Virus record (IMG/VR): IMGVR_UViG_3300050122_000263
Span: 518,008 to 582,007 of that record
DNA: 64,000 nt
Direction: 5' to 3' (one strand)
Within the stretch, counting starts at the first letter, position 1. The number at the start of each line of letters is the position of its first letter. The notes under the pieces were generated by a model, which ran no database searches, had not been told where the DNA came from, and was given only the letters and a program-made list of their open reading frames with translations. Of this stretch, positions 1-64,000 are shown piece after piece. The translations under genes were made by a program, and so were the position numbers.

Positions 1-221
1 ATTCAAGATAGCATAAACTGTCTTGGGGTTCTGTGCTATAATGCATGAATATTCTACAGTGAAGAGACTAGCTATTAAGTCCAACAATCTCTGAAATATG
101 TTCTTGGCTTGATCACCGCCAACGGTGAGAGCTGCCGAAGCACCTATCGCCACTGCCACTGCGCCACTCATTTCCCAGGTTGCGAAAATGATCCAGGAAA
201 ATCATTTTTCCATAGCGATAA

Positions 222-620
222 ATGAAGAGCGATACATCATTAGCTCGTGCTCAGAGAATGGTACCAATCGGTCCTGGCATCCCATCTATTCCATTTGGGC
301 CAACTACAGACAATCCATACCACTGGTTAGGCCAAGGCAATGCATCAGTCCAACCAGTGCAAAGCATGTCAGTGGAAGCACGAAAACCGACCAAACCAGG
401 TCAGGTACCTCCCGGACAGAAGATGTGTCCGGCATGTTCCGGCAAAGGCAGCTATCAGGAGATGGGTGAGGAAAAGTGCGGCCCCTGTATGGGAACTGGG
501 CGAGATCTGAAAGAGGATCTATGGGCAGCGCCTTGCCGTACTTGCAATGGTCGTGGAAAGATCACCTACTGTCGCAGGGTTACCTGTGGACGTTGTCATG
601 GTAATGGCTGGATCTTTTAG
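222..620 (+). CDS. DnaJ-type cysteine-rich zinc-finger protein (no J domain)
   Basis: Four CxxCxGxG repeats (CPACSGKG, CGPCMGTG, CRTCNGRG, CGRCHGNG). Confidence 0.8.
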   Translation: MKSDTSLARAQRMVPIGPGIPSIPFGPTTDNPYHWLGQGNASVQPVQSMSVEARKPTKPGQVPPGQKMCPACSGKGSYQEMGEEKCGPCMGTGRDLKEDLWAAPCRTCNGRGKITYCRRVTCGRCHGNGWIF

Positions 621-740
621 CGCTCTCCTCTAACACCCTCCTCTACACCTTCCTCTCATCACTGTTTGTACAAACATCCCAGCACCCACACTTTGTAATA
701 TAAAAATTCTCATTTTAAACTCATAGATTTCATAGCAGAA

Positions 741-760
741 ATAGCTAATATATTAGCTAT
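741..760 (+). terminator. Perfect 20-bp palindrome downstream of 222..620
   Basis: atagctaata/tattagctat. Confidence 0.5.
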
Positions 761-875
761 CTTTACCCGGCCCATCTTATCAGCTTATTTTCATGGAAGT
801 AATTTCACCACTTCTGACCTCAGCATCTGAAAATGAGAGTTAATTTTTGCTCCATAACTTTGCCAAACCGTTCTG

Positions 876-2222
876 ATGGAGGTGCGCGCTTTCACATGTC
901 AGGACCCTGGTAAGGCCAAGGTTATTGGCTTGGATATTTCTTCCACTCGTGATGTGAAATTCTTCCAGAAGAAGGAGATCATCTTTTGTGTTGATCTGTC
1001 TGGTTCCATGCGCTCGGCTTTGCCCGATGTTAAGGCCAGTCTCATGGCTTTCAGAGATGTTCTGCTCGGCATTACCCCTGCCGACTTAGATGGACAGCTG
1101 ACTGGAACAATGTTGGAGAAGCGCCTGCGTGACAACATCACTATTAAGATCGTGGGTTATAGCAGTGACTCTTGGCTCATCTATTCCACGCAAGCTGAAG
1201 ATTATCAGCGTTTTTCTCCCTTCAACAGTGAAACCCCTTCTGAGCCAGAACTGTCGATGTATGGAGTGGAATACAGGCAGTGCTATGCTTCTACTCCTGC
1301 CCAGAGCTTTGAGCAGGCTGTGTCCAATATGCGTATCTACACCGAGACCAATATCGGCGCTGGAGTAGAGCTATGTTACAAACTGGTTGATACCAGGAAG
1401 ATGTCTTGGATCGTACTGCTCAGTGATGGAGATGCCAGTATCGGTACTTACCAAGCGCCAAATAGTTTCATCGTGTTGAAACAGAAAGCACCACCCTTAA
1501 CTCGCATCATCACGCTGGGCTACGGAGATAACTTCTCCGTCGAGACTCTAACAAATCTGGGAGATTTTACCTATGTCTCAGACAGTAGCGCTATTCCCAA
1601 CGTCTTTGGCAGTCTCATCAGTGAAGTGGGAGGCACCCATATCTTCAACCTCTCCATCACCGCTCCAATTAAAGCAGCTGTTATGAGGCCTATCATTGGA
1701 AATACAGATATTGGCTGTATCTATGCCGGACGAGAGTACACAATAGCTTATTCTTGCAATGAGCTGGCATATTCCACTCTCAAGCCTTTCACTGTCTCTT
1801 ATTATGACGCTGTTTTGGAGAAAGATGTCACGTTTGAAGTAGTGCCTGAGAGGCGTTGTCTACCCTCTCCTGAGTCATTGCGTGTCAAGTATTATGCGGC
1901 AGCCACTGGCCGCCGTATGCTCTTAATTTACCGGGCTATCAGAGAAGGTGATAATATACAGACCTTCTGCCTGAAAATGAAGAAAGAGTTGCAAGCCTGG
2001 ACTGAGCCCTGTGCTCAGCAGTTTAAGGATCGCTTATTCAGCTTCCTTGACTCCGTAGAAGGGGTAACTGGAGAGCGTGACATAATCGGTTTCTCCCATC
2101 AAGCAGCTCAGCTCTCAGCCGAGACAATGACTCAGACTTCTATGCTGACAGCTTCACCTCGCAGCCAGGCCAGTGTAGACAGCATGCGCAAGATAGCAGG
2201 TTATTACTCTGCTCGTAAGTGA
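876..2222 (+). CDS. von Willebrand factor A domain protein
   Basis: MIDAS motif DLSGSM, TNIGAG, LLSDG, ITLGYG. Confidence 0.8.
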   Translation: MEVRAFTCQDPGKAKVIGLDISSTRDVKFFQKKEIIFCVDLSGSMRSALPDVKASLMAFRDVLLGITPADLDGQLTGTMLEKRLRDNITIKIVGYSSDSWLIYSTQAEDYQRFSPFNSETPSEPELSMYGVEYRQCYASTPAQSFEQAVSNMRIYTETNIGAGVELCYKLVDTRKMSWIVLLSDGDASIGTYQAPNSFIVLKQKAPPLTRIITLGYGDNFSVETLTNLGDFTYVSDSSAIPNVFGSLISEVGGTHIFNLSITAPIKAAVMRPIIGNTDIGCIYAGREYTIAYSCNELAYSTLKPFTVSYYDAVLEKDVTFEVVPERRCLPSPESLRVKYYAAATGRRMLLIYRAIREGDNIQTFCLKMKKELQAWTEPCAQQFKDRLFSFLDSVEGVTGERDIIGFSHQAAQLSAETMTQTSMLTASPRSQASVDSMRKIAGYYSARK

Positions 2223-2263
2223 AGAGTTAAAAACCTTAAACTGGTCTTTTCTAATATAAAGAG

Positions 2264-2623
2264 ATGTCCAAGTTACCGCGCGATTCCACCTGGCAGCTCA
2301 ACTTTTATCAGGGCCCTATTGTTTCTGTAGATGCTACCAGTAAAGTGACTTTCACCACTCCTCATGAGATTGATCTTACTAAAGGGCCATATGTTGAGCA
2401 GGATTATGGCAATAATGGTCTTCACATTATGTTCGGTCCAGCTCAGCGCGACTGTTTCACTTGCTTGGAAGGTATCTGGAAGCACGTTAAGGCCAAATAT
2501 CCAGCTATCAGTGGATTACGCATAGATCGAGATCTGATTGATGGTAAATTCTATCTTGCTACCGAGGATGGTGGTTGTGGCGTATGGCGTGGTAAGTTCT
2601 TGCTAGAACAGATTTCTATCTGA
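2264..2623 (+). CDS. Hypothetical protein
   Basis: 119-aa ORF with AAAGAGATG start, followed by a hairpin. Confidence 0.6.
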   Translation: MSKLPRDSTWQLNFYQGPIVSVDATSKVTFTTPHEIDLTKGPYVEQDYGNNGLHIMFGPAQRDCFTCLEGIWKHVKAKYPAISGLRIDRDLIDGKFYLATEDGGCGVWRGKFLLEQISI

Positions 2624-2630
2624 AGTTATG

Positions 2631-2657
2631 AAAAATATCTCATCATGAGATATTTTT
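2631..2657. terminator. 3'-end hairpin
   Basis: aaaaatatctcat-c-atgagatattttt. Confidence 0.7.
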
Positions 2658-2696
2658 AATGTGTGCCCTTACTAAGACCAAGATCATTATGAATGG

Positions 2697-2846
2697 TTAA
2701 CCACCTCCTCCGTCCCATTTCGAGCCCATTTCGGGGAAAGTTGCATCTTTATTGCCACATACATAGCGGTCATAGAGATATATCGATGTGGGAAAGCTCA
2801 TAAAAAGCGCAAGAGAGATCACTGCGACAAGCAGCGGCGGGACCAT
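2697..2846 (-). CDS. Possible 49-aa single-pass membrane protein (not in ORF track)
   Basis: MVPPLLVAVISLALFMSFPTSIYLYDRYVCGNK...GGGG*; ends 40 nt before the 2631 hairpin. Confidence 0.35.
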   Translation of the reverse strand: MVPPLLVAVISLALFMSFPTSIYLYDRYVCGNKDATFPEMGSKWDGGGG

Positions 2847-2917
2847 GTTTTGCTTTGTCTTTCGCGTACGAGTAATATTTCTATATCACTTTTAATATCA
2901 TATTATTTCCCTAATTG

Positions 2918-4348
2918 TTATGGGGCTATATAGACCAAGCTGTCGAAGCTGGTAGTTCTATCTCTCACATCCACCAGCTCTGTGACTATTTGGTGGGAAC
3001 CTGGCATGTGAGTGAAAACAATAATGTCATATCCCAATTCTTTGCCTAACAGACATAGATCCCTGTCAAAACTATCTTCACTCGCGTAGAAACCCAATAA
3101 CTGCCCCATATAACGCTTGCGTTGTGGCAGACGAGCTATCTCCTCCTCTGTGAAAGATCTATTATAAAGCTGGAGTGGCCCACTGATCTTGTGTAACTTG
3201 TTATGACGATCCATCTCCTTAGTGTAAGCTGCCACTTCTAGAGGTGTCATCATCAGATCATCTGGCAGCCGTGGTAGCTGGCTCAGCTTCTTGCCGGCTG
3301 CGAAATCTCGGTAACCAAGACTGTAGGCTAGAAAGCTTTCATCAAATCCGTGAATAATGTGTTCCTCCTCGGATGGTGCTGTAACTCCTTCAATATAGGT
3401 TTTGTGACGCCCCAACATAGCTTCCATCTGCAACATAGCGACCAGTTTAGTGCGAGCAATTAGAGCGCGCCGGAAAGCTAGGTAGGTGCTAGACTCTGAC
3501 TCCAAGTTCCCGGTTAGGGAACTAGGGGCTTCCCCAGACATATACGTCGGGGGAAGCTCCACATAATAAAAGGTGCCACAGAAACTTCCGCCAGATTGAG
3601 ATGGACCATGATAGAGACCCCGACTCATACCTGCAGCATAACGGGTGACGGGAACCAGTTGCCATTCCATCCCATTCAACTCAGCCTTGAAATAAATGTC
3701 TGTGGGAATGATCTGTGTAGAATTAATAACCGAAGCCCCTGGAGTGCGGAAAATAGACATATCGGTGACAGGGCGCTTGCTCCGCTTATATACACGGTCT
3801 GGCGCAAATAATAGCAAAGGCAGTGAATTAGCTGTCTCGCCAGCTTCTCGGATAAGTTCGGCTACAGTACAATAGCGCCATCTGGGCCACTGTCGCAAAG
3901 TGAGGCTCTCATCGCTATCTGGGTCACTTAGGTCAGGTAATGTGGGAGCAAATGTGTACCAGAACTTTATCTCCTCTCTTGTCAATCCATTGAGGCGATC
4001 CTCTAGATAGAGCGTATTGAGTTCGGCTATAGTGGTTACGCCTTCTCCATAGCTCGGTAAGTAATCGTTACTCTCCTCCTCGGTGGGAAGTTCTGGTAAG
4101 AAACCGGCTCTCACAAAGGCCACAGCATCGGGAATTGAGCGCACGTTAAACAATAGGCATTGTTTAGCATCGCTAAGTTGTTGAGCTAGCAGAGCTCGGA
4201 TCTGCTCTGCAAAGGCTGGAATGTCTGTGATGTCTCCATAATAATGACGCCCCTCTGCATCAATGGTGCCGATGGGAATCAACGGTTTAGATGTCAGCTC
4301 CTCTTCTTCCTCCTCAAAAGAGACAGATTCATTGAAAGACTCTTGCAT
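2918..4348 (-). CDS. PVTRYA/GTFYY family protein, paralog 1 (possible ADP-ribosyltransferase-like fold)
   Basis: Shares AGFLP, PVTRYA.GMSRGL, GTFYY, DLMMTP, GYDI.IF...GSHQ.V.E..D.R with 14019 and 25864. Confidence 0.7.
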   Translation of the reverse strand: MQESFNESVSFEEEEEELTSKPLIPIGTIDAEGRHYYGDITDIPAFAEQIRALLAQQLSDAKQCLLFNVRSIPDAVAFVRAGFLPELPTEEESNDYLPSYGEGVTTIAELNTLYLEDRLNGLTREEIKFWYTFAPTLPDLSDPDSDESLTLRQWPRWRYCTVAELIREAGETANSLPLLLFAPDRVYKRSKRPVTDMSIFRTPGASVINSTQIIPTDIYFKAELNGMEWQLVPVTRYAAGMSRGLYHGPSQSGGSFCGTFYYVELPPTYMSGEAPSSLTGNLESESSTYLAFRRALIARTKLVAMLQMEAMLGRHKTYIEGVTAPSEEEHIIHGFDESFLAYSLGYRDFAAGKKLSQLPRLPDDLMMTPLEVAAYTKEMDRHNKLHKISGPLQLYNRSFTEEEIARLPQRKRYMGQLLGFYASEDSFDRDLCLLGKELGYDIIVFTHMPGSHQIVTELVDVRDRTTSFDSLVYIAP

Positions 4349-4415
4349 CTCGCTCCTTTCCTTGAGTTCGATAATAAATTGTCGCAGAGTTATAAATTGT
4401 TCTTTTCATATCTAA

Positions 4416-5624
4416 ATGGAGGCTTCGATCGGAGGCATCAAATACAACTTTGCGATTCCAGGTACAGGGATTGAGATAAAACTCTTTGAAGTATCACGAT
4501 ACTTCTCAGATTATGGCAATACTAATTTCAATCTATCACTACTCAATTTAGGCAATGGCTATTATTTGGCAGCTTGTAACAGCTTCCGTCGTTATGCTGA
4601 GGGTGCTCTTCCCCGCAGTCTGATTGCTGATACTCTGAATAATCCCAACCATCCTTGGTTAGGCGGTAAAGGTTCAACTACTTGGTGGAAAATAACAGCA
4701 AAAGGTACCGATGGTTCAATTATCATGGTTTTGGACGGTAACTTTCGAGTGCTGGGTATCCCCGTGCTTATCAGTACTGTCAATGATACCAGATTGTTCC
4801 GCAATGCAGCAGGGGAGATAATCGCTACCACTTCCGCAGGAGTTCTTCGCCAGCAGATCGGTGAGGACAGGGAGAAATATGGGCTTCCCAAGGATGAAGC
4901 CCGTCTTAAGTGCGGTAATGTCTGCGGCCTAATAAATGAGTATGTTATCGGCTCACCAGTAAAAGTAGGAAGAGAATGGGAGATGACGGTACAAGACAGG
5001 GGACCACTTTGTGCTAATCTCTCCGTACATGGGGAGAAGAACTGGTCGCTCTGGAGTTATAACGGCCGAGACTTTATTTCCTACTGGTTGGCACCCAAAC
5101 ATACAGTCTTCATAATGGAAGGCAACATCTCACGCTGTGCTGCTAAGATGGAACAGGAGATTAATATCTTCCAGCAAGTGGAGCAGTTCTATGCGCGGAA
5201 AGTTATCTTTTCTCTATCCACTCCAGCCTTGCCTTTAGGAGATGGCACCATGCTGGCAGTTGGTCACCTGAAAATTCACCTCGATGGACTGAGGACCGAT
5301 ACGCCTGCTCATCGCTTTGTTACAGCGGTTGCCGATTTACCTCATCACCCCTTTGAGGTCATCTATCTTATGTATCTGTATACCTTCAATCCAGAGACTT
5401 TCAGCTTGCTACAGATCAGTAATGCTTTCTTGCCACCAGCTGCTAAATACGCTCTGGTCTTTCCGGAGGGATTAACACACTCAGATGATGGTCGTTTCTT
5501 GATCTCCTATGGAGAAGGTGATGTATTAATGAAAATCATGGCTATTAACTTAGAGACAGTCAGATCACTGCTTTATTCTGTGGAGAATGTTAATCCGGCT
5601 GATTTCAACTTCTACAAGTTATAA
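4416..5624 (+). CDS. Putative beta-propeller glycoside hydrolase-like protein
   Basis: DTRLF, EKNW and FPEGL...ISYGEGD motifs resemble GH43/GH130-like propeller proteins of giant viruses. Confidence 0.5.
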   Translation: MEASIGGIKYNFAIPGTGIEIKLFEVSRYFSDYGNTNFNLSLLNLGNGYYLAACNSFRRYAEGALPRSLIADTLNNPNHPWLGGKGSTTWWKITAKGTDGSIIMVLDGNFRVLGIPVLISTVNDTRLFRNAAGEIIATTSAGVLRQQIGEDREKYGLPKDEARLKCGNVCGLINEYVIGSPVKVGREWEMTVQDRGPLCANLSVHGEKNWSLWSYNGRDFISYWLAPKHTVFIMEGNISRCAAKMEQEINIFQQVEQFYARKVIFSLSTPALPLGDGTMLAVGHLKIHLDGLRTDTPAHRFVTAVADLPHHPFEVIYLMYLYTFNPETFSLLQISNAFLPPAAKYALVFPEGLTHSDDGRFLISYGEGDVLMKIMAINLETVRSLLYSVENVNPADFNFYKL

Positions 5625-5648
5625 GCCTCAACCTTCAGACTAGATGTC

Positions 5649-5672
5649 AAAAATCTCTCAACAGAGATTTTT
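5649..5672. terminator. Hairpin between convergent genes
   Basis: aaaaatctct-caac-agagattttt. Confidence 0.7.
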
Positions 5673-5959
5673 TATACTCGGGGCAAGAAACAGCCCGCCG
5701 AGGCAAGCAGAATCGCACTGTTTGTCCATATAAAATATATGGTATCATCACCGGGAAACTTGTAAAAGACGATGTATTTGTCCCATCCTTGCTCTTTAGC
5801 GTATTTAGCGGCACTTTCAGCAGTGCTGGTGCCGTAACAACTTCCCGCACCAGAAATATTCCACATATAAATTCCCTGTGGTATCTCTTCTAGATCTTTT
5901 GAGTCCGGAGCTGACATATCCTCTCTGTTAGGTATCCTCCCCACCGTTCTTCCTGCCAT
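5672..5959 (-). CDS. Hypothetical protein
   Basis: 95-aa ORF with AAAAATG start; stop lies at the hairpin. Confidence 0.55.
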   Translation of the reverse strand: MAGRTVGRIPNREDMSAPDSKDLEEIPQGIYMWNISGAGSCYGTSTAESAAKYAKEQGWDKYIVFYKFPGDDTIYFIWTNSAILLASAGCFLPRV

Positions 5960-6225
5960 TTTTCTGGCTATGAGATGAGATTATTTACAATCATTCCAGA
6001 AATTTCTGGAATGACTTGCTCGACAGGGTAGGGTTATCTGTTACCTCTCGTTTTAATGGAGTATATAACATATTCTGCTGTTTTAGCTTACCGTCTTTTA
6101 ACCCTTATCTTGAAAATATTTGCTCCGAAACATTACGCTGAGGGGAAGCATCATTCTGGCCGGAGAAATTAAGTGTCTGCAACTGTAAATGACAGGTGCA
6201 AATTCCTTTTTAGCAGAGCAAAGCG

Positions 6226-7212
6226 ATGGCGGAGGCCGACGCGAAAGGTAAAGAGGAAACCCCATCGCTAAAACGCCCTCTTGTTAAGTGGAAACTTGGT
6301 GGCACTTTTATCCCTAAAGTGGCTGTCAAAGTTGAACCAGAAGAACCGGAGGATCCTCCTGTAGTGGTGCTTCCTACTGTCCCTGATGACACCCCGCCAG
6401 AAATACCGGCGAAACCAAATCTACCTCTCAAACGCTCGGTTAGGGAGGTCGAGCGTGTGGCTGCTCTGCGGGACAAATTCACACTGCGAGATGTTCTGGC
6501 CCAGCATCAAGTCGCTCTTATGGGCAACTGTCCTTATCGAACTGTCATTAACATGGAGCGAAAGTTGTTAGTTAGATTGTGGTATAATACCTGGCCAGAG
6601 GATCTTCAGAGTTTTTGTCATTCTTTCCTACTGCGGGAGGAGAAGTTTATACGCCTACTACCAGCAGGAAAGGGAGACTATGGAAAAGGCAGACGGGCCA
6701 TTGTTGGTTGGCTTGTAAATACAGGAAGAACGGATGTCTTGAGTGGCAATAATTATGCAATTCCGATAAATCGAATAAAGAAGAACCCTACTATAAAGGT
6801 GGTGATTGTGGTGGATGGTGACAACCTATGGCAAGTTGTGCCTGTCATAGGTAAATTTAATACAAAACACATACATGCTATCGTGTATGCCAACACGGAG
6901 GTTCTGACCAGCAATCCTGTGCTGTATGCGAGAGGTAGGCCCTGGCTAAACATTATCCACAATTTCAACACTCAGAATGATGCCACTGATTTGCATGTGA
7001 CAATGGCCGTGACGGCCTGTAACATGTTGTTAGATGACCATCTTGTTCTGCTTGTTGTTAGTGGAGATCATTTCGCCCGAAGCACTGTAGAATATCAACG
7101 CGAAATCCGTGAATTTTTGTATCCCAAACAGCGGTCAGTGCACTGGGTACAAAGTGTAAAGCAGATGGAGGCTATTTTGCAAGATTTGGCTCCACTGCCC
7201 AGTAGAAAATAA
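6226..7212 (+). CDS. NYN/PIN-like nuclease domain protein
   Basis: VVDGDN...DATD...VSGDHF acidic motifs; paralog of 24830..25774. Confidence 0.6.
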   Translation: MAEADAKGKEETPSLKRPLVKWKLGGTFIPKVAVKVEPEEPEDPPVVVLPTVPDDTPPEIPAKPNLPLKRSVREVERVAALRDKFTLRDVLAQHQVALMGNCPYRTVINMERKLLVRLWYNTWPEDLQSFCHSFLLREEKFIRLLPAGKGDYGKGRRAIVGWLVNTGRTDVLSGNNYAIPINRIKKNPTIKVVIVVDGDNLWQVVPVIGKFNTKHIHAIVYANTEVLTSNPVLYARGRPWLNIIHNFNTQNDATDLHVTMAVTACNMLLDDHLVLLVVSGDHFARSTVEYQREIREFLYPKQRSVHWVQSVKQMEAILQDLAPLPSRK

Positions 7213-7241
7213 AAAATTCTATAGGAGTAATATTTTCGTTA

Positions 7242-7265
7242 AAAACATCACAGGAGTGATGTTTT
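7242..7265 (+). terminator. 3'-end hairpin
   Basis: aaaacatcac-agga-gtgatgtttt. Confidence 0.7.
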
Positions 7266-7319
7266 GTTTCCCTGAGTTGCGGCGTTGGGTGGAGTCGATA
7301 ACGCGGCAGCTCCGCTCCA

Positions 7320-7700
7320 GAGCTCTCACAGTGATATTCAGAGTATTATCATTATTATAACTTGATGTTTGAATTCTTACAATTACAACAGTCTGTATAG
7401 ATATTAGGTTAGCAGTGCTAGAACATGTATAACTTGATATATCCTAAGATATCACACTGGTAACAGCTAGGTTATGGAGCTACTGTTGTAGACCGCAGAT
7501 TCAATAAGACACATTAAACTCAGTTATCTTCTAGAGCATAATGGGAATATATAAGTAATGATATCTCTAATTCCTCATATCAACATTGATAAGCTAATAC
7601 ATATACAACAGTCTGTATATGTAAGAATTCATTGACTTGGCCTTAATAATAGAGCTACCTTGAATATTATCGCAGGGCATCACTGAGCGAGCTCAGTGAT
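7320..7700. repeat. Degenerate long inverted repeat in a non-coding gap
   Basis: tgaattcttaca (7370) vs tgtaagaattca (7620); tacaacagtctgtata occurs twice; internal hairpins. Confidence 0.45.
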
Positions 7701-7939
7701 TGATGCTGGAGTTGTTGGGTTCTAGACCATCTCTCCAGCTGTTCAGCGTTATATCTGCCACAATCTTCTGAGCAGATGGTTAAAGCTTAGGAAATGCTAA
7801 TTCGCAGTATATGAGACTTATTGAAGAAACCTGTTATGTACAGATTTTTTTGAACGATTCAGAGCTAAGAGCCCTGGTTATTAGGGTGTGTTTGAGAGTT
7901 ATAGTTGGTCACTGTGACATGTCAGCTGAGCCAGACCGA

Positions 7940-9337
7940 CTATGCCTCTCTAGCTGTAACTGGTAAGATCTTACCACTGAAGGCATCGATGACAATCTGA
8001 GGCTGTTTGGCACGAGGCTTGGCACCTGGGCGATTGAGCTGACGGTACATCTCACTGCCGAAGTAAAGTAGTTCAACCTCCTGCTGGCTGAATTGGTAGG
8101 GGTCAGTACCAGCCAGCACTTGATCAAGCAGATTGTCGATCTTGTCAGATGTAAAGCCGCGTTCAAAGAGGAATTTGGCAATCTTGTCCGTCATCTGCAA
8201 GATGAGAAGCAGCTCAGGCTTAGGCATAGCATTGCCGATCTCACGGGTACCGTCTGATTCAAGCACTCCACTATCCTTATGTTTAGAATCAGATGTATTG
8301 GAGACACCCAAACCCTCGATGAGATAATTCCTCTGAGAGCGGACACACTGAGCATTTGGCCCGAAGCGTTCAGATATAAACTGAGGGTTCATTTGAACCA
8401 GCTCCCGAACAGAGATATTGCGATAGTCCAAGATCTGGAGAGACTGAGCATCCAACACATTGTTTATGCGTGTATCATTCGGCACGAGGATGGTCCAGCC
8501 TCGCTCCTGTAACTTGGTTACCTGATATCCAAGTCGTTTTGGATCAGCATCAGCTCTGATGAAGGTGATCTTATTGCGAATAGCTCGTAACTGTGCTTCA
8601 ATTGAATCCCATTTATGCTTCGCGGGACCTGGTGCTTCATTCAGGGAAAACCAACCTGGCCCACATTCGAGATCAGGGTAGGCCTCAGAGGGGCCATCGT
8701 AGACGAGACGATCGATAGCCAGGCCACTGGTCGGGGGTTCAGAGGCCACATAAACATTGACGACGAATAGAGCAGTGCGGCCAGCTGGACAGGCATAGAG
8801 GAATTGAGCTATGCGAGATGCAAACGGTAATTTCTTGAGCCCAGCCACCATCTGCCCTACCAAGTGGGATAGGGAAACGGCATTGCCACAATAAGTTTTG
8901 ATGAACTGTGTAGCTTCAGTGTCATTAGTGAACCAGACGTCCACATCCGAGAACTCAAGTTCTGAAAGAGGGCGATTGTGAATGAGAGCGGGCACGATGA
9001 AATCCCTCACAACACCCCCAAAGGCATAGCCGTGGTGATCGGCGGCTCCCTTAAGCAGTCGCAGCACATAACCCAGGATCTGATAGTCGAATTTGTGATC
9101 GGTGGATAGCACACCCTTGAATGATCGTTCTTTGGGCGCTAGGGCCTTAACCTGTTTGGCGATTTTGACGGAGAGTCCTTGCAATTGACGTGAGTAATCT
9201 AACTCAGAGCATTGCTTCAATAATGAAGATAATCTGCCAGAGGAAGCTTGCGCCTTTTGGGCAAGTTCCTCCAACTGTGCGATCGATGACGCGAGGTTAT
9301 CGGTCGTGCTGATTGTCTTCTCTGAAGTGGACTCCAT
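7940..9337 (-). CDS. Pol-beta superfamily nucleotidyltransferase (CCA/poly(A) polymerase head-like)
   Basis: FGGVVRD...SDVDVWF signature; ATG at 9337 preferred over TTG at 9373. Confidence 0.65.
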   Translation of the reverse strand: MESTSEKTISTTDNLASSIAQLEELAQKAQASSGRLSSLLKQCSELDYSRQLQGLSVKIAKQVKALAPKERSFKGVLSTDHKFDYQILGYVLRLLKGAADHHGYAFGGVVRDFIVPALIHNRPLSELEFSDVDVWFTNDTEATQFIKTYCGNAVSLSHLVGQMVAGLKKLPFASRIAQFLYACPAGRTALFVVNVYVASEPPTSGLAIDRLVYDGPSEAYPDLECGPGWFSLNEAPGPAKHKWDSIEAQLRAIRNKITFIRADADPKRLGYQVTKLQERGWTILVPNDTRINNVLDAQSLQILDYRNISVRELVQMNPQFISERFGPNAQCVRSQRNYLIEGLGVSNTSDSKHKDSGVLESDGTREIGNAMPKPELLLILQMTDKIAKFLFERGFTSDKIDNLLDQVLAGTDPYQFSQQEVELLYFGSEMYRQLNRPGAKPRAKQPQIVIDAFSGKILPVTAREA

Positions 9338-9507
9338 GTTCTTGCTTTGGATCTCCCCAATAATTACATCCAAGAAATCAATTTCAGCGCTAGAGGGCTG
9401 AGAACAACTTCTTCATTATCTCAGCCTTTGTTAAGGCTAATCATCCAGAAACTTAACTTAAAACATCTATAATCTCATGATAGATATTCTTATCTCACAG
9501 TGTGTAA

Positions 9508-10089
9508 CTAGGAACCACAACACACATTCTCCAGCAGATTGAAGCGGCACCCAAACTCCTGGAAGAATGCGGCTAAGTAGCCCGGCTCTTTACGGTAGAA
9601 GTGGAATTTTGTTCTGGTTTCATCCTCCAACTCAAGTTCATCCATATGGGTTAAGTATCCAGTGACTGTGGTCCAAAATGCTGGAAAATTCTTGCAGCTC
9701 TGTTGAGGCTGGCGGCCAAAGTCAATAGCAAAGAAACCAGCACCGAAGCTAATAGCGATATCAGTCCAAGGCTGCTCCTCCACAATCATAGTGACATCAG
9801 CTGTCCAACCTTTCATAATCAACCACTCGATTTGCGTCAGAGACAACTTCCTCAGGGCTACAGGCGTTAGGAAGAGAGCGCCAGATTCTGTGATCTCAAG
9901 ACCTCCCTCAAATAGAGGCATCACTTTGCAAACATTAATCTCCGTGACGGTAGATGCAATTTCACCATCTGTTTCTGGAAAGACTTTGTGTGTAACACTG
10001 ATGTCATTAGTTCGATGACGCCACTTGACATCAGCCCTTAACTCTTTGCGTCTTAATTCATAATCTTCGCTCTCCTCAGTATCCTCCAT
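9508..10089 (-). CDS. Hypothetical protein
   Basis: 193-aa ORF, AAAGATG start. Confidence 0.6.
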   Translation of the reverse strand: MEDTEESEDYELRRKELRADVKWRHRTNDISVTHKVFPETDGEIASTVTEINVCKVMPLFEGGLEITESGALFLTPVALRKLSLTQIEWLIMKGWTADVTMIVEEQPWTDIAISFGAGFFAIDFGRQPQQSCKNFPAFWTTVTGYLTHMDELELEDETRTKFHFYRKEPGYLAAFFQEFGCRFNLLENVCCGS

Positions 10090-10147
10090 CTTTGTTATAG
10101 CGATGAGAATTTTAAATTAGTCTGCTCCGTTTGAGCTCTCTTTACAG

Positions 10148-10693
10148 TTAGTAGAAGATCAAACTCAGGTCGTAGTGATCATCTCCATGGTAGGTGATCT
10201 GCTCAAAATTGAGGTCTGCTTCCATCAGGTCAGCCCAGAGCACTTCTCGCTTCTCTTCCAAGTTCCTCCTTAATCTATCTACAACATCTTCATCGGGCCA
10301 ATCACAGTTAGCTAGAACTTTCAGATCATCCGCTGTTAGGGCTGAGCAGTAGAATTTGTTGATTGTAGTGAATATATCGAGAGGAGTCACTCCAGAGGGG
10401 TTCTCTATGGTGATGGCTCTAGTCTCTGACATATTGGAGGAGACAGGACAGTTCACTACAAACTTAGTACGGATGGAATTGTTGAAAAGCATAGCTCGTT
10501 GTAGCGGCTCTAGATCAGCCGGTACAAGTTGGCCATCGAAAGGAGTCATAACCACACTATCCCTGTTGCCAAACCTAAAGCGCAGAGGATGGAAATCCTG
10601 AAGAGTGTATGCTCTAGTTGGCCCGGCTTCGACTGGTTGATCTGGTCGGATGATTGCTTGACACTGTTCCACAACGACCAAAAACTTCTGCAT
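10148..10693 (-). CDS. Hypothetical protein, tandem paralog A (GVTP.DI/WADLM family)
   Basis: IENPSGVTPLDIF..IN.FY...LT and WADLM shared with 10725..11351. Confidence 0.65.
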   Translation of the reverse strand: MQKFLVVVEQCQAIIRPDQPVEAGPTRAYTLQDFHPLRFRFGNRDSVVMTPFDGQLVPADLEPLQRAMLFNNSIRTKFVVNCPVSSNMSETRAITIENPSGVTPLDIFTTINKFYCSALTADDLKVLANCDWPDEDVVDRLRRNLEEKREVLWADLMEADLNFEQITYHGDDHYDLSLIFY

Positions 10694-10724
10694 TTTATGG
10701 TTGAAGTGCCTTATTGGGAAGTTT

Positions 10725-11351
10725 TTAACGAGGCTGTGGTAGGCAATGCAGCCGATTCATTAGTCTTAACAGGAAGCATTGTCCGTTGCAATAGTAAATA
10801 TTATCGTAATAGAGACAATCTCCCATTAAATCGGCCCAGACAGCTGTTCCTCTCTCCGCTAGCGTGCTGGCTTTCTCCACGTGAAGTTGGTATTCCTCCC
10901 TATAATCTTCATCACCTTCCTCTACGCCCTCATCCTGTTCGTCAAATGCTTTAACTCCTTCCTCCGTCAAAGGTGAAAGATAAAACTCGTTAACAGCGGT
11001 GAGAATGTCCATCGGAGTGACGCCTCTTGCATTCTCCACTTCTATCGTAAAGGTGGGTATTTGCTCATTGAAGGGAGCGATAGGACATTCCACTGTAATC
11101 TTGGTATTGTCGAAGGAGTGACACCAAGGATATACCATTTTTCTAAAGTCAATGGGGAGATGTAAATTTTCATCGTCGTCCTGTCCGAGATGTGCCAGTT
11201 TATAGTCAACGATTTTGTGGATTAAATTATCTTTAGTGCCGAACTTAAAACAGAGCTTATTAAGCTGTAACTGCGAATATTTCTTCTCTTCTTGCTTTTG
11301 CTCTAAGAGTTCAGGCTCTACAACCTGAATTTCAACCGGCTGATCTTCCAT
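10725..11351 (-). CDS. Hypothetical protein, tandem paralog B
   Basis: VENARGVTPMDIL..VNEFY..PLT, WADLMGD. Confidence 0.65.
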   Translation of the reverse strand: MEDQPVEIQVVEPELLEQKQEEKKYSQLQLNKLCFKFGTKDNLIHKIVDYKLAHLGQDDDENLHLPIDFRKMVYPWCHSFDNTKITVECPIAPFNEQIPTFTIEVENARGVTPMDILTAVNEFYLSPLTEEGVKAFDEQDEGVEEGDEDYREEYQLHVEKASTLAERGTAVWADLMGDCLYYDNIYYCNGQCFLLRLMNRLHCLPQPR

Positions 11352-11437
11352 CTTTTCGCATGATTAAGACTCAGCGATCTAAAACTCAGATTTGTATTTT
11401 GAGTTTCTACATCATATTAATTTATTGCTCTGAAAGG

Positions 11438-11842
11438 ATGGAAGCTCTCATTCTGCAACATGTTACTCAGTTGCTTGACAAGAAGACCAGGAAATATATG
11501 CGTCATATGGCTCAGCTACAAACTAGAAAGGCTATAGTTGAGGGTACTAGGCAGGCCAAAATGACACTGACTACTACCCTCAATGGCTCAGGGCACTCTA
11601 TTAATGTAGTGGCTCATCTCACAGAAGATGGTGATCTCTACATTTATTATAGTAAGAACCTCAATAAGCTGAAAGTGTTTCGCAGGAAGAATGTGGAGAA
11701 GATCTGGCTTACAACTGATGGCATTCGGGGGATGTATAAGGATCATTGGTGCTTCTCTCTTGCCCTAAATAATAGCGGATCTGGCGGGCAACTTATCTTC
11801 ACCATGCTCAGAAAGATGAGCAGTCTTTCTGATGAAAATTAG
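11438..11842 (+). CDS. Hypothetical basic protein
   Basis: ORF; start MEAL at 11438 preferred. Confidence 0.5.
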   Translation: MEALILQHVTQLLDKKTRKYMRHMAQLQTRKAIVEGTRQAKMTLTTTLNGSGHSINVVAHLTEDGDLYIYYSKNLNKLKVFRRKNVEKIWLTTDGIRGMYKDHWCFSLALNNSGSGGQLIFTMLRKMSSLSDEN

Positions 11843-11922
11843 GATTATGAAATAACTGTGATCTATCTGCAACATTTTGCCCCATAAACTGAGACAAATA
11901 TCTATGATGTGTGGGAAAATGA

Positions 11923-12297
11923 ATGATTTGTGTTCTTTCAAAACATGAGAAAGAAAGGGCTTTACCTAACAACAATACTTACACGATGACAACTTGGGCA
12001 GAGAGCGTAGCTGAGATGAAGAGTCTTGAAGATAACTGGTTAGATGGTTCAGGCCACAAGCCAAGCGAGAAAGCTCTGGCTAAATTGGAGCTCATGTCTC
12101 AGGAACTGCAACGTTTTGAGGTACCCATTCTCTTCCCAATGGATGACGGTGGTGTGGAAGTAACATGGCCACACAAGCTGTATCTGTTTGTTGATGCAGT
12201 TGGCAATGTGAATCACTGGGACGCCGACAAAGAGAAGTTCCTGCAAGTGGAGACAATCCCGACAGATGCTCTCAACCCGAAAGATTCCGGTCATTGA
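11923..12297 (+). CDS. Hypothetical protein
   Basis: LEDNWLDGSG..P...A and P..DGGVEVTW pattern; true start may be 11986. Confidence 0.55.
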   Translation: MICVLSKHEKERALPNNNTYTMTTWAESVAEMKSLEDNWLDGSGHKPSEKALAKLELMSQELQRFEVPILFPMDDGGVEVTWPHKLYLFVDAVGNVNHWDADKEKFLQVETIPTDALNPKDSGH

Positions 12298-12328
12298 GGC
12301 GGAGACTGGAGTGTATAGAATATAATAA

Positions 12329-12351
12329 AAAATCTGTACTATACAGATTTT
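12329..12351. terminator. Hairpin between convergent genes
   Basis: aaaatctgta-cta-tacagatttt. Confidence 0.7.
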
Positions 12352-13858
12352 ACTTGAAGTGATAGAGCTGAGGTGGTATAAATTTCCCTGCAGGAGAGGG
12401 TTGTACTTGTTCGAGCCTGTAGGCTGGCTTATTTCTAGAAGGAGAACGGGCTGTCATCACCATCTGTGGTATGAACCTTCTGCTTGGATCAGTGGCTGGT
12501 TGAGGTGTGGGTTGAAATGTGGGCTGAACAGGCTGAACAGGCTGAACAGGCTGAGTGACTGGTAAGACAGGGGGTTGAAGAGGACGGACTATAGGTGAAG
12601 GTATCAGCATAGGAGTGAAGGGTTGAAGAGGACGGATCATAGGTGAAGGCGTAGGCAAAGGCATTATCATAGGAGTGAAGGGCTGAAGAGGACGGACTAT
12701 AGGTGTAGGTGAAGGTATCAGTGCCGGAGTGAAGGGTTGAATTGGAGGTGTTTGAGGTGCAGGAGGTAAGATGGGATCCCCATAAGCCCCAAGTAGGGTT
12801 AACCCAGTGGGGTAAGTGGTAAACATTTGCGAGAGCTGTTTAACCACAGGGACATCAGCCACATACTGGAAAGTGTATTCCGCAGGTGGCCGGAGAAGAT
12901 AGTCGAGACTTTGTTGGAAAAGTTGACCTATCAACTCATTAGGGCTAGCCCATTCACTAAGCACAGATATTAGACCATTTGCGGTGCTTTCTAGATATCC
13001 GGGAACATCCATAACAAAGCCCGGGTTACGGCGAATGGGGCGAACATCCTCATAATCAATCCAGGCCGCTCTCATTCCCAGAGTTGGCACATAGTAGCTC
13101 ACACCAAGAATTTGGTAAGCAAAGAATCCATTGGAGTCAATCGGGAAGATAACTGCATTTTCCGACTTGGGATCGAGATGCTCATAATCAACCCCAAGCA
13201 ATGCATCCTGCCCTTGCCAAAGTTGAAGGAACAAGGTTAGCTCCTGCTGAACGGTAGTTTGTGTAGCTTGCAGCCAAGTTCGAACATTTGATCCACCCTT
13301 CTCAGATAGAACATAAGTGTAACCAGCTATTTCATGGAAAATCTGTTCTTCAATCGCCTGGTCGGGGAGCGGTGCACCAAATTGCATCGATTGTTCTCGG
13401 ATCTGTCGATAATAGTCCTTCTGACCCTGTCGCCACTGTTCGCGAGGTGGCACGAATCGCTCAGGCCGATCCAAAGGGCAATGCAACACTGCATAAACAT
13501 AAGTTAAATGTGCTGTCTTGTTAGTTTCAATTAACTTGTTGATCGTGGCGTAAAGATTGTCGAGATCACTGTAACGGCCACTTTGTTCCAAATGAAGCTC
13601 GCGGTCAACACGCTTCACAGCATAACCATATTGACAGATTTCGTCTTCACAAGCGGCAAACACTGTTGCATAGCCTCCTTCACCTAACTTACGAACCTCC
13701 GGGTTAGCAAAGATGATTGAAGCAGGGAAATCTCGAGCTGTTGCATTACAAGTTAACCCTTGTAGACGGCTCTTAACATAATTAATCTTTTCCTCTTCTC
13801 CACGCAACCAAACCCCTGAGACTGGGGTAGTTTGCACAGTAAGTGGTCCGCCTTCCAT
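12350..13858 (-). CDS. Divergent Ser/Thr protein kinase with Pro/Gln-rich C-terminal repeats
   Basis: LGEGGYATV, YAVK, HLDPKSEN, IDYE; repeats of PIVRPLQPFTP and QPV. Confidence 0.7.
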   Translation of the reverse strand: MEGGPLTVQTTPVSGVWLRGEEEKINYVKSRLQGLTCNATARDFPASIIFANPEVRKLGEGGYATVFAACEDEICQYGYAVKRVDRELHLEQSGRYSDLDNLYATINKLIETNKTAHLTYVYAVLHCPLDRPERFVPPREQWRQGQKDYYRQIREQSMQFGAPLPDQAIEEQIFHEIAGYTYVLSEKGGSNVRTWLQATQTTVQQELTLFLQLWQGQDALLGVDYEHLDPKSENAVIFPIDSNGFFAYQILGVSYYVPTLGMRAAWIDYEDVRPIRRNPGFVMDVPGYLESTANGLISVLSEWASPNELIGQLFQQSLDYLLRPPAEYTFQYVADVPVVKQLSQMFTTYPTGLTLLGAYGDPILPPAPQTPPIQPFTPALIPSPTPIVRPLQPFTPMIMPLPTPSPMIRPLQPFTPMLIPSPIVRPLQPPVLPVTQPVQPVQPVQPTFQPTPQPATDPSRRFIPQMVMTARSPSRNKPAYRLEQVQPSPAGKFIPPQLYHFK

Positions 13859-14018
13859 TTACCCTTGGCTAATAATTTTTAAGTTTCTCAATTGATAACC
13901 TAATATATCGAAGGAAGATCTGATTATCTTCTCTAATATTATGGGTTAAATTAAGGCTTCCAATAAATTTCTACTCTAAACTGAAATCCTGAAAGTTCTT
14001 CTTTTATCCAGCTCAAAG

Positions 14019-15125
14019 ATGGAGTGTAATCCAGAACAAACAGATGTTATTGTGTCTGAACAGACCACTGAGACAGTTTTACAGGTCACAGATATAGAGC
14101 AGTTTAAGCAAACTCAGAAACAGCTGGACGAATTGGGGAAATCTTCAATTATTGTCGAAGTTAAGTTGAAGGCACCCTGGAGAGAGTTTATTAAGGCCGG
14201 GTTTCTTCCACTAATCGGTCACGGGGAATTCACTGAATGTAGCGGTATGGCTCTACAAGCTTGCAATGTTGGATTAACTGCAAGAATGGCTCTAGGGTAT
14301 TTGCTATCTGGCTATACTGAACCGGAAATGGATTTCTACATCGGAGATCATTGGCGTGAAGTGGCTGATTTCCAACAATGGGGTCGCTGGCAGTTCTGCG
14401 CGCTAGAAAGCTGGTATGCCCAAGCTATGACCGATTGCCAATCCCTCCCAATCATTCTGTATGGAAGGGCTGGGGATCTCTACACTAAATCTCAGCGGCC
14501 TCGTACTGATATGTCTCTCTTTCTACCATTGACCCTTTCTACACCCCCCTCTTACAAGCAGGAGGAAGATTGGCAGTTAGTTCCAGTCACTCGTTACGCT
14601 TCAGGAATGAGTAGAGGCCTCTTCCATGAGGAAGACAATACTAGGCAATTTGGTACTTATTACTACAAAGAAGAGGAATCAACTATCTTCTTGCGCTATA
14701 AGCGAGCTCTGATTGCCAAGAACAAATATGAAGCAGCTAAACAACTGGGCGTAGAAGCAGAGAGGTATTTGAACGGAGAGAAAACAGCCAAAGCTTGGTA
14801 TCGAGGAGAAATTCCAACACCAGCCGATCTAATGATGACTCCGATAGAGATGTATGATTGCACTCTAACACAAGACAGGGATATCCTAGGAAACTGTAAC
14901 GAGCTCTGCAAGCAAATTTCCCAAGATAAGCGATATGCTGGTCTCTTCTTGGGTCTCTATGCTGCGGAGGATGATCTGGATGGAATTTTGTATGATCGGG
15001 CTAAGAAGGCCGGTTACGATATAGTCATATTCTCAGCAATTGGCTCTCATCAAGTTGTTGAGGAAGTATTGGATGTACGACCTCGAGCAGAATCCTTCTC
15101 TCATCTAGTCAGATGCTCAGAATAA
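14019..15125 (+). CDS. PVTRYA/GTFYY family protein, paralog 2
   Basis: PVTRYASGMSRGL, GTYYY, AEDDLD, GYDIVIF..GSHQVVEEVLDVR. Confidence 0.7.
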   Translation: MECNPEQTDVIVSEQTTETVLQVTDIEQFKQTQKQLDELGKSSIIVEVKLKAPWREFIKAGFLPLIGHGEFTECSGMALQACNVGLTARMALGYLLSGYTEPEMDFYIGDHWREVADFQQWGRWQFCALESWYAQAMTDCQSLPIILYGRAGDLYTKSQRPRTDMSLFLPLTLSTPPSYKQEEDWQLVPVTRYASGMSRGLFHEEDNTRQFGTYYYKEEESTIFLRYKRALIAKNKYEAAKQLGVEAERYLNGEKTAKAWYRGEIPTPADLMMTPIEMYDCTLTQDRDILGNCNELCKQISQDKRYAGLFLGLYAAEDDLDGILYDRAKKAGYDIVIFSAIGSHQVVEEVLDVRPRAESFSHLVRCSE

Positions 15126-15184
15126 ACGCCTAAGTGAGTAAAAAACTATTATCTCTAGGCAGAGATAATCGGTCCTTGTAAAGA

Positions 15185-15889
15185 ATGGAAGATGCTGCTC
15201 GCAACCTTTCACAAGCCCCTCTATCTCCAGAGTGTCAGAAACAGCTGTGGGCCAGTGTCACTAATTTCTTACAATTACAAGCAGCCGCTGCCCTCAATAT
15301 TCAGGGCAATGCCATATCTGGTCCTATCTATGGTAGTCGTTTGAATGAGGAATCTGAAATTATTCTAACTCAGCTAACCAAGCTTAATCTCTATGGCTGC
15401 TTCACAACAGATTCTCAGCCATATCAGCGTTTCACTCTCTTTGAGGATCAGAACCAAGATGTCATTCAGCGTCCTTTTCTCATGTTCTGGACTAGAACTG
15501 CCTTAGCAGCCTCCTTTCTAGGTCGATTCCTTCAACTTCATCCCCAGGCTTTGATTAGTGTGACTCATAACGGGCAGATGGTGCCTGAGACATATGGAGT
15601 CAACAATTTCACTTTTGCTCAACATACTAACCCAACTACCAATGAGACAAATTATCTTGTTGCAGCTCACATGGTACGCCCGGTTAACGATCCTAATGCA
15701 GCTTGGCAAGAGAACTACAACACCACCTTCACACTCCATCAAAACATCTATGATGTTGAGAGGGCTAGCGTACAGAGTGTTGAGCCCGTCTCACTCTTCA
15801 TTGTGCTCAGCGCTGAGCAGTCCAACAGACTATTTGATGACTGCCTCAGGTCTATTATCTATGCAATTGGAGTGGAAGAAGGTGTATAA
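15185..15889 (+). CDS. Protein resembling the MTHFR C-terminal regulatory domain, paralog 1
   Basis: LNEESEIILTQLTKLNLYGCFTTDSQP...QRPFL. Confidence 0.55.
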   Translation: MEDAARNLSQAPLSPECQKQLWASVTNFLQLQAAAALNIQGNAISGPIYGSRLNEESEIILTQLTKLNLYGCFTTDSQPYQRFTLFEDQNQDVIQRPFLMFWTRTALAASFLGRFLQLHPQALISVTHNGQMVPETYGVNNFTFAQHTNPTTNETNYLVAAHMVRPVNDPNAAWQENYNTTFTLHQNIYDVERASVQSVEPVSLFIVLSAEQSNRLFDDCLRSIIYAIGVEEGV

Positions 15890-15977
15890 CCTGAATTTAG
15901 GACTTATCTCCCAAGATAAATCTGGAGGAAATTATAAACTGTTTCACTTAAAAAGGTCATTTAATTGGTCAAACAAG

Positions 15978-17000
15978 ATGGCGAACAAGGAACTGGCTTC
16001 TCTTATCACTGTGTTGAGCGAAGTGGCTGAAACTTATTCTAAGCAAGTGATTGAAACTGTGAAGGTTAATATTGATTGCATTAACAAGATCCGATCGGCC
16101 ATCTCAGTACTTGAGAAGCTTACCATTCCTGCCTCGGAAACCGGAACTCCGAAGCTAGAGCAGGCTGTGAAAGATGTTGAGCAGCCTCAGCCTCAACAGA
16201 CCGAAGTTTGTGAAATTAAAGCAGAAGTTAAGGAATCACTGACAATCACCCCATCTACTACCCCAAGTCCTGTCATTGCTGTTGAAACTGTCGTGCCTGA
16301 AACTATCCCCGCTCATCCACCCTCTCCCGTCTGCAGTAGATATCACCAGTCTGATTTCGAGCGCTTCCTGCGCCAGCACGATCTACCTTCTAAATTCATG
16401 GAGCAGTTCCTCAAAGCTGTCTGTGAGCATAAGGGCAAGCTGTACGGCAGCTACCTCATGCGGGCTATGATGCTGGTTACCATGCAACAGGCCCACAAGC
16501 CTAATTGGCTGGTTGATCCCCACACTGTTCGCTTCTGGTTCACCAGTGAAGAGGATAAAGCGGCAGCTTTCAAGGTTCTGTCGTGCGGACAAGATTACCG
16601 TCTCCTTAAGAACATAGGAGACGCTGACAAGTATAACTTACACTTCATCAGTCGCAAGGGAGGTTTTAAGCTGCTGCCACTCACTGTCTATCTGGTGGTC
16701 TCTCCTGTCTTCCCGGAAAAGACCTTCCTACAAGCCATGGTGGTTTATGATTTCAAAGGTAGCATGGGATCCTACCCTCCCTTGGCTCCAGTTCTCAGAG
16801 ATCTCATATTCCGCTTCAATGCGGGAGCTGGCTACATGAAACATGCTGAATTCATGCGCGCTCGTTGCAACTACAACGAGCGAGAAATCAAGGCTGCCCG
16901 GGATAGCGAACAGGAACAACTCACTCACGGCTTCGTCGTAGATCGCACCTTTATTGTGCGAGATGATGGCACTCTCACTACATTTGAGCCTCCCAAATAA
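15978..17000 (+). CDS. Degenerate nucleotidyltransferase-like paralog of 7940..9337
   Basis: GKLYGSYLMR...VRFWFTSEED aligns with GYAFGGVVRD...VDVWFTNDTE; start MANKEL at 15978. Confidence 0.55.
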   Translation: MANKELASLITVLSEVAETYSKQVIETVKVNIDCINKIRSAISVLEKLTIPASETGTPKLEQAVKDVEQPQPQQTEVCEIKAEVKESLTITPSTTPSPVIAVETVVPETIPAHPPSPVCSRYHQSDFERFLRQHDLPSKFMEQFLKAVCEHKGKLYGSYLMRAMMLVTMQQAHKPNWLVDPHTVRFWFTSEEDKAAAFKVLSCGQDYRLLKNIGDADKYNLHFISRKGGFKLLPLTVYLVVSPVFPEKTFLQAMVVYDFKGSMGSYPPLAPVLRDLIFRFNAGAGYMKHAEFMRARCNYNEREIKAARDSEQEQLTHGFVVDRTFIVRDDGTLTTFEPPK

Positions 17001-17028
17001 TGACCGTTAACTAACACAAGTAAATTAA

Positions 17029-17049
17029 AAACTCATAACTTATGAGTTT
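17029..17049 (+). terminator. 3'-end hairpin
   Basis: aaactcataa-c-ttatgagttt. Confidence 0.7.
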
Positions 17050-17147
17050 CGACATAGATCGAGGTAAATAATGCTGAACTTGGCAGAGATAATTGATAAT
17101 CTGATTTGACAGCATTTCAGTGTTTTGCATGAAAGCTAACAGGAAAC

Positions 17148-18206
17148 ATGCAAGAACCGGTTATTGTAACAAGCGATCATGGACGAGGCCCAGCTAATGA
17201 GGGTCTCCAGCGTTTAGTGAGAGAAGAGGAGTTGCACGAGCACTTCAAGACTTTGTATGGAGAGATGGAGGCACAGCAGATAAGAGAGATGTGCTACAGT
17301 TTTGAGCCTGAAGCCAGTAAAACCCCACCTTACTACTGGGTCTTCCTAGAGCGTGGTTCAACAGAGTTGAACTCAGCCCTTACTCACTCCACGGGAGTGA
17401 GTTTAGAGCGTCGCTCGGAAGACATTCCAAGCATAGCCCCTGCTCACTCCACAGAGATGAGCTCGGATCATAGTTCAACAGAGTTAAACTCGACTCCTCA
17501 CCCTGAGGCGAATAAGGATCGCAGCACAATTTTCCATGAGGTTTTTCCCAAGCACTATCAGATCAGCTGGAAGGATGAGCCCCATGAATTGGAGACTGTC
17601 ACCTGTTACCATACAGTGGCAACTATCACCAACAACTCTCTTCCAGCCACTCATGCTGCAATGACTGAGGCAGAGTACAGTGCTATTCTGCTCGGAGTTA
17701 AGAAGCACTTCATCAATGATGGCGTGGAAGAGATGTCTCAATCTCTCTACAGCAGGAGCAGTGGGCGCCATGTCACAGTTGATCTTCCCCATCGAGAAGC
17801 CATGTTCCGCGACTTCTTCGGCGACAACTACGAAATAATCTTCACACTGGAGAATAACATGATCGATGGACATCCGTTCCAGTATAACACCCTCCTGATT
17901 AGGCGCAAAGAAGGAGCAGATGCAGCTCTACCCATACGCCAAGAGTTCGCTGTTAAGACCGAGTTCCTGGGTTGGCTGCACAAGAAGCGAGCTGAAATGA
18001 CGAGACTAGGCCGCTGCACCTTGACTATGTCTGGGGATCAAGCAGATGTCTTCTTAGTCATTAGCTTGGCTAGCCGAGACAAACTGGTGCATACCGCTTT
18101 TGGTAAGCGCTGCCGCATAGAATGGGCTGAGGAGCAGAGAGTGCTGTATGGCCAGACCTACCATTACACTACCCTCTATGTGGCTATGCCCATCACCGGC
18201 CGCTAA
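17148..18206 (+). CDS. Hypothetical protein with an apparent threefold internal domain repeat
   Basis: R..hF...F...Y.I.W/F...Y.T motif three times; Ser/Thr-rich insert in the first unit. Confidence 0.6.
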   Translation: MQEPVIVTSDHGRGPANEGLQRLVREEELHEHFKTLYGEMEAQQIREMCYSFEPEASKTPPYYWVFLERGSTELNSALTHSTGVSLERRSEDIPSIAPAHSTEMSSDHSSTELNSTPHPEANKDRSTIFHEVFPKHYQISWKDEPHELETVTCYHTVATITNNSLPATHAAMTEAEYSAILLGVKKHFINDGVEEMSQSLYSRSSGRHVTVDLPHREAMFRDFFGDNYEIIFTLENNMIDGHPFQYNTLLIRRKEGADAALPIRQEFAVKTEFLGWLHKKRAEMTRLGRCTLTMSGDQADVFLVISLASRDKLVHTAFGKRCRIEWAEEQRVLYGQTYHYTTLYVAMPITGR

Positions 18207-18280
18207 TATGTTAAAAAGCCAAAATATATACCTAAATATGATAGGTATATCTACTTCATCAATCCTGTTAAAGTGAGGCT

Positions 18281-18883
18281 ATGCAAGCTGTTGTTTCAGA
18301 CTATCAGAGCTGGTTGCAGCGTTATCAATCATTCTGCTCAATTCTGACCCCTGACTTCTCTATTGACGGTAACTTCTCTCTGGCACAGGGTGACCTCGCA
18401 CAGGTATTGTGTGAGATGTCACTAAACTCAGCTGAGTGGTTATGCTGTTTGTCCAGACATCTGAGGGCTTACCGCCTAGACATCTGCGATTATATCGTGC
18501 GGCAAACAGAAGGCATAAGCACTTCAAACCGGGGCAAGTTGGATAAAGTCACTGTCGATGATGGCAAAGCAGTTATAATGGAGAATCTGAGACATGATCT
18601 GGATCTAATTCATCGCTTATTGGCTGTAGTGCAAGCAATGGAGAGAGCTGGTACTATCACAGTATTTGGTTTGCCTATTAATTCCAGTTATCTAAACGCA
18701 GCAGCTGAGTTGCGACAGATTGCTCAAGATACAGTTTCAGAGCAATTGGCCCCAGATGAGGAGTCCGAGGAAGATGACAGATCAGTCAGATTTTCAACAG
18801 CTCAGCCTGAGCAGGGCAGATCTCATTTACCATTCTGTATCTTGGTTATTGCTATCGTAGCAGCCTCTTTTTATATGCATTGA
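18281..18883 (+). CDS. Hypothetical tail-anchored membrane protein
   Basis: C-terminal hydrophobic LPFCILVIAIVAASFY. Confidence 0.6.
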   Translation: MQAVVSDYQSWLQRYQSFCSILTPDFSIDGNFSLAQGDLAQVLCEMSLNSAEWLCCLSRHLRAYRLDICDYIVRQTEGISTSNRGKLDKVTVDDGKAVIMENLRHDLDLIHRLLAVVQAMERAGTITVFGLPINSSYLNAAAELRQIAQDTVSEQLAPDEESEEDDRSVRFSTAQPEQGRSHLPFCILVIAIVAASFYMH

Positions 18884-18899
18884 CTGCAAAAACTCTTCA

Positions 18900-18907
18900 A
18901 AAATTGA
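18900..18907 (+). promoter_or_regulatory. AAAATTGA motif, identical to the mimivirus early promoter core
   Basis: Exact octamer 50 nt upstream of ATG 18950. Confidence 0.4.
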
Positions 18908-18949
18908 GCTACACACTTCTCAGTGTAGAGTTTGCAAACACAAGCGGGA

Positions 18950-19489
18950 ATGAGTGGTACAGGCGATGAAGTTACTAATTCTAAATCAGAGGTAGTTCAA
19001 AGCAGTGACCCTGTAGCGGAGGCGGAAGTAGTGGTCAAACCAGCAGAGCCAACTATAACCCCAGCCCCAACCTCAATTCCAGCAGCATCTCAACAAGAAA
19101 CAATACAGCCTCAACAGCCGGCAGCTATAACCTCACAGTCCTCTCAAAAGGTAACTCAGCCCTCTAAACCTCAATCCAAACAAGCGACAGCGGCCAAGGC
19201 GCCTCAGAAACACTCAGCCAAAGTTGGCAAGCAGAAACAGAAAGAGCCCATCGATCCTTATACAGCAAATACCAATGATGTGATCAATCTAACGCCTGAA
19301 GAAGTAGCTGATCTGTTACTGCGATTCAATGTGGAGAAAGCTCATGTACTTCCCTTCATTAAGGAGCGGATTAATGGGCTGGCTTTCCTGCTGCTGGAGA
19401 GTTATGAGCTCAATCACCTTAACTTGCCTCTAGGGCCGAGGAAAGTGATCTTCTACTTGATTCAGCAGATTCGCCAGCGCAATAGTTGA
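18950..19489 (+). CDS. SAM domain protein with disordered N-terminus
   Basis: LTPEEVADLL...FIKERINGLAFLLL...L.HLNLPLGPRKVI. Confidence 0.75.
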   Translation: MSGTGDEVTNSKSEVVQSSDPVAEAEVVVKPAEPTITPAPTSIPAASQQETIQPQQPAAITSQSSQKVTQPSKPQSKQATAAKAPQKHSAKVGKQKQKEPIDPYTANTNDVINLTPEEVADLLLRFNVEKAHVLPFIKERINGLAFLLLESYELNHLNLPLGPRKVIFYLIQQIRQRNS

Positions 19490-19505
19490 TGGCTGAGATT
19501 AATAA

Positions 19506-19529
19506 AAACAATATAGGACTATGTTGTTT
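19506..19529 (+). terminator. 3'-end hairpin with a G-U pair on the sense strand
   Basis: aaacaatatag-ga-ctatgttgttt. Confidence 0.6.
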
Positions 19530-19750
19530 CACTTGATAAGCTCGACTTAACACTGAGGTATTGTGGCATGATCATTAAAATGCTCTGTGTTAACTGCCCT
19601 ATTCTTCAGGCATAGGTTGTGAATTCTGATTTACAATGCTCTAACGCCTGTGTGAGCGCGCTCAAAGGCTCAGATTAAATAATCACAGTTGTAGATTGAT
19701 TTATTGGGTTACTCATTAGTGGTAATAAACACAACTTCACACAGTTAGAT

Positions 19751-20566
19751 ATGCAAGGAACAGATGAGCAAGTAGCACACAACACCATAAGTGGTGATGA
19801 GGATTTATCTCAAGATCAAACACCCGAAGGCTCTGAAGAAGAGGAAGTAGTAGATGTGTTTTCTCTAGCCTCAGCTCCAAAGGGATCGGACGATAATGCA
19901 ACGGCTAAAATCGTGTCCCACGCATCTATCTCCTATCAAGCAGGGGAAGATTTGTGGCAGACAATAGCCAACTTCGAGCAATTGCAAGCTGTTTTTGCTC
20001 TCAACATCCAGGGAAATGTATTGGAGAGCCCATCCCATATTGGTCGCCTAGATGAGGAAACTGAGGTTATTATACCTCAGCTGACTAAGCTTAATCTATA
20101 TGGCTGTGTTACTGTCAACTCTCAACCCTATGGTAAGTTTGTTTCACCACTGACCAACAGTTGGGCTATCCAACGGCCTTATCTCTGTTGTTGGTTGCGC
20201 TCTGAGGAGGCCTTCGCTTTCATCGCCACTTTACGAGAGATAGATGAAAGATATGCCGTCACATGTGTTGACGATGAAGTCATGACTCCGGAGACCTTCG
20301 GCCTGAAGCACTTCATCCTGGACAACGGTGCTATAGCAGGGTATAAGACACTGACTATCACAGGGGAAGGCGAGGTTTGGGTTGAGGATTACCATCATTG
20401 CCTTCCTATGACGGAGAACAATTATGTAGATGAGCAAATACGACTTAACATAGTTGGTGAGAAGATGACCTTGATCACAATTGTCAGTGATCAACAGAAC
20501 AATGATATCTTCGATGACTGTGTTAAGGCCATGGCCAAGGTGGTCTATCACAGGGAGTGGCCCTAA
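19751..20566 (+). CDS. Protein resembling the MTHFR C-terminal regulatory domain, paralog 2
   Basis: LDEETEVIIPQLTKLNLYGCVTVNSQP...QRPYL. Confidence 0.55.
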   Translation: MQGTDEQVAHNTISGDEDLSQDQTPEGSEEEEVVDVFSLASAPKGSDDNATAKIVSHASISYQAGEDLWQTIANFEQLQAVFALNIQGNVLESPSHIGRLDEETEVIIPQLTKLNLYGCVTVNSQPYGKFVSPLTNSWAIQRPYLCCWLRSEEAFAFIATLREIDERYAVTCVDDEVMTPETFGLKHFILDNGAIAGYKTLTITGEGEVWVEDYHHCLPMTENNYVDEQIRLNIVGEKMTLITIVSDQQNNDIFDDCVKAMAKVVYHREWP

Positions 20567-20713
20567 TTAATAGATAGTTAAAAAGGGTGTGTAAAAATTT
20601 CCCATATGGATGGGAAATCTTGCATAAGAGTATAAGGGATAATAGTGGCAGAATGTGAATAACACTAACAGAATTATAAACGGAGAGTTTCAAGAAATTT
20701 AGGCAGAGCAAAG

Positions 20714-23419
20714 ATGCAAGCTGCCACAGCTCCTGAGCATGTCACACTCAATTTCGCCGGTCAGCAGTTGAAACTGCCTCTCCCCATTGCTCAACAAGCA
20801 GGCACTCTAAAGCAGCTACTCGAATTCAACCGCAAGTACGGAGCTCAAAATTACAACTTCACCCTTGCTTTAGAGGAGCTACCGGAGGATATCAGAAATA
20901 ATCCGACCGTGCAAGAGCAGCTCTTAATTCGCCTACGCCAGATTTTCTTTGATGAAGCGTTCTTTGTGCCAGAAGACCCGGCCACATTACTGAATCTGTT
21001 AGCCTTGATGCAACGACTGGAGCTCACCAAGTCTCCATATCTGGAGAACATAGCTACCAGATACTTCTCGTTGTTACCATTTGGCGAGTTGCCACCCCAA
21101 GAGACGCTGCTCTGGATATTCACACATCAACCCATTCCAGTTGCTCGGTTCTTGAAGCAACTCTCTAACAGACTGCATCAGGAGGATGGTTTCAACACAG
21201 CCATCATACGCTATTACCAAGAGCTGATTCGAGCTGATCAGCAGATCGCTTATGCGCTACAACCTCATAGCTATCCTTTTGTCCATCCAGACAGGGTAGA
21301 CCGGATCTCACCAAATCTCTTCCTACTGAATCCATTAGATAATACCCGTCCCTTGATATCAGATTATATGCAAGCTGGACTGGCTGTAGCCATCCATCGT
21401 AAGAGCTTCCTGGTGCCACCACCTCAATGGATTGAGAATGTGGAGATCAAGTTTCCAACTCAGGCTGTTTTTATCGGAAGGTTGGTACAGCTCTTCCCCG
21501 GTTTGATCAAATTTGTGGAGGATATAGCGAGAGAAGTCACGGAGATGTTTCCACCTGTTGATAACCGACCAGTAGCGGGCTGTCTACTAGCAGGGCCTTT
21601 TCTACCAATTTGTCTGGACGACTGGTTATTTCAGCGTTTACGTCACAAAGCCTCGATCGAGATTCTGATCTATGGTAGTAGCCCTGCAGTGCGAGAACGA
21701 GTCTTTGACTTAATACTAGGTTGGTTCCGCGAATACTTCGATGATCAGGAAGGAGATGTGACCACCAGATATTACGAGGATAGTTGGGTTTTCGTCAATC
21801 CCACTCAGCGTGTCAGGTTACGACCTCTCTTATTCAACACAGCTATGGCGGCCCTGTCACAACAACGCCTCTCACACTCACAAATTGGTTACGACATCCA
21901 TTATGGACTGCTTGCTACTCCCCTCTTCTCATTATATTGGCGCCGACGTGAATCTATTATCGCCTGGTATGGAGTCAGAGGTGAGGAGTTGATAGGAGCA
22001 GCTTATTTCGGCTTCGCCATTAAGCTGATCGCTCCATATGCTCATATACTGAGGGAATCAGCTATCCATATTTTCGAAGATGGTCGCCCCACTGCCGAGG
22101 TCTACTATGAAAGCACTCCAAATTTCACCCTAATTAAAGGAACCCCTAATCTTGTCTTAGAAAATGCAGGGAAGAGACCAGTTCTGGCAGTCGATTATGC
22201 TGGGCCAAGAGCTTCCCCTCGTTTGGAAGCATTTCCTCAGGACTTTTTGCCGGGGGACAGGGGTAGTTATGGCCTTATAACCATATTTGGAGGAGTGAGT
22301 TCTATTGTAGAAACCACGCCTTGGGAGACCGAAGTCTTGTTCAGAAGAGATTTCCGTGATAATATGCATGTTAACTTCGAAGTTAACGCTTTGTTTGCCA
22401 ATCCAAGTATCAGATCAGGTCTCAACCCCGGGGCTGATACTACAATTGAAGGTGTTATGTTCACACCGCGGAGCTTCTATCATGCTCACCGCGATGTTGG
22501 TACTGATCTACTTTGGGGAAGCCCTATTGAACTAGCAGCCGGGCCTGGCTCCTTTGGTAGCTATTTCTGGTTACGTCAATGTTCTTTCAAACGCTCCCCT
22601 GTCTACCGCTTCCCTCGTGGCATCATTCCACAAGAGGGACATTACCGGACCTTCGATGCCCTACGAGGTTATGTCGTTGAGAATTCTCGTCCACCCATAG
22701 CGGACACATTTCAACTGATAGACGAAAATGTGGTGAAATATCCTATCCCACTCAGAGATGCTGATCAAGGATACATAGTGTTTACAGAGCTGCCGCAACC
22801 GGCTGATCCCAGACACCTTGAGTTACTGAAGCCTGGTAAAGCAGAGTGGCCAATCACTGTCACTGCTGTGCTACAACTCAGGACTTTTGGCGGGCAACAA
22901 CGACCAGTTACTCCAGAACTCTATCGTGAATCTCTACAGCTTAATGAGGAGCAGATTGCAGCACTGCCTCTAGTGACTGCTGAGCAACTGCCCGCCCTAC
23001 TTTACCAGGCTGATCCTCAGTTCAGAGCCCAAGCAGAAGCATATCGTGAGAATGCTGCAACGATCCAAGAGCTGAAGGAAGATGAAGAGATCGACGATGA
23101 AAACGAAGAGGAGCCAGGTTATATACCTAGACTTGCAGAGGGTGAGATGGAGAACTTTAAACAAGTCTACCGAAATCGAATCGCTGAACTGACTCTGGAC
23201 TTTGAACGTGAAGCTCAACAGCTCCCCCTCTATGTTCGGGTAACAATAGATGTAATGGTTGATAGATGGTTCTTCATTGATGGGGCCAACTGGCTGATGC
23301 CTTTTGATGAGTTGTTTAACAACCAGTTCAATTGCTCTATCAGGATAGACTCAGCTGATGAGAATGGTGAAGAGAGACGTTATCCGTACATTATGCGAGG
23401 TTACAAAGTGTATCCCTAG
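20714..23419 (+). CDS. ~900-aa family member 1: SKP1/BTB-like N-terminus plus degenerate NTase-like domain
   Basis: LPIAQQAGTLKQLLE; YALQPH.YP; LLAGPFLPICLD; QIGYD; C-terminal RGYKVYP; paralogs at 50.8-59.1 kb. Confidence 0.7.
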   Translation: MQAATAPEHVTLNFAGQQLKLPLPIAQQAGTLKQLLEFNRKYGAQNYNFTLALEELPEDIRNNPTVQEQLLIRLRQIFFDEAFFVPEDPATLLNLLALMQRLELTKSPYLENIATRYFSLLPFGELPPQETLLWIFTHQPIPVARFLKQLSNRLHQEDGFNTAIIRYYQELIRADQQIAYALQPHSYPFVHPDRVDRISPNLFLLNPLDNTRPLISDYMQAGLAVAIHRKSFLVPPPQWIENVEIKFPTQAVFIGRLVQLFPGLIKFVEDIAREVTEMFPPVDNRPVAGCLLAGPFLPICLDDWLFQRLRHKASIEILIYGSSPAVRERVFDLILGWFREYFDDQEGDVTTRYYEDSWVFVNPTQRVRLRPLLFNTAMAALSQQRLSHSQIGYDIHYGLLATPLFSLYWRRRESIIAWYGVRGEELIGAAYFGFAIKLIAPYAHILRESAIHIFEDGRPTAEVYYESTPNFTLIKGTPNLVLENAGKRPVLAVDYAGPRASPRLEAFPQDFLPGDRGSYGLITIFGGVSSIVETTPWETEVLFRRDFRDNMHVNFEVNALFANPSIRSGLNPGADTTIEGVMFTPRSFYHAHRDVGTDLLWGSPIELAAGPGSFGSYFWLRQCSFKRSPVYRFPRGIIPQEGHYRTFDALRGYVVENSRPPIADTFQLIDENVVKYPIPLRDADQGYIVFTELPQPADPRHLELLKPGKAEWPITVTAVLQLRTFGGQQRPVTPELYRESLQLNEEQIAALPLVTAEQLPALLYQADPQFRAQAEAYRENAATIQELKEDEEIDDENEEEPGYIPRLAEGEMENFKQVYRNRIAELTLDFEREAQQLPLYVRVTIDVMVDRWFFIDGANWLMPFDELFNNQFNCSIRIDSADENGEERRYPYIMRGYKVYP

Positions 23420-23439
23420 ACCTTGACAGCGGAGATAAA

Positions 23440-23461
23440 AACTTGTCATGACTGACAAGTT
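23440..23461 (+). terminator. 3'-end hairpin
   Basis: aacttgtca-tgac-tgacaagtt. Confidence 0.7.
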
Positions 23462-23547
23462 GAGAGTTTAAATCACTGAAGACAGAGAAATTCTGTGGTG
23501 AGATGAGATGTAAAGTGTCTGAAAATTAAGATTCTTTTCTCAGGAAA

Positions 23548-24747
23548 ATGCAAGGTCAGACACCTATACTTCCCGGTGCATTTGGCAATCGAGCCATAGA
23601 AGGAGTGCCATATGTTGAGAAGATGTCAACAACTGGCTTTGGTGTTGAACCTCCAACTCCATTAGAGGAGGTATGGCTGCATCGACAACAGGTTGCTACA
23701 GCTCAACAGGAGTTAGAACAGGCACTGCAGCGTGCTCAGCGTGCTGGAGCCACTCCCATTCAACTGACTCAAAATCAACCTTACTTTGCAAGGATGTCTG
23801 CAACCACCTTTGGAGTTGAACCGCCAACTGCATTAGAGGCTCTTCAGATAAAGAGAGATCGACTTGCGCGAGTACAACAGTACTTGGTACAGGCGCAACA
23901 ACGTGCAGCACAATATCTGGCAACACAACCTCAGCCCTTCCAGCCCCAACGTGCCGTTCAACCATTCCAACCCACTCAACAAGTCACACGGCCCTTCCGT
24001 CCCGCTCAGATCGCTCCACCACAACCATTTCAGCCAACTCAGCAGCCATTTGCCTTGACTCAGAAACAGATTTTCCGTGCACCCCGCTCACCACGTCAAC
24101 CCACCCAAGGACCATTCAAGCCCATTCCTCTGCCTACTCAACCTTTTCAGCCCATTCCTCTGCCTACTCAACCTTTTCAGCCCATTCCTCTGCCTACTCA
24201 ACCTTTTCAGCCCATTCCTCTGCCTACTCAACCTATTAGGCCTCTTAGCCCAAGGGCTGTGCTAACTGGATCTCCTCCACGCTCACCGCCAAGATCTCCA
24301 ATCTTCCAGCTTCAACTTCAGCAGCCAACACAACAGATTCAGCGATTCACTCAGCAGCCCCGGGCCCTTCAACCCGTTGTTCAAGCTCAACAATTCACTC
24401 AAGCTCAACAACTTCCCCCTAGGCGTGTAATTTTGGAGGAGATCTCCTGGACTGTGGGTGATCGTCCTGAACAAGCCAGATTGGCTGTGGGAGCTCCCAC
24501 CATTATTCTGACTCTGAGTAGAGATGTCTTTGGTGTTGCAGATTATTCCGTCCGTATTGACGAGCCCGTGCCTGGCAACGGCATTCCAGTCAGTGCCATT
24601 TTTGAAGGCATTAACCGCATTCCTGCCTTGCAGAACCCTGTTGACCGTGGCGATCGTGTCTTTTTCGAAGGAATTGAACAATTTTTCCCCCAGGGACCTC
24701 AGGTTATCCCGGGAGTGGAATATTACGAGGTCCAACTTGGCAACTAG
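23548..24747 (+). CDS. Pro/Gln-rich low-complexity protein with a small globular C-terminal domain
   Basis: Duplicated MS.T.FGVEPPT.LE unit; PIPLPTQPFQ repeats; C-terminal GDRVFFEGI. Confidence 0.65.
   Translation: MQGQTPILPGAFGNRAIEGVPYVEKMSTTGFGVEPPTPLEEVWLHRQQVATAQQELEQALQRAQRAGATPIQLTQNQPYFARMSATTFGVEPPTALEALQIKRDRLARVQQYLVQAQQRAAQYLATQPQPFQPQRAVQPFQPTQQVTRPFRPAQIAPPQPFQPTQQPFALTQKQIFRAPRSPRQPTQGPFKPIPLPTQPFQPIPLPTQPFQPIPLPTQPFQPIPLPTQPIRPLSPRAVLTGSPPRSPPRSPIFQLQLQQPTQQIQRFTQQPRALQPVVQAQQFTQAQQLPPRRVILEEISWTVGDRPEQARLAVGAPTIILTLSRDVFGVADYSVRIDEPVPGNGIPVSAIFEGINRIPALQNPVDRGDRVFFEGIEQFFPQGPQVIPGVEYYEVQLGN
24121..24234 (+). repeat. 30-bp coding tandem repeat, 3.8 copies
   Basis: cccattcctctgcctactcaaccttttcag. 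Confidence 0.95.
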
Positions 24748-24786
24748 GATTCTGACCTCCATCTATAGAGTCTTACAGAAACAACT

Positions 24787-24811
24787 AAAAACTCATTATC
24801 AATGAGTTTTT
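24787..24811. terminator. Hairpin between convergent genes
   Basis: aaaaactcatt-atc-aatgagttttt. Confidence 0.75.
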
Positions 24812-24829
24812 AACATCTATCCTCTATGG

Positions 24830-25774
24830 TCAATAACTTAACCATCTCCCCACAGCTGCCTCAACACTAGGCACATGATTACCAGCTAGCCATCTCTCCA
24901 CAGCTGTAGTCTTAACAGCCCAGCGCTGGCCAAAGGCTTGTGGTGTATCTTTCCACAAGAAGAGCCAAACATCTCTCCATAAATAAGGGCGATCAAGATA
25001 GAGAGCACAGATGATATGAGCAGGCACTATAGCCCGCACTGCCACTCGTGTTAAGGGTTGCATCTCAGCTACAGAAATCTTGGCAAAATGGTCATAGGAA
25101 ACTAGTAGCAATGACTTGAGGTTGGGTAAACTCATTGTTATATACATAGCTTGAATAGTAATACTTAGGTCGGCGGCATCTCTTTCATTGGAACCAGAGT
25201 GTACAATAGTCAACCAACCACGGGGTGGATTCAATAGTTCATTCAGAGCCTGGGAGCGCTTTCCTTTGGCCAGAGTCACTACAACATGTATATCAGACAG
25301 TAACATACTGTTTGTGGGTGCCTTATATGCATCTATCTCTGCAGCAACACGAGCACAAGAATCACCATCTATCAGGACAACAGTGCTCAAACCATTTTGT
25401 ATAGCAGCTAACTTGAAACAAACTTGTGCTGTGCTAAGAGACGGCAGTTCACAAGATACAGCCACATCGCTGGTATCCTCCATCTTACAGTCCAGTTCCT
25501 CCTCTGCTTTGGAGCGATTGGCTTCAATTACCACTTCAGACATCTTGGTCTTAATCTGGGGAGGTGGATGATGAGATAGAAATCGCCTAATCGCATTAGC
25601 AGCAGAGGGCATACTCCTTCTTCCCTGTAGCCAGCGTGAGAAATTTCCCTGATTCAAGAGCCAAGTCTTACTAAAGGCGGATTGTGTACCCATCCACTCC
25701 GTCTTCCAAGCTACAATTAACTGGTTGTCTGTCAGGTTCAGGAAGTGAGTTGGAATCTTAAGTTCATCTTGCAT
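24830..25774 (-). CDS. NYN/PIN-like nuclease flanked by two HTH-like repeats
   Basis: VLIDGDS, RDAAD, VSYDHF; terminal QSAFSK..L.QGNFSRWLQG and PQAFGQ..A.KTTAVERWLAG. Confidence 0.6.
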   Translation of the reverse strand: MQDELKIPTHFLNLTDNQLIVAWKTEWMGTQSAFSKTWLLNQGNFSRWLQGRRSMPSAANAIRRFLSHHPPPQIKTKMSEVVIEANRSKAEEELDCKMEDTSDVAVSCELPSLSTAQVCFKLAAIQNGLSTVVLIDGDSCARVAAEIDAYKAPTNSMLLSDIHVVVTLAKGKRSQALNELLNPPRGWLTIVHSGSNERDAADLSITIQAMYITMSLPNLKSLLLVSYDHFAKISVAEMQPLTRVAVRAIVPAHIICALYLDRPYLWRDVWLFLWKDTPQAFGQRWAVKTTAVERWLAGNHVPSVEAAVGRWLSY

Positions 25775-25833
25775 CTCTGTTCACCTTCACTGTTGACTGC
25801 AAGTAAAACAGAATAACACTATATCAAATCTAC

Positions 25834-25860
25834 CTTGCTTATCTCAATAAGCAAGTTTTT
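25834..25860 (-). terminator. 3'-end hairpin of a minus-strand gene, with the A-tract on the sense strand
   Basis: Minus strand: aaaaa-cttgcttat-tgag-ataagcaag. Confidence 0.7.
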
Positions 25861-25863
25861 AAC

Positions 25864-27051
25864 TTAAGCGATGTACAGTAAGCACCGGAAGCTCTCGTCT
25901 CGTGGCCTCGCATCCAAAACCTCTGTCACTATTTGGTGAGACCCCACCATATGAGTCAGAATGAGAATATGCAGCCCAGCCTCCTCGGCCATAACCGCGA
26001 GGCTTTGGTCGAATTCATCTTCCTGCGCAAATAAGCCCAGCAGCATGCCGGCATAGCGAGCTGTGGTTGCAATACGTGGCACTAATTGCCGCTTGCTCTC
26101 AGGGAAGTTAACTCCTTTGTATGTCTGGATCTGCTCTGGTGTCATAATCAAATCCTCAGGCATTCCAACCATGTGTTTCTCATGTGCCATCTCATCATCC
26201 AGCTTGTCCATGGCTGTCTCCTTGTTGCGGAAGGTTCTGGCTCGCTGATAGAGTAGGAAGGTGGTCGATTCTGGCTCGTAATAATAGAATGTCCCTTTGA
26301 AGTCGTCTACATTCTCATTAAAATAAAGACCTCGGTTCAGAGCGCTGGCATAGCGAGTGACAGGGATACAGAAGCATGTTTCAGCTTGTGGTCCGTTCAA
26401 AGTCACAATGTATTCGTATTGATTGATTTGAGTGAGTTGCTCTCGCTTGGCTGTTAGTGAGTTGATAGTTCGGAACATAGCCATATCGTTTCTAGGTCGC
26501 CGACTGCCTGTGTAAACAAGCTCAGGGGCATACATTAACAGAGGTAGTGAGTCAGCCGTTCTTAGAGCATGTTGCCGCCAATATTCAACAGTGGCGAAGA
26601 TCCAAACCTTACTACAAAGGGCCAACTTCTTAGGATCCCCATACCAGAAAATGTTCTCCTCCTCCGTCATGCCATGCAGAATAAGCCCTTCAATCACATC
26701 ACTGTTCTTTTCCGGTAGGAAACCAGCCCTGGCCATCTCCAGATTATTATCTACATAGAAGTTGGTTGTGTGACAGCGTATCATCACCAGTTTGTGTTGC
26801 TGCATAAGAGCCCCAACCTCCGTGAAGAGCCTTTGCACATTGAGCTGTGCAAAGAGAACAGGGTAACAAAAGGTATCGTCCTGCCGGATAAGGTGACTGT
26901 CGACATCATAAGCAACAGTCAAATCAATGGTACCGATGCTGGGCGATGTGGCATCCACCACGATTTCGCTCATTGTGTGAGGTTCTGTGGTCACAATGTT
27001 GAGAAATAAGGCAGCTGCAGTTCGAGCTCGTTTGTTAGACATATTTTTCAT
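25864..27051 (-). CDS. PVTRYA/GTFYY family protein, paralog 3
   Basis: PVTRYASALNRGLY, GTFYYYEPES, GSHQIVTEVLDAR. Confidence 0.7.
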   Translation of the reverse strand: MKNMSNKRARTAAALFLNIVTTEPHTMSEIVVDATSPSIGTIDLTVAYDVDSHLIRQDDTFCYPVLFAQLNVQRLFTEVGALMQQHKLVMIRCHTTNFYVDNNLEMARAGFLPEKNSDVIEGLILHGMTEEENIFWYGDPKKLALCSKVWIFATVEYWRQHALRTADSLPLLMYAPELVYTGSRRPRNDMAMFRTINSLTAKREQLTQINQYEYIVTLNGPQAETCFCIPVTRYASALNRGLYFNENVDDFKGTFYYYEPESTTFLLYQRARTFRNKETAMDKLDDEMAHEKHMVGMPEDLIMTPEQIQTYKGVNFPESKRQLVPRIATTARYAGMLLGLFAQEDEFDQSLAVMAEEAGLHILILTHMVGSHQIVTEVLDARPRDESFRCLLYIA

Positions 27052-27202
27052 CCGCTTTGGTGGCGCTTAGACTTCGAGCACTCAGATCAATTAACTCCTG
27101 GTAACGTATTTTTGCGCCGTGCGACACTGAGGAGAATTACCACAACCCTGTTAAAATGATTTGCCACTTATCCATAATTAGAGCTCCAAAGCAAAGGCAA
27201 CA

Positions 27203-27691
27203 ATGAGTAGCGCGATCTTCTTCAAGAACACTTCCATGCCAGATGAGAACACTAAGGTGAAGACAATTGATGTGGAGTATTTCAACACTAGTTCCGATCC
27301 ACTGTTTGGGCGACTCAAGGCTCTCTTCGAGATGGCATATGAAGATGAGAGCTCCATTAGCCTCTTCGACGGGGCTGAGGATCAGCTGGATCAGCTCTGG
27401 CTGTCTGCCGATGATTGTGATATGACAGATAAGGGACGCATTCCGATCTGGAGCATCACATCCTACAACATGAAGGATCGTCATAACATTCATCGCTTCT
27501 TTGAGGTGTCGGAGTTAACGCATGACAAAGATGGTTGCCATATCTGGGACGTCAGCCCAAAGGGCAGAACTCAGGCTGAGAAGATTGAATCATTGATCTT
27601 CTACACAGTAGCCGAGAATTTGAGACTCAAAGCGGGTACAGTCATCATCCACAAACCCACTGATCCCACTAAGTACTTCGAGCTGAAATAA
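27203..27691 (+). CDS. Hypothetical protein
   Basis: 162-aa ORF; AAAATGA upstream; hairpin at 27699..27724. Confidence 0.65.
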   Translation: MSSAIFFKNTSMPDENTKVKTIDVEYFNTSSDPLFGRLKALFEMAYEDESSISLFDGAEDQLDQLWLSADDCDMTDKGRIPIWSITSYNMKDRHNIHRFFEVSELTHDKDGCHIWDVSPKGRTQAEKIESLIFYTVAENLRLKAGTVIIHKPTDPTKYFELK

Positions 27692-27922
27692 AAAACACAA
27701 TTTACCCCACTTATGGGGTAAATTTAACCTAATGATTTGACAGGCAACAGTTACATTAATATTACTGAACTCTCTATTTCTATTAGACAGTTTGAGAATT
27801 ACCTCTACCTTATACTATGTCTCTGAATAACACCAGTGCTAAATACTCATCCACAGAGAACAACGGCTACAACTGATAATCCACTCTCTCATCAAACTCA
27901 GTCCAAATAAAGACAGACAAGC

Positions 27923-28561
27923 ATGGACAACCAGAAGAAGAACTTACTCGCTAACGGCATCTTCCTTAACCTGAGACGCGAGATATTGCTGAAATCTGAA
28001 GCATACGAGGAAGAGCATCTCCTTGCCCGTGAAGAAGAGTCTAGTTGGAAATGGAAAGGTCGCTTCAGCACCCTTGGCTTTGTTATCTCAGCTGTTGGTG
28101 GTTCTGTTTGGATGCATCGGCGCCCAAACCTTGGCGTTAAGAGCCTGTGTCTACTGGCTATTGGTTCAAGCATCGCCAGCTTCGTCTACTCCTATTACAA
28201 GGTCTGGTTGGCTGAAGACAAAGTGATGAGTGCCTATATGACCAAGGAGGACTGGCTGAGTCTGCGTTGGCAATGCAATGATTTGCTCAAGCGCCTGCAC
28301 GAGGGCACTAATGGAGTGCCCACGACAGTAGAGCAGATCACAGGAATCCTCACCACACTGGTTTCTCAAAGAGATGGTGTCGAAGATCCCAATGAGGAAG
28401 GACAAACTGCCAATATGCCAGCTAAGTTCGGCACTCTCTCAACACAGGCATATTTAATAGGTGCTGCAAAGCTGAAGCAGTTTGATCAGGAAGAAACAGC
28501 ACTTTACCAGACATGGGGTTGGCAACGTCCAGAGGACTTGTCAGTCTTCAACGTGCAATAA
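27923..28561 (+). CDS. Two-TM membrane protein, possibly SLATT-like
   Basis: Two adjacent hydrophobic helices flanked by amphipathic helices. Confidence 0.5.
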   Translation: MDNQKKNLLANGIFLNLRREILLKSEAYEEEHLLAREEESSWKWKGRFSTLGFVISAVGGSVWMHRRPNLGVKSLCLLAIGSSIASFVYSYYKVWLAEDKVMSAYMTKEDWLSLRWQCNDLLKRLHEGTNGVPTTVEQITGILTTLVSQRDGVEDPNEEGQTANMPAKFGTLSTQAYLIGAAKLKQFDQEETALYQTWGWQRPEDLSVFNVQ

Positions 28562-28566
28562 CTTCA

Positions 28567-28590
28567 AAAAACACCAAATGTGGTGTTTTT
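28567..28590. terminator. Hairpin between convergent genes
   Basis: aaaaacacca-aatg-tggtgttttt. Confidence 0.75.
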
Positions 28591-28640
28591 ACAGCTTCAG
28601 CATTATCTCCTCAGAGTTAAGTTGCCATTTATTTCAACTA

Positions 28641-28991
28641 TCAGAGCAGAGTACAGGTGCCTGCTCCGCTGAAAGCAATGCAGACAACAACTTCTCTCTC
28701 AATTGTATTCAAAGAGACTCTACACTCTCTACCGAAGGAGGTGTTCTGGGCTTTCACAAACAGATTGTTATCAGCTGCTAGACGGGTCACCTCTTTGAGG
28801 TCAACAGATTCAGGCAGTTGTGATTGTTGCCTAACCTCTAATATTCTACATTTGAAGGACTGGCCTGCCTTGATGCATCTGTCGGCTACAGCCCAAGAGC
28901 GATGCCCGTGATTGAACTGAGTGCCTAAGTCGATAAGCCAACGACTCACGGCCAAAGTATAGGGATCTAATGAGGTTTCCTCCTGCATCAT
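28641..28991 (-). CDS. Hypothetical protein
   Basis: 116-aa ORF, AAAATG start. Confidence 0.5.
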   Translation of the reverse strand: MMQEETSLDPYTLAVSRWLIDLGTQFNHGHRSWAVADRCIKAGQSFKCRILEVRQQSQLPESVDLKEVTRLAADNNLFVKAQNTSFGRECRVSLNTIEREVVVCIAFSGAGTCTLL

Positions 28992-29061
28992 TTTCCCGAC
29001 TTATAGGCTACACTGTTTTTATCATTTACATTTTCTTACTCAACTTCAAGCTTCAGCGCCG

Positions 29062-30039
29062 TTAGCGTGAGTTGAAGGTGAAAGAAACATCTTGTTTGTT
29101 ATTGATGTACTTGAAGCGGCCACCCACCCAAATAGGAGTTCCTTCCACTTTGATCTGCATGGCCTTTAGGAAGTCTAGGATTGAGCGAATGAAGTTGAAG
29201 GTATAGATGTTGCCAGGACACTGTACTCCTGTCGGACCAAATGCCTTGTTGTTAGCGTTGTTAACTAGATCTCGATTACGATGCATAAAGACCAGCTGGC
29301 CATCAGATCCTCCTGTGTGGAAGATGGAGAATTGGGCCACCGCGATCAGGAAGTCGTTCTCCTCCAGACCAGCCATATCGCCCTTCCTATTGAGGATGGC
29401 TTTGGTAAAGTTATCCAACAAAGCCAGTTGTGGCACAAAGACCAGGAAACGCAGGTGACCTGGCAGGGAGCGAATAATACTCGACAGCCTGAAGACATTG
29501 CCAATATTACGGAAGAACACAGAAATACCAGTGATGAAGTCACCACGTAACACCGTCACTATACCACGCAGCACGACCAGGAGTTGGATCATTTCCTTCT
29601 CTACCTCATTGTCAACGATACCAAAGGCTCGATTCGTCTCGATCAGGATGGATTTGGATAGGAAATCCTCAAACTCCTCAATAGTGAGCTTCTTCTCATT
29701 GATATCGTGGAAGTAGTGACGCATATCAATACCTTTAGCTTTCTCTCCCTGCACGCGAAGTAGATCTTTCCTGACTTTATCTGGTAGTACGATGCCCATA
29801 CCAGAGAAGAGCTTGAACATCTCAATGAAGAAGCCAGAGGTGTAGATGTAGGTCTCATCCCGATCTGTCACCCAGTCGCGATCATCCTTGTAGCCTATGC
29901 CGAAGAAGGCAGCAGCCTTAGGGTGCTTATACAGATAGTCGAAGCCAAAACTCAGAATATAGAAGCGAAAGGGCTTGTAGAAGGCATACAGAGTAAGAAA
30001 AGCCACCACACTTGCTAGAAACCAGGTTAGCAGGGACAT
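29062..30039 (-). CDS. Membrane-anchored, shortened cytochrome P450-like protein
   Basis: N-terminal TM anchor; FGPTGVQCPG about 50 aa from the C-terminus keeps the F-x6-C-x-G heme-ligand spacing. Confidence 0.45.
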   Translation of the reverse strand: MSLLTWFLASVVAFLTLYAFYKPFRFYILSFGFDYLYKHPKAAAFFGIGYKDDRDWVTDRDETYIYTSGFFIEMFKLFSGMGIVLPDKVRKDLLRVQGEKAKGIDMRHYFHDINEKKLTIEEFEDFLSKSILIETNRAFGIVDNEVEKEMIQLLVVLRGIVTVLRGDFITGISVFFRNIGNVFRLSSIIRSLPGHLRFLVFVPQLALLDNFTKAILNRKGDMAGLEENDFLIAVAQFSIFHTGGSDGQLVFMHRNRDLVNNANNKAFGPTGVQCPGNIYTFNFIRSILDFLKAMQIKVEGTPIWVGGRFKYINNKQDVSFTFNSR

Positions 30040-30172
30040 CTTAAATGTGTGGGAGATACTTTATCTCGTGAGCGACCCAACGAGTCAGATCACTTTCCCA
30101 GTGAAAATATTCACAACAAGAGTCTATTAACCCTGAACAGGGATAATCGGTTTTTACAATTTCTCTCCCTCT

Positions 30173-31216
30173 TTACACATGAACTTGCCCAGTCTCTAAC
30201 GAGATCATATCAACTGCGGAGTTCGATTCAGTCAAGGTCTCATATGGTTCCTTACGCTCTCCCTTGATCCAAAGCGCCACACTCAGCAAACTAGCCACCA
30301 ACGCGGGGATCATAATGTAGAGCGGATAATCAAGCCCTGGGTTAAGGTCTGGGAAGACAGAGTAGAAGATAGCAGTGGAGGGATTGACGATCGAGGTTGA
30401 GATCATGTTATAGTTGGTACTGATGGCATTGAGATAGACAGCTGCCACGAATAAACAGATGTAGGAAGCAGTGAATATCTCAAGCAGCAATGTAGGTACC
30501 AGTTTATGTACAAAGATGTCGCCACTGTCCCTGAAGGCTATTATAATATTGTCGGAGTAGCCGAAGAAGATATCAAGCCAGGAGAAGGCTACCACTACCA
30601 CGAACTGTACCAGACGGATGTAGAAGACTAGGCGTATCATGTTAAGGAAGCTGCCATCTCGGGTGTCAGTGATGTATTTCTCCTGCATCACATTATGCCC
30701 GCTGCGGAAGGTGGTACCTATGGTGAAGATAGCAATCCAAAGGATGGAGGATGGGCTCCAATGAGAATAGATGGGAATAATTGAGATACCTACGGAGGTG
30801 AACAGAAAAATTAGGCTCGGCACTATATACCACTTCTCATAGAAGACATTCTTCTTCAAAATATATTTAGTCATAATGATACTGGGGATGACAGCCAAGC
30901 CAGGTAGGATAGATTGCACCACAGCAGGGGTACGGATCGGATTAGCCGCATATAATGTGAAGATGCCGGCAAATGCATTACAGAGCCCTGCTATCAATAT
31001 AGTCTTCTTCTCTGGGACTCGCAACAGCTTCCAATCCTTGCGAGCCAAGAACAAGAGAATAAGGCCGAAGACAATACAGAAATGCGCCCCAGAGACTAGG
31101 ATAACGAAGATCATGGATGGAAACATCTGCGCCAGAAATGTTACAATAATGCGCTGTGTAGCCCCAGTGATGCTGACGGCGAAAACCAGAAATGCAATTC
31201 TGCGAGTTGCATCCAT
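30173..31216 (-). CDS. CRT-like (chloroquine resistance transporter-like, DMT superfamily) transporter 1
   Basis: About 10 TM helices; ANPIRTPAVVQSIL...IPS and QEKY motifs. Confidence 0.7.
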   Translation of the reverse strand: MDATRRIAFLVFAVSITGATQRIIVTFLAQMFPSMIFVILVSGAHFCIVFGLILLFLARKDWKLLRVPEKKTILIAGLCNAFAGIFTLYAANPIRTPAVVQSILPGLAVIPSIIMTKYILKKNVFYEKWYIVPSLIFLFTSVGISIIPIYSHWSPSSILWIAIFTIGTTFRSGHNVMQEKYITDTRDGSFLNMIRLVFYIRLVQFVVVVAFSWLDIFFGYSDNIIIAFRDSGDIFVHKLVPTLLLEIFTASYICLFVAAVYLNAISTNYNMISTSIVNPSTAIFYSVFPDLNPGLDYPLYIMIPALVASLLSVALWIKGERKEPYETLTESNSAVDMISLETGQVHV

Positions 31217-31287
31217 ATTTACGCGGTACTAATATACAAGATTGTTTAAAAGTGAAGCTGGCTCAAATTTTCTTGTCACTTTTAAAG

Positions 31288-32112
31288 ATGCACACAGATT
31301 ACATTGCTGACGCAGTAGTCAAGAGCCGCGTCTATCCGGTGTCACTCAGCATTCTCTTTATCGGCCAGTTTCTGATCTTTGCTGGTGCACTTTGGGTCGC
31401 TGATGTTTTGCTAACCACTGTTTTCCACGGTCTGGATGGCTATAATGGACGCATGTATTCTTATCTGCTGATTCATATTCCCTTCATCTTTGTCGTGAGT
31501 GGTGTGAGGCAATGGGCTTGGTACTTGCTGACCTTTGTTCACGGTATCGCCCACGTAACCCACCCTGCCCTTTTTGGTGTAGTCTTCAACACCAATTATA
31601 CACCTCTGTATGACTACATCGTGCATGCAGCACAATGTCTTTGTGTGTGGTACTGGAACCAGGACCATTTCCCCATCGGCGTGATGACCAGCCAACTCAT
31701 GCTAACCGGTGCTGCTATCGCCCATGTGCACCAACCCTTTTTGCAGACATTCCTCTGGATTGTTATCTCTGGCTTTGGCGTTTATGGTACCCAATACCAT
31801 ATGCAGCTTCTCAATGTCAAGAAACATCATCATATCTTCGTCTGTGGTTGGATCATCTGGCTGTCACCCTACCTCGGCTATCTTGTGCCAGGTCGCCTGC
31901 CTGAGTGGGACGCTGTCACCAACTACATCGGCCTATTTCGTGTTTGGTTTGTTGCCTTTTACCTGACCATGATCTCGGTTGGACAACATGATCCACTTGA
32001 TGAAGCCAGAGAGGATCAGAGTATGCAGATTCAGCAGGGCAAGCGTGTAATCAGTTTCATCCAAACAGACACAGCCCCTGTTGAGGGTGACAGCAAGATC
32101 AAGGCAAATTAA
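31288..32112 (+). CDS. His-rich polytopic membrane protein (putative metal-dependent lipid enzyme)
   Basis: About 8 TM; HGIAHVTH, VHAAQ, AHVH, YH motifs; start MHTDY at 31288. Confidence 0.6.
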   Translation: MHTDYIADAVVKSRVYPVSLSILFIGQFLIFAGALWVADVLLTTVFHGLDGYNGRMYSYLLIHIPFIFVVSGVRQWAWYLLTFVHGIAHVTHPALFGVVFNTNYTPLYDYIVHAAQCLCVWYWNQDHFPIGVMTSQLMLTGAAIAHVHQPFLQTFLWIVISGFGVYGTQYHMQLLNVKKHHHIFVCGWIIWLSPYLGYLVPGRLPEWDAVTNYIGLFRVWFVAFYLTMISVGQHDPLDEAREDQSMQIQQGKRVISFIQTDTAPVEGDSKIKAN

Positions 32113-32268
32113 CCCCGGGCTCAACTGGAGTTGAGCCACACCTAGTGTTCTGATATGTATATATGTAAGCCGTGTAAATATTTCGCTACTTCAAGCGAAA
32201 TATCCCCTATAATAGTGCAGAGAGTGGAAATGTTAAATCACTCTGCTTGTTTCTGAGCAAAAATTGTA

Positions 32269-33384
32269 ATGACTGCTGAAGTTGATGTGAAGTCCGGCCA
32301 GTTTGTGGCCTTGGCTATTGCCGTCATTACCCTCAATATGTTTCAGAGCATTGTTATCCCATTAGCAGCTCAATACTATACATGTCTCTACTTTATTTGT
32401 TTGATCACAGCTGTTGAGTTCTGTATAGTTATGTTTGTTGTTTTTATTTCGGTTAGACGTTACAATACTGGTAGCTGGACATTAGGGCCGATGCGAGCCA
32501 GGAAGACAGTTATCCTCTCCGGTATTTTTAATGCCTTAATGTCTATTATACTAGTGTATTGCTCAAATCCAGCGCGTACTCCTGTTATCATCCAATCTAT
32601 CTTCACAGGCTTGGTTATTCTGCCCAGTGTTCTTTTCACCCGCATTGTGCTTAAGAAACAGGTCGTCTATGACAAACGCTTTATTATACCTAGCCTACTA
32701 CTTTTAGCTGCCTCAATCGCCATCCCAATCGCGGGCATGGGAGCTGAAGGAACCTGGGCATCCTCCAATATCTACTGGAGCTCAGCCTATCTGTTTGGAG
32801 TAGTCTGCCGCAGTTACTTCAGCATCCTTCAGGAGAAGTATTTTGTTGAGACACAGGATGGCAGCATTGAGAATAAGCTCTCCTTAACTTTCTATACTAG
32901 ATTGGTGCAGCTTGTTGTTGTACTGGCTTGTTGCTGGCTAGAGTGGGTGGTTGGCTACACCGATCATCCCATCACCGCTTTCGGCGAGAGTTTTATGGCC
33001 ATGTGGACTCAAGCGATAGGAGCTGCTCTGCTACAAGGCTTCATTGCTGCCTATCTCATTAACTATGTGTTGTCTATCTACCTCAATGCCATCAGCACCA
33101 ACTACAGCATGATTATCTCAACGGCAGTGACGCCTGCTCTTGCTCTTTTCTTCGTTATCATACCAAGCCTCAATAATGGGCCTAAATGCAGCGTCGCTTT
33201 TGTTCTTCCAGCTCTGGCATGCTCCATTACTAGTGCTGTACTCTGGATTCTGGGTGAGAAGAAGACAGGCTACCAGATCATTGATAACAAAGGCATCAGT
33301 CCACCGGCCTCATTTGAAGGGACAATCGATCATATGAGTAAGATCTCAATTAACACAACATCTATTAGGAATGAGTCTGCCTGA
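32269..33384 (+). CDS. CRT-like transporter 2 (paralog of 30173..31216)
   Basis: SNPARTPVIIQSIF, LQEKY, YLNAISTNY shared with paralog 1. Confidence 0.7.
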   Translation: MTAEVDVKSGQFVALAIAVITLNMFQSIVIPLAAQYYTCLYFICLITAVEFCIVMFVVFISVRRYNTGSWTLGPMRARKTVILSGIFNALMSIILVYCSNPARTPVIIQSIFTGLVILPSVLFTRIVLKKQVVYDKRFIIPSLLLLAASIAIPIAGMGAEGTWASSNIYWSSAYLFGVVCRSYFSILQEKYFVETQDGSIENKLSLTFYTRLVQLVVVLACCWLEWVVGYTDHPITAFGESFMAMWTQAIGAALLQGFIAAYLINYVLSIYLNAISTNYSMIISTAVTPALALFFVIIPSLNNGPKCSVAFVLPALACSITSAVLWILGEKKTGYQIIDNKGISPPASFEGTIDHMSKISINTTSIRNESA

Positions 33385-33394
33385 TGTTCAATTT

Positions 33395-33418
33395 AAAAAC
33401 ATCATCTGTGGTGTTTTT
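33395..33418. terminator. Hairpin between convergent genes
   Basis: aaaaacatca-tctg-tggtgttttt (one G-U pair). Confidence 0.65.
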
Positions 33419-33455
33419 TCTCCTTATATACAACGATTCTCATCTCTGCATATGG

Positions 33456-34964
33456 TTAATAGAGATAAGGGATGAGACGGTAGGGAACTGTCTCACAGTA
33501 TTTGTGCCAAGAGAGGCCATACTTCTTGGCACAACGGGCTTCATCACGGTAACAACGGATGACTAGCAAGATGATCATGTAGATACAGTAGAAATAAGGG
33601 ATGATGCTGTCTGAGCCACAGGCTAAGCAATAGGCTGTTGACAGGATAATATCCCCTGTGTAGTTCATGTGACGGGCTACGCCCCATAGACCCTCAACCA
33701 GGAGTTTGCTCTCGTGGCAGCCAGACTCAGTTGTGTAGCTACACAGTACATGCTGCTGTCTGGCCTGTTCCTGCGGAGTTGAACGTCTGAAACAGTCCTT
33801 CTGGCTATTGGCGACTCGGAAGATGACGTAACCCAGCAGTCCCAACAGTAGGATGGAAAAGAACTTAGAGTTACCGAGCGTGACTGGATGGTAGCTGAGA
33901 TACTGAGCCTGTATAGTATAGGTGAAGGGCAACCAGACACAGTCTCCCCAAGCTAGCACCCAACCAAAGTGGTCATGGGCGATATCAATAGTGCGCAGAT
34001 ACCAATTCTCATTGAAGAAAAAGTCAAGCACATAGATAGCCTGTAATATATTAACCAGAACCATGGAGTCTGAGACATAACCGTAGCGCTTAGCTTGGGC
34101 TGCTGCAAAGGAGATGTTGATGAGAGTCCAGGCGATAATACCTGGTCGCCCGTTGAAAAAGAGCTTGAAATCCAAGTTGCCAATACGCGGGTTAAACTCG
34201 ACGCCCATAATGAAATCATACACAAAGCTGCCTGAGTATTTATTATCACGTGGATGAGTTGGGGCATAATGGGCTTTTAGGTAAGACATAATGGACAACA
34301 AAAGACCGGTGATATTAGCTACAAGGAAGAGAGCCATCCAATTGTCCGCGATCCAAGTCACAGACAAGATACTGTAATAGCAGAGCATGACGAAGGTGAT
34401 GTGAGTGATGAGCCAAGCCTGCAGCCCGTTAATATTGTAATAGAGCAGATGACCGGCAGGAGTTAACTGCCCCTGTTTGTGACCACCAACATAGCTAGGC
34501 GTCAGCTTATGTAAGCCATCAGGCAGCACAGCCAATAGAGTTTGCCAGGCAAACCAGCCAATTAGGGTGATTGTGACTGAGCCTATAGTATCTCTGATGT
34601 GAACGATGTCCAGGTAGCTGAGATTGTCTGAATTGGAGAGTTGGCTGTTCTCTGTAACAGCTACGAGGTGATCACCTCGCGACGATCCTGGGCTCAGGCC
34701 CAGGATCGGTACGAAATTCAACAGATTCTCGGCGAATGGCAGGAGATGATCATTTACACAGAGCATGATAAGACACAGGGCCAAGCCAGGCACCCAAATG
34801 AACATAAGTAATACACCGCGTACAGTCAGCTTGCTTGGGCTATCGCAGCGGCCCCACGTCTTCTTCCCTATAGCATTAGTATTGCCTGTGGCTGGGGTAA
34901 TATTGATATTCGAGCGAGAAGTGAAGTCTCCAGCACAGTCGCTATATGGAACATTAATGGACAT
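33456..34964 (-). CDS. DHCR7: 7-dehydrocholesterol reductase-like sterol reductase (ERG4/ERG24 family)
   Basis: YNINGLQAW, MGVEFNPRIG, DFKLFFNGRPG, TIDIAHDHFGW, GLWGVARHMNYTGD, RDEARCAKKYG..W..YC..VPYR. Confidence 0.9.
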   Translation of the reverse strand: MSINVPYSDCAGDFTSRSNINITPATGNTNAIGKKTWGRCDSPSKLTVRGVLLMFIWVPGLALCLIMLCVNDHLLPFAENLLNFVPILGLSPGSSRGDHLVAVTENSQLSNSDNLSYLDIVHIRDTIGSVTITLIGWFAWQTLLAVLPDGLHKLTPSYVGGHKQGQLTPAGHLLYYNINGLQAWLITHITFVMLCYYSILSVTWIADNWMALFLVANITGLLLSIMSYLKAHYAPTHPRDNKYSGSFVYDFIMGVEFNPRIGNLDFKLFFNGRPGIIAWTLINISFAAAQAKRYGYVSDSMVLVNILQAIYVLDFFFNENWYLRTIDIAHDHFGWVLAWGDCVWLPFTYTIQAQYLSYHPVTLGNSKFFSILLLGLLGYVIFRVANSQKDCFRRSTPQEQARQQHVLCSYTTESGCHESKLLVEGLWGVARHMNYTGDIILSTAYCLACGSDSIIPYFYCIYMIILLVIRCYRDEARCAKKYGLSWHKYCETVPYRLIPYLY

Positions 34965-35117
34965 TGCAGCTGTTTGCAACTTTCTTACGATCTCTCCACT
35001 ACAATTGGCTGATCAGTTCTCGCTTCTTTCGCTGTTGTCATAGAATTAGCACTATGATTATGACTGATATAAAGTTATATCAGTCAGATTAAAGTCGTAC
35101 TAGAAACAACCTAGATA

Positions 35118-35474
35118 ATGCAACTTGTATTGGATGCTGAGTCATGGCTTTGTCTCTTTGGTATTATGCTGCTACTGAGTAGATTGTCTTTCTCATCTGT
35201 TTTATATAGTTACCTCTTTGCTAGTGCTTGTCTAAGACGATATCGACAATATTCGCGTACTGGTAAAAGCTTGTGTAGTCAACTGCTAGAGTTCTCCGCC
35301 ATGACAATTATCTTCTTCAACCTCATCTTCATCAGTCTAGCTAGCCAAGACTATACAATTCATGATGTATTCCAACGTAGTTATCAATACTTCAGCAGTA
35401 TTGTGCCAGCTCCTGTTGTGATAGCGGTATATGTAGTGATCGTCTACATCAGCTATCTCTGGGCGGCCCATTGA
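35118..35474 (+). CDS. Small 3-4 TM membrane protein
   Basis: Hydrophobic segments throughout. Confidence 0.5.
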   Translation: MQLVLDAESWLCLFGIMLLLSRLSFSSVLYSYLFASACLRRYRQYSRTGKSLCSQLLEFSAMTIIFFNLIFISLASQDYTIHDVFQRSYQYFSSIVPAPVVIAVYVVIVYISYLWAAH

Positions 35475-35589
35475 TTTATTCAAATAAAGAGGATGAGAGT
35501 TACAAGATCTGCCATAACAACCTCTATGATGACAGATTTTATCTGTAAAATGATAGTACACCTCCAGCTAAAATTCTGGGAAATTCACG

Positions 35590-35868
35590 ATGAATAAGGG
35601 GCAAGAACAGGAACAAGAAGGGAAGCAACAGGTCATTGACCGTCTGAATGAGCATGCCAAGCAGCAGGGTAGTGATAAGACTGTTATCTATATGTCTCAT
35701 GTTAGTCTACCTGAAACAACTACAACATGTGCCAAATGCTCTGCCCCACCGACCCACCTAGCCCACTTCACCGGCAAGGAGAAGAGACTTTGTGGCGTCT
35801 GTGCCCTCAAGTTTCGAATTAAGAATGGTGGCTTACCAGCAGATCTCTGGTTCTGCAGGCCGCTCTAA
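35590..35868 (+). CDS. Small zinc-finger protein
   Basis: CAKC...H...LCGVC. Confidence 0.55.
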   Translation: MNKGQEQEQEGKQQVIDRLNEHAKQQGSDKTVIYMSHVSLPETTTTCAKCSAPPTHLAHFTGKEKRLCGVCALKFRIKNGGLPADLWFCRPL

Positions 35869-35899
35869 CCTTGAGCTAAGATTAAGGCTGCTTATCGTT

Positions 35900-35923
35900 A
35901 AAAACTTATTACAATAAGTTTTT
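35900..35923. terminator. Hairpin between convergent genes
   Basis: aaaaacttatt-ac-aataagttttt. Confidence 0.75.
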
Positions 35924-35948
35924 TATTTGAACTAGAGTACATGGCTGA

Positions 35949-37400
35949 TTAATTGTAAGTGTATTTCTCGAGCTTCCAACCGCTAACCAACAGCTCTGAG
36001 CTCTGCAACATGATGTTAGGAAGTGCTATTTTCGGCTCTTCCCGGGGCAGAAATGAGCCATAGATATGAACTGGATTGTTGCGAAGATACGGCTCATTTT
36101 CCTCTTGAGGTAATAGCTGTAAAGTTCCATAATCCCCATCATCGATTCTATATATTTTAGGATCTGGACACCATGATGATGTTACTTGTAATATATCACT
36201 AGGTCTCTCGATAACTCTTACCCTATTATCCCAACATCGCAGATGGTGGGAGAGAGCCGTACAACCACCAATATTAGGAGGCATCAATTGAGGTAGAGTA
36301 CCAACCATAACATATAACGGGCGCTCATGATACTCAGGCTTTTCAGGGAGTGGAAGATTGAGATATGTCACCTGAGCCTCCTCTTCTGCCTTACGGACCG
36401 ACAGGTTACGTATGACTAGCTCTGGTTGATCATCAAGCCAACCAAAGATTATGTTCATATCGAGTTGCACTCTATTGCTCTCCCAGGCGAGACGCTGTTC
36501 ATCATACATGATGCGGACTGGCAACTGACACCATCCATTCCAAAAATTTTGACTTATCTGTTGGCATGTCTTACAAAGACGCCTGAAGCGAGCAAGCTCG
36601 TGTATAGAAAGGTAGCCGAGGATCTCAGCGATGATAGGTTTGAGCAACAACATCCAGAGCTCATTTCGAGCATTCAGTTGATTGCGTAGATAATATCTTG
36701 CAGTCCATCCCTCAGGCGTAGCTTGGGTATCATTACATGTGAAATTGGGAAGTTGTAGCAATTCTTCAACACATGGGGTAAGATCAGCATGTATAACTCG
36801 CATGGCAAAACTAGGTACATTGCAAGACCTCCCGGTAAAAAGGGTCTTAATTGGAATAGTTGCATCGATATCCCCTTCTGTATACATTTTCACTATCTGA
36901 ACAGGCTCTGTCTTGGTTATCATCTTTACCACTCTTATTTGATTAACGGTGATAGAGTCGCGAGTTACACGACATTGATGATATGTTTGTATAAAATCAT
37001 CAGTTATCACGGTTTCATAGCGCTGTAACCCCGCACGATAGAATTGAGGAAGGGTACCCTCAATGACCGACAGATTATGCGCTTTATCATTGAAGATGTC
37101 CATATTCCAGTAGCGCTTGATAAGCTCCATTTTGTTCGGGCTCCAACCATAGACAAGCAGAGTAGTGTCATAATACAACCAGTTAAAACTGGGAATTGTG
37201 AGCCAATAATAAATGCGGACGGGAAGAATCTGCCATTGCTGCCATAAGGTCTGAGCCTGTTGGCAGAACCATTTACATGTTTTTCTTAGATTAGCTAGAT
37301 GGTATGGCCCAAGTTGTGACAGCAGATGTTGAACAGTCTTCTCCTCAAAGTTGGCCCATAACAGAGGAATGATTATCCCTGCGTCCATCACAACTTTCAC
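35949..37400 (-). CDS. Protein with two tandem F-box-like modules
   Basis: LLSQLGPYHLANLRKTCKWF...LPVRIYY and IIAEILGYLSIHELARFRRLCKTC...LPVRIMY; both halves contain GTLPQ. Confidence 0.65.
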   Translation of the reverse strand: MKVVMDAGIIIPLLWANFEEKTVQHLLSQLGPYHLANLRKTCKWFCQQAQTLWQQWQILPVRIYYWLTIPSFNWLYYDTTLLVYGWSPNKMELIKRYWNMDIFNDKAHNLSVIEGTLPQFYRAGLQRYETVITDDFIQTYHQCRVTRDSITVNQIRVVKMITKTEPVQIVKMYTEGDIDATIPIKTLFTGRSCNVPSFAMRVIHADLTPCVEELLQLPNFTCNDTQATPEGWTARYYLRNQLNARNELWMLLLKPIIAEILGYLSIHELARFRRLCKTCQQISQNFWNGWCQLPVRIMYDEQRLAWESNRVQLDMNIIFGWLDDQPELVIRNLSVRKAEEEAQVTYLNLPLPEKPEYHERPLYVMVGTLPQLMPPNIGGCTALSHHLRCWDNRVRVIERPSDILQVTSSWCPDPKIYRIDDGDYGTLQLLPQEENEPYLRNNPVHIYGSFLPREEPKIALPNIMLQSSELLVSGWKLEKYTYN

Positions 37401-37548
37401 AACACTTCGTTCACAACATGTTAATCATTGTCCTCTACTCAACACATTTATCTACCTACAAATAGAGTCAAACTTAAACAGGAGACTTAATCAATCGATA
37501 CTTCATAACATTACCTATTGCGAAGATACGCCATATATGGTGCATTTT

Positions 37549-38385
37549 TTAGGCTGTCTTGTAAATCTCAACATGATTGGGGAAGGTCACAAAGATTTGA
37601 TCCTGGTGTAGAAATACATCCTTCACCTCCTTCTCAAAGGCCAAGGTATATTTGAGTTTGAACCTCAAGTCATGACACTTCAACTGCTTACCACTAATCA
37701 CAAAGATTTGGCCTTGCTCGATTTTGACGCGATCATAAACATCCAAGAACTGGAGCCGGTGCACAAAGATGGGCGATGTCTCTAACTCATAACACCACAA
37801 AGAGATGTTATCATAACCGCGATCCTCAAGCGTAAACATCATTCCGCCTGCTAACCAGATACGCCTAGGAATGACTCTCATCTCTTTCAACTCAATCTTC
37901 TTCAGTGGTGTCTTGAGGGTAAAGCAGTCTTCATACTCGGTCTGGTCAAGGGTTAGCTCATAGTCCTCTTTGATGGGGATGGTAGTTTTACGGGCCATAA
38001 CCTCATGTTTGTCAGCATAACAGATGAGATGGCCATCGCCCATGTAAGCGAGGCGTGTATCTTGAGTTGAGATCATCAGCGCTTCATCTGAGATCATACG
38101 CAGCGCATAGCCCGTATCGATGGGAATAGAGATTTCATTGCGGATATTACTTCTGAGATCAAAACAGATCAACTGGTTATCTGCTATATAATGAATGCCG
38201 CCGTCAAAGATAACCCAACCATTAGCGTAATGTGTCGCATAAACTTGCTCACTTCCGCTGGAGCCCGGTACAATGCGAATAAATCGATTTGGTCCTATAC
38301 TTCGCTCAATTGTGTAGATTTGCCCATCGATGACGGCGATCACACCGGGACAGGGGAAATTACCCGTCGGTTGAGGTTGCTGCAT
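37549..38385 (-). CDS. Beta-rich hypothetical protein (propeller-like)
   Basis: Repeated short beta-strand patterns (LICFDL, LICYAD, LWCYEL, LKCHDL). Confidence 0.55.
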   Translation of the reverse strand: MQQPQPTGNFPCPGVIAVIDGQIYTIERSIGPNRFIRIVPGSSGSEQVYATHYANGWVIFDGGIHYIADNQLICFDLRSNIRNEISIPIDTGYALRMISDEALMISTQDTRLAYMGDGHLICYADKHEVMARKTTIPIKEDYELTLDQTEYEDCFTLKTPLKKIELKEMRVIPRRIWLAGGMMFTLEDRGYDNISLWCYELETSPIFVHRLQFLDVYDRVKIEQGQIFVISGKQLKCHDLRFKLKYTLAFEKEVKDVFLHQDQIFVTFPNHVEIYKTA

Positions 38386-38583
38386 TGCTTTCGTGGAAAT
38401 TAGTGGAGTGCTCTGAAATCAGTTCAAATTGCTTGCTTATTGTATTTGGGTCTAGACTGGATCTCCTGTACAAATGATATCTGTGTGATCTGTATTATAG
38501 AACTGAGGGATTAAATTCTCAAGTCTATAACAATGTCTGTGACAATCCACAGATCAGAATACAGCTCTTATAAAGCTTGAGTC

Positions 38584-38607
38584 AAAACATCTCATATGAG
38601 ATGTTTT
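38584..38607 (-). terminator. Perfect palindromic 3'-end hairpin
   Basis: aaaacatctcat/atgagatgtttt. Confidence 0.75.
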
Positions 38608-38623
38608 TTAATTTGGTAGCCGG

Positions 38624-40855
38624 CTAAACTGACTCAACCAAAAGCTCCTTGTCGAACTTGCCTAGCTGCAAGTTATTCAGCTTAATCCACTCAATGTCAG
38701 CGACATCTTCGATTGGCACCACCTCTCCACTTGGCAGCCGCTTACCAAGAGCATATGTTATGCCGTTATCTTGGGCTACAATGAAGCCGTGACTTGTCTC
38801 CTCAAATAGCCGTTTAGCTGTATTGAACTTCTTGACGTGTAAGCGAGTGGGTTCTAGGGTGGGTGCTCCAGGCACGAAAGTTCCAGCCGTCGGAGCTGCA
38901 CCACCCTTGTTCTGGGGTGCAATTTCCATGCCCTTTGCATAAGCGAAGGCCAAGTCCTCGGCTTCAAGTGGCACCAACTTACCGTTCTTCCACTTGCCCT
39001 TGACTCGCAGCTGGCCAGCCTTGTCATGCTCAACTACCAGTTGTTGTTGCTCTGTGATGAACAGATCGTCATAGGGCTCGTGATCGCGTATAACCAGGTC
39101 ACGAGCTGGATGCTCGAGTGCCCCATAACTAGGCAGAACTGGCGGCAGATAACGTAATCCATGTATGCGACTCCGTGCCATGTCCTCTGGACGCAGAGAC
39201 AGGATGTCGCCATCTTCTCCCTTATAGCCAATGACTCGCCAGCCAAATCGGCTAACATGGAGAATCAGACCATCTCCCTCTATCTCATAGAGCTGAAGCT
39301 CCAGATTGAAGGGTCGAAGCAATATGTTGTGAATCTCGGTGCCATGAGCACCCAAGGGCACAGTATCGATATCGCGTAGATTACCTTCCTTGATGGTGTT
39401 CAGACAAGAGTGGCAGATATAACAGTCACCCTCGCCCATCAAGCCGATGTAGAAGGCCGGATTGCCACAGTGCTCCTTACCCCTCATGTTTCCGGGGTAA
39501 GTGCAAAGTCGCATCTTGTTGACCTCCCAGCCCACTTTGGCAGCCTCGTTATGTTGCACCACTTTCTTATGCAGTACACAATGATCTAGGCCAGGCATCA
39601 CAGGTTTCTCACAAGGTTGTCCCTTCTTCGATCCTCGCACGATCACGTAAATACAGCCCGTGTTGATGGGGACAGCTCTCTTCAAGCCATTGTGCACAAC
39701 ACAGAAGAGTCTATTGCCTGATGCAAGAGGTTTGGCACAATATTGTCCCTTTCCAACACCTCGCTGGAACATATGCTGACACAAGTTCTTGGGTGGCTCT
39801 GGAACCTCATCTTCCACTTCTACCTCAACTTCCTCCTCGAAGTCTTGCTCTCCCGGTTGAGTTTGCTCAGACGGTGATGGGATGAAACTGGGTGCAAAAC
39901 CACCCATGACAGATGGAAGTGCTGGAACGAAAGAAGGAGTAAAAGCTGGGGTAGCAACAGGGTCAGGTCTAGAAGACGTCTGATTGCTCAGGATAGGCAT
40001 TTGCATGGTGAATCTCGGTTGATCAACAGTAACAGGCTTCTTGACCGGCCTGACCGGTTGCTTGAGCTTGCCTCCGTATACAGTCACATGATGTTTGCCA
40101 CAGTAGCCTAGCCCGTCGGTACGTAGTCTCTCGCAGCGAAGTCCCATACAGGGGCCCTTTGGATATTTGAAGGTACAACGCAATTCTACCGGCACAGGCT
40201 CCGGTAGCGGCTCAGTCAAGAAAGCAGGTAGAACAACGCCGGGTATCTCTGGCATAGATATGTATCTAGCTACGATTGATCTGGCAAACATCACAGCATG
40301 CTGCTCGCGCCAGATCTTGCGATGCTCCACGCAATGTAACGACCCATCTACACGGGGCTCTTTGCAGATTCGACTTCTGGACTCCTTCGGAAAATCATAG
40401 GTGCAGCTCTCCGGGGTATGAGCATCACATCGAACCCTTCCTTGCAATCCTTCCTCACCTGACCAAGTGACTTCACAGAGTCCCTCGGGAGTGCGCGTGC
40501 AGCAACGAGTAGGACACGAGTATTGACGCAGCGGTACGTTGCTCTCAGCTAACAGCTTAGTCACGTACTCGACCCTTTGATCGCGAACCTGCTTCTTGTG
40601 GGGTTTGCAATAGTCTGACTCGAATGCACAGGGCTTATTGCAGGGAAGTTCATTGTCACTGTCGGTGAAGCTGCATCCGATTGGCTCAGTCTCAACCGGG
40701 GCGATGTCAGATACGATCTGGGTGAAAAGCTCTGCCGCATGTTCGGTGCAGGCAAAGTGCTTGCTGCCCTCGATTTGAGAACAACGGTTGTTGCATTGGC
40801 GCCCGGTTGAGAAGCCGCGTTGAAAGATGTACTCACAGAATCCGCTCGTGTTCAT
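38624..40855 (-). CDS. Multi C-C-C-H zinc-finger repeat protein, paralog 1
   Basis: About 7 C.(Y/F)....G...G..C......C..H units; triple C-terminal repeat. Confidence 0.75.
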   Translation of the reverse strand: MNTSGFCEYIFQRGFSTGRQCNNRCSQIEGSKHFACTEHAAELFTQIVSDIAPVETEPIGCSFTDSDNELPCNKPCAFESDYCKPHKKQVRDQRVEYVTKLLAESNVPLRQYSCPTRCCTRTPEGLCEVTWSGEEGLQGRVRCDAHTPESCTYDFPKESRSRICKEPRVDGSLHCVEHRKIWREQHAVMFARSIVARYISMPEIPGVVLPAFLTEPLPEPVPVELRCTFKYPKGPCMGLRCERLRTDGLGYCGKHHVTVYGGKLKQPVRPVKKPVTVDQPRFTMQMPILSNQTSSRPDPVATPAFTPSFVPALPSVMGGFAPSFIPSPSEQTQPGEQDFEEEVEVEVEDEVPEPPKNLCQHMFQRGVGKGQYCAKPLASGNRLFCVVHNGLKRAVPINTGCIYVIVRGSKKGQPCEKPVMPGLDHCVLHKKVVQHNEAAKVGWEVNKMRLCTYPGNMRGKEHCGNPAFYIGLMGEGDCYICHSCLNTIKEGNLRDIDTVPLGAHGTEIHNILLRPFNLELQLYEIEGDGLILHVSRFGWRVIGYKGEDGDILSLRPEDMARSRIHGLRYLPPVLPSYGALEHPARDLVIRDHEPYDDLFITEQQQLVVEHDKAGQLRVKGKWKNGKLVPLEAEDLAFAYAKGMEIAPQNKGGAAPTAGTFVPGAPTLEPTRLHVKKFNTAKRLFEETSHGFIVAQDNGITYALGKRLPSGEVVPIEDVADIEWIKLNNLQLGKFDKELLVESV

Positions 40856-41239
40856 TGTTTTGTCTTGATTTGATACATGTTTTCAGGATTGTTGGGATTT
40901 CAAATCGCGTCCACAGCTCTTAATTTTCTCTGTTTAAATCGCTACACGTAGTGATGAGATTTGCAGCGAGTGTCTCTAATAATCTATCAACTCTGTTGGA
41001 CAGAGTATGAGATGAGAACCTATGTTATGACATATCTCCCAGATGCTTCCTAAGAATCTCTTGTTAAATAAGTCCTATAGTAGGGAACACAGTCAAAGAT
41101 AGAGTTATTATATCCCTGATGCCTAGAATAATAAAGTAACTAAAACCAAACATCTAAATCTTAGCATTAGATCCTCAAGACTCTGTCGCATGATGAAATA
41201 AGCTTCATCACAAAGCAGCATATCTATAAGGCTCAAGTC

Positions 41240-41263
41240 AAAATACCTTGTGTAAGGTATTTT
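41240..41263 (-). terminator. 3'-end hairpin homologous to 38584, with compensatory changes
   Basis: aaaatacctt-gtgt-aaggtatttt. Confidence 0.75.
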
Positions 41264-41288
41264 TTTAATTAGTCACCACTGACTGCGG

Positions 41289-43817
41289 CTAGTCAAATCG
41301 CTTCTTGTCGAACTTGACCAATAATATGTTGTGCTGCTTAATCCACTTGATGTCCTCAGAATCCTCAATTGGCACCACAACATTGGACAGCTTCTTGCCA
41401 ACTGCAAGTGTTGAGTTAGCTCCCTGAGTCACAATGATATCGCGCTCAGTGGTTAAGAACAGTCCTCTCGCCACGTCGAACTTCGTGACTTGCAAGCTTC
41501 TTACGTGGGGCTCATCGCATCTGGATATCTGAGGAGTGGGGCCAGGAACGAAGGGTATCTGAGATACAGGTGGAATTAAGGCTGGCATTGAAGGTGATGT
41601 GGATCTGATCTGAGGAATGAATGTTAGTAGGCCAGGTACAGGCCTGACATGAGCTGCGATCTCCAGTCCATTCTTATAGGCGAAGGCCAAATCGTCCTTG
41701 TCTAAGGGTTCAACATCCACGTCTACCAGCTTGCCTATCACACGTGGCTGATTGGGCTTGCTGTGTTCAACCAGTAGGTTGTGTTCCTCAGTCAGGAATA
41801 GACTATCTACGGGCTCGTATAATTGCACATCAACTGAGCCGGCTGGATGATCAACAGCGCCGTAACTGGGCTCAATCGGACGCAGAAAAGATAAGAATAG
41901 CTCACTGGCTTGCACGACATCCTCCTCACGCAGAGGCAGGATGGCATCTGTTTCTCCCTTACGTCCAATGACCTTGGGTCTATCATGGTTCATATGGACA
42001 ATCAGGTTGCCTGGCATCACAGTGAAGAGTTGAAAGGTTAAGTTGAAGGGGAAGAATGTCATGCCCTGTGCTGGCTCAGCCCGAACACCCAGGGGAACAG
42101 TATCGATACGTTGTGGATAATTTGCAGTGATATGATCCAAACAATACTGGCACATGTAAAAGTCGCCCTCATTCACCATGACTAAGTGAAAAGCTGGCTG
42201 GCCACACCGGGACTTACCGTCCTTGTTGCGAATATAAGTGCACAGCTTCATCTTGTTGAGCTCCCAGCCCACTGTAGGGCTGGAGGTGGGAAGAGAACTG
42301 GATGATGGTTGTGGCTTAGAAAGGATGCTTGAGGGGCTGAAAACTGGTTGCATGACTGGCGGTGGTGGCATAGTCATATTGGTGCTGATAAATCGCATGC
42401 GCTTCTCATGAATCTTACACAACCTTGCGTTGCGCAAAGAAGGCTTGTGGCAATATTCACCCTTCTTCATGCCTCGCGTGAATATGTGCTGGCATTTGTC
42501 TGTCGGACCCTGTGGAGTGTGTATCTTTGGAATAGATGTACTTGGGACAGGCACATTAGGAACAAATATGGTTGGCATTGACACATTTGGAACCGACATT
42601 CTTGGAATGGTCTTGCTAGCCTTCTCATCTTGCAGATCCTGTTTCACCGCTGCTTCTTGAGCTTGCTTGATTTCCTCATGAGGCTTGCACAGCTTGCTGT
42701 TGGCAGTGTGCGGTCTAGCACAGTACATACCTCTATAGGGTCCCTTCTGGAGAAGGTAACTGCAGCAATCCTTCAAAGGCTCTGCGACAGGGGCGGGGCG
42801 TTCTGCCGTCCATCCTCCTTTAGGAGCGGGTATTGGATGTACGAACTTAAGGCCTCCACCAGTACTTGGAATGGGTACGGTTGGTATGCCGAGTACTGGC
42901 GTAGATGCCGGTAGAGAAACAGGGGCGGGCTTGGGGATAGAATCCAAAATCTTGCAAGAGATTTGCTTCCCCTGCCGTTTGACATTCTTCATCTGATGCT
43001 TGGGACAATAGTCGATTCCAAGCATAGGGTTTTCATTGCAAGGAAATCCCATACGAGGTCCCTTCTCAAGCTTGAAGATACAACCCTTTGACTGATGAAC
43101 ATCACAGAAGATCCCACCTGCCACCGCATGGGCTTCGCAATATAGCCATTCACCCTCAAAATAACCGAGAGTAAAAGGACAGACTGCCGGTACTGCACTG
43201 ACCTTGGTGTCTGAGGCACCGGGTTGAACAGTCTCCGGCACAGGTGGTGCCTTCTGGCCCTCAATGGCAGTGACGAGTGCCATCTCTCTTTTCAACATCT
43301 GTCTTCCCAGCTCTGCGGCCTGAGCCTTGATCATCTTCCTCTGATGTCCAATGCAGTAATCTCTGCCTGGGAAACGGTCAGCCTCACAAGGAAATCCACA
43401 ACGAGGACCCTTCTCAAGCTTGAAGATACAACCCTTCGGGGTGTGAGCATCGCACCAAACTCCAACTTTCGCCGCGGGAGCTTGGCAACGTAACCATCTG
43501 CCATGCCCATCATTTCCACCGAGGATAAAGGGACATCCTGATGTTTCAACGGGCTTGATGTCAGAAGCAACAGGAATAGCTGGTTGAGCTGGTTGCTTCC
43601 AATTGTCCGTAGGGAGAGCAGGCAGAGCAGGAATCGCCATGACCTCGGCAGGCTTGATTTCGGCGGCAGGAATTGGTACAGGAATATCGTTGAACAGAGT
43701 CTCAATATGTTGGTCACAGTAGAGGGCGTAAGTGCCCTCGATGGGCTCACAGGAGGTGTTGCATTTCTTGCCCGTAGAGGGGCCAGAAGTTAGGATGAAT
43801 TGGCAGGACTTTTGCAT
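41289..43817 (-). CDS. Multi C-C-C-H zinc-finger repeat protein, paralog 2
   Basis: Same architecture as 38624; duplicated GCIFKLEKGPR.GFPC unit; start MQKSC at 43817. Confidence 0.75.
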   Translation of the reverse strand: MQKSCQFILTSGPSTGKKCNTSCEPIEGTYALYCDQHIETLFNDIPVPIPAAEIKPAEVMAIPALPALPTDNWKQPAQPAIPVASDIKPVETSGCPFILGGNDGHGRWLRCQAPAAKVGVWCDAHTPKGCIFKLEKGPRCGFPCEADRFPGRDYCIGHQRKMIKAQAAELGRQMLKREMALVTAIEGQKAPPVPETVQPGASDTKVSAVPAVCPFTLGYFEGEWLYCEAHAVAGGIFCDVHQSKGCIFKLEKGPRMGFPCNENPMLGIDYCPKHQMKNVKRQGKQISCKILDSIPKPAPVSLPASTPVLGIPTVPIPSTGGGLKFVHPIPAPKGGWTAERPAPVAEPLKDCCSYLLQKGPYRGMYCARPHTANSKLCKPHEEIKQAQEAAVKQDLQDEKASKTIPRMSVPNVSMPTIFVPNVPVPSTSIPKIHTPQGPTDKCQHIFTRGMKKGEYCHKPSLRNARLCKIHEKRMRFISTNMTMPPPPVMQPVFSPSSILSKPQPSSSSLPTSSPTVGWELNKMKLCTYIRNKDGKSRCGQPAFHLVMVNEGDFYMCQYCLDHITANYPQRIDTVPLGVRAEPAQGMTFFPFNLTFQLFTVMPGNLIVHMNHDRPKVIGRKGETDAILPLREEDVVQASELFLSFLRPIEPSYGAVDHPAGSVDVQLYEPVDSLFLTEEHNLLVEHSKPNQPRVIGKLVDVDVEPLDKDDLAFAYKNGLEIAAHVRPVPGLLTFIPQIRSTSPSMPALIPPVSQIPFVPGPTPQISRCDEPHVRSLQVTKFDVARGLFLTTERDIIVTQGANSTLAVGKKLSNVVVPIEDSEDIKWIKQHNILLVKFDKKRFD

Positions 43818-43977
43818 GTTTGATTGTTCGTGTTGATTTGGAGACAAACAGCGAGATAATTGAAATTTCACATTCCCCTTGCATCTGTTAAATTCGCCCA
43901 CTTAGATCATAATACAATTGAGTGTGAAGTTGTTTTGTGACAATCTCATAAACTTGAGACCAGGATCACAAGACTAG

Positions 43978-44004
43978 AAAAACTTGTGCTATATACAAGT
44001 TTTT
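43978..44004 (-). terminator. 3'-end hairpin of the AsnRS gene
   Basis: aaaaacttgt-gctatat-acaagttttt. Confidence 0.7.
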
Positions 44005-44038
44005 TTGAGCGTCCCATACAGTACCCATAACCAGTGTG

Positions 44039-45610
44039 TTACGGTCTGGTGTAACCCTCAAAACGGGGAAAGGCCTTAATTTCTTTGACTGAGTAGGCTT
44101 GGGTAATAAAGGCAATCAGTCGCTCCACCCCCAGTCCGAAGCCGGCTGTATCTCCAGCACCGTACTCACGCAGGTCCATGTAGAAGCCATAGTCCCTATC
44201 AATGTCCGCGATGGAATGCATCTTAGCCACGAAGTCCAGGAAAAGTTGCTGTGTAGTACGGGGTGTATAAGCAGCCTTATAACCGTCCTTGAGGAAGGAT
44301 GCGAAATCTCCGGCATGGGCACAGAAGACGAAGAGCGCATCTCTGAGAAACTCGGTTTCCTCCTTCTCGATCAAGATCATAATGCGCTTCTTCAACTCAG
44401 AATCCAGTTGAAAGTCAGTGGGATGGGCCTTCTTGTCAATCACATCAAACAAGAGCTCCGCTGCGTCTCTGAGGATTTGACCCTCTAGTGCGCGGCGTAG
44501 TTCAACTGGATCAGAGACACGAGGACCTGAGCCCACGACCTCTCCAACTTTTGGCAATTCCACGTCAACTCCCAGCACACGAGAACGGTCTTCTGGGTCA
44601 CGGCGCATGTAGAAAGATTTGAACTCAAATGGGAACTTGCAGAGAAAGACGATTTGATCGAGCTTGTCGATGAGCTGACGTTCCTGGGCTTCTGGAATAT
44701 CATCACGTTCTCCGAAGGGCGTTCCATCTGTCTTGCTGATACCCATCTCTCCCAACTTAACAACAGCTTCCTTATGGGGCAGGATGAGAATACCTTTGCG
44801 ACGCAGCGCCGCGATATGATCCACTTTCTGGATATCAGCACAGGTCTCGATGATGCGATCAAACAGAATCTCCACGAACTGAGTCAGAAAGGTGATGTAT
44901 GATTCGAAGGTGGGGAAGCCAGGTCCCTCAAACTCTGCGTGATCAAAGGAGCTTAAATGGCGGCGTGTTTTGGAACGCTCAGCCCTGAAAGAGGGGGCAA
45001 TACAATAGCAACGCCCCACCGCCGGCACGGCAGCTTCCAGGTAGAACTGTGAGCTCTGAGTCAGATAGACTTGATCGCCCATATGATCAAAGGAGAAGAC
45101 AGAGGAGCCTCCTTCGCAAAGGGTCGAGCCATAGAGAGGAGGTGAGATCTCAGTGCAACCCAGCTTCTCAAAGGTAAAGCGCAGGGCTGAGAGAACACGA
45201 GCATAAAGCACGATGTGTCGTCTAGGCTCCTTGTGTCTGATCCAGAGAGCTCGCTCCTTCAGTTGAATGTCAATGCCCGATTCCTTTGAGACTCGGCTCC
45301 TGAAGTCATGGCGTGCAAGATTACAAGTCTTAATTTCTAAGCACTCCAGCTCGAAGCCTGTGGCTGTGGTGTGTGATGCTTCAACTCGTTTGACTCGGGC
45401 GCTCATAGCCAGATAGGTTTCAGGTGTGATGTCACCGTGTTCACTTGCGATCTTCACGTCGATGACCACCTGGATCTGATCCTGTGGCAGTGGCCCATCA
45501 CGTAGTGTGACGAAGATGAAGCGCTTCTTGTGGACAAGTCTGGTCGTCCATCCCTGAACGAAAATTGTAGTGTCAAGTTTGGTCTCGTCGATATCCTTCA
45601 ATGCGAGCAT
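44039..45610 (-). CDS. asnS: Asparaginyl-tRNA synthetase (class IIb, eukaryote-like)
   Basis: OB-fold with FVTLRDG; CEGGS; YLTQSSQFYLE; motif 2 SFRAERSKTRRHL; motif 3 GFGLGVER. Confidence 0.88.
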   Translation of the reverse strand: MLALKDIDETKLDTTIFVQGWTTRLVHKKRFIFVTLRDGPLPQDQIQVVIDVKIASEHGDITPETYLAMSARVKRVEASHTTATGFELECLEIKTCNLARHDFRSRVSKESGIDIQLKERALWIRHKEPRRHIVLYARVLSALRFTFEKLGCTEISPPLYGSTLCEGGSSVFSFDHMGDQVYLTQSSQFYLEAAVPAVGRCYCIAPSFRAERSKTRRHLSSFDHAEFEGPGFPTFESYITFLTQFVEILFDRIIETCADIQKVDHIAALRRKGILILPHKEAVVKLGEMGISKTDGTPFGERDDIPEAQERQLIDKLDQIVFLCKFPFEFKSFYMRRDPEDRSRVLGVDVELPKVGEVVGSGPRVSDPVELRRALEGQILRDAAELLFDVIDKKAHPTDFQLDSELKKRIMILIEKEETEFLRDALFVFCAHAGDFASFLKDGYKAAYTPRTTQQLFLDFVAKMHSIADIDRDYGFYMDLREYGAGDTAGFGLGVERLIAFITQAYSVKEIKAFPRFEGYTRP

Positions 45611-45760
45611 GTTTGTTTCTGTGTTTATGATCGAAATTCAGCTCCCAGTTAAATCATTTCCTCCACACTAGCATGGGCCTTTTTGCATAAGTACGAGCAA
45701 AACTGAAGCGCAAGTTTGATTAACAGATTTCTGTTCTTGTAACAAGACAAAGTTAGCTCA

Positions 45761-46591
45761 ATGTTAGAAGTACAGCAAGACCAAATCATCTCTGTATCTG
45801 TAGGCAAATATGACTGGAAGAATAAAATCTCAGCTTATATGCCAGGTTACACAAACATTCTCATTCACCCTGGCCAACCATATGCGGCACTCAGTCCCTA
45901 CGATCTCCGCAATGAGAAGGGTGAACTGCTGGAAAATTTGTGGCAGTTCGCGAAGTTATACTCCAGCGTGCCTGCTCAAGATCAGTGGAGCTACATAGCT
46001 GGATACAACGGAAAAGTTCAGATCTGGTCGCACCCGGCTGAAGTTCATATAAGCCGGGAGGAAGGCATAACACAGGCTTACTGGCAGTGGCGGGCCAAAG
46101 GCTTTGCCAACAAGTATGCAGTGCGCTGGCCAGTTGGGCAACAGCAGAGTCGCAATTGTTTAGGCAGTATCTGGCCAATAGTTGTAGATGACACCCTAAA
46201 AGATGATGGCCAACCAGCGCTGAAACGGCTAGATTATATTGCGGCTCGCAAGGCTATCTACTTCAAGTTGTATCGAGATATGCTAGATCCAGCCAAAAGT
46301 CCTCATAACCAGCTTGCCATCCAGCAAATGCAAGAACTGGCTGCTCGGGTAAGAGCAGGTGAGAAGTTACAGATTGTGGAAGTGGATGGTCCCAGTGCTG
46401 GGGAAACAGCACCCTATAATAAGGTGCTGGCGGGTAGGATCGGAGATGCTGGAGTGGCCAGTATGCCAGCTACACTGGAGAATCTCAGAGCGGCTCTCAA
46501 CAACCCGGACAAGCCTTTTGGTCACGGCTTTTCCATAGCCTGGTTACTACAAGAGATGCTTGGAGTGATCCCTACTGATACGTTAGAATAA
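45761..46591 (+). CDS. NADAR-like protein (candidate ADP-ribose/N-glycoside hydrolase)
   Basis: YAALSPY...ENLWQFAK matches the NADAR E-x3-Q-x2-K pattern; IVEVDGP; FGHG. Confidence 0.5.
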   Translation: MLEVQQDQIISVSVGKYDWKNKISAYMPGYTNILIHPGQPYAALSPYDLRNEKGELLENLWQFAKLYSSVPAQDQWSYIAGYNGKVQIWSHPAEVHISREEGITQAYWQWRAKGFANKYAVRWPVGQQQSRNCLGSIWPIVVDDTLKDDGQPALKRLDYIAARKAIYFKLYRDMLDPAKSPHNQLAIQQMQELAARVRAGEKLQIVEVDGPSAGETAPYNKVLAGRIGDAGVASMPATLENLRAALNNPDKPFGHGFSIAWLLQEMLGVIPTDTLE

Positions 46592-46604
46592 AGACCCACA
46601 CCTC

Positions 46605-46630
46605 AAAAAACATCTATATAGATGTTTTTT
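46605..46630. terminator. Perfect 26-bp palindrome between convergent genes
   Basis: aaaaaacatctat/atagatgtttttt. Confidence 0.75.
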
Positions 46631-46703
46631 CACAATGTTTCGATGGATAGCACTGACCAGATCCCCTCCCGTTGGATATCTTGGCACAATATCTTAGGAT
46701 AAC

Positions 46704-47546
46704 CTACTTAGTCTGCAACAACGTGCGGAGTTGCTCATAATTCATGCCAAGCTGGTAAGGATAGTAGTTAGCTCCAAGCATAACGCAAGCTTTCTCTTGA
46801 GTCAGTCTGAAAAGGACTTCCAGCACCAAGCGGGCAAAATCATCGATGTCTTGTTCCACTGTGCTTTCGGTTTGTCCTATAGGTACTCCCTCATGAAAGA
46901 CATCAAGCGGAATCACTGTGATTTTCTTACTCTTGCCTCTGGCACGGCCCTTCGGTACAGATACAGCAGTACAAGCATCGGCGAAATCGATGATATGAGC
47001 CGTTTCAGCTGCATCAATGATGATGTTCTCAAGACTGAGATCATTGTAGACCACACCACATTGATGCAGCTTCTCGATTTGATTCAAGATTTGCACCAGG
47101 ACAGGGCGGCTCCAGGCTCGGTCATGCTTAAGCTCTGCAGTTGCAATGTATTTACAGCCATCTGTAGCTGGGGAACTATTCTTGGCGTCTCTAGACTCCA
47201 GCCAGCGGTCCAAAGTCTGCCCCTCAATATACTGGAAAATATTCATCTCCAGCAGGTCTGGTATAAATGCCACCTCCTGATCTAGTTTGAGGGCCATAAT
47301 CATCTCTTCGTAGTTAGCAATTGTGGCTTTGACCTTATTCTCACCCACTAGGCTAAGCAATAGGCGTTCTGTATTGATATGTCCTGCAATCAGTGGGTAG
47401 AGTAGAGCATCAGCATTTCTCGACGCTACGGTCTCGATCTTAGCAACGGCTCTCACATCCTGGAAGACTCCTTCCAGGATAATGCGTCCGGTGTCGGACC
47501 AGGGGCACAAGAAGCGAACAAAGGTGAATTGCTGGATACCAGCCAT
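46704..47546 (-). CDS. Protein kinase-like protein
   Basis: AVAKI, FQYIEGQTL, LHQCGVVYNDLSLENII, IIDFA. Confidence 0.75.
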   Translation of the reverse strand: MAGIQQFTFVRFLCPWSDTGRIILEGVFQDVRAVAKIETVASRNADALLYPLIAGHINTERLLLSLVGENKVKATIANYEEMIMALKLDQEVAFIPDLLEMNIFQYIEGQTLDRWLESRDAKNSSPATDGCKYIATAELKHDRAWSRPVLVQILNQIEKLHQCGVVYNDLSLENIIIDAAETAHIIDFADACTAVSVPKGRARGKSKKITVIPLDVFHEGVPIGQTESTVEQDIDDFARLVLEVLFRLTQEKACVMLGANYYPYQLGMNYEQLRTLLQTK

Positions 47547-47835
47547 TTTTCCTTATTTTACCTTTCCTCTTTTCATTTAAATTAAATGAAATTATTTTTC
47601 CTGATATCAGCCCTACTATGGGGAAGCTCATTTAAATGAGATGGGTTGAGGGCTAACTGTGAGAACTGCGCTGTTAGGTCCCTAATGGCAGGGAACAGAG
47701 TAGCCGAGCCTTAATCCAGATGTTACGACTTGGGTTCCTATAGCTTAATGGGGATTTATCGTGAAATGATCGAGAGATGCTGACACAGTGTTCCAGCAAA
47801 TCGCTTGCATCAGAAGCTCTGTGAAATTTCCAATT

Positions 47836-49788
47836 ATGCATAAGGGTTTTCTCATCGACGAGTACTGCACAGCGCAGGGAGGGCAACTCTATGAACACCC
47901 TCAGAATGGGGTTTACTCTTGCACTCTCAATCAAACAGACATCCGCCGTAATGCTAATAAGTTTTATATCATACAAATTGTGCAGAGCGGAAGTAGCTAT
48001 TATCTATATGTTAGGTACGGAAGGGTCGGGGCAAAGGGCGTGACATCACAACAACCATACCACTCAGCGCAGATGGCTGCCAGTGACTTTGAAGGCAAAT
48101 TCCGAGAGAAGACAGGTAACCACTGGTATTCCCGTGAACAATTCCAAGCCAAGCCCAAGAAATATTTCCTGGCTAATATCAATTACGCCCAGGAGATGGC
48201 TGCAGTAGTCTTGCCACCACCTGCGGCTATGATACCATCTCAGCTGCCCAGGCCAGTGCAGGATCTTATAACTATGCTGTCAGATCGCAATATGATGCAA
48301 CAAGCCTTGGTTAATCTGGAGATTGATCTGACTAAGATGCCTCTGGGTAAGATTACTCAGCAACAGCTTGATATGGCTCGAGCTGTGTTGGATCAACTTC
48401 AACACCTTGTAGTACACAGGACGTTTCCAACCGTTGTGAGTGAGGTAGCGAGGCCTTCGTTTGCAGCTCCTGTAGCTGGCCTACAATTCGAGTTGGTGGA
48501 TGATACGCCAGCAGTTCAGAGCCCTGCCCTGCCTGTACCTGCGCCAGTCAGTCCAGTCCCAACTGTCTTACCCCAGGTTCCAGTTCAGACCCCTCCTGTC
48601 AATACGACAGGTTTTAGAGCCATCACCTTTCAGCCTGCTGCGCCTAGATCGACGGTGGCTCGGCCTGCCATGACAGGCCCTGTCTTCCAGCCCAACTCTG
48701 GCTTTACACCGTTGAACTTTCAACCAACGTTAAATGGTTCATTCAGACCAGTTCAGTCGACTTTCCAGCCTATCTTTGCCTCGGCAGCTCATGTGTTAAC
48801 TCCCACTTTCACCCCTGGTCCTATGACCCAACCAGCTGTACAGCTAGTGCTACAGGGCCCGACAACACTGAGCTCAGCTCACAGCACTTCAGGGGTTATT
48901 CCCTTGAGTGAAGGCCATCTAAATATGGAGCTGGTGAATCTCTCCTCCCGCTACTACACCTATGTGCCGGTCAACTGTGGTCGCAACATCCCACCTGTCA
49001 TCAACAATACAGCCATGATTGACAAGTGCCGCCAAGTATTGGATGATCTCAGCAATATCTCAGTTGGAGTCAAAATCATTGATCAGAGCCAAAGATCTAC
49101 CTCGAACCCGATAGACTCTGTCTACCAAGACATCAACACAAAGATTGAGCCTCTAGCCCGCAATTCTCAGATGTGGGCGGCTATCAACACTTATGTCACA
49201 AACAGTCACGGTAGAACACACAGTTGTAAGCTACAGGTGATGGAGATCTTCACCATTGAGCAGGCCGGTAAAAGGGCCAAGTTTGAGGCGTTCTCAAACC
49301 AAATTGGCAATCATACATTACTCTTCCACGGCACTCCCACGTCATGCGGAATCTCAATTATGAAGCGCGACTTCTATCTCAATCCCGAGGTACTTGGGGC
49401 TAGTATAACAGGCAAGATGTTTGGACTGGGATTATACTTTGCAAACTGTTCTTCCAAGAGCTTTGGCTATACTCGTGCAGAAACCACCGGAGGTATTGGT
49501 TGTATGTTCTTAGCCCAAGTGGCCTTGGGTACCTCATTGGACAAACTAGACAGTGATAGTGGTCTTAATAAATCAAAGCTGGATGCAGCAGGTTGTCACT
49601 CCACCAAAGGCATTGGTCGTTTGGCTCCAGCCTCATCTGTTGAAGTGGATGGAGTGAAAATACCACTCGGCGCTATCGCTGAGAATCCTGACGCTAGAGC
49701 ACTCAATTACGATGAGTTCATTATCTATCACGTGGATCAGCAGTTAATTCGCTTCCTGGTGCTGGTCAAAGATCTCAGCTCGCGTTGA
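47836..49788 (+). CDS. PARP: Poly(ADP-ribose) polymerase (WGR, regulatory and catalytic domains; PARP2/3-like layout)
   Basis: LNQTDI..NANKFY.IQ, YGRVG, MPLGK, LLFHGT, GKMFGLGLYFA..SSKS..Y, LNYDEFIIY; ATG at 47836. Confidence 0.92.
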   Translation: MHKGFLIDEYCTAQGGQLYEHPQNGVYSCTLNQTDIRRNANKFYIIQIVQSGSSYYLYVRYGRVGAKGVTSQQPYHSAQMAASDFEGKFREKTGNHWYSREQFQAKPKKYFLANINYAQEMAAVVLPPPAAMIPSQLPRPVQDLITMLSDRNMMQQALVNLEIDLTKMPLGKITQQQLDMARAVLDQLQHLVVHRTFPTVVSEVARPSFAAPVAGLQFELVDDTPAVQSPALPVPAPVSPVPTVLPQVPVQTPPVNTTGFRAITFQPAAPRSTVARPAMTGPVFQPNSGFTPLNFQPTLNGSFRPVQSTFQPIFASAAHVLTPTFTPGPMTQPAVQLVLQGPTTLSSAHSTSGVIPLSEGHLNMELVNLSSRYYTYVPVNCGRNIPPVINNTAMIDKCRQVLDDLSNISVGVKIIDQSQRSTSNPIDSVYQDINTKIEPLARNSQMWAAINTYVTNSHGRTHSCKLQVMEIFTIEQAGKRAKFEAFSNQIGNHTLLFHGTPTSCGISIMKRDFYLNPEVLGASITGKMFGLGLYFANCSSKSFGYTRAETTGGIGCMFLAQVALGTSLDKLDSDSGLNKSKLDAAGCHSTKGIGRLAPASSVEVDGVKIPLGAIAENPDARALNYDEFIIYHVDQQLIRFLVLVKDLSSR

Positions 49789-49875
49789 AAGTTGGACAGT
49801 ACTGAGCTCAGAGAATTAAAAACAGAGTCTTAAGATTGATGTGAGAGTTCTCACATCAAAGTATGTAAAGCCACC

Positions 49876-50598
49876 ATGCAAAACATCACCTTCCAAGTTG
49901 TTGAGGAGGATCAGGCAAGCACAGAAGAAGTAGTCGAAACGCTTGCCGAGCAAGATCTGCCTGATGAGACTCCTGCCAATGAAGCGGATTACTGTATGAT
50001 TTGCTATGAGAAATACGACCTTCCAGTTACCCAACCTTGTTGCCAGAAGAAGTTCTGCTTCCTTTGCTTGAAGGGAGCTTATGACTTCAATAATAACTGT
50101 CCTCACTGCTGTCAAACCAATATCCTCAAGCTGGACCACCTGGTTGAGGATAGTATCGAGCAATTCATTTCAAGCCAACTGGACAAACCTGTTTGGCTTT
50201 ATGCCTCAGCCAGCAAGGATGGTTATTGGTTGTATGGTTCTCGAATTGCTCCTCTACTTGAAACGGCTTTCCAGAAATACATGGCTACTCACCCCACCTC
50301 ATCTTCGGAAGATTCAGGAGAGGACTCTGAAGAAAATCCAGGGGAGAAAGATGACTCTGTTGAGCTGCCAGACCAAGACGCCGTTAATAGTGAGGCAGAA
50401 GTGGAGCCCGCACTTGATTCCATCACGTTTCAGATAACTGGCAAATGGTATCGGGTCAACTTCAAAGAGATGACTCAACGCAATGGCAATCGACATCGGG
50501 CAGTCAGGCGGGTTATCCTGCAACCCAAGCATATCGGAGATGACGGCCTGAATATCAAGGGTGTACAGGGCCTCTTCATCAAAGAGAAGAAGGAATAG
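49876..50598 (+). CDS. RING-WWE E3 ubiquitin ligase, RNF146/Iduna-like
   Basis: CMIC...PVTQPCC..FCFLCLKG...CPHC; WWE-like WLY...GYWLY...LETAF...I.GKWY.VNFKEMTQ...R.VRR; terminal KGVQGL. Confidence 0.8.
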   Translation: MQNITFQVVEEDQASTEEVVETLAEQDLPDETPANEADYCMICYEKYDLPVTQPCCQKKFCFLCLKGAYDFNNNCPHCCQTNILKLDHLVEDSIEQFISSQLDKPVWLYASASKDGYWLYGSRIAPLLETAFQKYMATHPTSSSEDSGEDSEENPGEKDDSVELPDQDAVNSEAEVEPALDSITFQITGKWYRVNFKEMTQRNGNRHRAVRRVILQPKHIGDDGLNIKGVQGLFIKEKKE

Positions 50599-50846
50599 CA
50601 TCATGTAAAAACAGTCCATTATAAACGCAAAATAACTATACCAGTTATTTTCAAACTTATCTCACCACACATTGCATCAGAAAGCTTAATCTTTAACCTG
50701 AAACATAAACAGTTTTCCCTCAATTCACTGAAGTAATAATGGGAGAGATACAAAAAATCGATTATCCGTGTGAAAACGGATAATTGTAATATCCAGCAAC
50801 TTTGTGCTTTGTAAAGGGTCAGAGCTCAACTACCAACGTATAGCTA

Positions 50847-53507
50847 ATGGAAGAGCCAGCCCTGCCAGATTTTAAGTTGATCTTGCCCTACTTTGAGTTA
50901 ATCCTACCGGGCAAAGCAGCCTCTCAGGCTAAGGTACTTAAGGCTCAGATCGACTTCGTGCAACGTGGTGGTAAGAAACTTTTCAGTTTCACCATTCTAC
51001 CTGCCGATCTGATAGAGGATCTGACCGGAGATTTTGTGGCCCAACAGGCCCTCAGGAACTATCTGATCTATCTGTTTCAGGGTGGAGAAATACCGCCTGA
51101 ACGGGAACGCAGAGCTCTACTGACAGCCTGGCAAATCTCACGCTTGCTGGATTGCAGCGAGGAGATGTGTCAACGGACCGCAAACTTGGCTGAGGCTTAT
51201 CTGCAACATGCCGGAGCTGAAGATCTACCAGCCTTAGAGCTGATCTTACAGGTTCTGTCTTTTGCACCAACATTGGTGGCTCGCTTCCTCAAGGACATGG
51301 CCAATCGAATCTACGAGACAGATAGTTTCACCAACCAGCTGGCCCATTACTTCCGCGAGATCATTCAACATAACGAGCAAATGGCTTACGCTCTCCAGCC
51401 ACATGCTTATCCCACCGTGCACGCGGAACGAATTGATCGAATTAGCCCCACTTTCTTCTTGTTAGATCCCCTCCGCTCTTCTGCCCTAATACCTGACTAT
51501 ATGGACGCTCAACCAGTGGCTGCTATTCCAGAAGGAAGTTTCATCGTTGCCCCAACAGCGGTCAAGCTACCAGATATTCAACTCTTTTTGCAACGTGCAG
51601 TCCAGATCTTCCCAGATTTACTACAGTTTAATGAGGAAATCAGTGCTCAGATTCGCCAACAATTTCCAGGTCAAAATGTGGGCTTCTTGATCGCAGATAT
51701 GATCATGCCGATTTGTCTGGATGAGTGGTTATTTCAGCGCTTCAGTGACAAAGCCAATATCGAAATTCACGCTTACGGTCCCACCATTGAAATCAGGGAG
51801 AAGATATTCACTCTGATTAATACATGGTTTCGAGTTAAGTTCGGTTTTGCAGGGCGACGATTTGATGTGGAACCTGAATATATGATTAGACAGGGAAGAG
51901 CTGGATTAGTCTTCAGTCGTGCGAATCCCAACCTTCCAGCTCTCATCATAAGGATCGTGCCTTCAGGTGCCTCAACTGCTATGCAACAACTCAGTCAACA
52001 ACGTGTCTCTCATCTACAGGTCGGTTATGATATGTATAAGGGGTTAGTTTGTACTCCACTCTTCTCTCTTTACTTCAGGCAGCGAGTCTCAGTCATTGAT
52101 CACTATGCTATTACCTTCGAGGAGCTAGTGACCACCCTTTACTATGGCTTTACTCTGAGTATTATCGCTCCATTCGCTCACCTGCTGGTATATTTAAAGG
52201 CGAATAAGTTCAAACTGACTCACCTTTATTACGAGGTGATGGGAATGCCAGCCCTTATCAAGGGTGCTCCTCAACTTGTTGTGATGAAAACGCCGCCTGT
52301 AGGAACATTGTGGCCTCCCATTATCCAACCCGCTGATGCAACTGTTAATCGCCATGCCAACTGGTTAGCCGGCCAATCTGGCGATTACGCTATTATCGGC
52401 AGCGATGCTATAGTTGTTTCTAAACATCTCGACCGTTGGGACACCATCTCACAGTTCGATGCTCTTGAGAGCATAAGCTTTGACCTGGATATAAATCGTT
52501 TGATCGAACCAGGGGAACCGACAACTATTGAGGGTGTCACTAATACACCTCAAGCTTTCCATTATGATCCTGAGCGCCCTCTCGCAAAGACTCTTCTTGA
52601 GATGAAAGTTGGATCTCTTATGCTCGGTAATTACTCTTTGGGTAGTAGCTTCCTGCTACGTCAGTGCCGTTTCAAGCGTTTGCCACAATATCTCATGCCT
52701 CGAGAGGTACGGGTTATGAATAAGAACTACAAACTCATACATGAATATGTATGGGATGTTGGAGTTACATTACCTGAAAGAACAGTTCCACCCATGCAGA
52801 TAGATACTGTAGCTGCCTGGGGTCCACAAGGACTTGAGCTGCAGCACGATGTTGTGCGATATGAAGGGACTGGCCCAGTTGCTGGGCCGGGCAGAAATCC
52901 GGTCTCCGTCTTTGAGCGGGTCAATATGCCGAACGATCCTACTAATGTCATGTTGCTCAACTCAACGACACTTTTCCCAATCAATGTGGTCGGAGTTCTA
53001 CAGATTCACTCACAGGGTGGTAGAAGGCCTGTTTCTATCTCTGAGATGCGGGACCCGCTTCCTTTGACTGAGGAACAGATTAACGCTCTACCTGTGATTA
53101 AGCTCGATCAGCTCTTTGACTTTTTGCTTGTAGCTGATCCTGAGTTCCACGCTCAAGTGCTTGCCTACAGGGAGGTTAATCAGGGAGGAGCTATTGGGTA
53201 TTGGCAGGCAAGAAATGTTAATGTGATGGGAAAGACATTTCGACATGAACGTGTACCACAAGATATACCCAGACTATATGAAGCGGCTCTGGCTAAATAC
53301 AGACCCATCACTTTACAACAAGCTCTCTATGTACCTCAGTTTGTACGCGTTGATCTCGATGTCACCATTGGTAGCTGGCTCTTCATCGATGAAGGTGACT
53401 GGCTTATGCCCTTCTCAGATCTCTTCAAGTATGAGTTCAACTGCACCATTAAGAGGAGTACAGCCTCAGATTTCCGAATTGGCAGAGGATACAAGATATT
53501 TCCTTAG
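50847..53507 (+). CDS. ~900-aa SKP1/BTB-like plus NTase-like family member 2
   Basis: Colinear similarity to 20714, 53622 and 56409. Confidence 0.75.
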   Translation: MEEPALPDFKLILPYFELILPGKAASQAKVLKAQIDFVQRGGKKLFSFTILPADLIEDLTGDFVAQQALRNYLIYLFQGGEIPPERERRALLTAWQISRLLDCSEEMCQRTANLAEAYLQHAGAEDLPALELILQVLSFAPTLVARFLKDMANRIYETDSFTNQLAHYFREIIQHNEQMAYALQPHAYPTVHAERIDRISPTFFLLDPLRSSALIPDYMDAQPVAAIPEGSFIVAPTAVKLPDIQLFLQRAVQIFPDLLQFNEEISAQIRQQFPGQNVGFLIADMIMPICLDEWLFQRFSDKANIEIHAYGPTIEIREKIFTLINTWFRVKFGFAGRRFDVEPEYMIRQGRAGLVFSRANPNLPALIIRIVPSGASTAMQQLSQQRVSHLQVGYDMYKGLVCTPLFSLYFRQRVSVIDHYAITFEELVTTLYYGFTLSIIAPFAHLLVYLKANKFKLTHLYYEVMGMPALIKGAPQLVVMKTPPVGTLWPPIIQPADATVNRHANWLAGQSGDYAIIGSDAIVVSKHLDRWDTISQFDALESISFDLDINRLIEPGEPTTIEGVTNTPQAFHYDPERPLAKTLLEMKVGSLMLGNYSLGSSFLLRQCRFKRLPQYLMPREVRVMNKNYKLIHEYVWDVGVTLPERTVPPMQIDTVAAWGPQGLELQHDVVRYEGTGPVAGPGRNPVSVFERVNMPNDPTNVMLLNSTTLFPINVVGVLQIHSQGGRRPVSISEMRDPLPLTEEQINALPVIKLDQLFDFLLVADPEFHAQVLAYREVNQGGAIGYWQARNVNVMGKTFRHERVPQDIPRLYEAALAKYRPITLQQALYVPQFVRVDLDVTIGSWLFIDEGDWLMPFSDLFKYEFNCTIKRSTASDFRIGRGYKIFP

Positions 53508-53535
53508 ACTACCCCTAAGATGGCCGTAGAAATTA

Positions 53536-53557
53536 AAAACATCTTCCAAGATGTTTT
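53536..53557 (+). terminator. 3'-end hairpin
   Basis: aaaacatctt-cc-aagatgtttt. Confidence 0.75.
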
Positions 53558-53621
53558 GAGATCCATTGTGTCTGAAATATCCAATTTCGTTAGACAACAA
53601 CTCCACCGCTTGTAAAGAGTC

Positions 53622-56282
53622 ATGCAGGCTCCAGAGCTGCCAGAGTTTAAGTTAATCTTGCCCTACTTCGAGCTGGTGATGCCAGGGGAAGCTGCCATCC
53701 AAGCCAGGGTACTTCAGGCTCACATTAACTTCATTCAACGCGGTGGAGCCCCTAATTATTTCTTCTCCATTCTCCCTGAGGACCTAACAGAGAATTTAGC
53801 TGGAGACTTCGTAGCCCAGCAGGCGCTTAGGAACTACCTAACTTATCTATTTCTGGGCGGTGAACTTCCACTCGAACGAGATAGAAGAGCCCTGCTAGCG
53901 GCCTGGGAGATCTCGCGTTTACTGGATTGCACGGCAGATCTGTGTCTCAGGACAGCGCGCCTGGCAGAAGCATATCTAGAACATGCTGGTGCTGATGATC
54001 TGCCTGCCATAGAGCTGATACTACAGATTCTACCCCACGTATCCACTATTACAGCGCGCTTTTTCAAACGGCTAGCTAACCGCCTGTACGAGACGGACAG
54101 TTTTACCAACCAGTTAGCCCATTACTTCAAGCAGATTATTAATGCTAATGAACAATTTGCTTATGCACTGCAACCACACGGCTACCCAACTGTACGCTCC
54201 GAACGGATCGATCAGTTTAGCCCAGCACTTTATCTGATCGATCCATTACGTTCCTCAACCGCTATCCCTGACTATATGGACGCTCAACCAGCAGCTGCTA
54301 TTCCAGAAGGCAGTTTCACTGTGGCTCCAGGCCCTGTGGTGCTACCTAGCATTAACACTTTCCTGCAGAGAATTACCCAAATATTCCCCATGTTGCTGCA
54401 GTTTAATGAGGAAGTGGGCGCCGAGGTTCGCCGGCAGTTCGATGAACAAACTGCAGGATTTTTGCTAGGAGGCATGCTTATACCAATTTGTCTGGACGAG
54501 TGGTTATTTCAACGCTTCAACCGCACAACAACCATTGAATTTTACATTTACGGTCCAACGGCCGAAATTCGACGAGAAATATTCAACATGGTTTTGGGAT
54601 GGTTTGAGGCAGCCTTTGGTCTTCCTGCGAATGAGCCTGGGGTTGAGCCCCAGTATCACGTTTTCAACCGCATGAACAGTTTAACCATAATACGTGCGAA
54701 TCCTGACCTTCCAGCTCTAGCCATCAGGATTGTCCCTTCAGATGCCCAAACTGCTATGAAACAACTTAAATCACAGCGTTTCTCTCATCTGCAGGTCGGT
54801 TATGATGTGCACAGAGGATTAATTTGTACACCACTTTTTGCACTCTATTTCAGAAAGAGAGTTTCTGTTATCGATTCGTACGCTTTCACCCAAGATGAGC
54901 TGATTCAATGTCTTTACACTGGTTTCACTGTCAAGCTAATTGCTCCATTTGCTCACGTACTGGTTTACATGGTGGAGGGCCAGTCTCACGGTTATGTACT
55001 TATGAGTGAATACATGGAAACACCAGCCTTGATTAAGGGAGATCCTCAACTTGTCATCAAACGAGTTATTCTACGTCAAGCAGGTGTTTTAGTGCCACTA
55101 CTTCTAGCAGATTCACCAGGTAACCGCTTTCTCGGTAATGACATTGCAGGGGAGAAAGGGTTGTACACATTCATCGGTAGTGATAGAAGGGCAAGGGAGA
55201 TTGTTGTAAATCATTGGAACACGAATCTGCAACGTGGAAACCAATCCCGTATCAGCTTTGCTTTGAATTTGGATCAAAACATTAAGCCCGAATCTAGGAC
55301 TACTATTGAAGGCTTAACTAATACACCAACTGGTTTCACTTATTCATTTTTTTCAGGAGGCTCTCTACTTCAGGTTGAGCCCGGTTCCATTACGGGCGAT
55401 AACTCTAAATTAAGCAGCTATTTCTTACTACGTCATTGTCGTTTCCACCGTTCTCCACGCTATCTTATCTCACGCGATGTGGAAAGAACAGTGGAGAACT
55501 ATCGTCGTAAGCTTCTCAATCTCGACGATCTAGGAGAATTTATGACTATCCCTGCTCAAACTGTCCCTTCTATAGAGTTCCTACCAGAACAGGATGCCTT
55601 TGAAGAGGTGCTCCAACCTGTTTTACGTTATCCTGTTGACCCTATTACCGGAGTAGCAGCAGTGCCTGGAGGATTTGGCGCTAATCCGTATGTAGTGCAA
55701 CCTACAGACCCGACTAATGTTATGTTGCTGGGTGAAGAGGCAGTTTTCCCTATCACTGTGGTGGGAGTACTGCAACTCTGGTCACTCAATGGAAAGGAGT
55801 TCGTGCCCATCTCTCAGATTAGGGACCCACTACCTCTGACTGAGGAACAGATCAACTCACTGTCCACCATCCGGCCTGACCAGATCTATGATCTATTGTT
55901 GGCAGCTGATCCTGAATTCTACGCCCAGGTCTTAGCCTACCGGGAGATCAACCGAGAAGGGGCCATTGATCGCTGGCGTGAGAGGCAACGCCAGCCACAT
56001 ATAGCACATTTTCAGTATCAACCATTCCCTCAGGATGATGTACCAGCCTTCTTTGAGAGAGCCGTTGTCAAGTGGAGGGACATCACCTTCCGACAAGCTC
56101 TCCAGATGCCTCAGTTTGTCCGCGTCCAGCTGGACGTAATCATTGATAAATGGATATTCATTGATGAGGCCAATTGGCTGATGGAGTTTAAGGAACTTTT
56201 CCTACACCAGTTCAACTGCTCTATCAAGAAAGATGAGAGGCTCGAGTTCCGAGTTAAGAGGGGATACAAAGTCTTTCCCTAG
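53622..56282 (+). CDS. ~900-aa family member 3
   Basis: Closest to 50847 (LP.FKLILPYFEL, YETDSFTNQLAHYF). Confidence 0.75.
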   Translation: MQAPELPEFKLILPYFELVMPGEAAIQARVLQAHINFIQRGGAPNYFFSILPEDLTENLAGDFVAQQALRNYLTYLFLGGELPLERDRRALLAAWEISRLLDCTADLCLRTARLAEAYLEHAGADDLPAIELILQILPHVSTITARFFKRLANRLYETDSFTNQLAHYFKQIINANEQFAYALQPHGYPTVRSERIDQFSPALYLIDPLRSSTAIPDYMDAQPAAAIPEGSFTVAPGPVVLPSINTFLQRITQIFPMLLQFNEEVGAEVRRQFDEQTAGFLLGGMLIPICLDEWLFQRFNRTTTIEFYIYGPTAEIRREIFNMVLGWFEAAFGLPANEPGVEPQYHVFNRMNSLTIIRANPDLPALAIRIVPSDAQTAMKQLKSQRFSHLQVGYDVHRGLICTPLFALYFRKRVSVIDSYAFTQDELIQCLYTGFTVKLIAPFAHVLVYMVEGQSHGYVLMSEYMETPALIKGDPQLVIKRVILRQAGVLVPLLLADSPGNRFLGNDIAGEKGLYTFIGSDRRAREIVVNHWNTNLQRGNQSRISFALNLDQNIKPESRTTIEGLTNTPTGFTYSFFSGGSLLQVEPGSITGDNSKLSSYFLLRHCRFHRSPRYLISRDVERTVENYRRKLLNLDDLGEFMTIPAQTVPSIEFLPEQDAFEEVLQPVLRYPVDPITGVAAVPGGFGANPYVVQPTDPTNVMLLGEEAVFPITVVGVLQLWSLNGKEFVPISQIRDPLPLTEEQINSLSTIRPDQIYDLLLAADPEFYAQVLAYREINREGAIDRWRERQRQPHIAHFQYQPFPQDDVPAFFERAVVKWRDITFRQALQMPQFVRVQLDVIIDKWIFIDEANWLMEFKELFLHQFNCSIKKDERLEFRVKRGYKVFP

Positions 56283-56309
56283 ACCCCTATCTGGTGCCGT
56301 CTTGAAATT

Positions 56310-56333
56310 AAAAACATCTCAGCAGATGTTTCG
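56310..56333 (+). terminator. 3'-end hairpin, identical to 61477..61500
   Basis: aaaaacatctcagcagatgtttcg. Confidence 0.7.
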
Positions 56334-56408
56334 CTCGCTGTTCTGATTCTTCTGCCAGTTCTGCCATATAGCTAGAAATTTCTCAAGCTCTATGCCATAC
56401 AACAAAAG

Positions 56409-59126
56409 ATGGCTGAAAATCAGCGCCAACTGGTGCTGGTGCTTCCATACTTCAATTTTCCCATTCCAATTGAAGCAGCTCGCCAGACCCGCGTCCTGAA
56501 TGCTCAGATCGACTTCAATTTGGCCAGAGGAAATCAGGCCGAGGAAGACTGGAGTTTTAGCATCCGACCAGAGGAGCTATCCGAAGATCTACAAGCGGAC
56601 CCGGTAGCCCAACAAGCTCTGCAAGAATATCTAAGTTTCCTTTTTCTCAACATCCCATTATCAACCACATGGAATGAGAGAGCGTTGATAACCGCTCTAG
56701 ACATAATCAAAGCCTTAGAGTGCCTACAACCAGAGAAACAGATAGCTCAAACCACCTTGTGTGAGCGCTCAATGCAGCTCCTCAGGTTCTACTTTCAGGG
56801 TGAGACAAGCACTCTACCCCGCATCGACGTTATGTTATACTGGTTACAGATAATCCCAATGGAGACACTTCACTTCCTCAGGAAGATGAGCAACCTTCTA
56901 TATGAGACAGACAGCTTCACCCTCTCCATCTTGAATTACTTCAGACAGATCATAGAAGTGAATGAGCAATACGCTTACGCGCTGCAGCCTCATGGTTATC
57001 CAACCGTGCGCTCAGAGCGTATTGACAAATTTGAGCCCAGCTTCTTCCTGCTCGATCCGCTGAGACGCACGAATCCTGAGTTGCCCGACTACATGGGCGC
57101 AGATTATGTAGCTGTCATTCCCACAAATAGTTTCACAGTGGCTCCAGGCCCAGTCGTTATGCCTGATCAAGCTCTCTTCTTGCGTCGTCTATTACAGATC
57201 TTCCCACAGCTGCTCAAGTTCAATGAAGAAATAGGAGCTCTACTGTCACAACAGTATCCTGACCGCTCGGTAGGCTGTGTTCTGACAGGAGCACTGTTTT
57301 CAATTTGTCTAGATGACTGGCTCTTCCAGCACTTCAACAGCAAGACAGTGATTGAACTACATGTCTATGGGCCAACGCCCGCAATCAGGAAGGATGTCTT
57401 TGGGAAGATCCAGTTCTGGTTCTCTGCCAACTTTGGGCGTCAGGACTATAAATTTAGACAGGGGCGCCAAGGATTTGATATTCTACTGTTGAAAGAGAAT
57501 GTACCAGCTTTCGCCCTTAGAATTTTGACGTCTGATGCTAAATCTGCTATGCAGATTTTGAAAGGCCAACAAGTCTCTCATCTTCAGGTAGGTTATGACC
57601 TATATCGTGGTTTGGTTTGTACACCACTCTTCTCCCTCTACTTTAGGCGGAGACTCTCAATTATCGATGATTTTATAATAGAATTCTATAAAGTGGTAAC
57701 TGCAGTTTTCTATGGCTTTGGGTTGCAGATCATCGCACCATTTGCTTATCTGAGTCGTTACACTTTCTATGCGGTCGGATATACGCGTAGGGAACAGGTC
57801 GGATATACGCATGACGAAGCAAGTGGTTACTCCTTTGAAGATATACGAGACCAGGTACTTGTAAAGGGACGACCTAAATTCATCACACGTATACCAGGCG
57901 CCGCAGGGGTACCACAGATTCTATCAGCCGATACAATCGGACCCCGTTACAATCCTCACACAGAGATTCTGGGAGAAAGTGGCGGTTATCAGGTTATTGG
58001 TGATGATAATCGTGTAGACAGTTTAATTCTAGAACGCTGGGATACACCGGCCAGAGCTGCAGGCTGGTCAGACGAAACGATAGATTTTTCATTATCTCCA
58101 GAGTTGAAGGTGCCGCCCCATCTTACAACTATAGAAGGTCTTGGTGATTTACCAAGAGGATTCTACGGCACCCACGAACTCAGAACTTCATTTGTTGATG
58201 CTGGTGTTATGCAAAGTAACTTCGGGCTTGCAAGCCTATTCCTACTGCGTCAGTGTCGCTTTCAATTCTCAGAAAGTTATAGCTTCCCCAATGGCATTAC
58301 AATTAGGACAAGGAACGGACGTAATCGTTTAGCGAAACCGCCCGCTGGATACCTATCTACTGTGAGTACCATACCTACAAATCGTTTCCCATCAGAACAG
58401 GACTTAGCAACAGAGACTAATTTAGTGAAAGAGGTGGTACGTTACCCAAACTTACCAGCTCAACAAGAAAATCCGCCGGAAGATCAGCCAGAGCAAATTT
58501 TGTACTCACTACCTGCCCCATTACCCCTGGAGCATCCAGAGTTACTCCGTTCACCTTACAATTACTACCCAATTACTGTGACTGGAGTGCTCCAACTTAG
58601 GACAGATAATCGTATACGCCCCATCTTAATAGGGGAGATGAGAGATCCGATCGACTTAAGTGATGAGGAGATTCAAGCTCTACCTCTTGTTCAGGCCGAG
58701 CAACTATATGACTTATTGCTAGCGGCAGATCCATTCTTTAACGCACAGGTTATGGCCTACCGAGAGGTCAACTCTGATAATCGAGCAATGGAACGCGCTG
58801 CCGAGGCAGGAATGGGACTGGGTGGTGCCAATGTGCCCACTCGAGGAGAAATGGAACGGATAAGAGGAACTTATGATAGGGCGGTTATCAAATATTCGAA
58901 ACAAACTCCACAGCTGGCAGCTCAGTTGCCCAAATACGTGCGGGTTCAATTGAATGTGCTAATTACGCGTTGGCTCTTCATTGATGAGGGCCAATGGATC
59001 ATGCCTCCTGAAGATATCCTCAAGTATGAGTTCAACTGTGCTCTCAGGAAAAATTCAGAAAACATCATCACCAAGAAGGCTGGGGCTCAGATTGAACTTC
59101 TGCGTTGTTATAAGATCTTCCCTTAA
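56409..59126 (+). CDS. ~900-aa family member 4
   Basis: YAYALQPHGYPTVRSERID, ICLDDWLFQ, SHLQVGYD, WLFIDEG, YKIFP. Confidence 0.75.
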   Translation: MAENQRQLVLVLPYFNFPIPIEAARQTRVLNAQIDFNLARGNQAEEDWSFSIRPEELSEDLQADPVAQQALQEYLSFLFLNIPLSTTWNERALITALDIIKALECLQPEKQIAQTTLCERSMQLLRFYFQGETSTLPRIDVMLYWLQIIPMETLHFLRKMSNLLYETDSFTLSILNYFRQIIEVNEQYAYALQPHGYPTVRSERIDKFEPSFFLLDPLRRTNPELPDYMGADYVAVIPTNSFTVAPGPVVMPDQALFLRRLLQIFPQLLKFNEEIGALLSQQYPDRSVGCVLTGALFSICLDDWLFQHFNSKTVIELHVYGPTPAIRKDVFGKIQFWFSANFGRQDYKFRQGRQGFDILLLKENVPAFALRILTSDAKSAMQILKGQQVSHLQVGYDLYRGLVCTPLFSLYFRRRLSIIDDFIIEFYKVVTAVFYGFGLQIIAPFAYLSRYTFYAVGYTRREQVGYTHDEASGYSFEDIRDQVLVKGRPKFITRIPGAAGVPQILSADTIGPRYNPHTEILGESGGYQVIGDDNRVDSLILERWDTPARAAGWSDETIDFSLSPELKVPPHLTTIEGLGDLPRGFYGTHELRTSFVDAGVMQSNFGLASLFLLRQCRFQFSESYSFPNGITIRTRNGRNRLAKPPAGYLSTVSTIPTNRFPSEQDLATETNLVKEVVRYPNLPAQQENPPEDQPEQILYSLPAPLPLEHPELLRSPYNYYPITVTGVLQLRTDNRIRPILIGEMRDPIDLSDEEIQALPLVQAEQLYDLLLAADPFFNAQVMAYREVNSDNRAMERAAEAGMGLGGANVPTRGEMERIRGTYDRAVIKYSKQTPQLAAQLPKYVRVQLNVLITRWLFIDEGQWIMPPEDILKYEFNCALRKNSENIITKKAGAQIELLRCYKIFP

Positions 59127-59189
59127 TATATCAGCTCTTATGCTCAAATTAAAGAGTAGCTCCAATTATAGGAGCAAACTAATAAATAC

Positions 59190-59211
59190 AAAACATCTTA
59201 TAAGATGTTTT
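59190..59211 (+). terminator. Perfect palindromic 3'-end hairpin
   Basis: aaaacatctta/taagatgtttt. Confidence 0.7.
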
Positions 59212-59321
59212 CATCCAACAGCCCCACTATAAGCTCTCTCCTGTCAATCAAGCTTAACAAGCGCTCAGTACCTTTAAGCAGCTCAGATGGGAACTTTTCG
59301 TTAATATATACACTGAGATAA

Positions 59322-63354
<4,033 letters not shown>

Positions 63355-63698
63355 CCCAACTAGCTATGGAAAATTTAAATTTTCCTCACATCCGAAATAT
63401 ACCCTAATGAATGGGGAGATCCTATACATATATCAACAATATATGTTATGATGATAAGGGAGAGATCCACACCGTCAAGTATCATAACCTGATACCCATG
63501 CTACTCAGCGTCGTAGCTGGAGCAGGTCAGAAGATGAGTGTGGCTCAACTGGAGAGACGAGATAAGTGAATCAGCTTCTCCGATTAATTTAGCCAGACTT
63601 CACATCCACAATTTAAAAAATTTAATATTCACTCAACCGGAGTGAATAATGCTATGTAATCTGATTTGCTAGTGGAGAGTTTAAGCTGAGACACTGAG

Positions 63699-63726
63699 TG
63701 TTCTGGAGTTCTAGAACTCCAGAACA
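63699..63726. repeat. Perfect 28-bp palindrome upstream of collagen gene 3
   Basis: tgttctggagttct/agaactccagaaca. Confidence 0.85.
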
Positions 63727-63763
63727 TAGAGACTCCAGAACATAATTCTGCTATCGCTTAAAA

Positions 63764-64000
63764 ATGGAAGGGGCAAGAGACAGTAGTTCAGGGCCCAAAG
63801 GTTCTCATCAGAATGGCCCTTCAGCTAGTGCATCTGCTAACATTTCAGCTCTACTATCTGGAGCCTCAGGACAGGGATCAAGCAAGATGCCAATTGGCAT
63901 CAAACAAGGAGATGGCACCCATTTCTTCTGCCAAACCATTGATTTTCAGGGTATCACCTCCTGCTGCGGTTTGCCTCCTATCGCTGGCATTGAGATAGGC
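63764..64000 (+). CDS. Collagen-family protein 3, 5' part (runs off the window; absent from ORF track)
   Basis: MEGARDSS...[27 protein letters not shown] matches the N-domain of 59322. Confidence 0.85.
   Translation, partial: MEGARDSSSGPKGSHQNGPSASASANISALLSGASGQGSSKMPIGIKQGDGTHFFCQTIDFQGITSCCGLPPIAGIEIG

What the first reader, a model, noticed from the sequence alone, without database searches (positions are those of the whole stretch)
45761..50598. Candidate viral ADP-ribose writer/reader/eraser module: PARP + RNF146-like RING-WWE ligase + NADAR-like hydrolase + kinase
Seen: a PARP with a WGR domain and complete H-Y-E triad is followed 87 nt later, on the same strand, by a RING-WWE protein; upstream lie a divergently transcribed kinase and a gene with a NADAR-type E-x3-Q-x2-K motif. 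Known: H-Y-E PARPs can make poly(ADP-ribose) and WGR domains sense nucleic acid or DNA breaks; RNF146/Iduna binds iso-ADP-ribose through WWE and ubiquitinates PARylated proteins; some NADARs remove ADP-ribose from guanine. Inference: the virus may carry a clustered, self-contained PAR-dependent ubiquitination circuit that tags host or viral proteins for degradation, with its own reversal enzyme. I am not aware of this described as a linked viral system, but I cannot search.
Basis: partly seen in the sequence, partly recalled or inferred. Interest (0 to 1): 0.88.

Follow-up and report, generated by a model that had tools for sequence, protein, structure and literature searches.

The report
Giant-virus PARP and RNF146-like ligase pair
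A giant virus from peat carries a DNA-break-type poly(ADP-ribose) polymerase gene next to a small RNF146-like ubiquitin ligase gene, and the same two genes sit side by side in dozens of otherwise unrelated giant-virus-like contigs, so these viruses probably carry their own 'mark with PAR, then ubiquitinate' circuit; the neighbouring 'NADAR-like' and kinase genes are not part of it.

Summary
The PARP (47836-49788, +) has WGR, helical and catalytic domains and the H-Y-E triad. The gene 87 nt downstream (49876-50598, +) is a RING-WWE protein. Its best solved relative by sequence and by predicted fold is RNF146, and it keeps the residues that bind iso-ADP-ribose. RING-WWE genes were found in metagenomes without reference to PARP. 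Of 25 such unique loci with at least 500 bp on both sides, 17 have a WGR-PARP next to them. The 26 unique linked loci are mostly head-to-head, fall into many deeply diverged PARP groups, and share no other neighbour. The four-gene writer/reader/eraser/kinase module is not supported. ORF1 (45761-46591) belongs to a widespread uncharacterised giant-virus family with only a faint DUF6939 match. Pfam, a profile comparison and a fold search gave no NADAR match. Neither ORF1 nor the kinase-like gene occurs in any other locus fetched (116 loci, 1.06 Mb). No macrodomain or PARG gene was found in the window. The window's RING is atypical: one zinc-ligand His and the usual Arg after the last Cys are replaced. 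I found no published description.

The parts
47836..49788 (+). WGR-type PARP gene, 650 aa from the ATG. An in-frame GTG at 47788 would give 666 aa.
   Evidence: Pfam WGR, PARP_reg and PARP. PDB PARP1 1e-74, PARP2 1e-67, PARP3 5e-29. Called as 650 aa in public assemblies.
47914..48144 (+). WGR domain (residues 27-103).
   Evidence: Pfam PF05406, 9e-22. NKFYIIQ motif conserved in viral PARPs.
48238..48411 (+). First part of the helical (PARP_reg) domain, up to the insert.
   Evidence: Pfam PF02877 split into two stretches. Alignment to PARP1 4dqy stops and resumes at the same PARP1 residue.
48412..48906 (+). 165-aa low-complexity insert (P29 V21 T20 A17) in a loop of the helical domain.
   Evidence: Absent from four other viral PARPs. 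Composition.
49174..49770 (+). ADP-ribosyltransferase catalytic domain with H498, Y534 and E627.
   Evidence: Pfam PF00644, 4e-39. Triad positions. H and Y kept in 22 of 22 linked viral PARPs, E in 21 of 22; the exception is cut by a contig end.
49836..49859 (.). Perfect 11-bp-stem palindrome 48 nt after the PARP stop and 17 nt before the RING-WWE ATG. It may mark the PARP mRNA 3' end.
   Evidence: the repeat finder I6. Sequence. The function is inferred.
49876..50598 (+). RNF146-like RING-WWE gene, 240 aa.
49993..50112 (+). Variant RING (residues 40-79). C40, C43, C56, C61, C64, C75 and C78 are present. The canonical His ligand is Lys58. Extra Cys55, His77 and Cys79 are unique to this copy.
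   Evidence: Column counts and the RING alignment of 22 linked proteins. AF2 pLDDT about 91 across this stretch.
50188..50571 (+). WWE domain (residues 105-232), split by an acidic insert at about residues 139-181 (nt 50290-50418). Y109, W118, Y192, Q201, R208 and K228 sit at the RNF146 iso-ADP-ribose-binding positions.
   Evidence: HMMER alignment to 4qpl. Family alignment. Conservation counts. Fold matches to 4qpl and 3v3l.
50629..50651 (.). 9-bp-stem palindrome 31 nt after the RING-WWE stop.
   Evidence: the repeat finder I11.
45761..46591 (+). ORF1: a neighbour, not part of the conserved pair. It belongs to an uncharacterised family conserved in giant viruses, with a faint DUF6939 match. 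The motifs LSPY, ENxWQFxK, EVDGP and FGHG are conserved.
46704..47546 (-). Small protein-kinase-like gene: a neighbour, not part of the conserved pair.
   Evidence: Pkinase 6e-7, below the cut-off. Partial weak matches to Bud32, KdkA and lanthionine-synthetase kinase models. No homologue in 116 other loci.
46605..46630 (.). Perfect 13-bp palindrome between the convergent ORF1 and kinase-like genes.
   Evidence: the repeat finder I2.

Best explanation
The real unit is a two-gene cassette that is widespread in giant viruses (Nucleocytoviricota-like contigs). One gene is a PARP with the domain layout of PARP2 (WGR, helical domain, catalytic domain) and no zinc fingers or BRCT. The other is a minimal RNF146-like E3 made of a RING and a WWE domain and nothing else. 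Proposed mechanism, all of it inferred. The WGR domain senses DNA nicks or breaks in replicating viral DNA or host DNA. That relieves autoinhibition by the helical domain, and the H-Y-E enzyme builds poly(ADP-ribose) on itself and on nearby proteins. The WWE domain of the partner binds the iso-ADP-ribose unit, which exists only inside PAR chains. The RING then recruits a host E2 and ubiquitinates the PARylated proteins, either for removal by the proteasome or to turn over the auto-modified PARP itself. What is shown here is the domain content, the conserved catalytic and ligand-binding residues, and the conserved gene adjacency. In the window the pair is in a rare tandem order (PARP first) and the RING has a rewired zinc site. 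ORF1 and the kinase-like gene are bystanders.
For: Domains and residues:
- PARP domains and triad.
- Of the solved PARPs, PARP1 and PARP2 match far better than the mono-transferase PARP3.
- RNF146 is the best solved relative of the RING-WWE protein by sequence and by fold (4qpl_A, E 6.5e-9, both domains aligned).
- The Tyr that PMC11269756 says gives RNF146 its iso-ADP-ribose specificity (Tyr107) is Tyr in 21 of 22 viral proteins. The other binding positions are also kept: Q 21/22, R 22/22, K 20/22.

Linkage:
- All 4 IMG/VR RING-WWE loci have a WGR-PARP within 1.5 kb.
- An independent metagenome scan for RING-WWE gave 51 unique loci with a short ORF. Of the 25 with at least 500 bp on both sides, 17 have a PARP; so do 11 of 16 with at least 1.5 kb.
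- Among 26 unique linked loci, 19 are divergent, most with 8-131 nt between the start codons. Four are tandem with RING-WWE first, two convergent, and one (the window) tandem with PARP first.
- Across 22 linked loci, only PARP and RING-WWE are shared neighbours.
- The linked PARPs fall into 13 groups at 50% identity, with a median pairwise identity of 36%. PARP and RING-WWE divergences correlate (Spearman 0.58).
Against: - No biochemistry was done. H-Y-E is necessary but not sufficient for poly activity.
- The window's RING is the only one of 22 with the His zinc ligand replaced (Lys58) and with Cys in place of the Arg that follows the last Cys. It could be a weak or dead ligase, and Pfam RING models score below their cut-offs.
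- 16 of 23 distinct IMG/VR viral PARPs have no RING-WWE within the flanks fetched (up to 10 kb; some contigs end sooner). These include the four PARPs closest to the window's. The pairing is therefore frequent but not obligatory, and its history needs at least 4-5 gains or losses.
- No viral E2, ubiquitin or PAR eraser was found in the window.
- No RNA data were available.
- Some metagenome contigs may be cellular rather than viral.
Confidence: 0.62

Rival explanations
1. The four genes form a self-contained writer (PARP), reader-effector (RING-WWE), eraser (NADAR-like ORF1) and kinase module.
For: The four genes are contiguous in the window. ORF1 carries a nearly invariant E-x3-Q-x2-K motif, preceded by an LSPY motif that resembles the NADAR FSNF...EHYFQAQK arrangement. 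The protein atlas places ORF1 near DUF6939 clusters, some of whose members also match NADAR-DarT1.
Against: - ORF1 has no NADAR match in Pfam, and DUF6939 scores only E 0.12. Only 2 of 35 family members reach DUF6939 at 0.01.
- hhalign against a YbiA-type NADAR profile gives probability 0.3%.
- Foldseek of a pLDDT-92 model against the PDB finds nothing at E<=1.
- The ORF1 HMM hits none of the 113 PARP or RING-WWE loci.
- tblastn with ORF1 and with the kinase finds nothing in 116 loci totalling 1.06 Mb, apart from ORF1's own relative L007.
- Four ORF1-homologue contexts contain no PARP, WWE or macrodomain gene.
Confidence: 0.07
2. In this particular virus the RING-WWE protein is a PAR reader without ligase activity. 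It would act as a decoy or scaffold that binds PAR made by the viral or host PARP, for example shielding PAR or competing with host RNF146.
For: This copy alone has His4 replaced by Lys58 and the Arg after the last Cys replaced by Cys79. Its RING models score below the Pfam cut-offs, whereas the copies in L015 and L017 pass. Its gene order is also atypical.
Against: Seven of the eight canonical ligand positions are kept. The loss of His coincides with three new potential ligands (Cys55, His77, Cys79), which looks like compensation. AF2 models the RING with pLDDT about 91, and the whole protein superposes on RNF146 RING-WWE. The conserved LCxK motif (K66) is kept.
Confidence: 0.18
3. The adjacency has no functional meaning. 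It would be chance, or leftover synteny from one recent ancestor or from a single capture of a host gene block.
For: The pair is absent around 16 of 23 IMG/VR viral PARPs. The loci are not phylogenetically independent samples. No collection of eukaryotic genomes was available, so a host origin of the pair cannot be examined.
Against: - The linked PARPs form 13 groups below 50% identity, and contig GC ranges from 24% to 56%.
- Four different gene arrangements occur.
- No other gene is shared around the pair.
- 64-69% of adequately flanked RING-WWE loci have PARP as a neighbour. For one given gene in a genome of hundreds of genes, about 1-2% would be expected (my estimate).
Confidence: 0.05

Closest known systems
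Animal PAR-dependent ubiquitination: RNF146 (Iduna) acting on targets of tankyrase or PARP1
   Same: A RING followed by a WWE domain. RNF146 is the best match by sequence and fold. The Tyr107-type determinant of iso-ADP-ribose specificity and the other binding residues are conserved (PMC11269756). It is paired functionally with an H-Y-E PARP.
   Different: The viral proteins are minimal (160-260 aa) and end a few residues after the WWE domain, so they lack the long RNF146 C-terminal tail; from memory, that tail carries the tankyrase-binding motifs. The partner is a WGR-type PARP, not an ankyrin-repeat tankyrase. The two genes are physically adjacent. Many viral copies have an acidic insert inside the WWE domain. 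The window copy has a rewired RING.
PARP2-type DNA-break-activated PARPs (WGR, helical domain, catalytic domain)
   Same: Same three-domain order, H-Y-E triad and strong sequence similarity (PARP1 1e-74, PARP2 1e-67).
   Different: No zinc fingers or BRCT as in PARP1. A 165-aa low-complexity insert lies in a loop of the helical domain and is found only in this virus among the five PARPs aligned. It is encoded by a virus.
Human PARP9-DTX3L head-to-head gene pair with a shared bidirectional promoter (from memory, not tested here)
   Same: A PARP-family gene and a RING E3 gene are transcribed divergently from a short shared region and work together. 19 of the 26 viral pairs are divergent, most with 8-131 nt between the starts.
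   Different: DTX3L is a Deltex-type RING-DTC ligase and PARP9 is a macrodomain PARP with little activity of its own. The protein families differ and there is no sequence relationship to the viral pair beyond the domain superfamilies.
NADAR / DUF6939 superfamily (YbiA, DarT1-associated NADAR), for ORF1
   Same: A short motif resemblance: LSPY ... ENxWQFxK in ORF1 against FSNF ... EHYFQAQK in YbiA. The atlas feature search and its model-to-model comparison point to DUF6939 clusters, some of which overlap NADAR-DarT1.
   Different: No significant HMM, profile-profile or PDB fold match. ORF1 is about 100 aa longer, with its own invariant EVDGP and FGHG motifs. It shows no genomic link to ADP-ribosyl systems.

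Membership tests
PARP1/2-type poly(ADP-ribose) polymerase | WGR domain N-terminal to the catalytic region | tested here: met
   PF05406, 9e-22, above the cut-off.
PARP1/2-type poly(ADP-ribose) polymerase | Helical regulatory domain (PARP_reg) | tested here: met
   PF02877, 8e-31. It is split by a 165-aa insert at a loop, and both halves align to PARP1.
PARP1/2-type poly(ADP-ribose) polymerase | ART fold with the H-Y-E triad | tested here: met
   PF00644, 4e-39. H498, Y534 and E627 align to the PARP1 triad.
PARP1/2-type poly(ADP-ribose) polymerase | Makes polymers, and is activated by DNA breaks | not testable with these tools
   Needs an enzyme assay. The only indirect hints are closer similarity to PARP1 and PARP2 than to PARP3 and a partner whose WWE domain keeps the poly-specific Tyr.
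RNF146-like PAR-dependent E3 ligase | RING followed by WWE in one small protein, superposable on RNF146 RING-WWE | tested here: met
   Foldseek top hit 4qpl_A, E 6.5e-9, TM 0.79 normalised by the target, 207 alignment columns. phmmer top hit 4qpl.
RNF146-like PAR-dependent E3 ligase | Eight canonical C3HC4 zinc ligands | tested here: inconclusive
   Seven of eight are present and the His ligand is Lys58. Extra Cys55, His77 and Cys79 are unique to this copy. The RING models score below their Pfam cut-offs. The other 21 linked viral copies have the His.
RNF146-like PAR-dependent E3 ligase | Iso-ADP-ribose-binding residues of the WWE domain (RNF146 Y107, W114, Y144, Q153, R163, K175) | tested here: met
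   The window has Y109, W118, Y192, Q201, R208 and K228. The role of Tyr107 is taken from PMC11269756. The K175 equivalence rests on the family alignment plus my memory of the RNF146 sequence.
RNF146-like PAR-dependent E3 ligase | C-terminal tail with tankyrase-binding motifs | tested here: not met
   The protein ends 8 residues after the conserved KGxxGL of the WWE domain, so there is no tail. That the motifs lie in the RNF146 tail is from memory.
RNF146-like PAR-dependent E3 ligase | PAR-stimulated ubiquitin ligase activity | not testable with these tools
   Needs a biochemical assay.
NADAR (PF08719) / NADAR-DarT1 | Significant match to a NADAR-family profile | tested here: not met
   No Pfam NADAR match at E<=10. 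hhalign of the ORF1 family against a 24-sequence YbiA-type profile gives probability 0.3%. As a positive control, YbiA itself scores 1.5e-38.
NADAR (PF08719) / NADAR-DarT1 | NADAR fold | tested here: not met
   The AF2 model (pLDDT 91.8) has no PDB match at E<=1. This result assumes the PDB copy holds NADAR structures such as YbiA; one search lists a PDB chain of YbiA. In BFVD only uncharacterised giant-virus proteins match. The atlas model-to-model search gives DUF6939 at TM 0.77 normalised by the matched cluster's length, so a remote relationship is not excluded.
NADAR (PF08719) / NADAR-DarT1 | E-x3-Q-x2-K helix motif | tested here: met
   E58, Q62 and K65 are nearly invariant in 35 homologues. 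A motif alone is weak evidence.
Eukaryotic-type protein kinase (gene 46704-47546) | Pkinase profile above the cut-off, with catalytic Lys, HRD-type Asp...Asn and DFG Asp | tested here: inconclusive
   29.5 bits against a cut-off of 31.7, with only the catalytic loop matched. AVAK at residue 33, YNDLSLEN at 167 and IDFA at 186 are present.
Conserved gene cassette (operational definition: adjacency kept across diverged genomes) | PARP and RING-WWE adjacent in diverged relatives without other conserved neighbours | tested here: met
Conserved gene cassette (operational definition: adjacency kept across diverged genomes) | ORF1 and the kinase-like gene travel with the pair | tested here: not met
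   There are no hits in any other PARP or RING-WWE locus.

The most novel reading that the evidence does not exclude
Many giant viruses encode an autonomous PAR-dependent ubiquitination system: a break-sensing PARP and a minimal RNF146-type ligase, usually driven from one short bidirectional promoter region. They would use it in the virus factory or host nucleus to mark host (or viral) proteins near DNA ends with PAR and destroy them. The pair may also be evolutionarily linked to the origin or spread of RNF146-type signalling in eukaryotes.
Probability: 0.35. Interest if true: 0.8.

Novelty: new variant of a known kind. Interest (0 to 1): 0.66.

Why it matters
PAR-dependent ubiquitination is known from animal cells, where it controls Wnt signalling and the DNA-damage response and is a drug target. 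It would add a new class of virus-encoded post-translational machinery. It would provide very small natural RNF146-like ligases (160-240 aa) and compact PARPs for structural and mechanistic work. It would also open the question of what these viruses degrade during infection. In addition, the result corrects the tempting four-gene 'writer/reader/eraser' reading.

Tried and rejected
- A word-index homologue search with the RING-WWE protein found only the protein itself. The exhaustive search was needed.
- A single-protein scan of IMG/VR with the PARP found only the same virus.
- Contexts of the three best RING-WWE homologues were too short to be useful, although one 1-kb contig did show a PARP N-terminus next door.
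- ORF1 as NADAR was tested in several ways: Pfam at E<=10, PHROGs, NCBIfam, PDB by sequence (single protein and profile), Foldseek against PDB, and hhalign against YbiA alone and against a YbiA-family profile. All were negative or faint. The profile hits to de novo TIM barrels are short repeated matches that I dismiss as chance.
- L054 looked like a PARP-RING-WWE fusion. It is a rearranged or chimeric ORF: the truncated ART is joined to the RING and the rest of the ART lies upstream. I do not count it as a Rosetta-stone fusion.
- I looked for an eraser, E2 or ubiquitin gene in the window. Pfam scans of most ORFs of at least 150 aa gave none.
- For expression evidence, no RNA run was listed.
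- The literature searches found no description of the viral pair, and DUF6939 appears in no paper in the library.
- The PARP tree did not place the linked loci in one clade, so a single-origin story is not shown.

Full report
**What is in the window**

The region holds four densely packed genes.
- ORF1: 45761-46591, + strand, 276 aa.
- A kinase-like gene: 46704-47546, - strand, 280 aa.
- A PARP: 47836-49788, + strand, 650 aa from the first ATG. An upstream in-frame GTG at 47788 gives the 666-aa ORF that the ORF list reports.
- A RING-WWE gene: 49876-50598, + strand, 240 aa.

The window comes from a large virus assembled repeatedly from peat metagenomes. Identical PARP and RING-WWE genes lie on IMG/VR contigs of 391 and 582 kb, and the RING-WWE protein is on record on a contig of 620 kb. 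Other genes in the window fit a giant virus: an asparaginyl-tRNA synthetase, an ERG4/ERG24 sterol reductase, F-box and collagen-repeat proteins, and many ORFs with no family.

**The PARP**

Pfam finds WGR (9e-22), PARP_reg (8e-31) and the catalytic domain (4e-39). Among solved structures, PARP1 (1e-74) and PARP2 (1e-67) match far better than PARP3 (5e-29). H498, Y534 and E627 align with the PARP1 H-Y-E triad. There are no zinc fingers or BRCT domain, so the architecture is that of PARP2.

The helical domain is interrupted by a 165-residue insert rich in P, V, T and A (residues 193-357). The alignment to PARP1 stops and resumes at the same PARP1 residue, and four other viral PARPs lack the insert. 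The insert sits at a loop, and similar proline-rich linkers occur in a neighbouring ORF. I therefore read it as a tolerated coding insertion.

**The RING-WWE protein**

By sequence, the best solved relative is the RNF146 RING-WWE construct 4qpl (7e-7). An AlphaFold model built on 27 homologues has mean pLDDT 80, and above 90 in both folded domains. Its top fold hit is 4qpl_A (E 6.5e-9, TM 0.79 normalised by the target), with both domains aligned. Next come the RNF146 WWE domain, then the TRIP12 and HUWE1 WWE domains.

Mapping the printed alignment onto RNF146 numbering gives these equivalences:
- Y107 -> Y109
- W114 -> W118
- Y144 -> Y192
- Q153 -> Q201
- R163 -> R208
- K175 -> K228

PMC11269756 attributes the preference of RNF146 for iso-ADP-ribose, the unit found only inside PAR chains, to Tyr107 and the basic loop beside it, and notes that HUWE1 and TRIP12 have Trp at that position. 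The viral family has Tyr there in 21 of 22 proteins.

The WWE domain carries an acidic insert of about 45 residues, at the place where many homologues also have one.

The RING in this copy is atypical. Of 22 linked viral proteins, it alone has the His zinc ligand replaced (Lys58). It alone has an extra Cys55, a His77 and a Cys79. Cys79 takes the place of the Arg that usually follows the last Cys. That looks like a rewired zinc site, but it could also mean reduced ligase activity.

**Is the linkage real?**

An exhaustive profile-free search found 231 relatives of the RING-WWE protein. A scan of IMG/VR with an alignment of them returned four loci. All four have a WGR-PARP_reg-PARP gene within 1.5 kb.

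I then scanned JGI metagenome contigs for RING-WWE genes, a search that does not depend on PARP. It gave 80 loci, 74 of them unique.
- The 23 loci with long ORFs (over 290 aa, several at high GC) look like cellular RNF146-type genes. Only one of these has a PARP, and that one is the rearranged locus L054.
- Among the 51 unique loci with a short ORF, PARP is present in 17 of the 25 with at least 500 bp on both sides, in 11 of the 16 with at least 1.5 kb, and in 7 of the 11 with at least 3 kb.
- The PARP is usually the immediate neighbour.

Pooling both collections gives 26 unique linked loci:
- 19 divergent, most with only 8-131 nt between the two start codons;
- 4 tandem with RING-WWE first;
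- 2 convergent;
- 1 tandem with PARP first, which is the window.

Clustering every ORF of 22 linked loci shows that PARP and RING-WWE are the only families shared across them. All other shared neighbours are confined to sets of close relatives. The linked PARPs fall into 13 groups at 50% identity, with a median pairwise identity of 36%, on contigs of 24-56% GC. PARP and RING-WWE divergences are correlated (Spearman 0.58), as expected if the two are inherited together. All 22 linked PARPs keep H and Y. E is kept in 21; the exception is cut by a contig end.

The reverse survey is less absolute. Of 23 distinct viral PARPs in IMG/VR, 7 have a RING-WWE within 10 kb, and the four PARPs closest to the window's do not. 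Some of these contigs are short. On the PARP tree the linked state needs at least 4-5 changes. The pairing is therefore frequent and old, but it has been repeatedly lost, separated or re-formed.

**The other two genes**

ORF1 belongs to a well-conserved family: 44 homologues, with invariant EVDGP and FGHG motifs and a nearly invariant LSPY...ENxWQFxK. Its model is confident (pLDDT 91.8).

Evidence on the NADAR idea:
- In the viral structure library the model matches only uncharacterised proteins, from Solivirus, Edafosvirus, Marseillevirus LCMAC103, Bodo saltans virus, Megavirus and others.
- It matches nothing in the PDB at E<=1.
- Pfam gives only DUF6939 at E 0.12.
- A profile comparison with YbiA-type NADAR gives probability 0.3%.
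- The protein atlas places it beside DUF6939 clusters, some of which overlap the NADAR-DarT1 model. With the motif, this leaves a remote NADAR-superfamily relationship possible but unproven.

By context, ORF1 is not tied to ADP-ribosylation. Its HMM hits none of the 113 PARP or RING-WWE loci, and four homologue neighbourhoods contain nothing relevant.

The kinase-like gene scores just below the Pkinase cut-off but keeps the catalytic Lys, Asp...Asn and DFx motifs. It too has no relative in any other locus.

Pfam scans of most other ORFs of at least 150 aa in the window gave no macrodomain, PARG, ARH, Nudix, E2 or ubiquitin gene.

**Transcription**

Perfect palindromes follow each gene: 46605-46630 between the convergent ORF1 and kinase-like genes, 49836-49859 after PARP, and 50629-50651 after RING-WWE. 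From memory, hairpins mark mRNA 3' ends in mimivirus-like viruses. If the same holds here, PARP and RING-WWE are separate transcripts rather than an operon. No RNA run was listed for this sequence, so this is inference only.

**Mechanism and verdict**

The best-supported reading is a two-gene viral cassette for PAR-dependent ubiquitination. It consists of a break-sensing, PARP2-like writer and a minimal RNF146-like reader-effector, usually co-regulated from a short divergent intergenic region.

The domains, the residues and the conserved adjacency are shown. DNA-break activation, polymer formation, PAR binding, ligase activity and the identity of the substrates are inferred from what is established for PARP1/2 and RNF146.

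The closest known system is the animal RNF146-tankyrase/PARP1 pathway. The viral version differs in three ways: its partner is a WGR-type PARP rather than a tankyrase, it lacks the RNF146 tail, and the two genes are adjacent. The head-to-head layout recalls the human PARP9-DTX3L pair (from memory).

Full-text searches found no description of a giant-virus PARP with a linked RING-WWE ligase. I rate it a new variant of a known kind.

Noticed in passing
window 49993-50112: The window's RING is the only one of 22 linked viral RING-WWE proteins that lacks the His zinc ligand (Lys58). It alone has extra Cys55, His77 and Cys79, and Cys79 replaces the usual Arg after the last Cys. This may be a rewired zinc site or a weakened ligase.
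   Followed up: partly
window 48412-48906: A 165-aa P/V/T/A-rich insert lies in a loop of the PARP helical (autoinhibitory) domain. It is absent from four other viral PARPs. L017's PARP has a different PT-rich repeat between the WGR and helical domains.
   Followed up: partly
window 46605-46630, 49836-49859, 50629-50651: Perfect palindromes of 13, 11 and 9 bp sit just downstream of the ORF1/kinase, PARP and RING-WWE genes. They may be mRNA 3'-end hairpins of the kind described for mimivirus-like viruses.
   Followed up: no
L038 11008-13094: A viral PARP gene is split right after the catalytic His (LLFHGT) by an insert of about 2.1 kb. The insert carries a 418-aa ORF that looks like TnpB/OrfB and a 190-aa ORF that looks like a serine recombinase, so it appears to be an IS607-type element. 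These readings are from inspecting the sequences; no family search was run.
   Followed up: partly
L054 3-1697: One ORF joins WGR, the helical domain and the first third of the ART domain in frame to a RING-WWE, while the rest of the ART lies upstream. It is a rearrangement or an assembly chimera, not a clean fusion.
   Followed up: partly
L015 8581-9921; L016 7681-8028 (also L114, L125): Genes are wedged between the pair in some viruses. L015 has a PP2C phosphatase with a SAP-like (Rho_N) domain. L016, L114 and L125 have an AlkB-like 2OG-Fe(II) oxygenase fragment. Both hint at a DNA-damage context.
   Followed up: no
window 50847-59126: Three tandem paralogous ORFs of 886, 886 and 905 aa lie directly downstream of the RING-WWE gene. 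The first has no Pfam match, and neither of the other two matched an ADP-ribose- or ubiquitin-related family.
   Followed up: no
window 33456-34979, 35949-37400, 44039-45610, 59322-63354: These ORFs are an ERG4/ERG24 sterol reductase, an F-box protein, an asparaginyl-tRNA synthetase and two collagen-repeat proteins. This is typical giant-virus cargo.
   Followed up: no
L007 7298-7945 and 10001-10768: The closest relative of ORF1 (46% identity, on a 481-kb contig) has a second ORF1 paralogue 2 kb upstream. There is no PARP or WWE gene within 10 kb.
   Followed up: partly
window 41289-43901: An 870-aa ORF with repeated Cys/His-rich modules (CxFxLxxGP...C...C...H) separated by proline-rich linkers has no Pfam match.
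   Followed up: no

What the first reader, a model, noticed from the sequence alone, without database searches (positions are those of the whole stretch)
49876..50598. RNF146/Iduna-like E3 with an altered RING ligand set and an acidic insert in the WWE
The sequence follows RNF146 as I recall it (FCYLCVKG vs FCFLCLKG; KGVAGL vs KGVQGL after the WWE). The C3HC4 His is absent (PCCQKKFC), suggesting a Cys-substituted RING. A ~45-aa Ser/Glu/Asp-rich loop splits the WWE. Inference: the polyanionic insert could mimic PAR and tune or bypass allosteric activation.
Basis: partly seen in the sequence, partly recalled or inferred. Interest (0 to 1): 0.65.

Follow-up and report, generated by a model that had tools for sequence, protein, structure and literature searches.

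The report
Giant-virus RNF146-like PAR reader beside PARP
A giant virus from peat encodes a small RNF146-type RING-WWE protein next to its own poly(ADP-ribose) polymerase; this gene pair recurs in at least seven divergent giant-virus lineages, and this copy alone has lost two key RING residues.

Summary
Window 49876..50598 (+) is an intact 240-aa ORF with an N-terminal RING and a C-terminal WWE domain. Its best solved relative by sequence and by fold is RNF146 (4QPL: phmmer E 7e-7; Foldseek E 1e-8, TM 0.82).

- **RING:** the zinc-ligand His is missing. The column that is His in 140 of 147 relatives is Lys58 here, which is unique. The linchpin Arg after the last Cys (125 of 147) is Cys79, and an extra Cys55 sits in an inserted column.
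- **Insert:** a roughly 43-aa acidic, Ser-rich, low-confidence loop splits the WWE. About a quarter of relatives, including a Drosophila one, carry a similar loop at the same site, so it is a family trait.
- **WWE pocket:** the PAR-contact residues are kept, apart from a shifted Arg110 equivalent.

The gene directly upstream is a WGR-type PARP with an intact H-Y-E triad. PARP and RING-WWE genes are neighbours in seven divergent giant-virus lineages.

The likeliest reading is a viral PAR writer plus PAR reader/ubiquitin-ligase pair. Whether this altered RING still acts as a ligase is open. The PAR-mimic idea for the insert is untested.

The parts
49876..50598 (+). RING-WWE ORF, 240 aa (P0001), RNF146 family
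   Evidence: ORF. Pfam WWE E 3.4e-9. PDB phmmer best hit RNF146 4qpl, E 7e-7. 231 relatives at E<=1e-3, the nearest at 33% identity. Foldseek to 4qpl_A E 1e-8, TM 0.82.
49876..49989 (+). N-terminal acidic tail, aa 1-38, modelled with low confidence
   Evidence: Block mean pLDDT 46-73 over aa 1-40. The composition is read from the translation.
49990..50121 (+). RING finger, aa 39-82, with the family motif FC[YF]LC[ILV]K (Lys66)
   Evidence: Pfam RING scores are 13-19 bits, below the cut-offs, while relatives score 30-40 bits. pLDDT 91-94.
50038..50058 (+). Altered zinc site 2, first half: Cys55-Cys56-Gln57-Lys58-Lys59-Phe60-Cys61. Lys58 stands in the His column and Cys55 is an extra residue.
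   Evidence: Column counts: H in 140 of 147, K only here. Cys55 lies in a column that is a gap in 129 of 147 relatives. Codons read.
50098..50112 (+). Zinc site 2, second half: Cys75-Pro76-His77-Cys78-Cys79. Cys79 replaces the linchpin Arg.
   Evidence: The column after the last Cys is R in 125 of 147 relatives and C only here. All 6 sequences without the His also lack this Arg (Fisher p 6e-6, not corrected for relatedness).
50185..50289 (+). WWE, first half (aa 104-138): strands with Trp107, Tyr109 and Trp118, then helix 124-138 with Glu129
   Evidence: Alignment to RNF146, column counts, secondary structure.
50290..50418 (+). Acidic Ser/Glu/Asp-rich insert, aa 139-181, probably disordered
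   Evidence: Block mean pLDDT 56-71 over aa 141-180. Composition. Loop length 62 against a family median of 23, and 34 of 141 relatives have 40 or more.
50419..50574 (+). WWE, second half (aa 182-233): Tyr192, Gln201, Arg208, Arg212, Lys228, Gly229, Gly232
   Evidence: Pfam WWE match over aa 182-212. Near-invariant columns. Strands at 182-230.
47836..49788 (+). Viral PARP (WGR, regulatory/helical and catalytic domains) with an H-Y-E triad; the presumed PAR writer for the RING-WWE protein
   Evidence: Pfam PARP E 4e-39, PARP_reg E 8e-31, WGR E 9e-22. It is the only PARP in the 582-kb record. The triad and the ATG 47836 start fit five viral homologues.
49836..49859 (.). Perfect 11-bp-stem hairpin between the PARP stop and the RING-WWE start; probably the 3'-end signal of the PARP transcript
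   Evidence: Hairpins of this kind follow 27 of 41 ORFs in the window.
50629..50651 (.). 9-bp-stem hairpin 31 nt after the RING-WWE stop; probably its 3'-end signal

Best explanation
The ORF encodes a giant-virus member of the RNF146 (RING-WWE) family.

Proposed mechanism:
1. The WGR-type, H-Y-E PARP makes poly(ADP-ribose) on itself and on host or viral proteins.
2. The WWE pocket, together with RING Lys66, binds the iso-ADP-ribose unit of that polymer.
3. The RING then recruits a host E2 to ubiquitinate the PARylated proteins (PAR-dependent ubiquitination).

In this lineage the second zinc site has lost its His (Lys58) and the linchpin Arg is Cys79. I expect Cys55 or Cys79 to complete the zinc site and ligase activity to be kept but weakened or retuned. 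The acidic insert is a disordered surface loop of a kind common in the family.

Shown: the domain architecture, the fold, which residues are conserved and which are lost, and the gene neighbourhood. Inferred: PAR binding, E2 use, the substrates, and the zinc ligands.
For: - **Family and fold:**
- **PAR-contact residues of RNF146** (named in PMC10877565 and PMC11269756) are kept: Tyr109 (Tyr107), Trp118 (Trp114), Tyr192 (Tyr144), Gln201 (Gln153), Arg208 (Arg163) and Lys228 (Lys175). All lie in columns that are at least 70-98% conserved.
- **Lys66:** K in 145 of 147 relatives. It aligns with RNF146 Lys61 at the RING-WWE interface, where iso-ADPr binds (PMC11852910).
- **E2-facing residues:** Ile42 and Pro76 are kept.
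- **PARP:** the H-Y-E triad is present in the neighbouring PARP and in its viral homologues.
- **Synteny:** PARP lies within 1.5 kb of the RING-WWE gene in seven lineages (window/L002, L006/L007, L009, L010, L011, L012, L023). Their RING-WWE proteins are only 22-37% identical, and gene orientation differs between them.
- **Single copy:** the 582-kb record has exactly one PARP and one WWE gene.
- **Intact gene:** the ORF shows no difference in the contigs of four peat runs that lie on it.
Against: - Two RING positions that are nearly invariant in the family and matter for ligase function are changed, the zinc-ligand His and the linchpin Arg. Pfam RING scores fall below their cut-offs.
- All six family members without the His also lack the linchpin Arg. 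This pattern looks like relaxed constraint on catalysis.
- The Arg110-equivalent column is Ala112, and only Lys114, two residues on, could replace it.
- No E2, ubiquitin, PARG or macrodomain gene was found in the record, so every downstream step depends on an unknown host.
- There is no expression evidence: no RNA run holds the stretch.
- Three lineages (L008/L022, L021, L013) show no PARP within the available flanks.
Confidence: 0.5

Rival explanations
1. Ligase-dead PAR reader. The WWE still binds PAR, but the RING no longer activates E2~ubiquitin. The protein would then act as a shield, decoy or scaffold. It could, for example, protect PARylated viral PARP or its targets from host RNF146-type ligases, or gather PARylated proteins.
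For: - Loss of the His ligand and of the linchpin Arg, both unique or rare in the family.
- The two losses go together in all 6 sequences without the His.
- The RING scores below the Pfam cut-offs, whereas relatives pass them.
- The WWE invariants are fully kept.
Against: - All seven remaining Cys ligands, the FCFLCLK motif, Ile42 and Pro76 are kept. The RING is modelled with pLDDT above 90.
- Spare Cys55 and Cys79 sit right beside site-2 ligands.
- From general knowledge, some active RINGs lack a linchpin Arg.
Confidence: 0.3
2. One reading: the polyanionic insert folds back into the basic PAR pocket as a PAR mimic, either autoinhibiting the protein or pre-activating it without PAR. This is compatible with either reading above.
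For: - The insert is strongly acidic (16 Asp+Glu against 1 Lys+Arg) and has four Ser/Thr-x-x-Asp/Glu sites that phosphorylation would make more anionic.
- Acidic, often Ser-rich loops recur at the same site in about 24% of relatives. That could reflect selection for charge.
Against: - There is no sequence conservation within the loops; only the composition is shared.
- Most family members, including mammalian RNF146, lack such a loop.
- Confidence in the model there is low and I could inspect no contact.
- Nothing here tests it.
Confidence: 0.15
3. The gene is a decaying copy with no function, and its RING changes are the first steps of loss.
For: Two hits at conserved RING positions. One related lineage (L008) carries a copy truncated to 115 aa.
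Against: - The frame is fully open, and every WWE invariant plus seven RING Cys are kept.
- The fold is confidently predicted.
- The sequence is identical wherever the contigs of four runs cover it.
- It has its own 3' hairpin like other genes.
Confidence: 0.05

Closest known systems
RNF146 / Iduna (animal PAR-dependent E3; structures 4QPL and 3V3L)
   Same: - N-terminal RING followed by a WWE, with the same relative arrangement of the two domains in the model (TM 0.82 to 4QPL).
- FC[YF]LC[ILV]KG motif with the Lys equivalent to Lys61.
- Tyr, Trp, Gln, Arg and Lys contacts for iso-ADP-ribose, and the KG-x-x-GL ending.
   Different: - Only about 22% identity over the structural alignment.
- The zinc-ligand His is Lys and the linchpin Arg is Cys.
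- The Arg110 column is Ala.
- A 43-aa acidic loop in the WWE.
- No C-terminal region, so none of the tankyrase-binding motifs described for RNF146 (PMC11852910).
- It is virus-encoded, and its neighbour is a WGR-type PARP rather than a tankyrase.
Short RING-WWE proteins of other giant viruses and of metagenomes (P0002-P0150; loci L006-L013, L021-L023)
   Same: - Same size class (150-300 aa) and the same two domains.
- Many carry an acidic loop at the same site.
- Six other viral lineages have a PARP next door.
   Different: - Nearly all of them keep C-x-H-x2-C and the Arg after the last Cys.
- The nearest is only 33% identical.
- Gene order and orientation relative to PARP differ: divergent in L007, L009 and L012; RING first in L011 and L023; PARP first here.
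C4C4-type RINGs such as CNOT4 (from general knowledge)
   Same: A Cys takes the place of the His as the fourth ligand, which shows that a His-less RING can fold and be active.
   Different: The spacing is different: C-x-C-x4-C there, C-C-x4-C here. There is no sequence relationship, and it was not tested here.
PARPs reported in dsDNA viruses (Invertebrate iridescent virus 6, AgMNPV, two phages; PMC4245714)
   Same: A virus-encoded PARP with a conserved catalytic triad.
   Different: That survey reports no partnered PAR-reading ubiquitin ligase. The pairing seen here did not turn up in the literature searches I ran.

Membership tests
RNF146-type RING-WWE E3 ligases | N-terminal RING followed directly by a WWE domain, in the RNF146 arrangement | tested here: met
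   Pfam WWE E 3.4e-9. phmmer to 4qpl E 7e-7 across the RING and the first half of the WWE. Foldseek to 4qpl_A E 1e-8, TM 0.82 over both domains.
RNF146-type RING-WWE E3 ligases | Full C3HC4 set of zinc ligands (C-x2-C ... C-x-H-x2-C-x2-C ... C-x2-C) | tested here: not met
   Seven Cys are present. The His column holds Lys58 (H in 140 of 147 relatives), and there is one extra residue, Cys55.
RNF146-type RING-WWE E3 ligases | Signature FC[YF]LC[ILV]K with the Lys that faces the WWE and ligand (RNF146 Lys61) | tested here: met
   The motif is FCFLCLK, with Lys66. The column is K in 145 of 147 relatives.
RNF146-type RING-WWE E3 ligases | Linchpin Arg right after the last zinc-binding Cys, which activates E2~ubiquitin | tested here: not met
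   Cys79, where 125 of 147 relatives have Arg. The role of the linchpin is from general knowledge of RING ligases.
RNF146-type RING-WWE E3 ligases | iso-ADP-ribose contact residues Tyr107, Trp114, Tyr144, Gln153, Arg163 and Lys175 | tested here: met
   Tyr109, Trp118, Tyr192, Gln201, Arg208 and Lys228. The residue roles come from PMC10877565 and PMC11269756, and from my own recall for Trp114 and Tyr144.
RNF146-type RING-WWE E3 ligases | Arg110, which binds the distal phosphate | tested here: inconclusive
   The aligned column (R or K in 108 of 147) holds Ala112. Lys114 lies two residues on, in a loop one residue longer, and the pairwise alignment puts Lys114 opposite Arg110.
RNF146-type RING-WWE E3 ligases | PAR-stimulated ubiquitin ligase activity | not testable with these tools
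   This needs protein, E1, E2, ubiquitin and PAR or iso-ADP-ribose.
Animal RNF146 orthologues (tankyrase-coupled) | C-terminal region with tankyrase-binding motifs | tested here: not met
   The protein ends 7 residues after the WWE. The motifs are described in PMC11852910. The partner PARP here is WGR-type.
Nucleocytoviricota (giant virus) gene | Lies in a genome with giant-virus hallmark genes and dense intronless coding | tested here: met
   NCLDV capsid, whose nearest atlas clusters are 100% viral Nucleocytoviricota. A 1305-aa B-family polymerase frame. Uniform 44-53% GC over 582 kb. 47 ORFs of at least 150 aa in 64 kb.
PARP1/2/3-type poly(ADP-ribose) polymerases (the neighbouring gene) | WGR, helical and catalytic domains with the H-Y-E triad | tested here: met
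   Pfam. The motifs LLFHG, GLYFA and YDEF align with five viral PARPs. Polymer synthesis itself was not tested.

The most novel reading that the evidence does not exclude
Giant viruses carry a self-contained PAR-dependent ubiquitination module: a DNA-break-type PARP that marks proteins and a dedicated RNF146-like reader/ligase that sends the marked proteins to the host proteasome. It would be kept as a gene pair across deeply divergent lineages.
Probability: 0.4. Interest if true: 0.75.

Novelty: new variant of a known kind. Interest (0 to 1): 0.55.

Why it matters
PAR-dependent ubiquitination is known as a cellular pathway, chiefly tankyrase with RNF146. A virus-encoded writer and reader/ligase pair, conserved as neighbours in several giant-virus lineages, would mean these viruses bring their own system for tagging and removing proteins. 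That gives a concrete and testable handle on how giant viruses reshape host chromatin, DNA-damage signalling or their own replication factories.

The small viral proteins (150-240 aa) are also minimal natural versions of the RNF146 switch. The peat-virus copy is a natural mutant at the zinc-site His and the linchpin. Comparing it with canonical viral relatives could show which parts of the switch are needed for PAR sensing and which for catalysis.

The recurrent acidic loop is a family-level feature that has not been explained.

Tried and rejected
- **Word-index protein search:** found only the query itself. The exhaustive HMMER search was needed.
- **IMG/VR scans:** two scans of viral contigs with alignments gave few loci. 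L020 proved to be a RING protein without a WWE and was dropped.
- **Other pathway genes:** no E2, PARG, macrodomain or ubiquitin gene in the 582-kb record. The record is rated 61% complete, and for E2 and PARG the control genomes were silent too, so absence is weak evidence.
- **Promoter search:** no 8-mer occurred in at least 25 upstream regions. I dropped the question of promoter class or timing.
- **Sequencing runs:** only peat DNA runs hold the stretch and no RNA run does. The contigs show no difference from the window, so no test of selection within the population was possible.
- **Zinc geometry:** I could not read model coordinates, so I could not check whether Cys55 or Cys79 points at the zinc site.
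- **Primary paper:** the RNF146 activation paper (PMC4289021) is not held. The roles of Lys61 and Trp65 rest on my recall plus the review PMC11852910.
- **Phylogeny:** I built no tree of viral against cellular RING-WWE proteins, because almost all relatives are unlabelled metagenome proteins.
- **Cellular origin:** I considered and rejected a compact eukaryotic gene or host DNA around a provirus. The reasons are uniform GC, hallmark viral genes and 3' hairpins.

Full report
**1. What is at the coordinates.**
Window 49876..50598 (+) is one open frame of 240 codons from ATG to TAG. Pfam finds a WWE domain (E 3.4e-9), but only its C-terminal half (aa 182-212). RING models match aa 39-78 weakly, at 13-19 bits, below their cut-offs.

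Against all PDB sequences the best hit is the RNF146 RING-WWE construct 4qpl (E 7.3e-7). It aligns over aa 39-135, with FCFLCLKG opposite FCYLCVKG. A second weak stretch covers the back half of the WWE.

**2. Relatives.**
The word-index search found only the protein itself. The exhaustive HMMER search of 1.8 billion representatives found 231 proteins at E<=1e-3. The nearest is 33% identical (E 8e-20). Almost all are short (150-300 aa) RING-WWE proteins from metagenomes. A barnacle protein named rnf146-like and a Drosophila protein are among them.

A 148-sequence alignment gives the family consensus. It has C-x2-C, LP-x2-LPC-x-H-x-FC[YF]LC-x-KG and CP-x-CR in the RING. In the WWE it has W-x-Y, GWW-x-YD, IE, Y-x-IDF-x-x-M-x-Q, R-x-IKR and KG-x-AG.

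**3. Fold.**
AlphaFold2 with this alignment gives mean pLDDT 80.7. The RING (block means 91-94) and both WWE halves (86-97) are confident. The N-terminal 38 residues and aa 141-180 are poor.

Foldseek against the PDB puts 4qpl_A first, the RNF146 RING-WWE/UbcH5a/iso-ADPr complex. The figures are E 1.1e-8, TM 0.82 by target, rmsd 2.5 and 204 alignment columns for a 153-residue target, so the insert is bridged as a gap. The RNF146 WWE alone (3v3l, TM 0.81) comes next, then the TRIP12 and HUWE1 WWE domains and assorted RINGs.

**4. The RING is really deviant.**
Column counts over 147 relatives:
- The His ligand column is H in 140, D in 5 and N in 1 (a shifted His). Only this protein has K (Lys58).
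- The segment is one residue longer than in relatives. The extra residue is Cys55, in a column that is a gap in 129 of 147.
- The residue after the last Cys is the linchpin position that helps RINGs prime E2~ubiquitin (general knowledge). It is Arg in 125 of 147 and Cys79 here.
- The other seven Cys, Ile42, Pro76, Phe60, Leu63 and Lys66 are all kept.

Relatives' RINGs pass the Pfam cut-offs (30-40 bits) and this one does not. All six sequences without the His also lack the linchpin Arg (Fisher p 6e-6, not corrected for relatedness).

Either Cys55 or Cys79 could serve as a substitute fourth ligand for zinc site 2. I could not inspect coordinates, so 'Cys-substituted RING' remains a hypothesis. 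At least one relative has the same Pro-Cys-Cys together with a normal His (P0092), so Cys55 need not be a ligand.

**5. The WWE pocket is intact.**
I numbered RNF146 from the 4qpl alignment. The offset is 28, and it reproduces Lys61, Trp65, Tyr107, Arg110, Trp114, Tyr144, Gln153 and Arg163.

| RNF146 residue | Residue here |
|---|---|
| Tyr107 | Tyr109 |
| Trp114 | Trp118 |
| Tyr144 | Tyr192 |
| Gln153 | Gln201 |
| Arg163 | Arg208 |
| Lys175 | Lys228 |

PMC10877565 names Arg110, Lys175 and Arg163 as the phosphate binders, and Tyr107 and Gln153 as the adenine contacts. PMC11269756 stresses Tyr107 and the 107-114 loop.

The one doubtful position is Arg110. The family column (R or K in 108 of 147) holds Ala112 here, with Lys114 two residues further on in a loop that is one residue longer.

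Lys66 is K in 145 of 147. It corresponds to RNF146 Lys61 on the RING face that meets the WWE, where iso-ADPr binds and switches the RING on (PMC11852910; the specific residue role is from my recall of the primary paper, which is not held).

**6. The acidic insert is real but not special.**
It spans aa 139-181, between helix 124-138 and strand 182-187. Over aa 136-181 there are 16 Asp+Glu, 1 Lys+Arg, 9 Ser+Thr and four Ser/Thr-x-x-Asp/Glu sites.

The distance between two conserved anchors (Glu129 and Tyr192) is 62 residues here, against a family median of 23. However, 34 of 141 relatives have 40 or more residues there. Most of those loops are acidic and many are Ser-rich, and a Drosophila relative has 134. 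The loops share composition, not sequence.

The PAR-mimic idea is therefore neither supported nor excluded. If it is true, it would be a property of a large part of the family.

**7. Context: a giant virus from peat.**
- The window is the last 64 kb of a 582-kb IMG/VR record.
- GC is an even 44-49% in 20-kb steps, apart from the final 2 kb at 53%.
- The record has an NCLDV major capsid protein (nearest atlas clusters 100% Nucleocytoviricota) and a 1305-aa B-family polymerase frame.
- Genes are dense and intronless.
- A second IMG/VR record of 391 kb has an identical copy.
- Seven peat metagenome runs hold the stretch or part of it, six of them at least half of its sampled words. No listed holder is an RNA run.
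- Contigs from four runs were laid on the stretch and show no difference from the window. The two deepest cover it entirely; both may be the source sample.

**8. The neighbour is a PARP, and the pairing is conserved.**
[quoted passage not shown] It is the only PARP, and the target is the only WWE gene, in the record.

PARP genes lie beside RING-WWE genes in other giant-virus or virus-like contigs as follows:

| Locus | Arrangement |
|---|---|
| L006/L007 | divergent, 19-nt gap |
| L012 | divergent, 20 nt |
| L009 | divergent, 64 nt |
| L010 | 1.5 kb apart, with a PP2C phosphatase gene between |
| L011 | tandem, RING-WWE first |
| L023 | tandem, RING-WWE first, 45 nt |

With the window, that makes seven lineages. 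Their RING-WWE proteins are 22-37% identical and their PARPs 30-62%. Adjacency that survives this much divergence and changes of orientation argues for a functional link.

Three lineages show no PARP in the available DNA: L008/L022, L021 and L013. Two of them have very short flanks.

**9. Mechanism proposed.**
The viral PARP makes PAR. The RING-WWE protein reads its iso-ADP-ribose units. Like RNF146, it then couples this to ubiquitin transfer by a host E2.
- No viral E2, ubiquitin, PARG or macrodomain gene was found (weak evidence, because the record is incomplete).
- The protein has no C-terminal tail, so it lacks the tankyrase-binding motifs of animal RNF146 (PMC11852910).
- Substrate choice would rest on the viral PARP.

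For this particular copy, the altered zinc site and the lost linchpin make ligase activity uncertain. I rate 'active but retuned' at about 0.5 and 'PAR reader without ligase activity' at about 0.3.

**10. Novelty.**
- RNF146 and the RING-WWE architecture are known.
- A survey of PAR systems lists PARPs in four dsDNA viruses and does not mention RNF146 (PMC4245714).
- No held paper combines RNF146 with giant viruses. The only paper holding both 'giant viruses' and 'ADP-ribose polymerase' is a stress-granule review.
- I therefore file the protein as a new variant of a known kind. The conserved viral PARP plus RING-WWE pair is the part most worth following up.
- The library does not cover subscription journals, so prior description cannot be excluded.

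**11. Limits.**
- There is no biochemistry, no expression data and no host.
- There is no coordinate-level view of the zinc site.
- Most relatives are unlabelled metagenome proteins.
- The synteny tally rests on ten loci.

Noticed in passing
whole window; e.g. 49836-49859, 50629-50651, 46605-46630, 24786-24812: Perfect hairpins (stem 8-12 bp, loop 2-7) lie 10-70 nt after the stop of 27 of 41 ORFs. 73 of 134 such hairpins fall in the 8% of the window just downstream of genes. Many read AAAA(C)ATC...GATGTTTT, and convergent gene pairs share one hairpin. This resembles the hairpin rule for transcript 3' ends described for mimiviruses (from my own knowledge).
   Followed up: partly
window about 48420-48990 (inside the PARP gene, 47836-49788): The PARP carries an insert of roughly 190 aa, rich in Pro, Val, Thr and Gln, inside its regulatory (helical) domain. 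None of five other viral PARPs has it, and Pfam splits PARP_reg into two stretches. The helical domain is the autoinhibitory part of PARP1/2 (general knowledge), so its regulation may differ.
   Followed up: no
window 50847-53507, 53622-56282, 56409-59126, 20714-23419: Three tandem paralogues directly downstream of the target, plus a fourth 30 kb away (33-55% identical, about 890 aa), have no Pfam match. tblastn finds eight more matching stretches elsewhere in the 582-kb record. This is a large multigene family of unknown function.
   Followed up: partly
window 38624-40855 and 41289-43901 (-): A second pair of neighbouring paralogues (29% identity, 743 and 870 aa) with no Pfam match.
   Followed up: no
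window 59322-61457 and 61507-63354 (+): Two collagen-triple-helix repeat proteins at the end of the record, where GC rises from about 46% to 53%.
   Followed up: no
window 44039-45610 (-), 33456-34979 (-), 35949-37400 (-), 46704-47546 (-): Cell-like genes nearby: a class II aminoacyl-tRNA synthetase of the Asp/Lys/Asn type, an ERG4/ERG24-family sterol reductase (E 2e-100), an F-box protein, and a weak protein-kinase match.
   Followed up: no
G000 as a whole: IMG/VR labels the record a provirus. Yet GC is even across 582 kb, and the window, which reaches the record's end, is viral-looking throughout. It may simply be a fragment of a free giant-virus genome. CheckV rates it 61% complete.
   Followed up: partly
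L008:10001-10348 and L022:2385-3083: The relative closest to the target over the first WWE half is cut to 115 aa in one assembly (L008) but is 232 aa in a cluster mate (P0151). In this lineage the divergent neighbour is an unknown 473-477-aa protein with no Pfam match, not a PARP.
   Followed up: partly
relatives P0009, P0079, P0110, P0117, P0130: A small subgroup of RING-WWE proteins has Asp in place of the zinc-ligand His (motif C-G-D). Like the target, it lacks the linchpin Arg.
   Followed up: no
L010:3581-4921 (-): In one giant-virus contig a PP2C phosphatase with a SAP-like (Rho_N) domain sits between the PARP and the RING-WWE gene. This may be relevant to the Ser-rich acidic loops.
   Followed up: no
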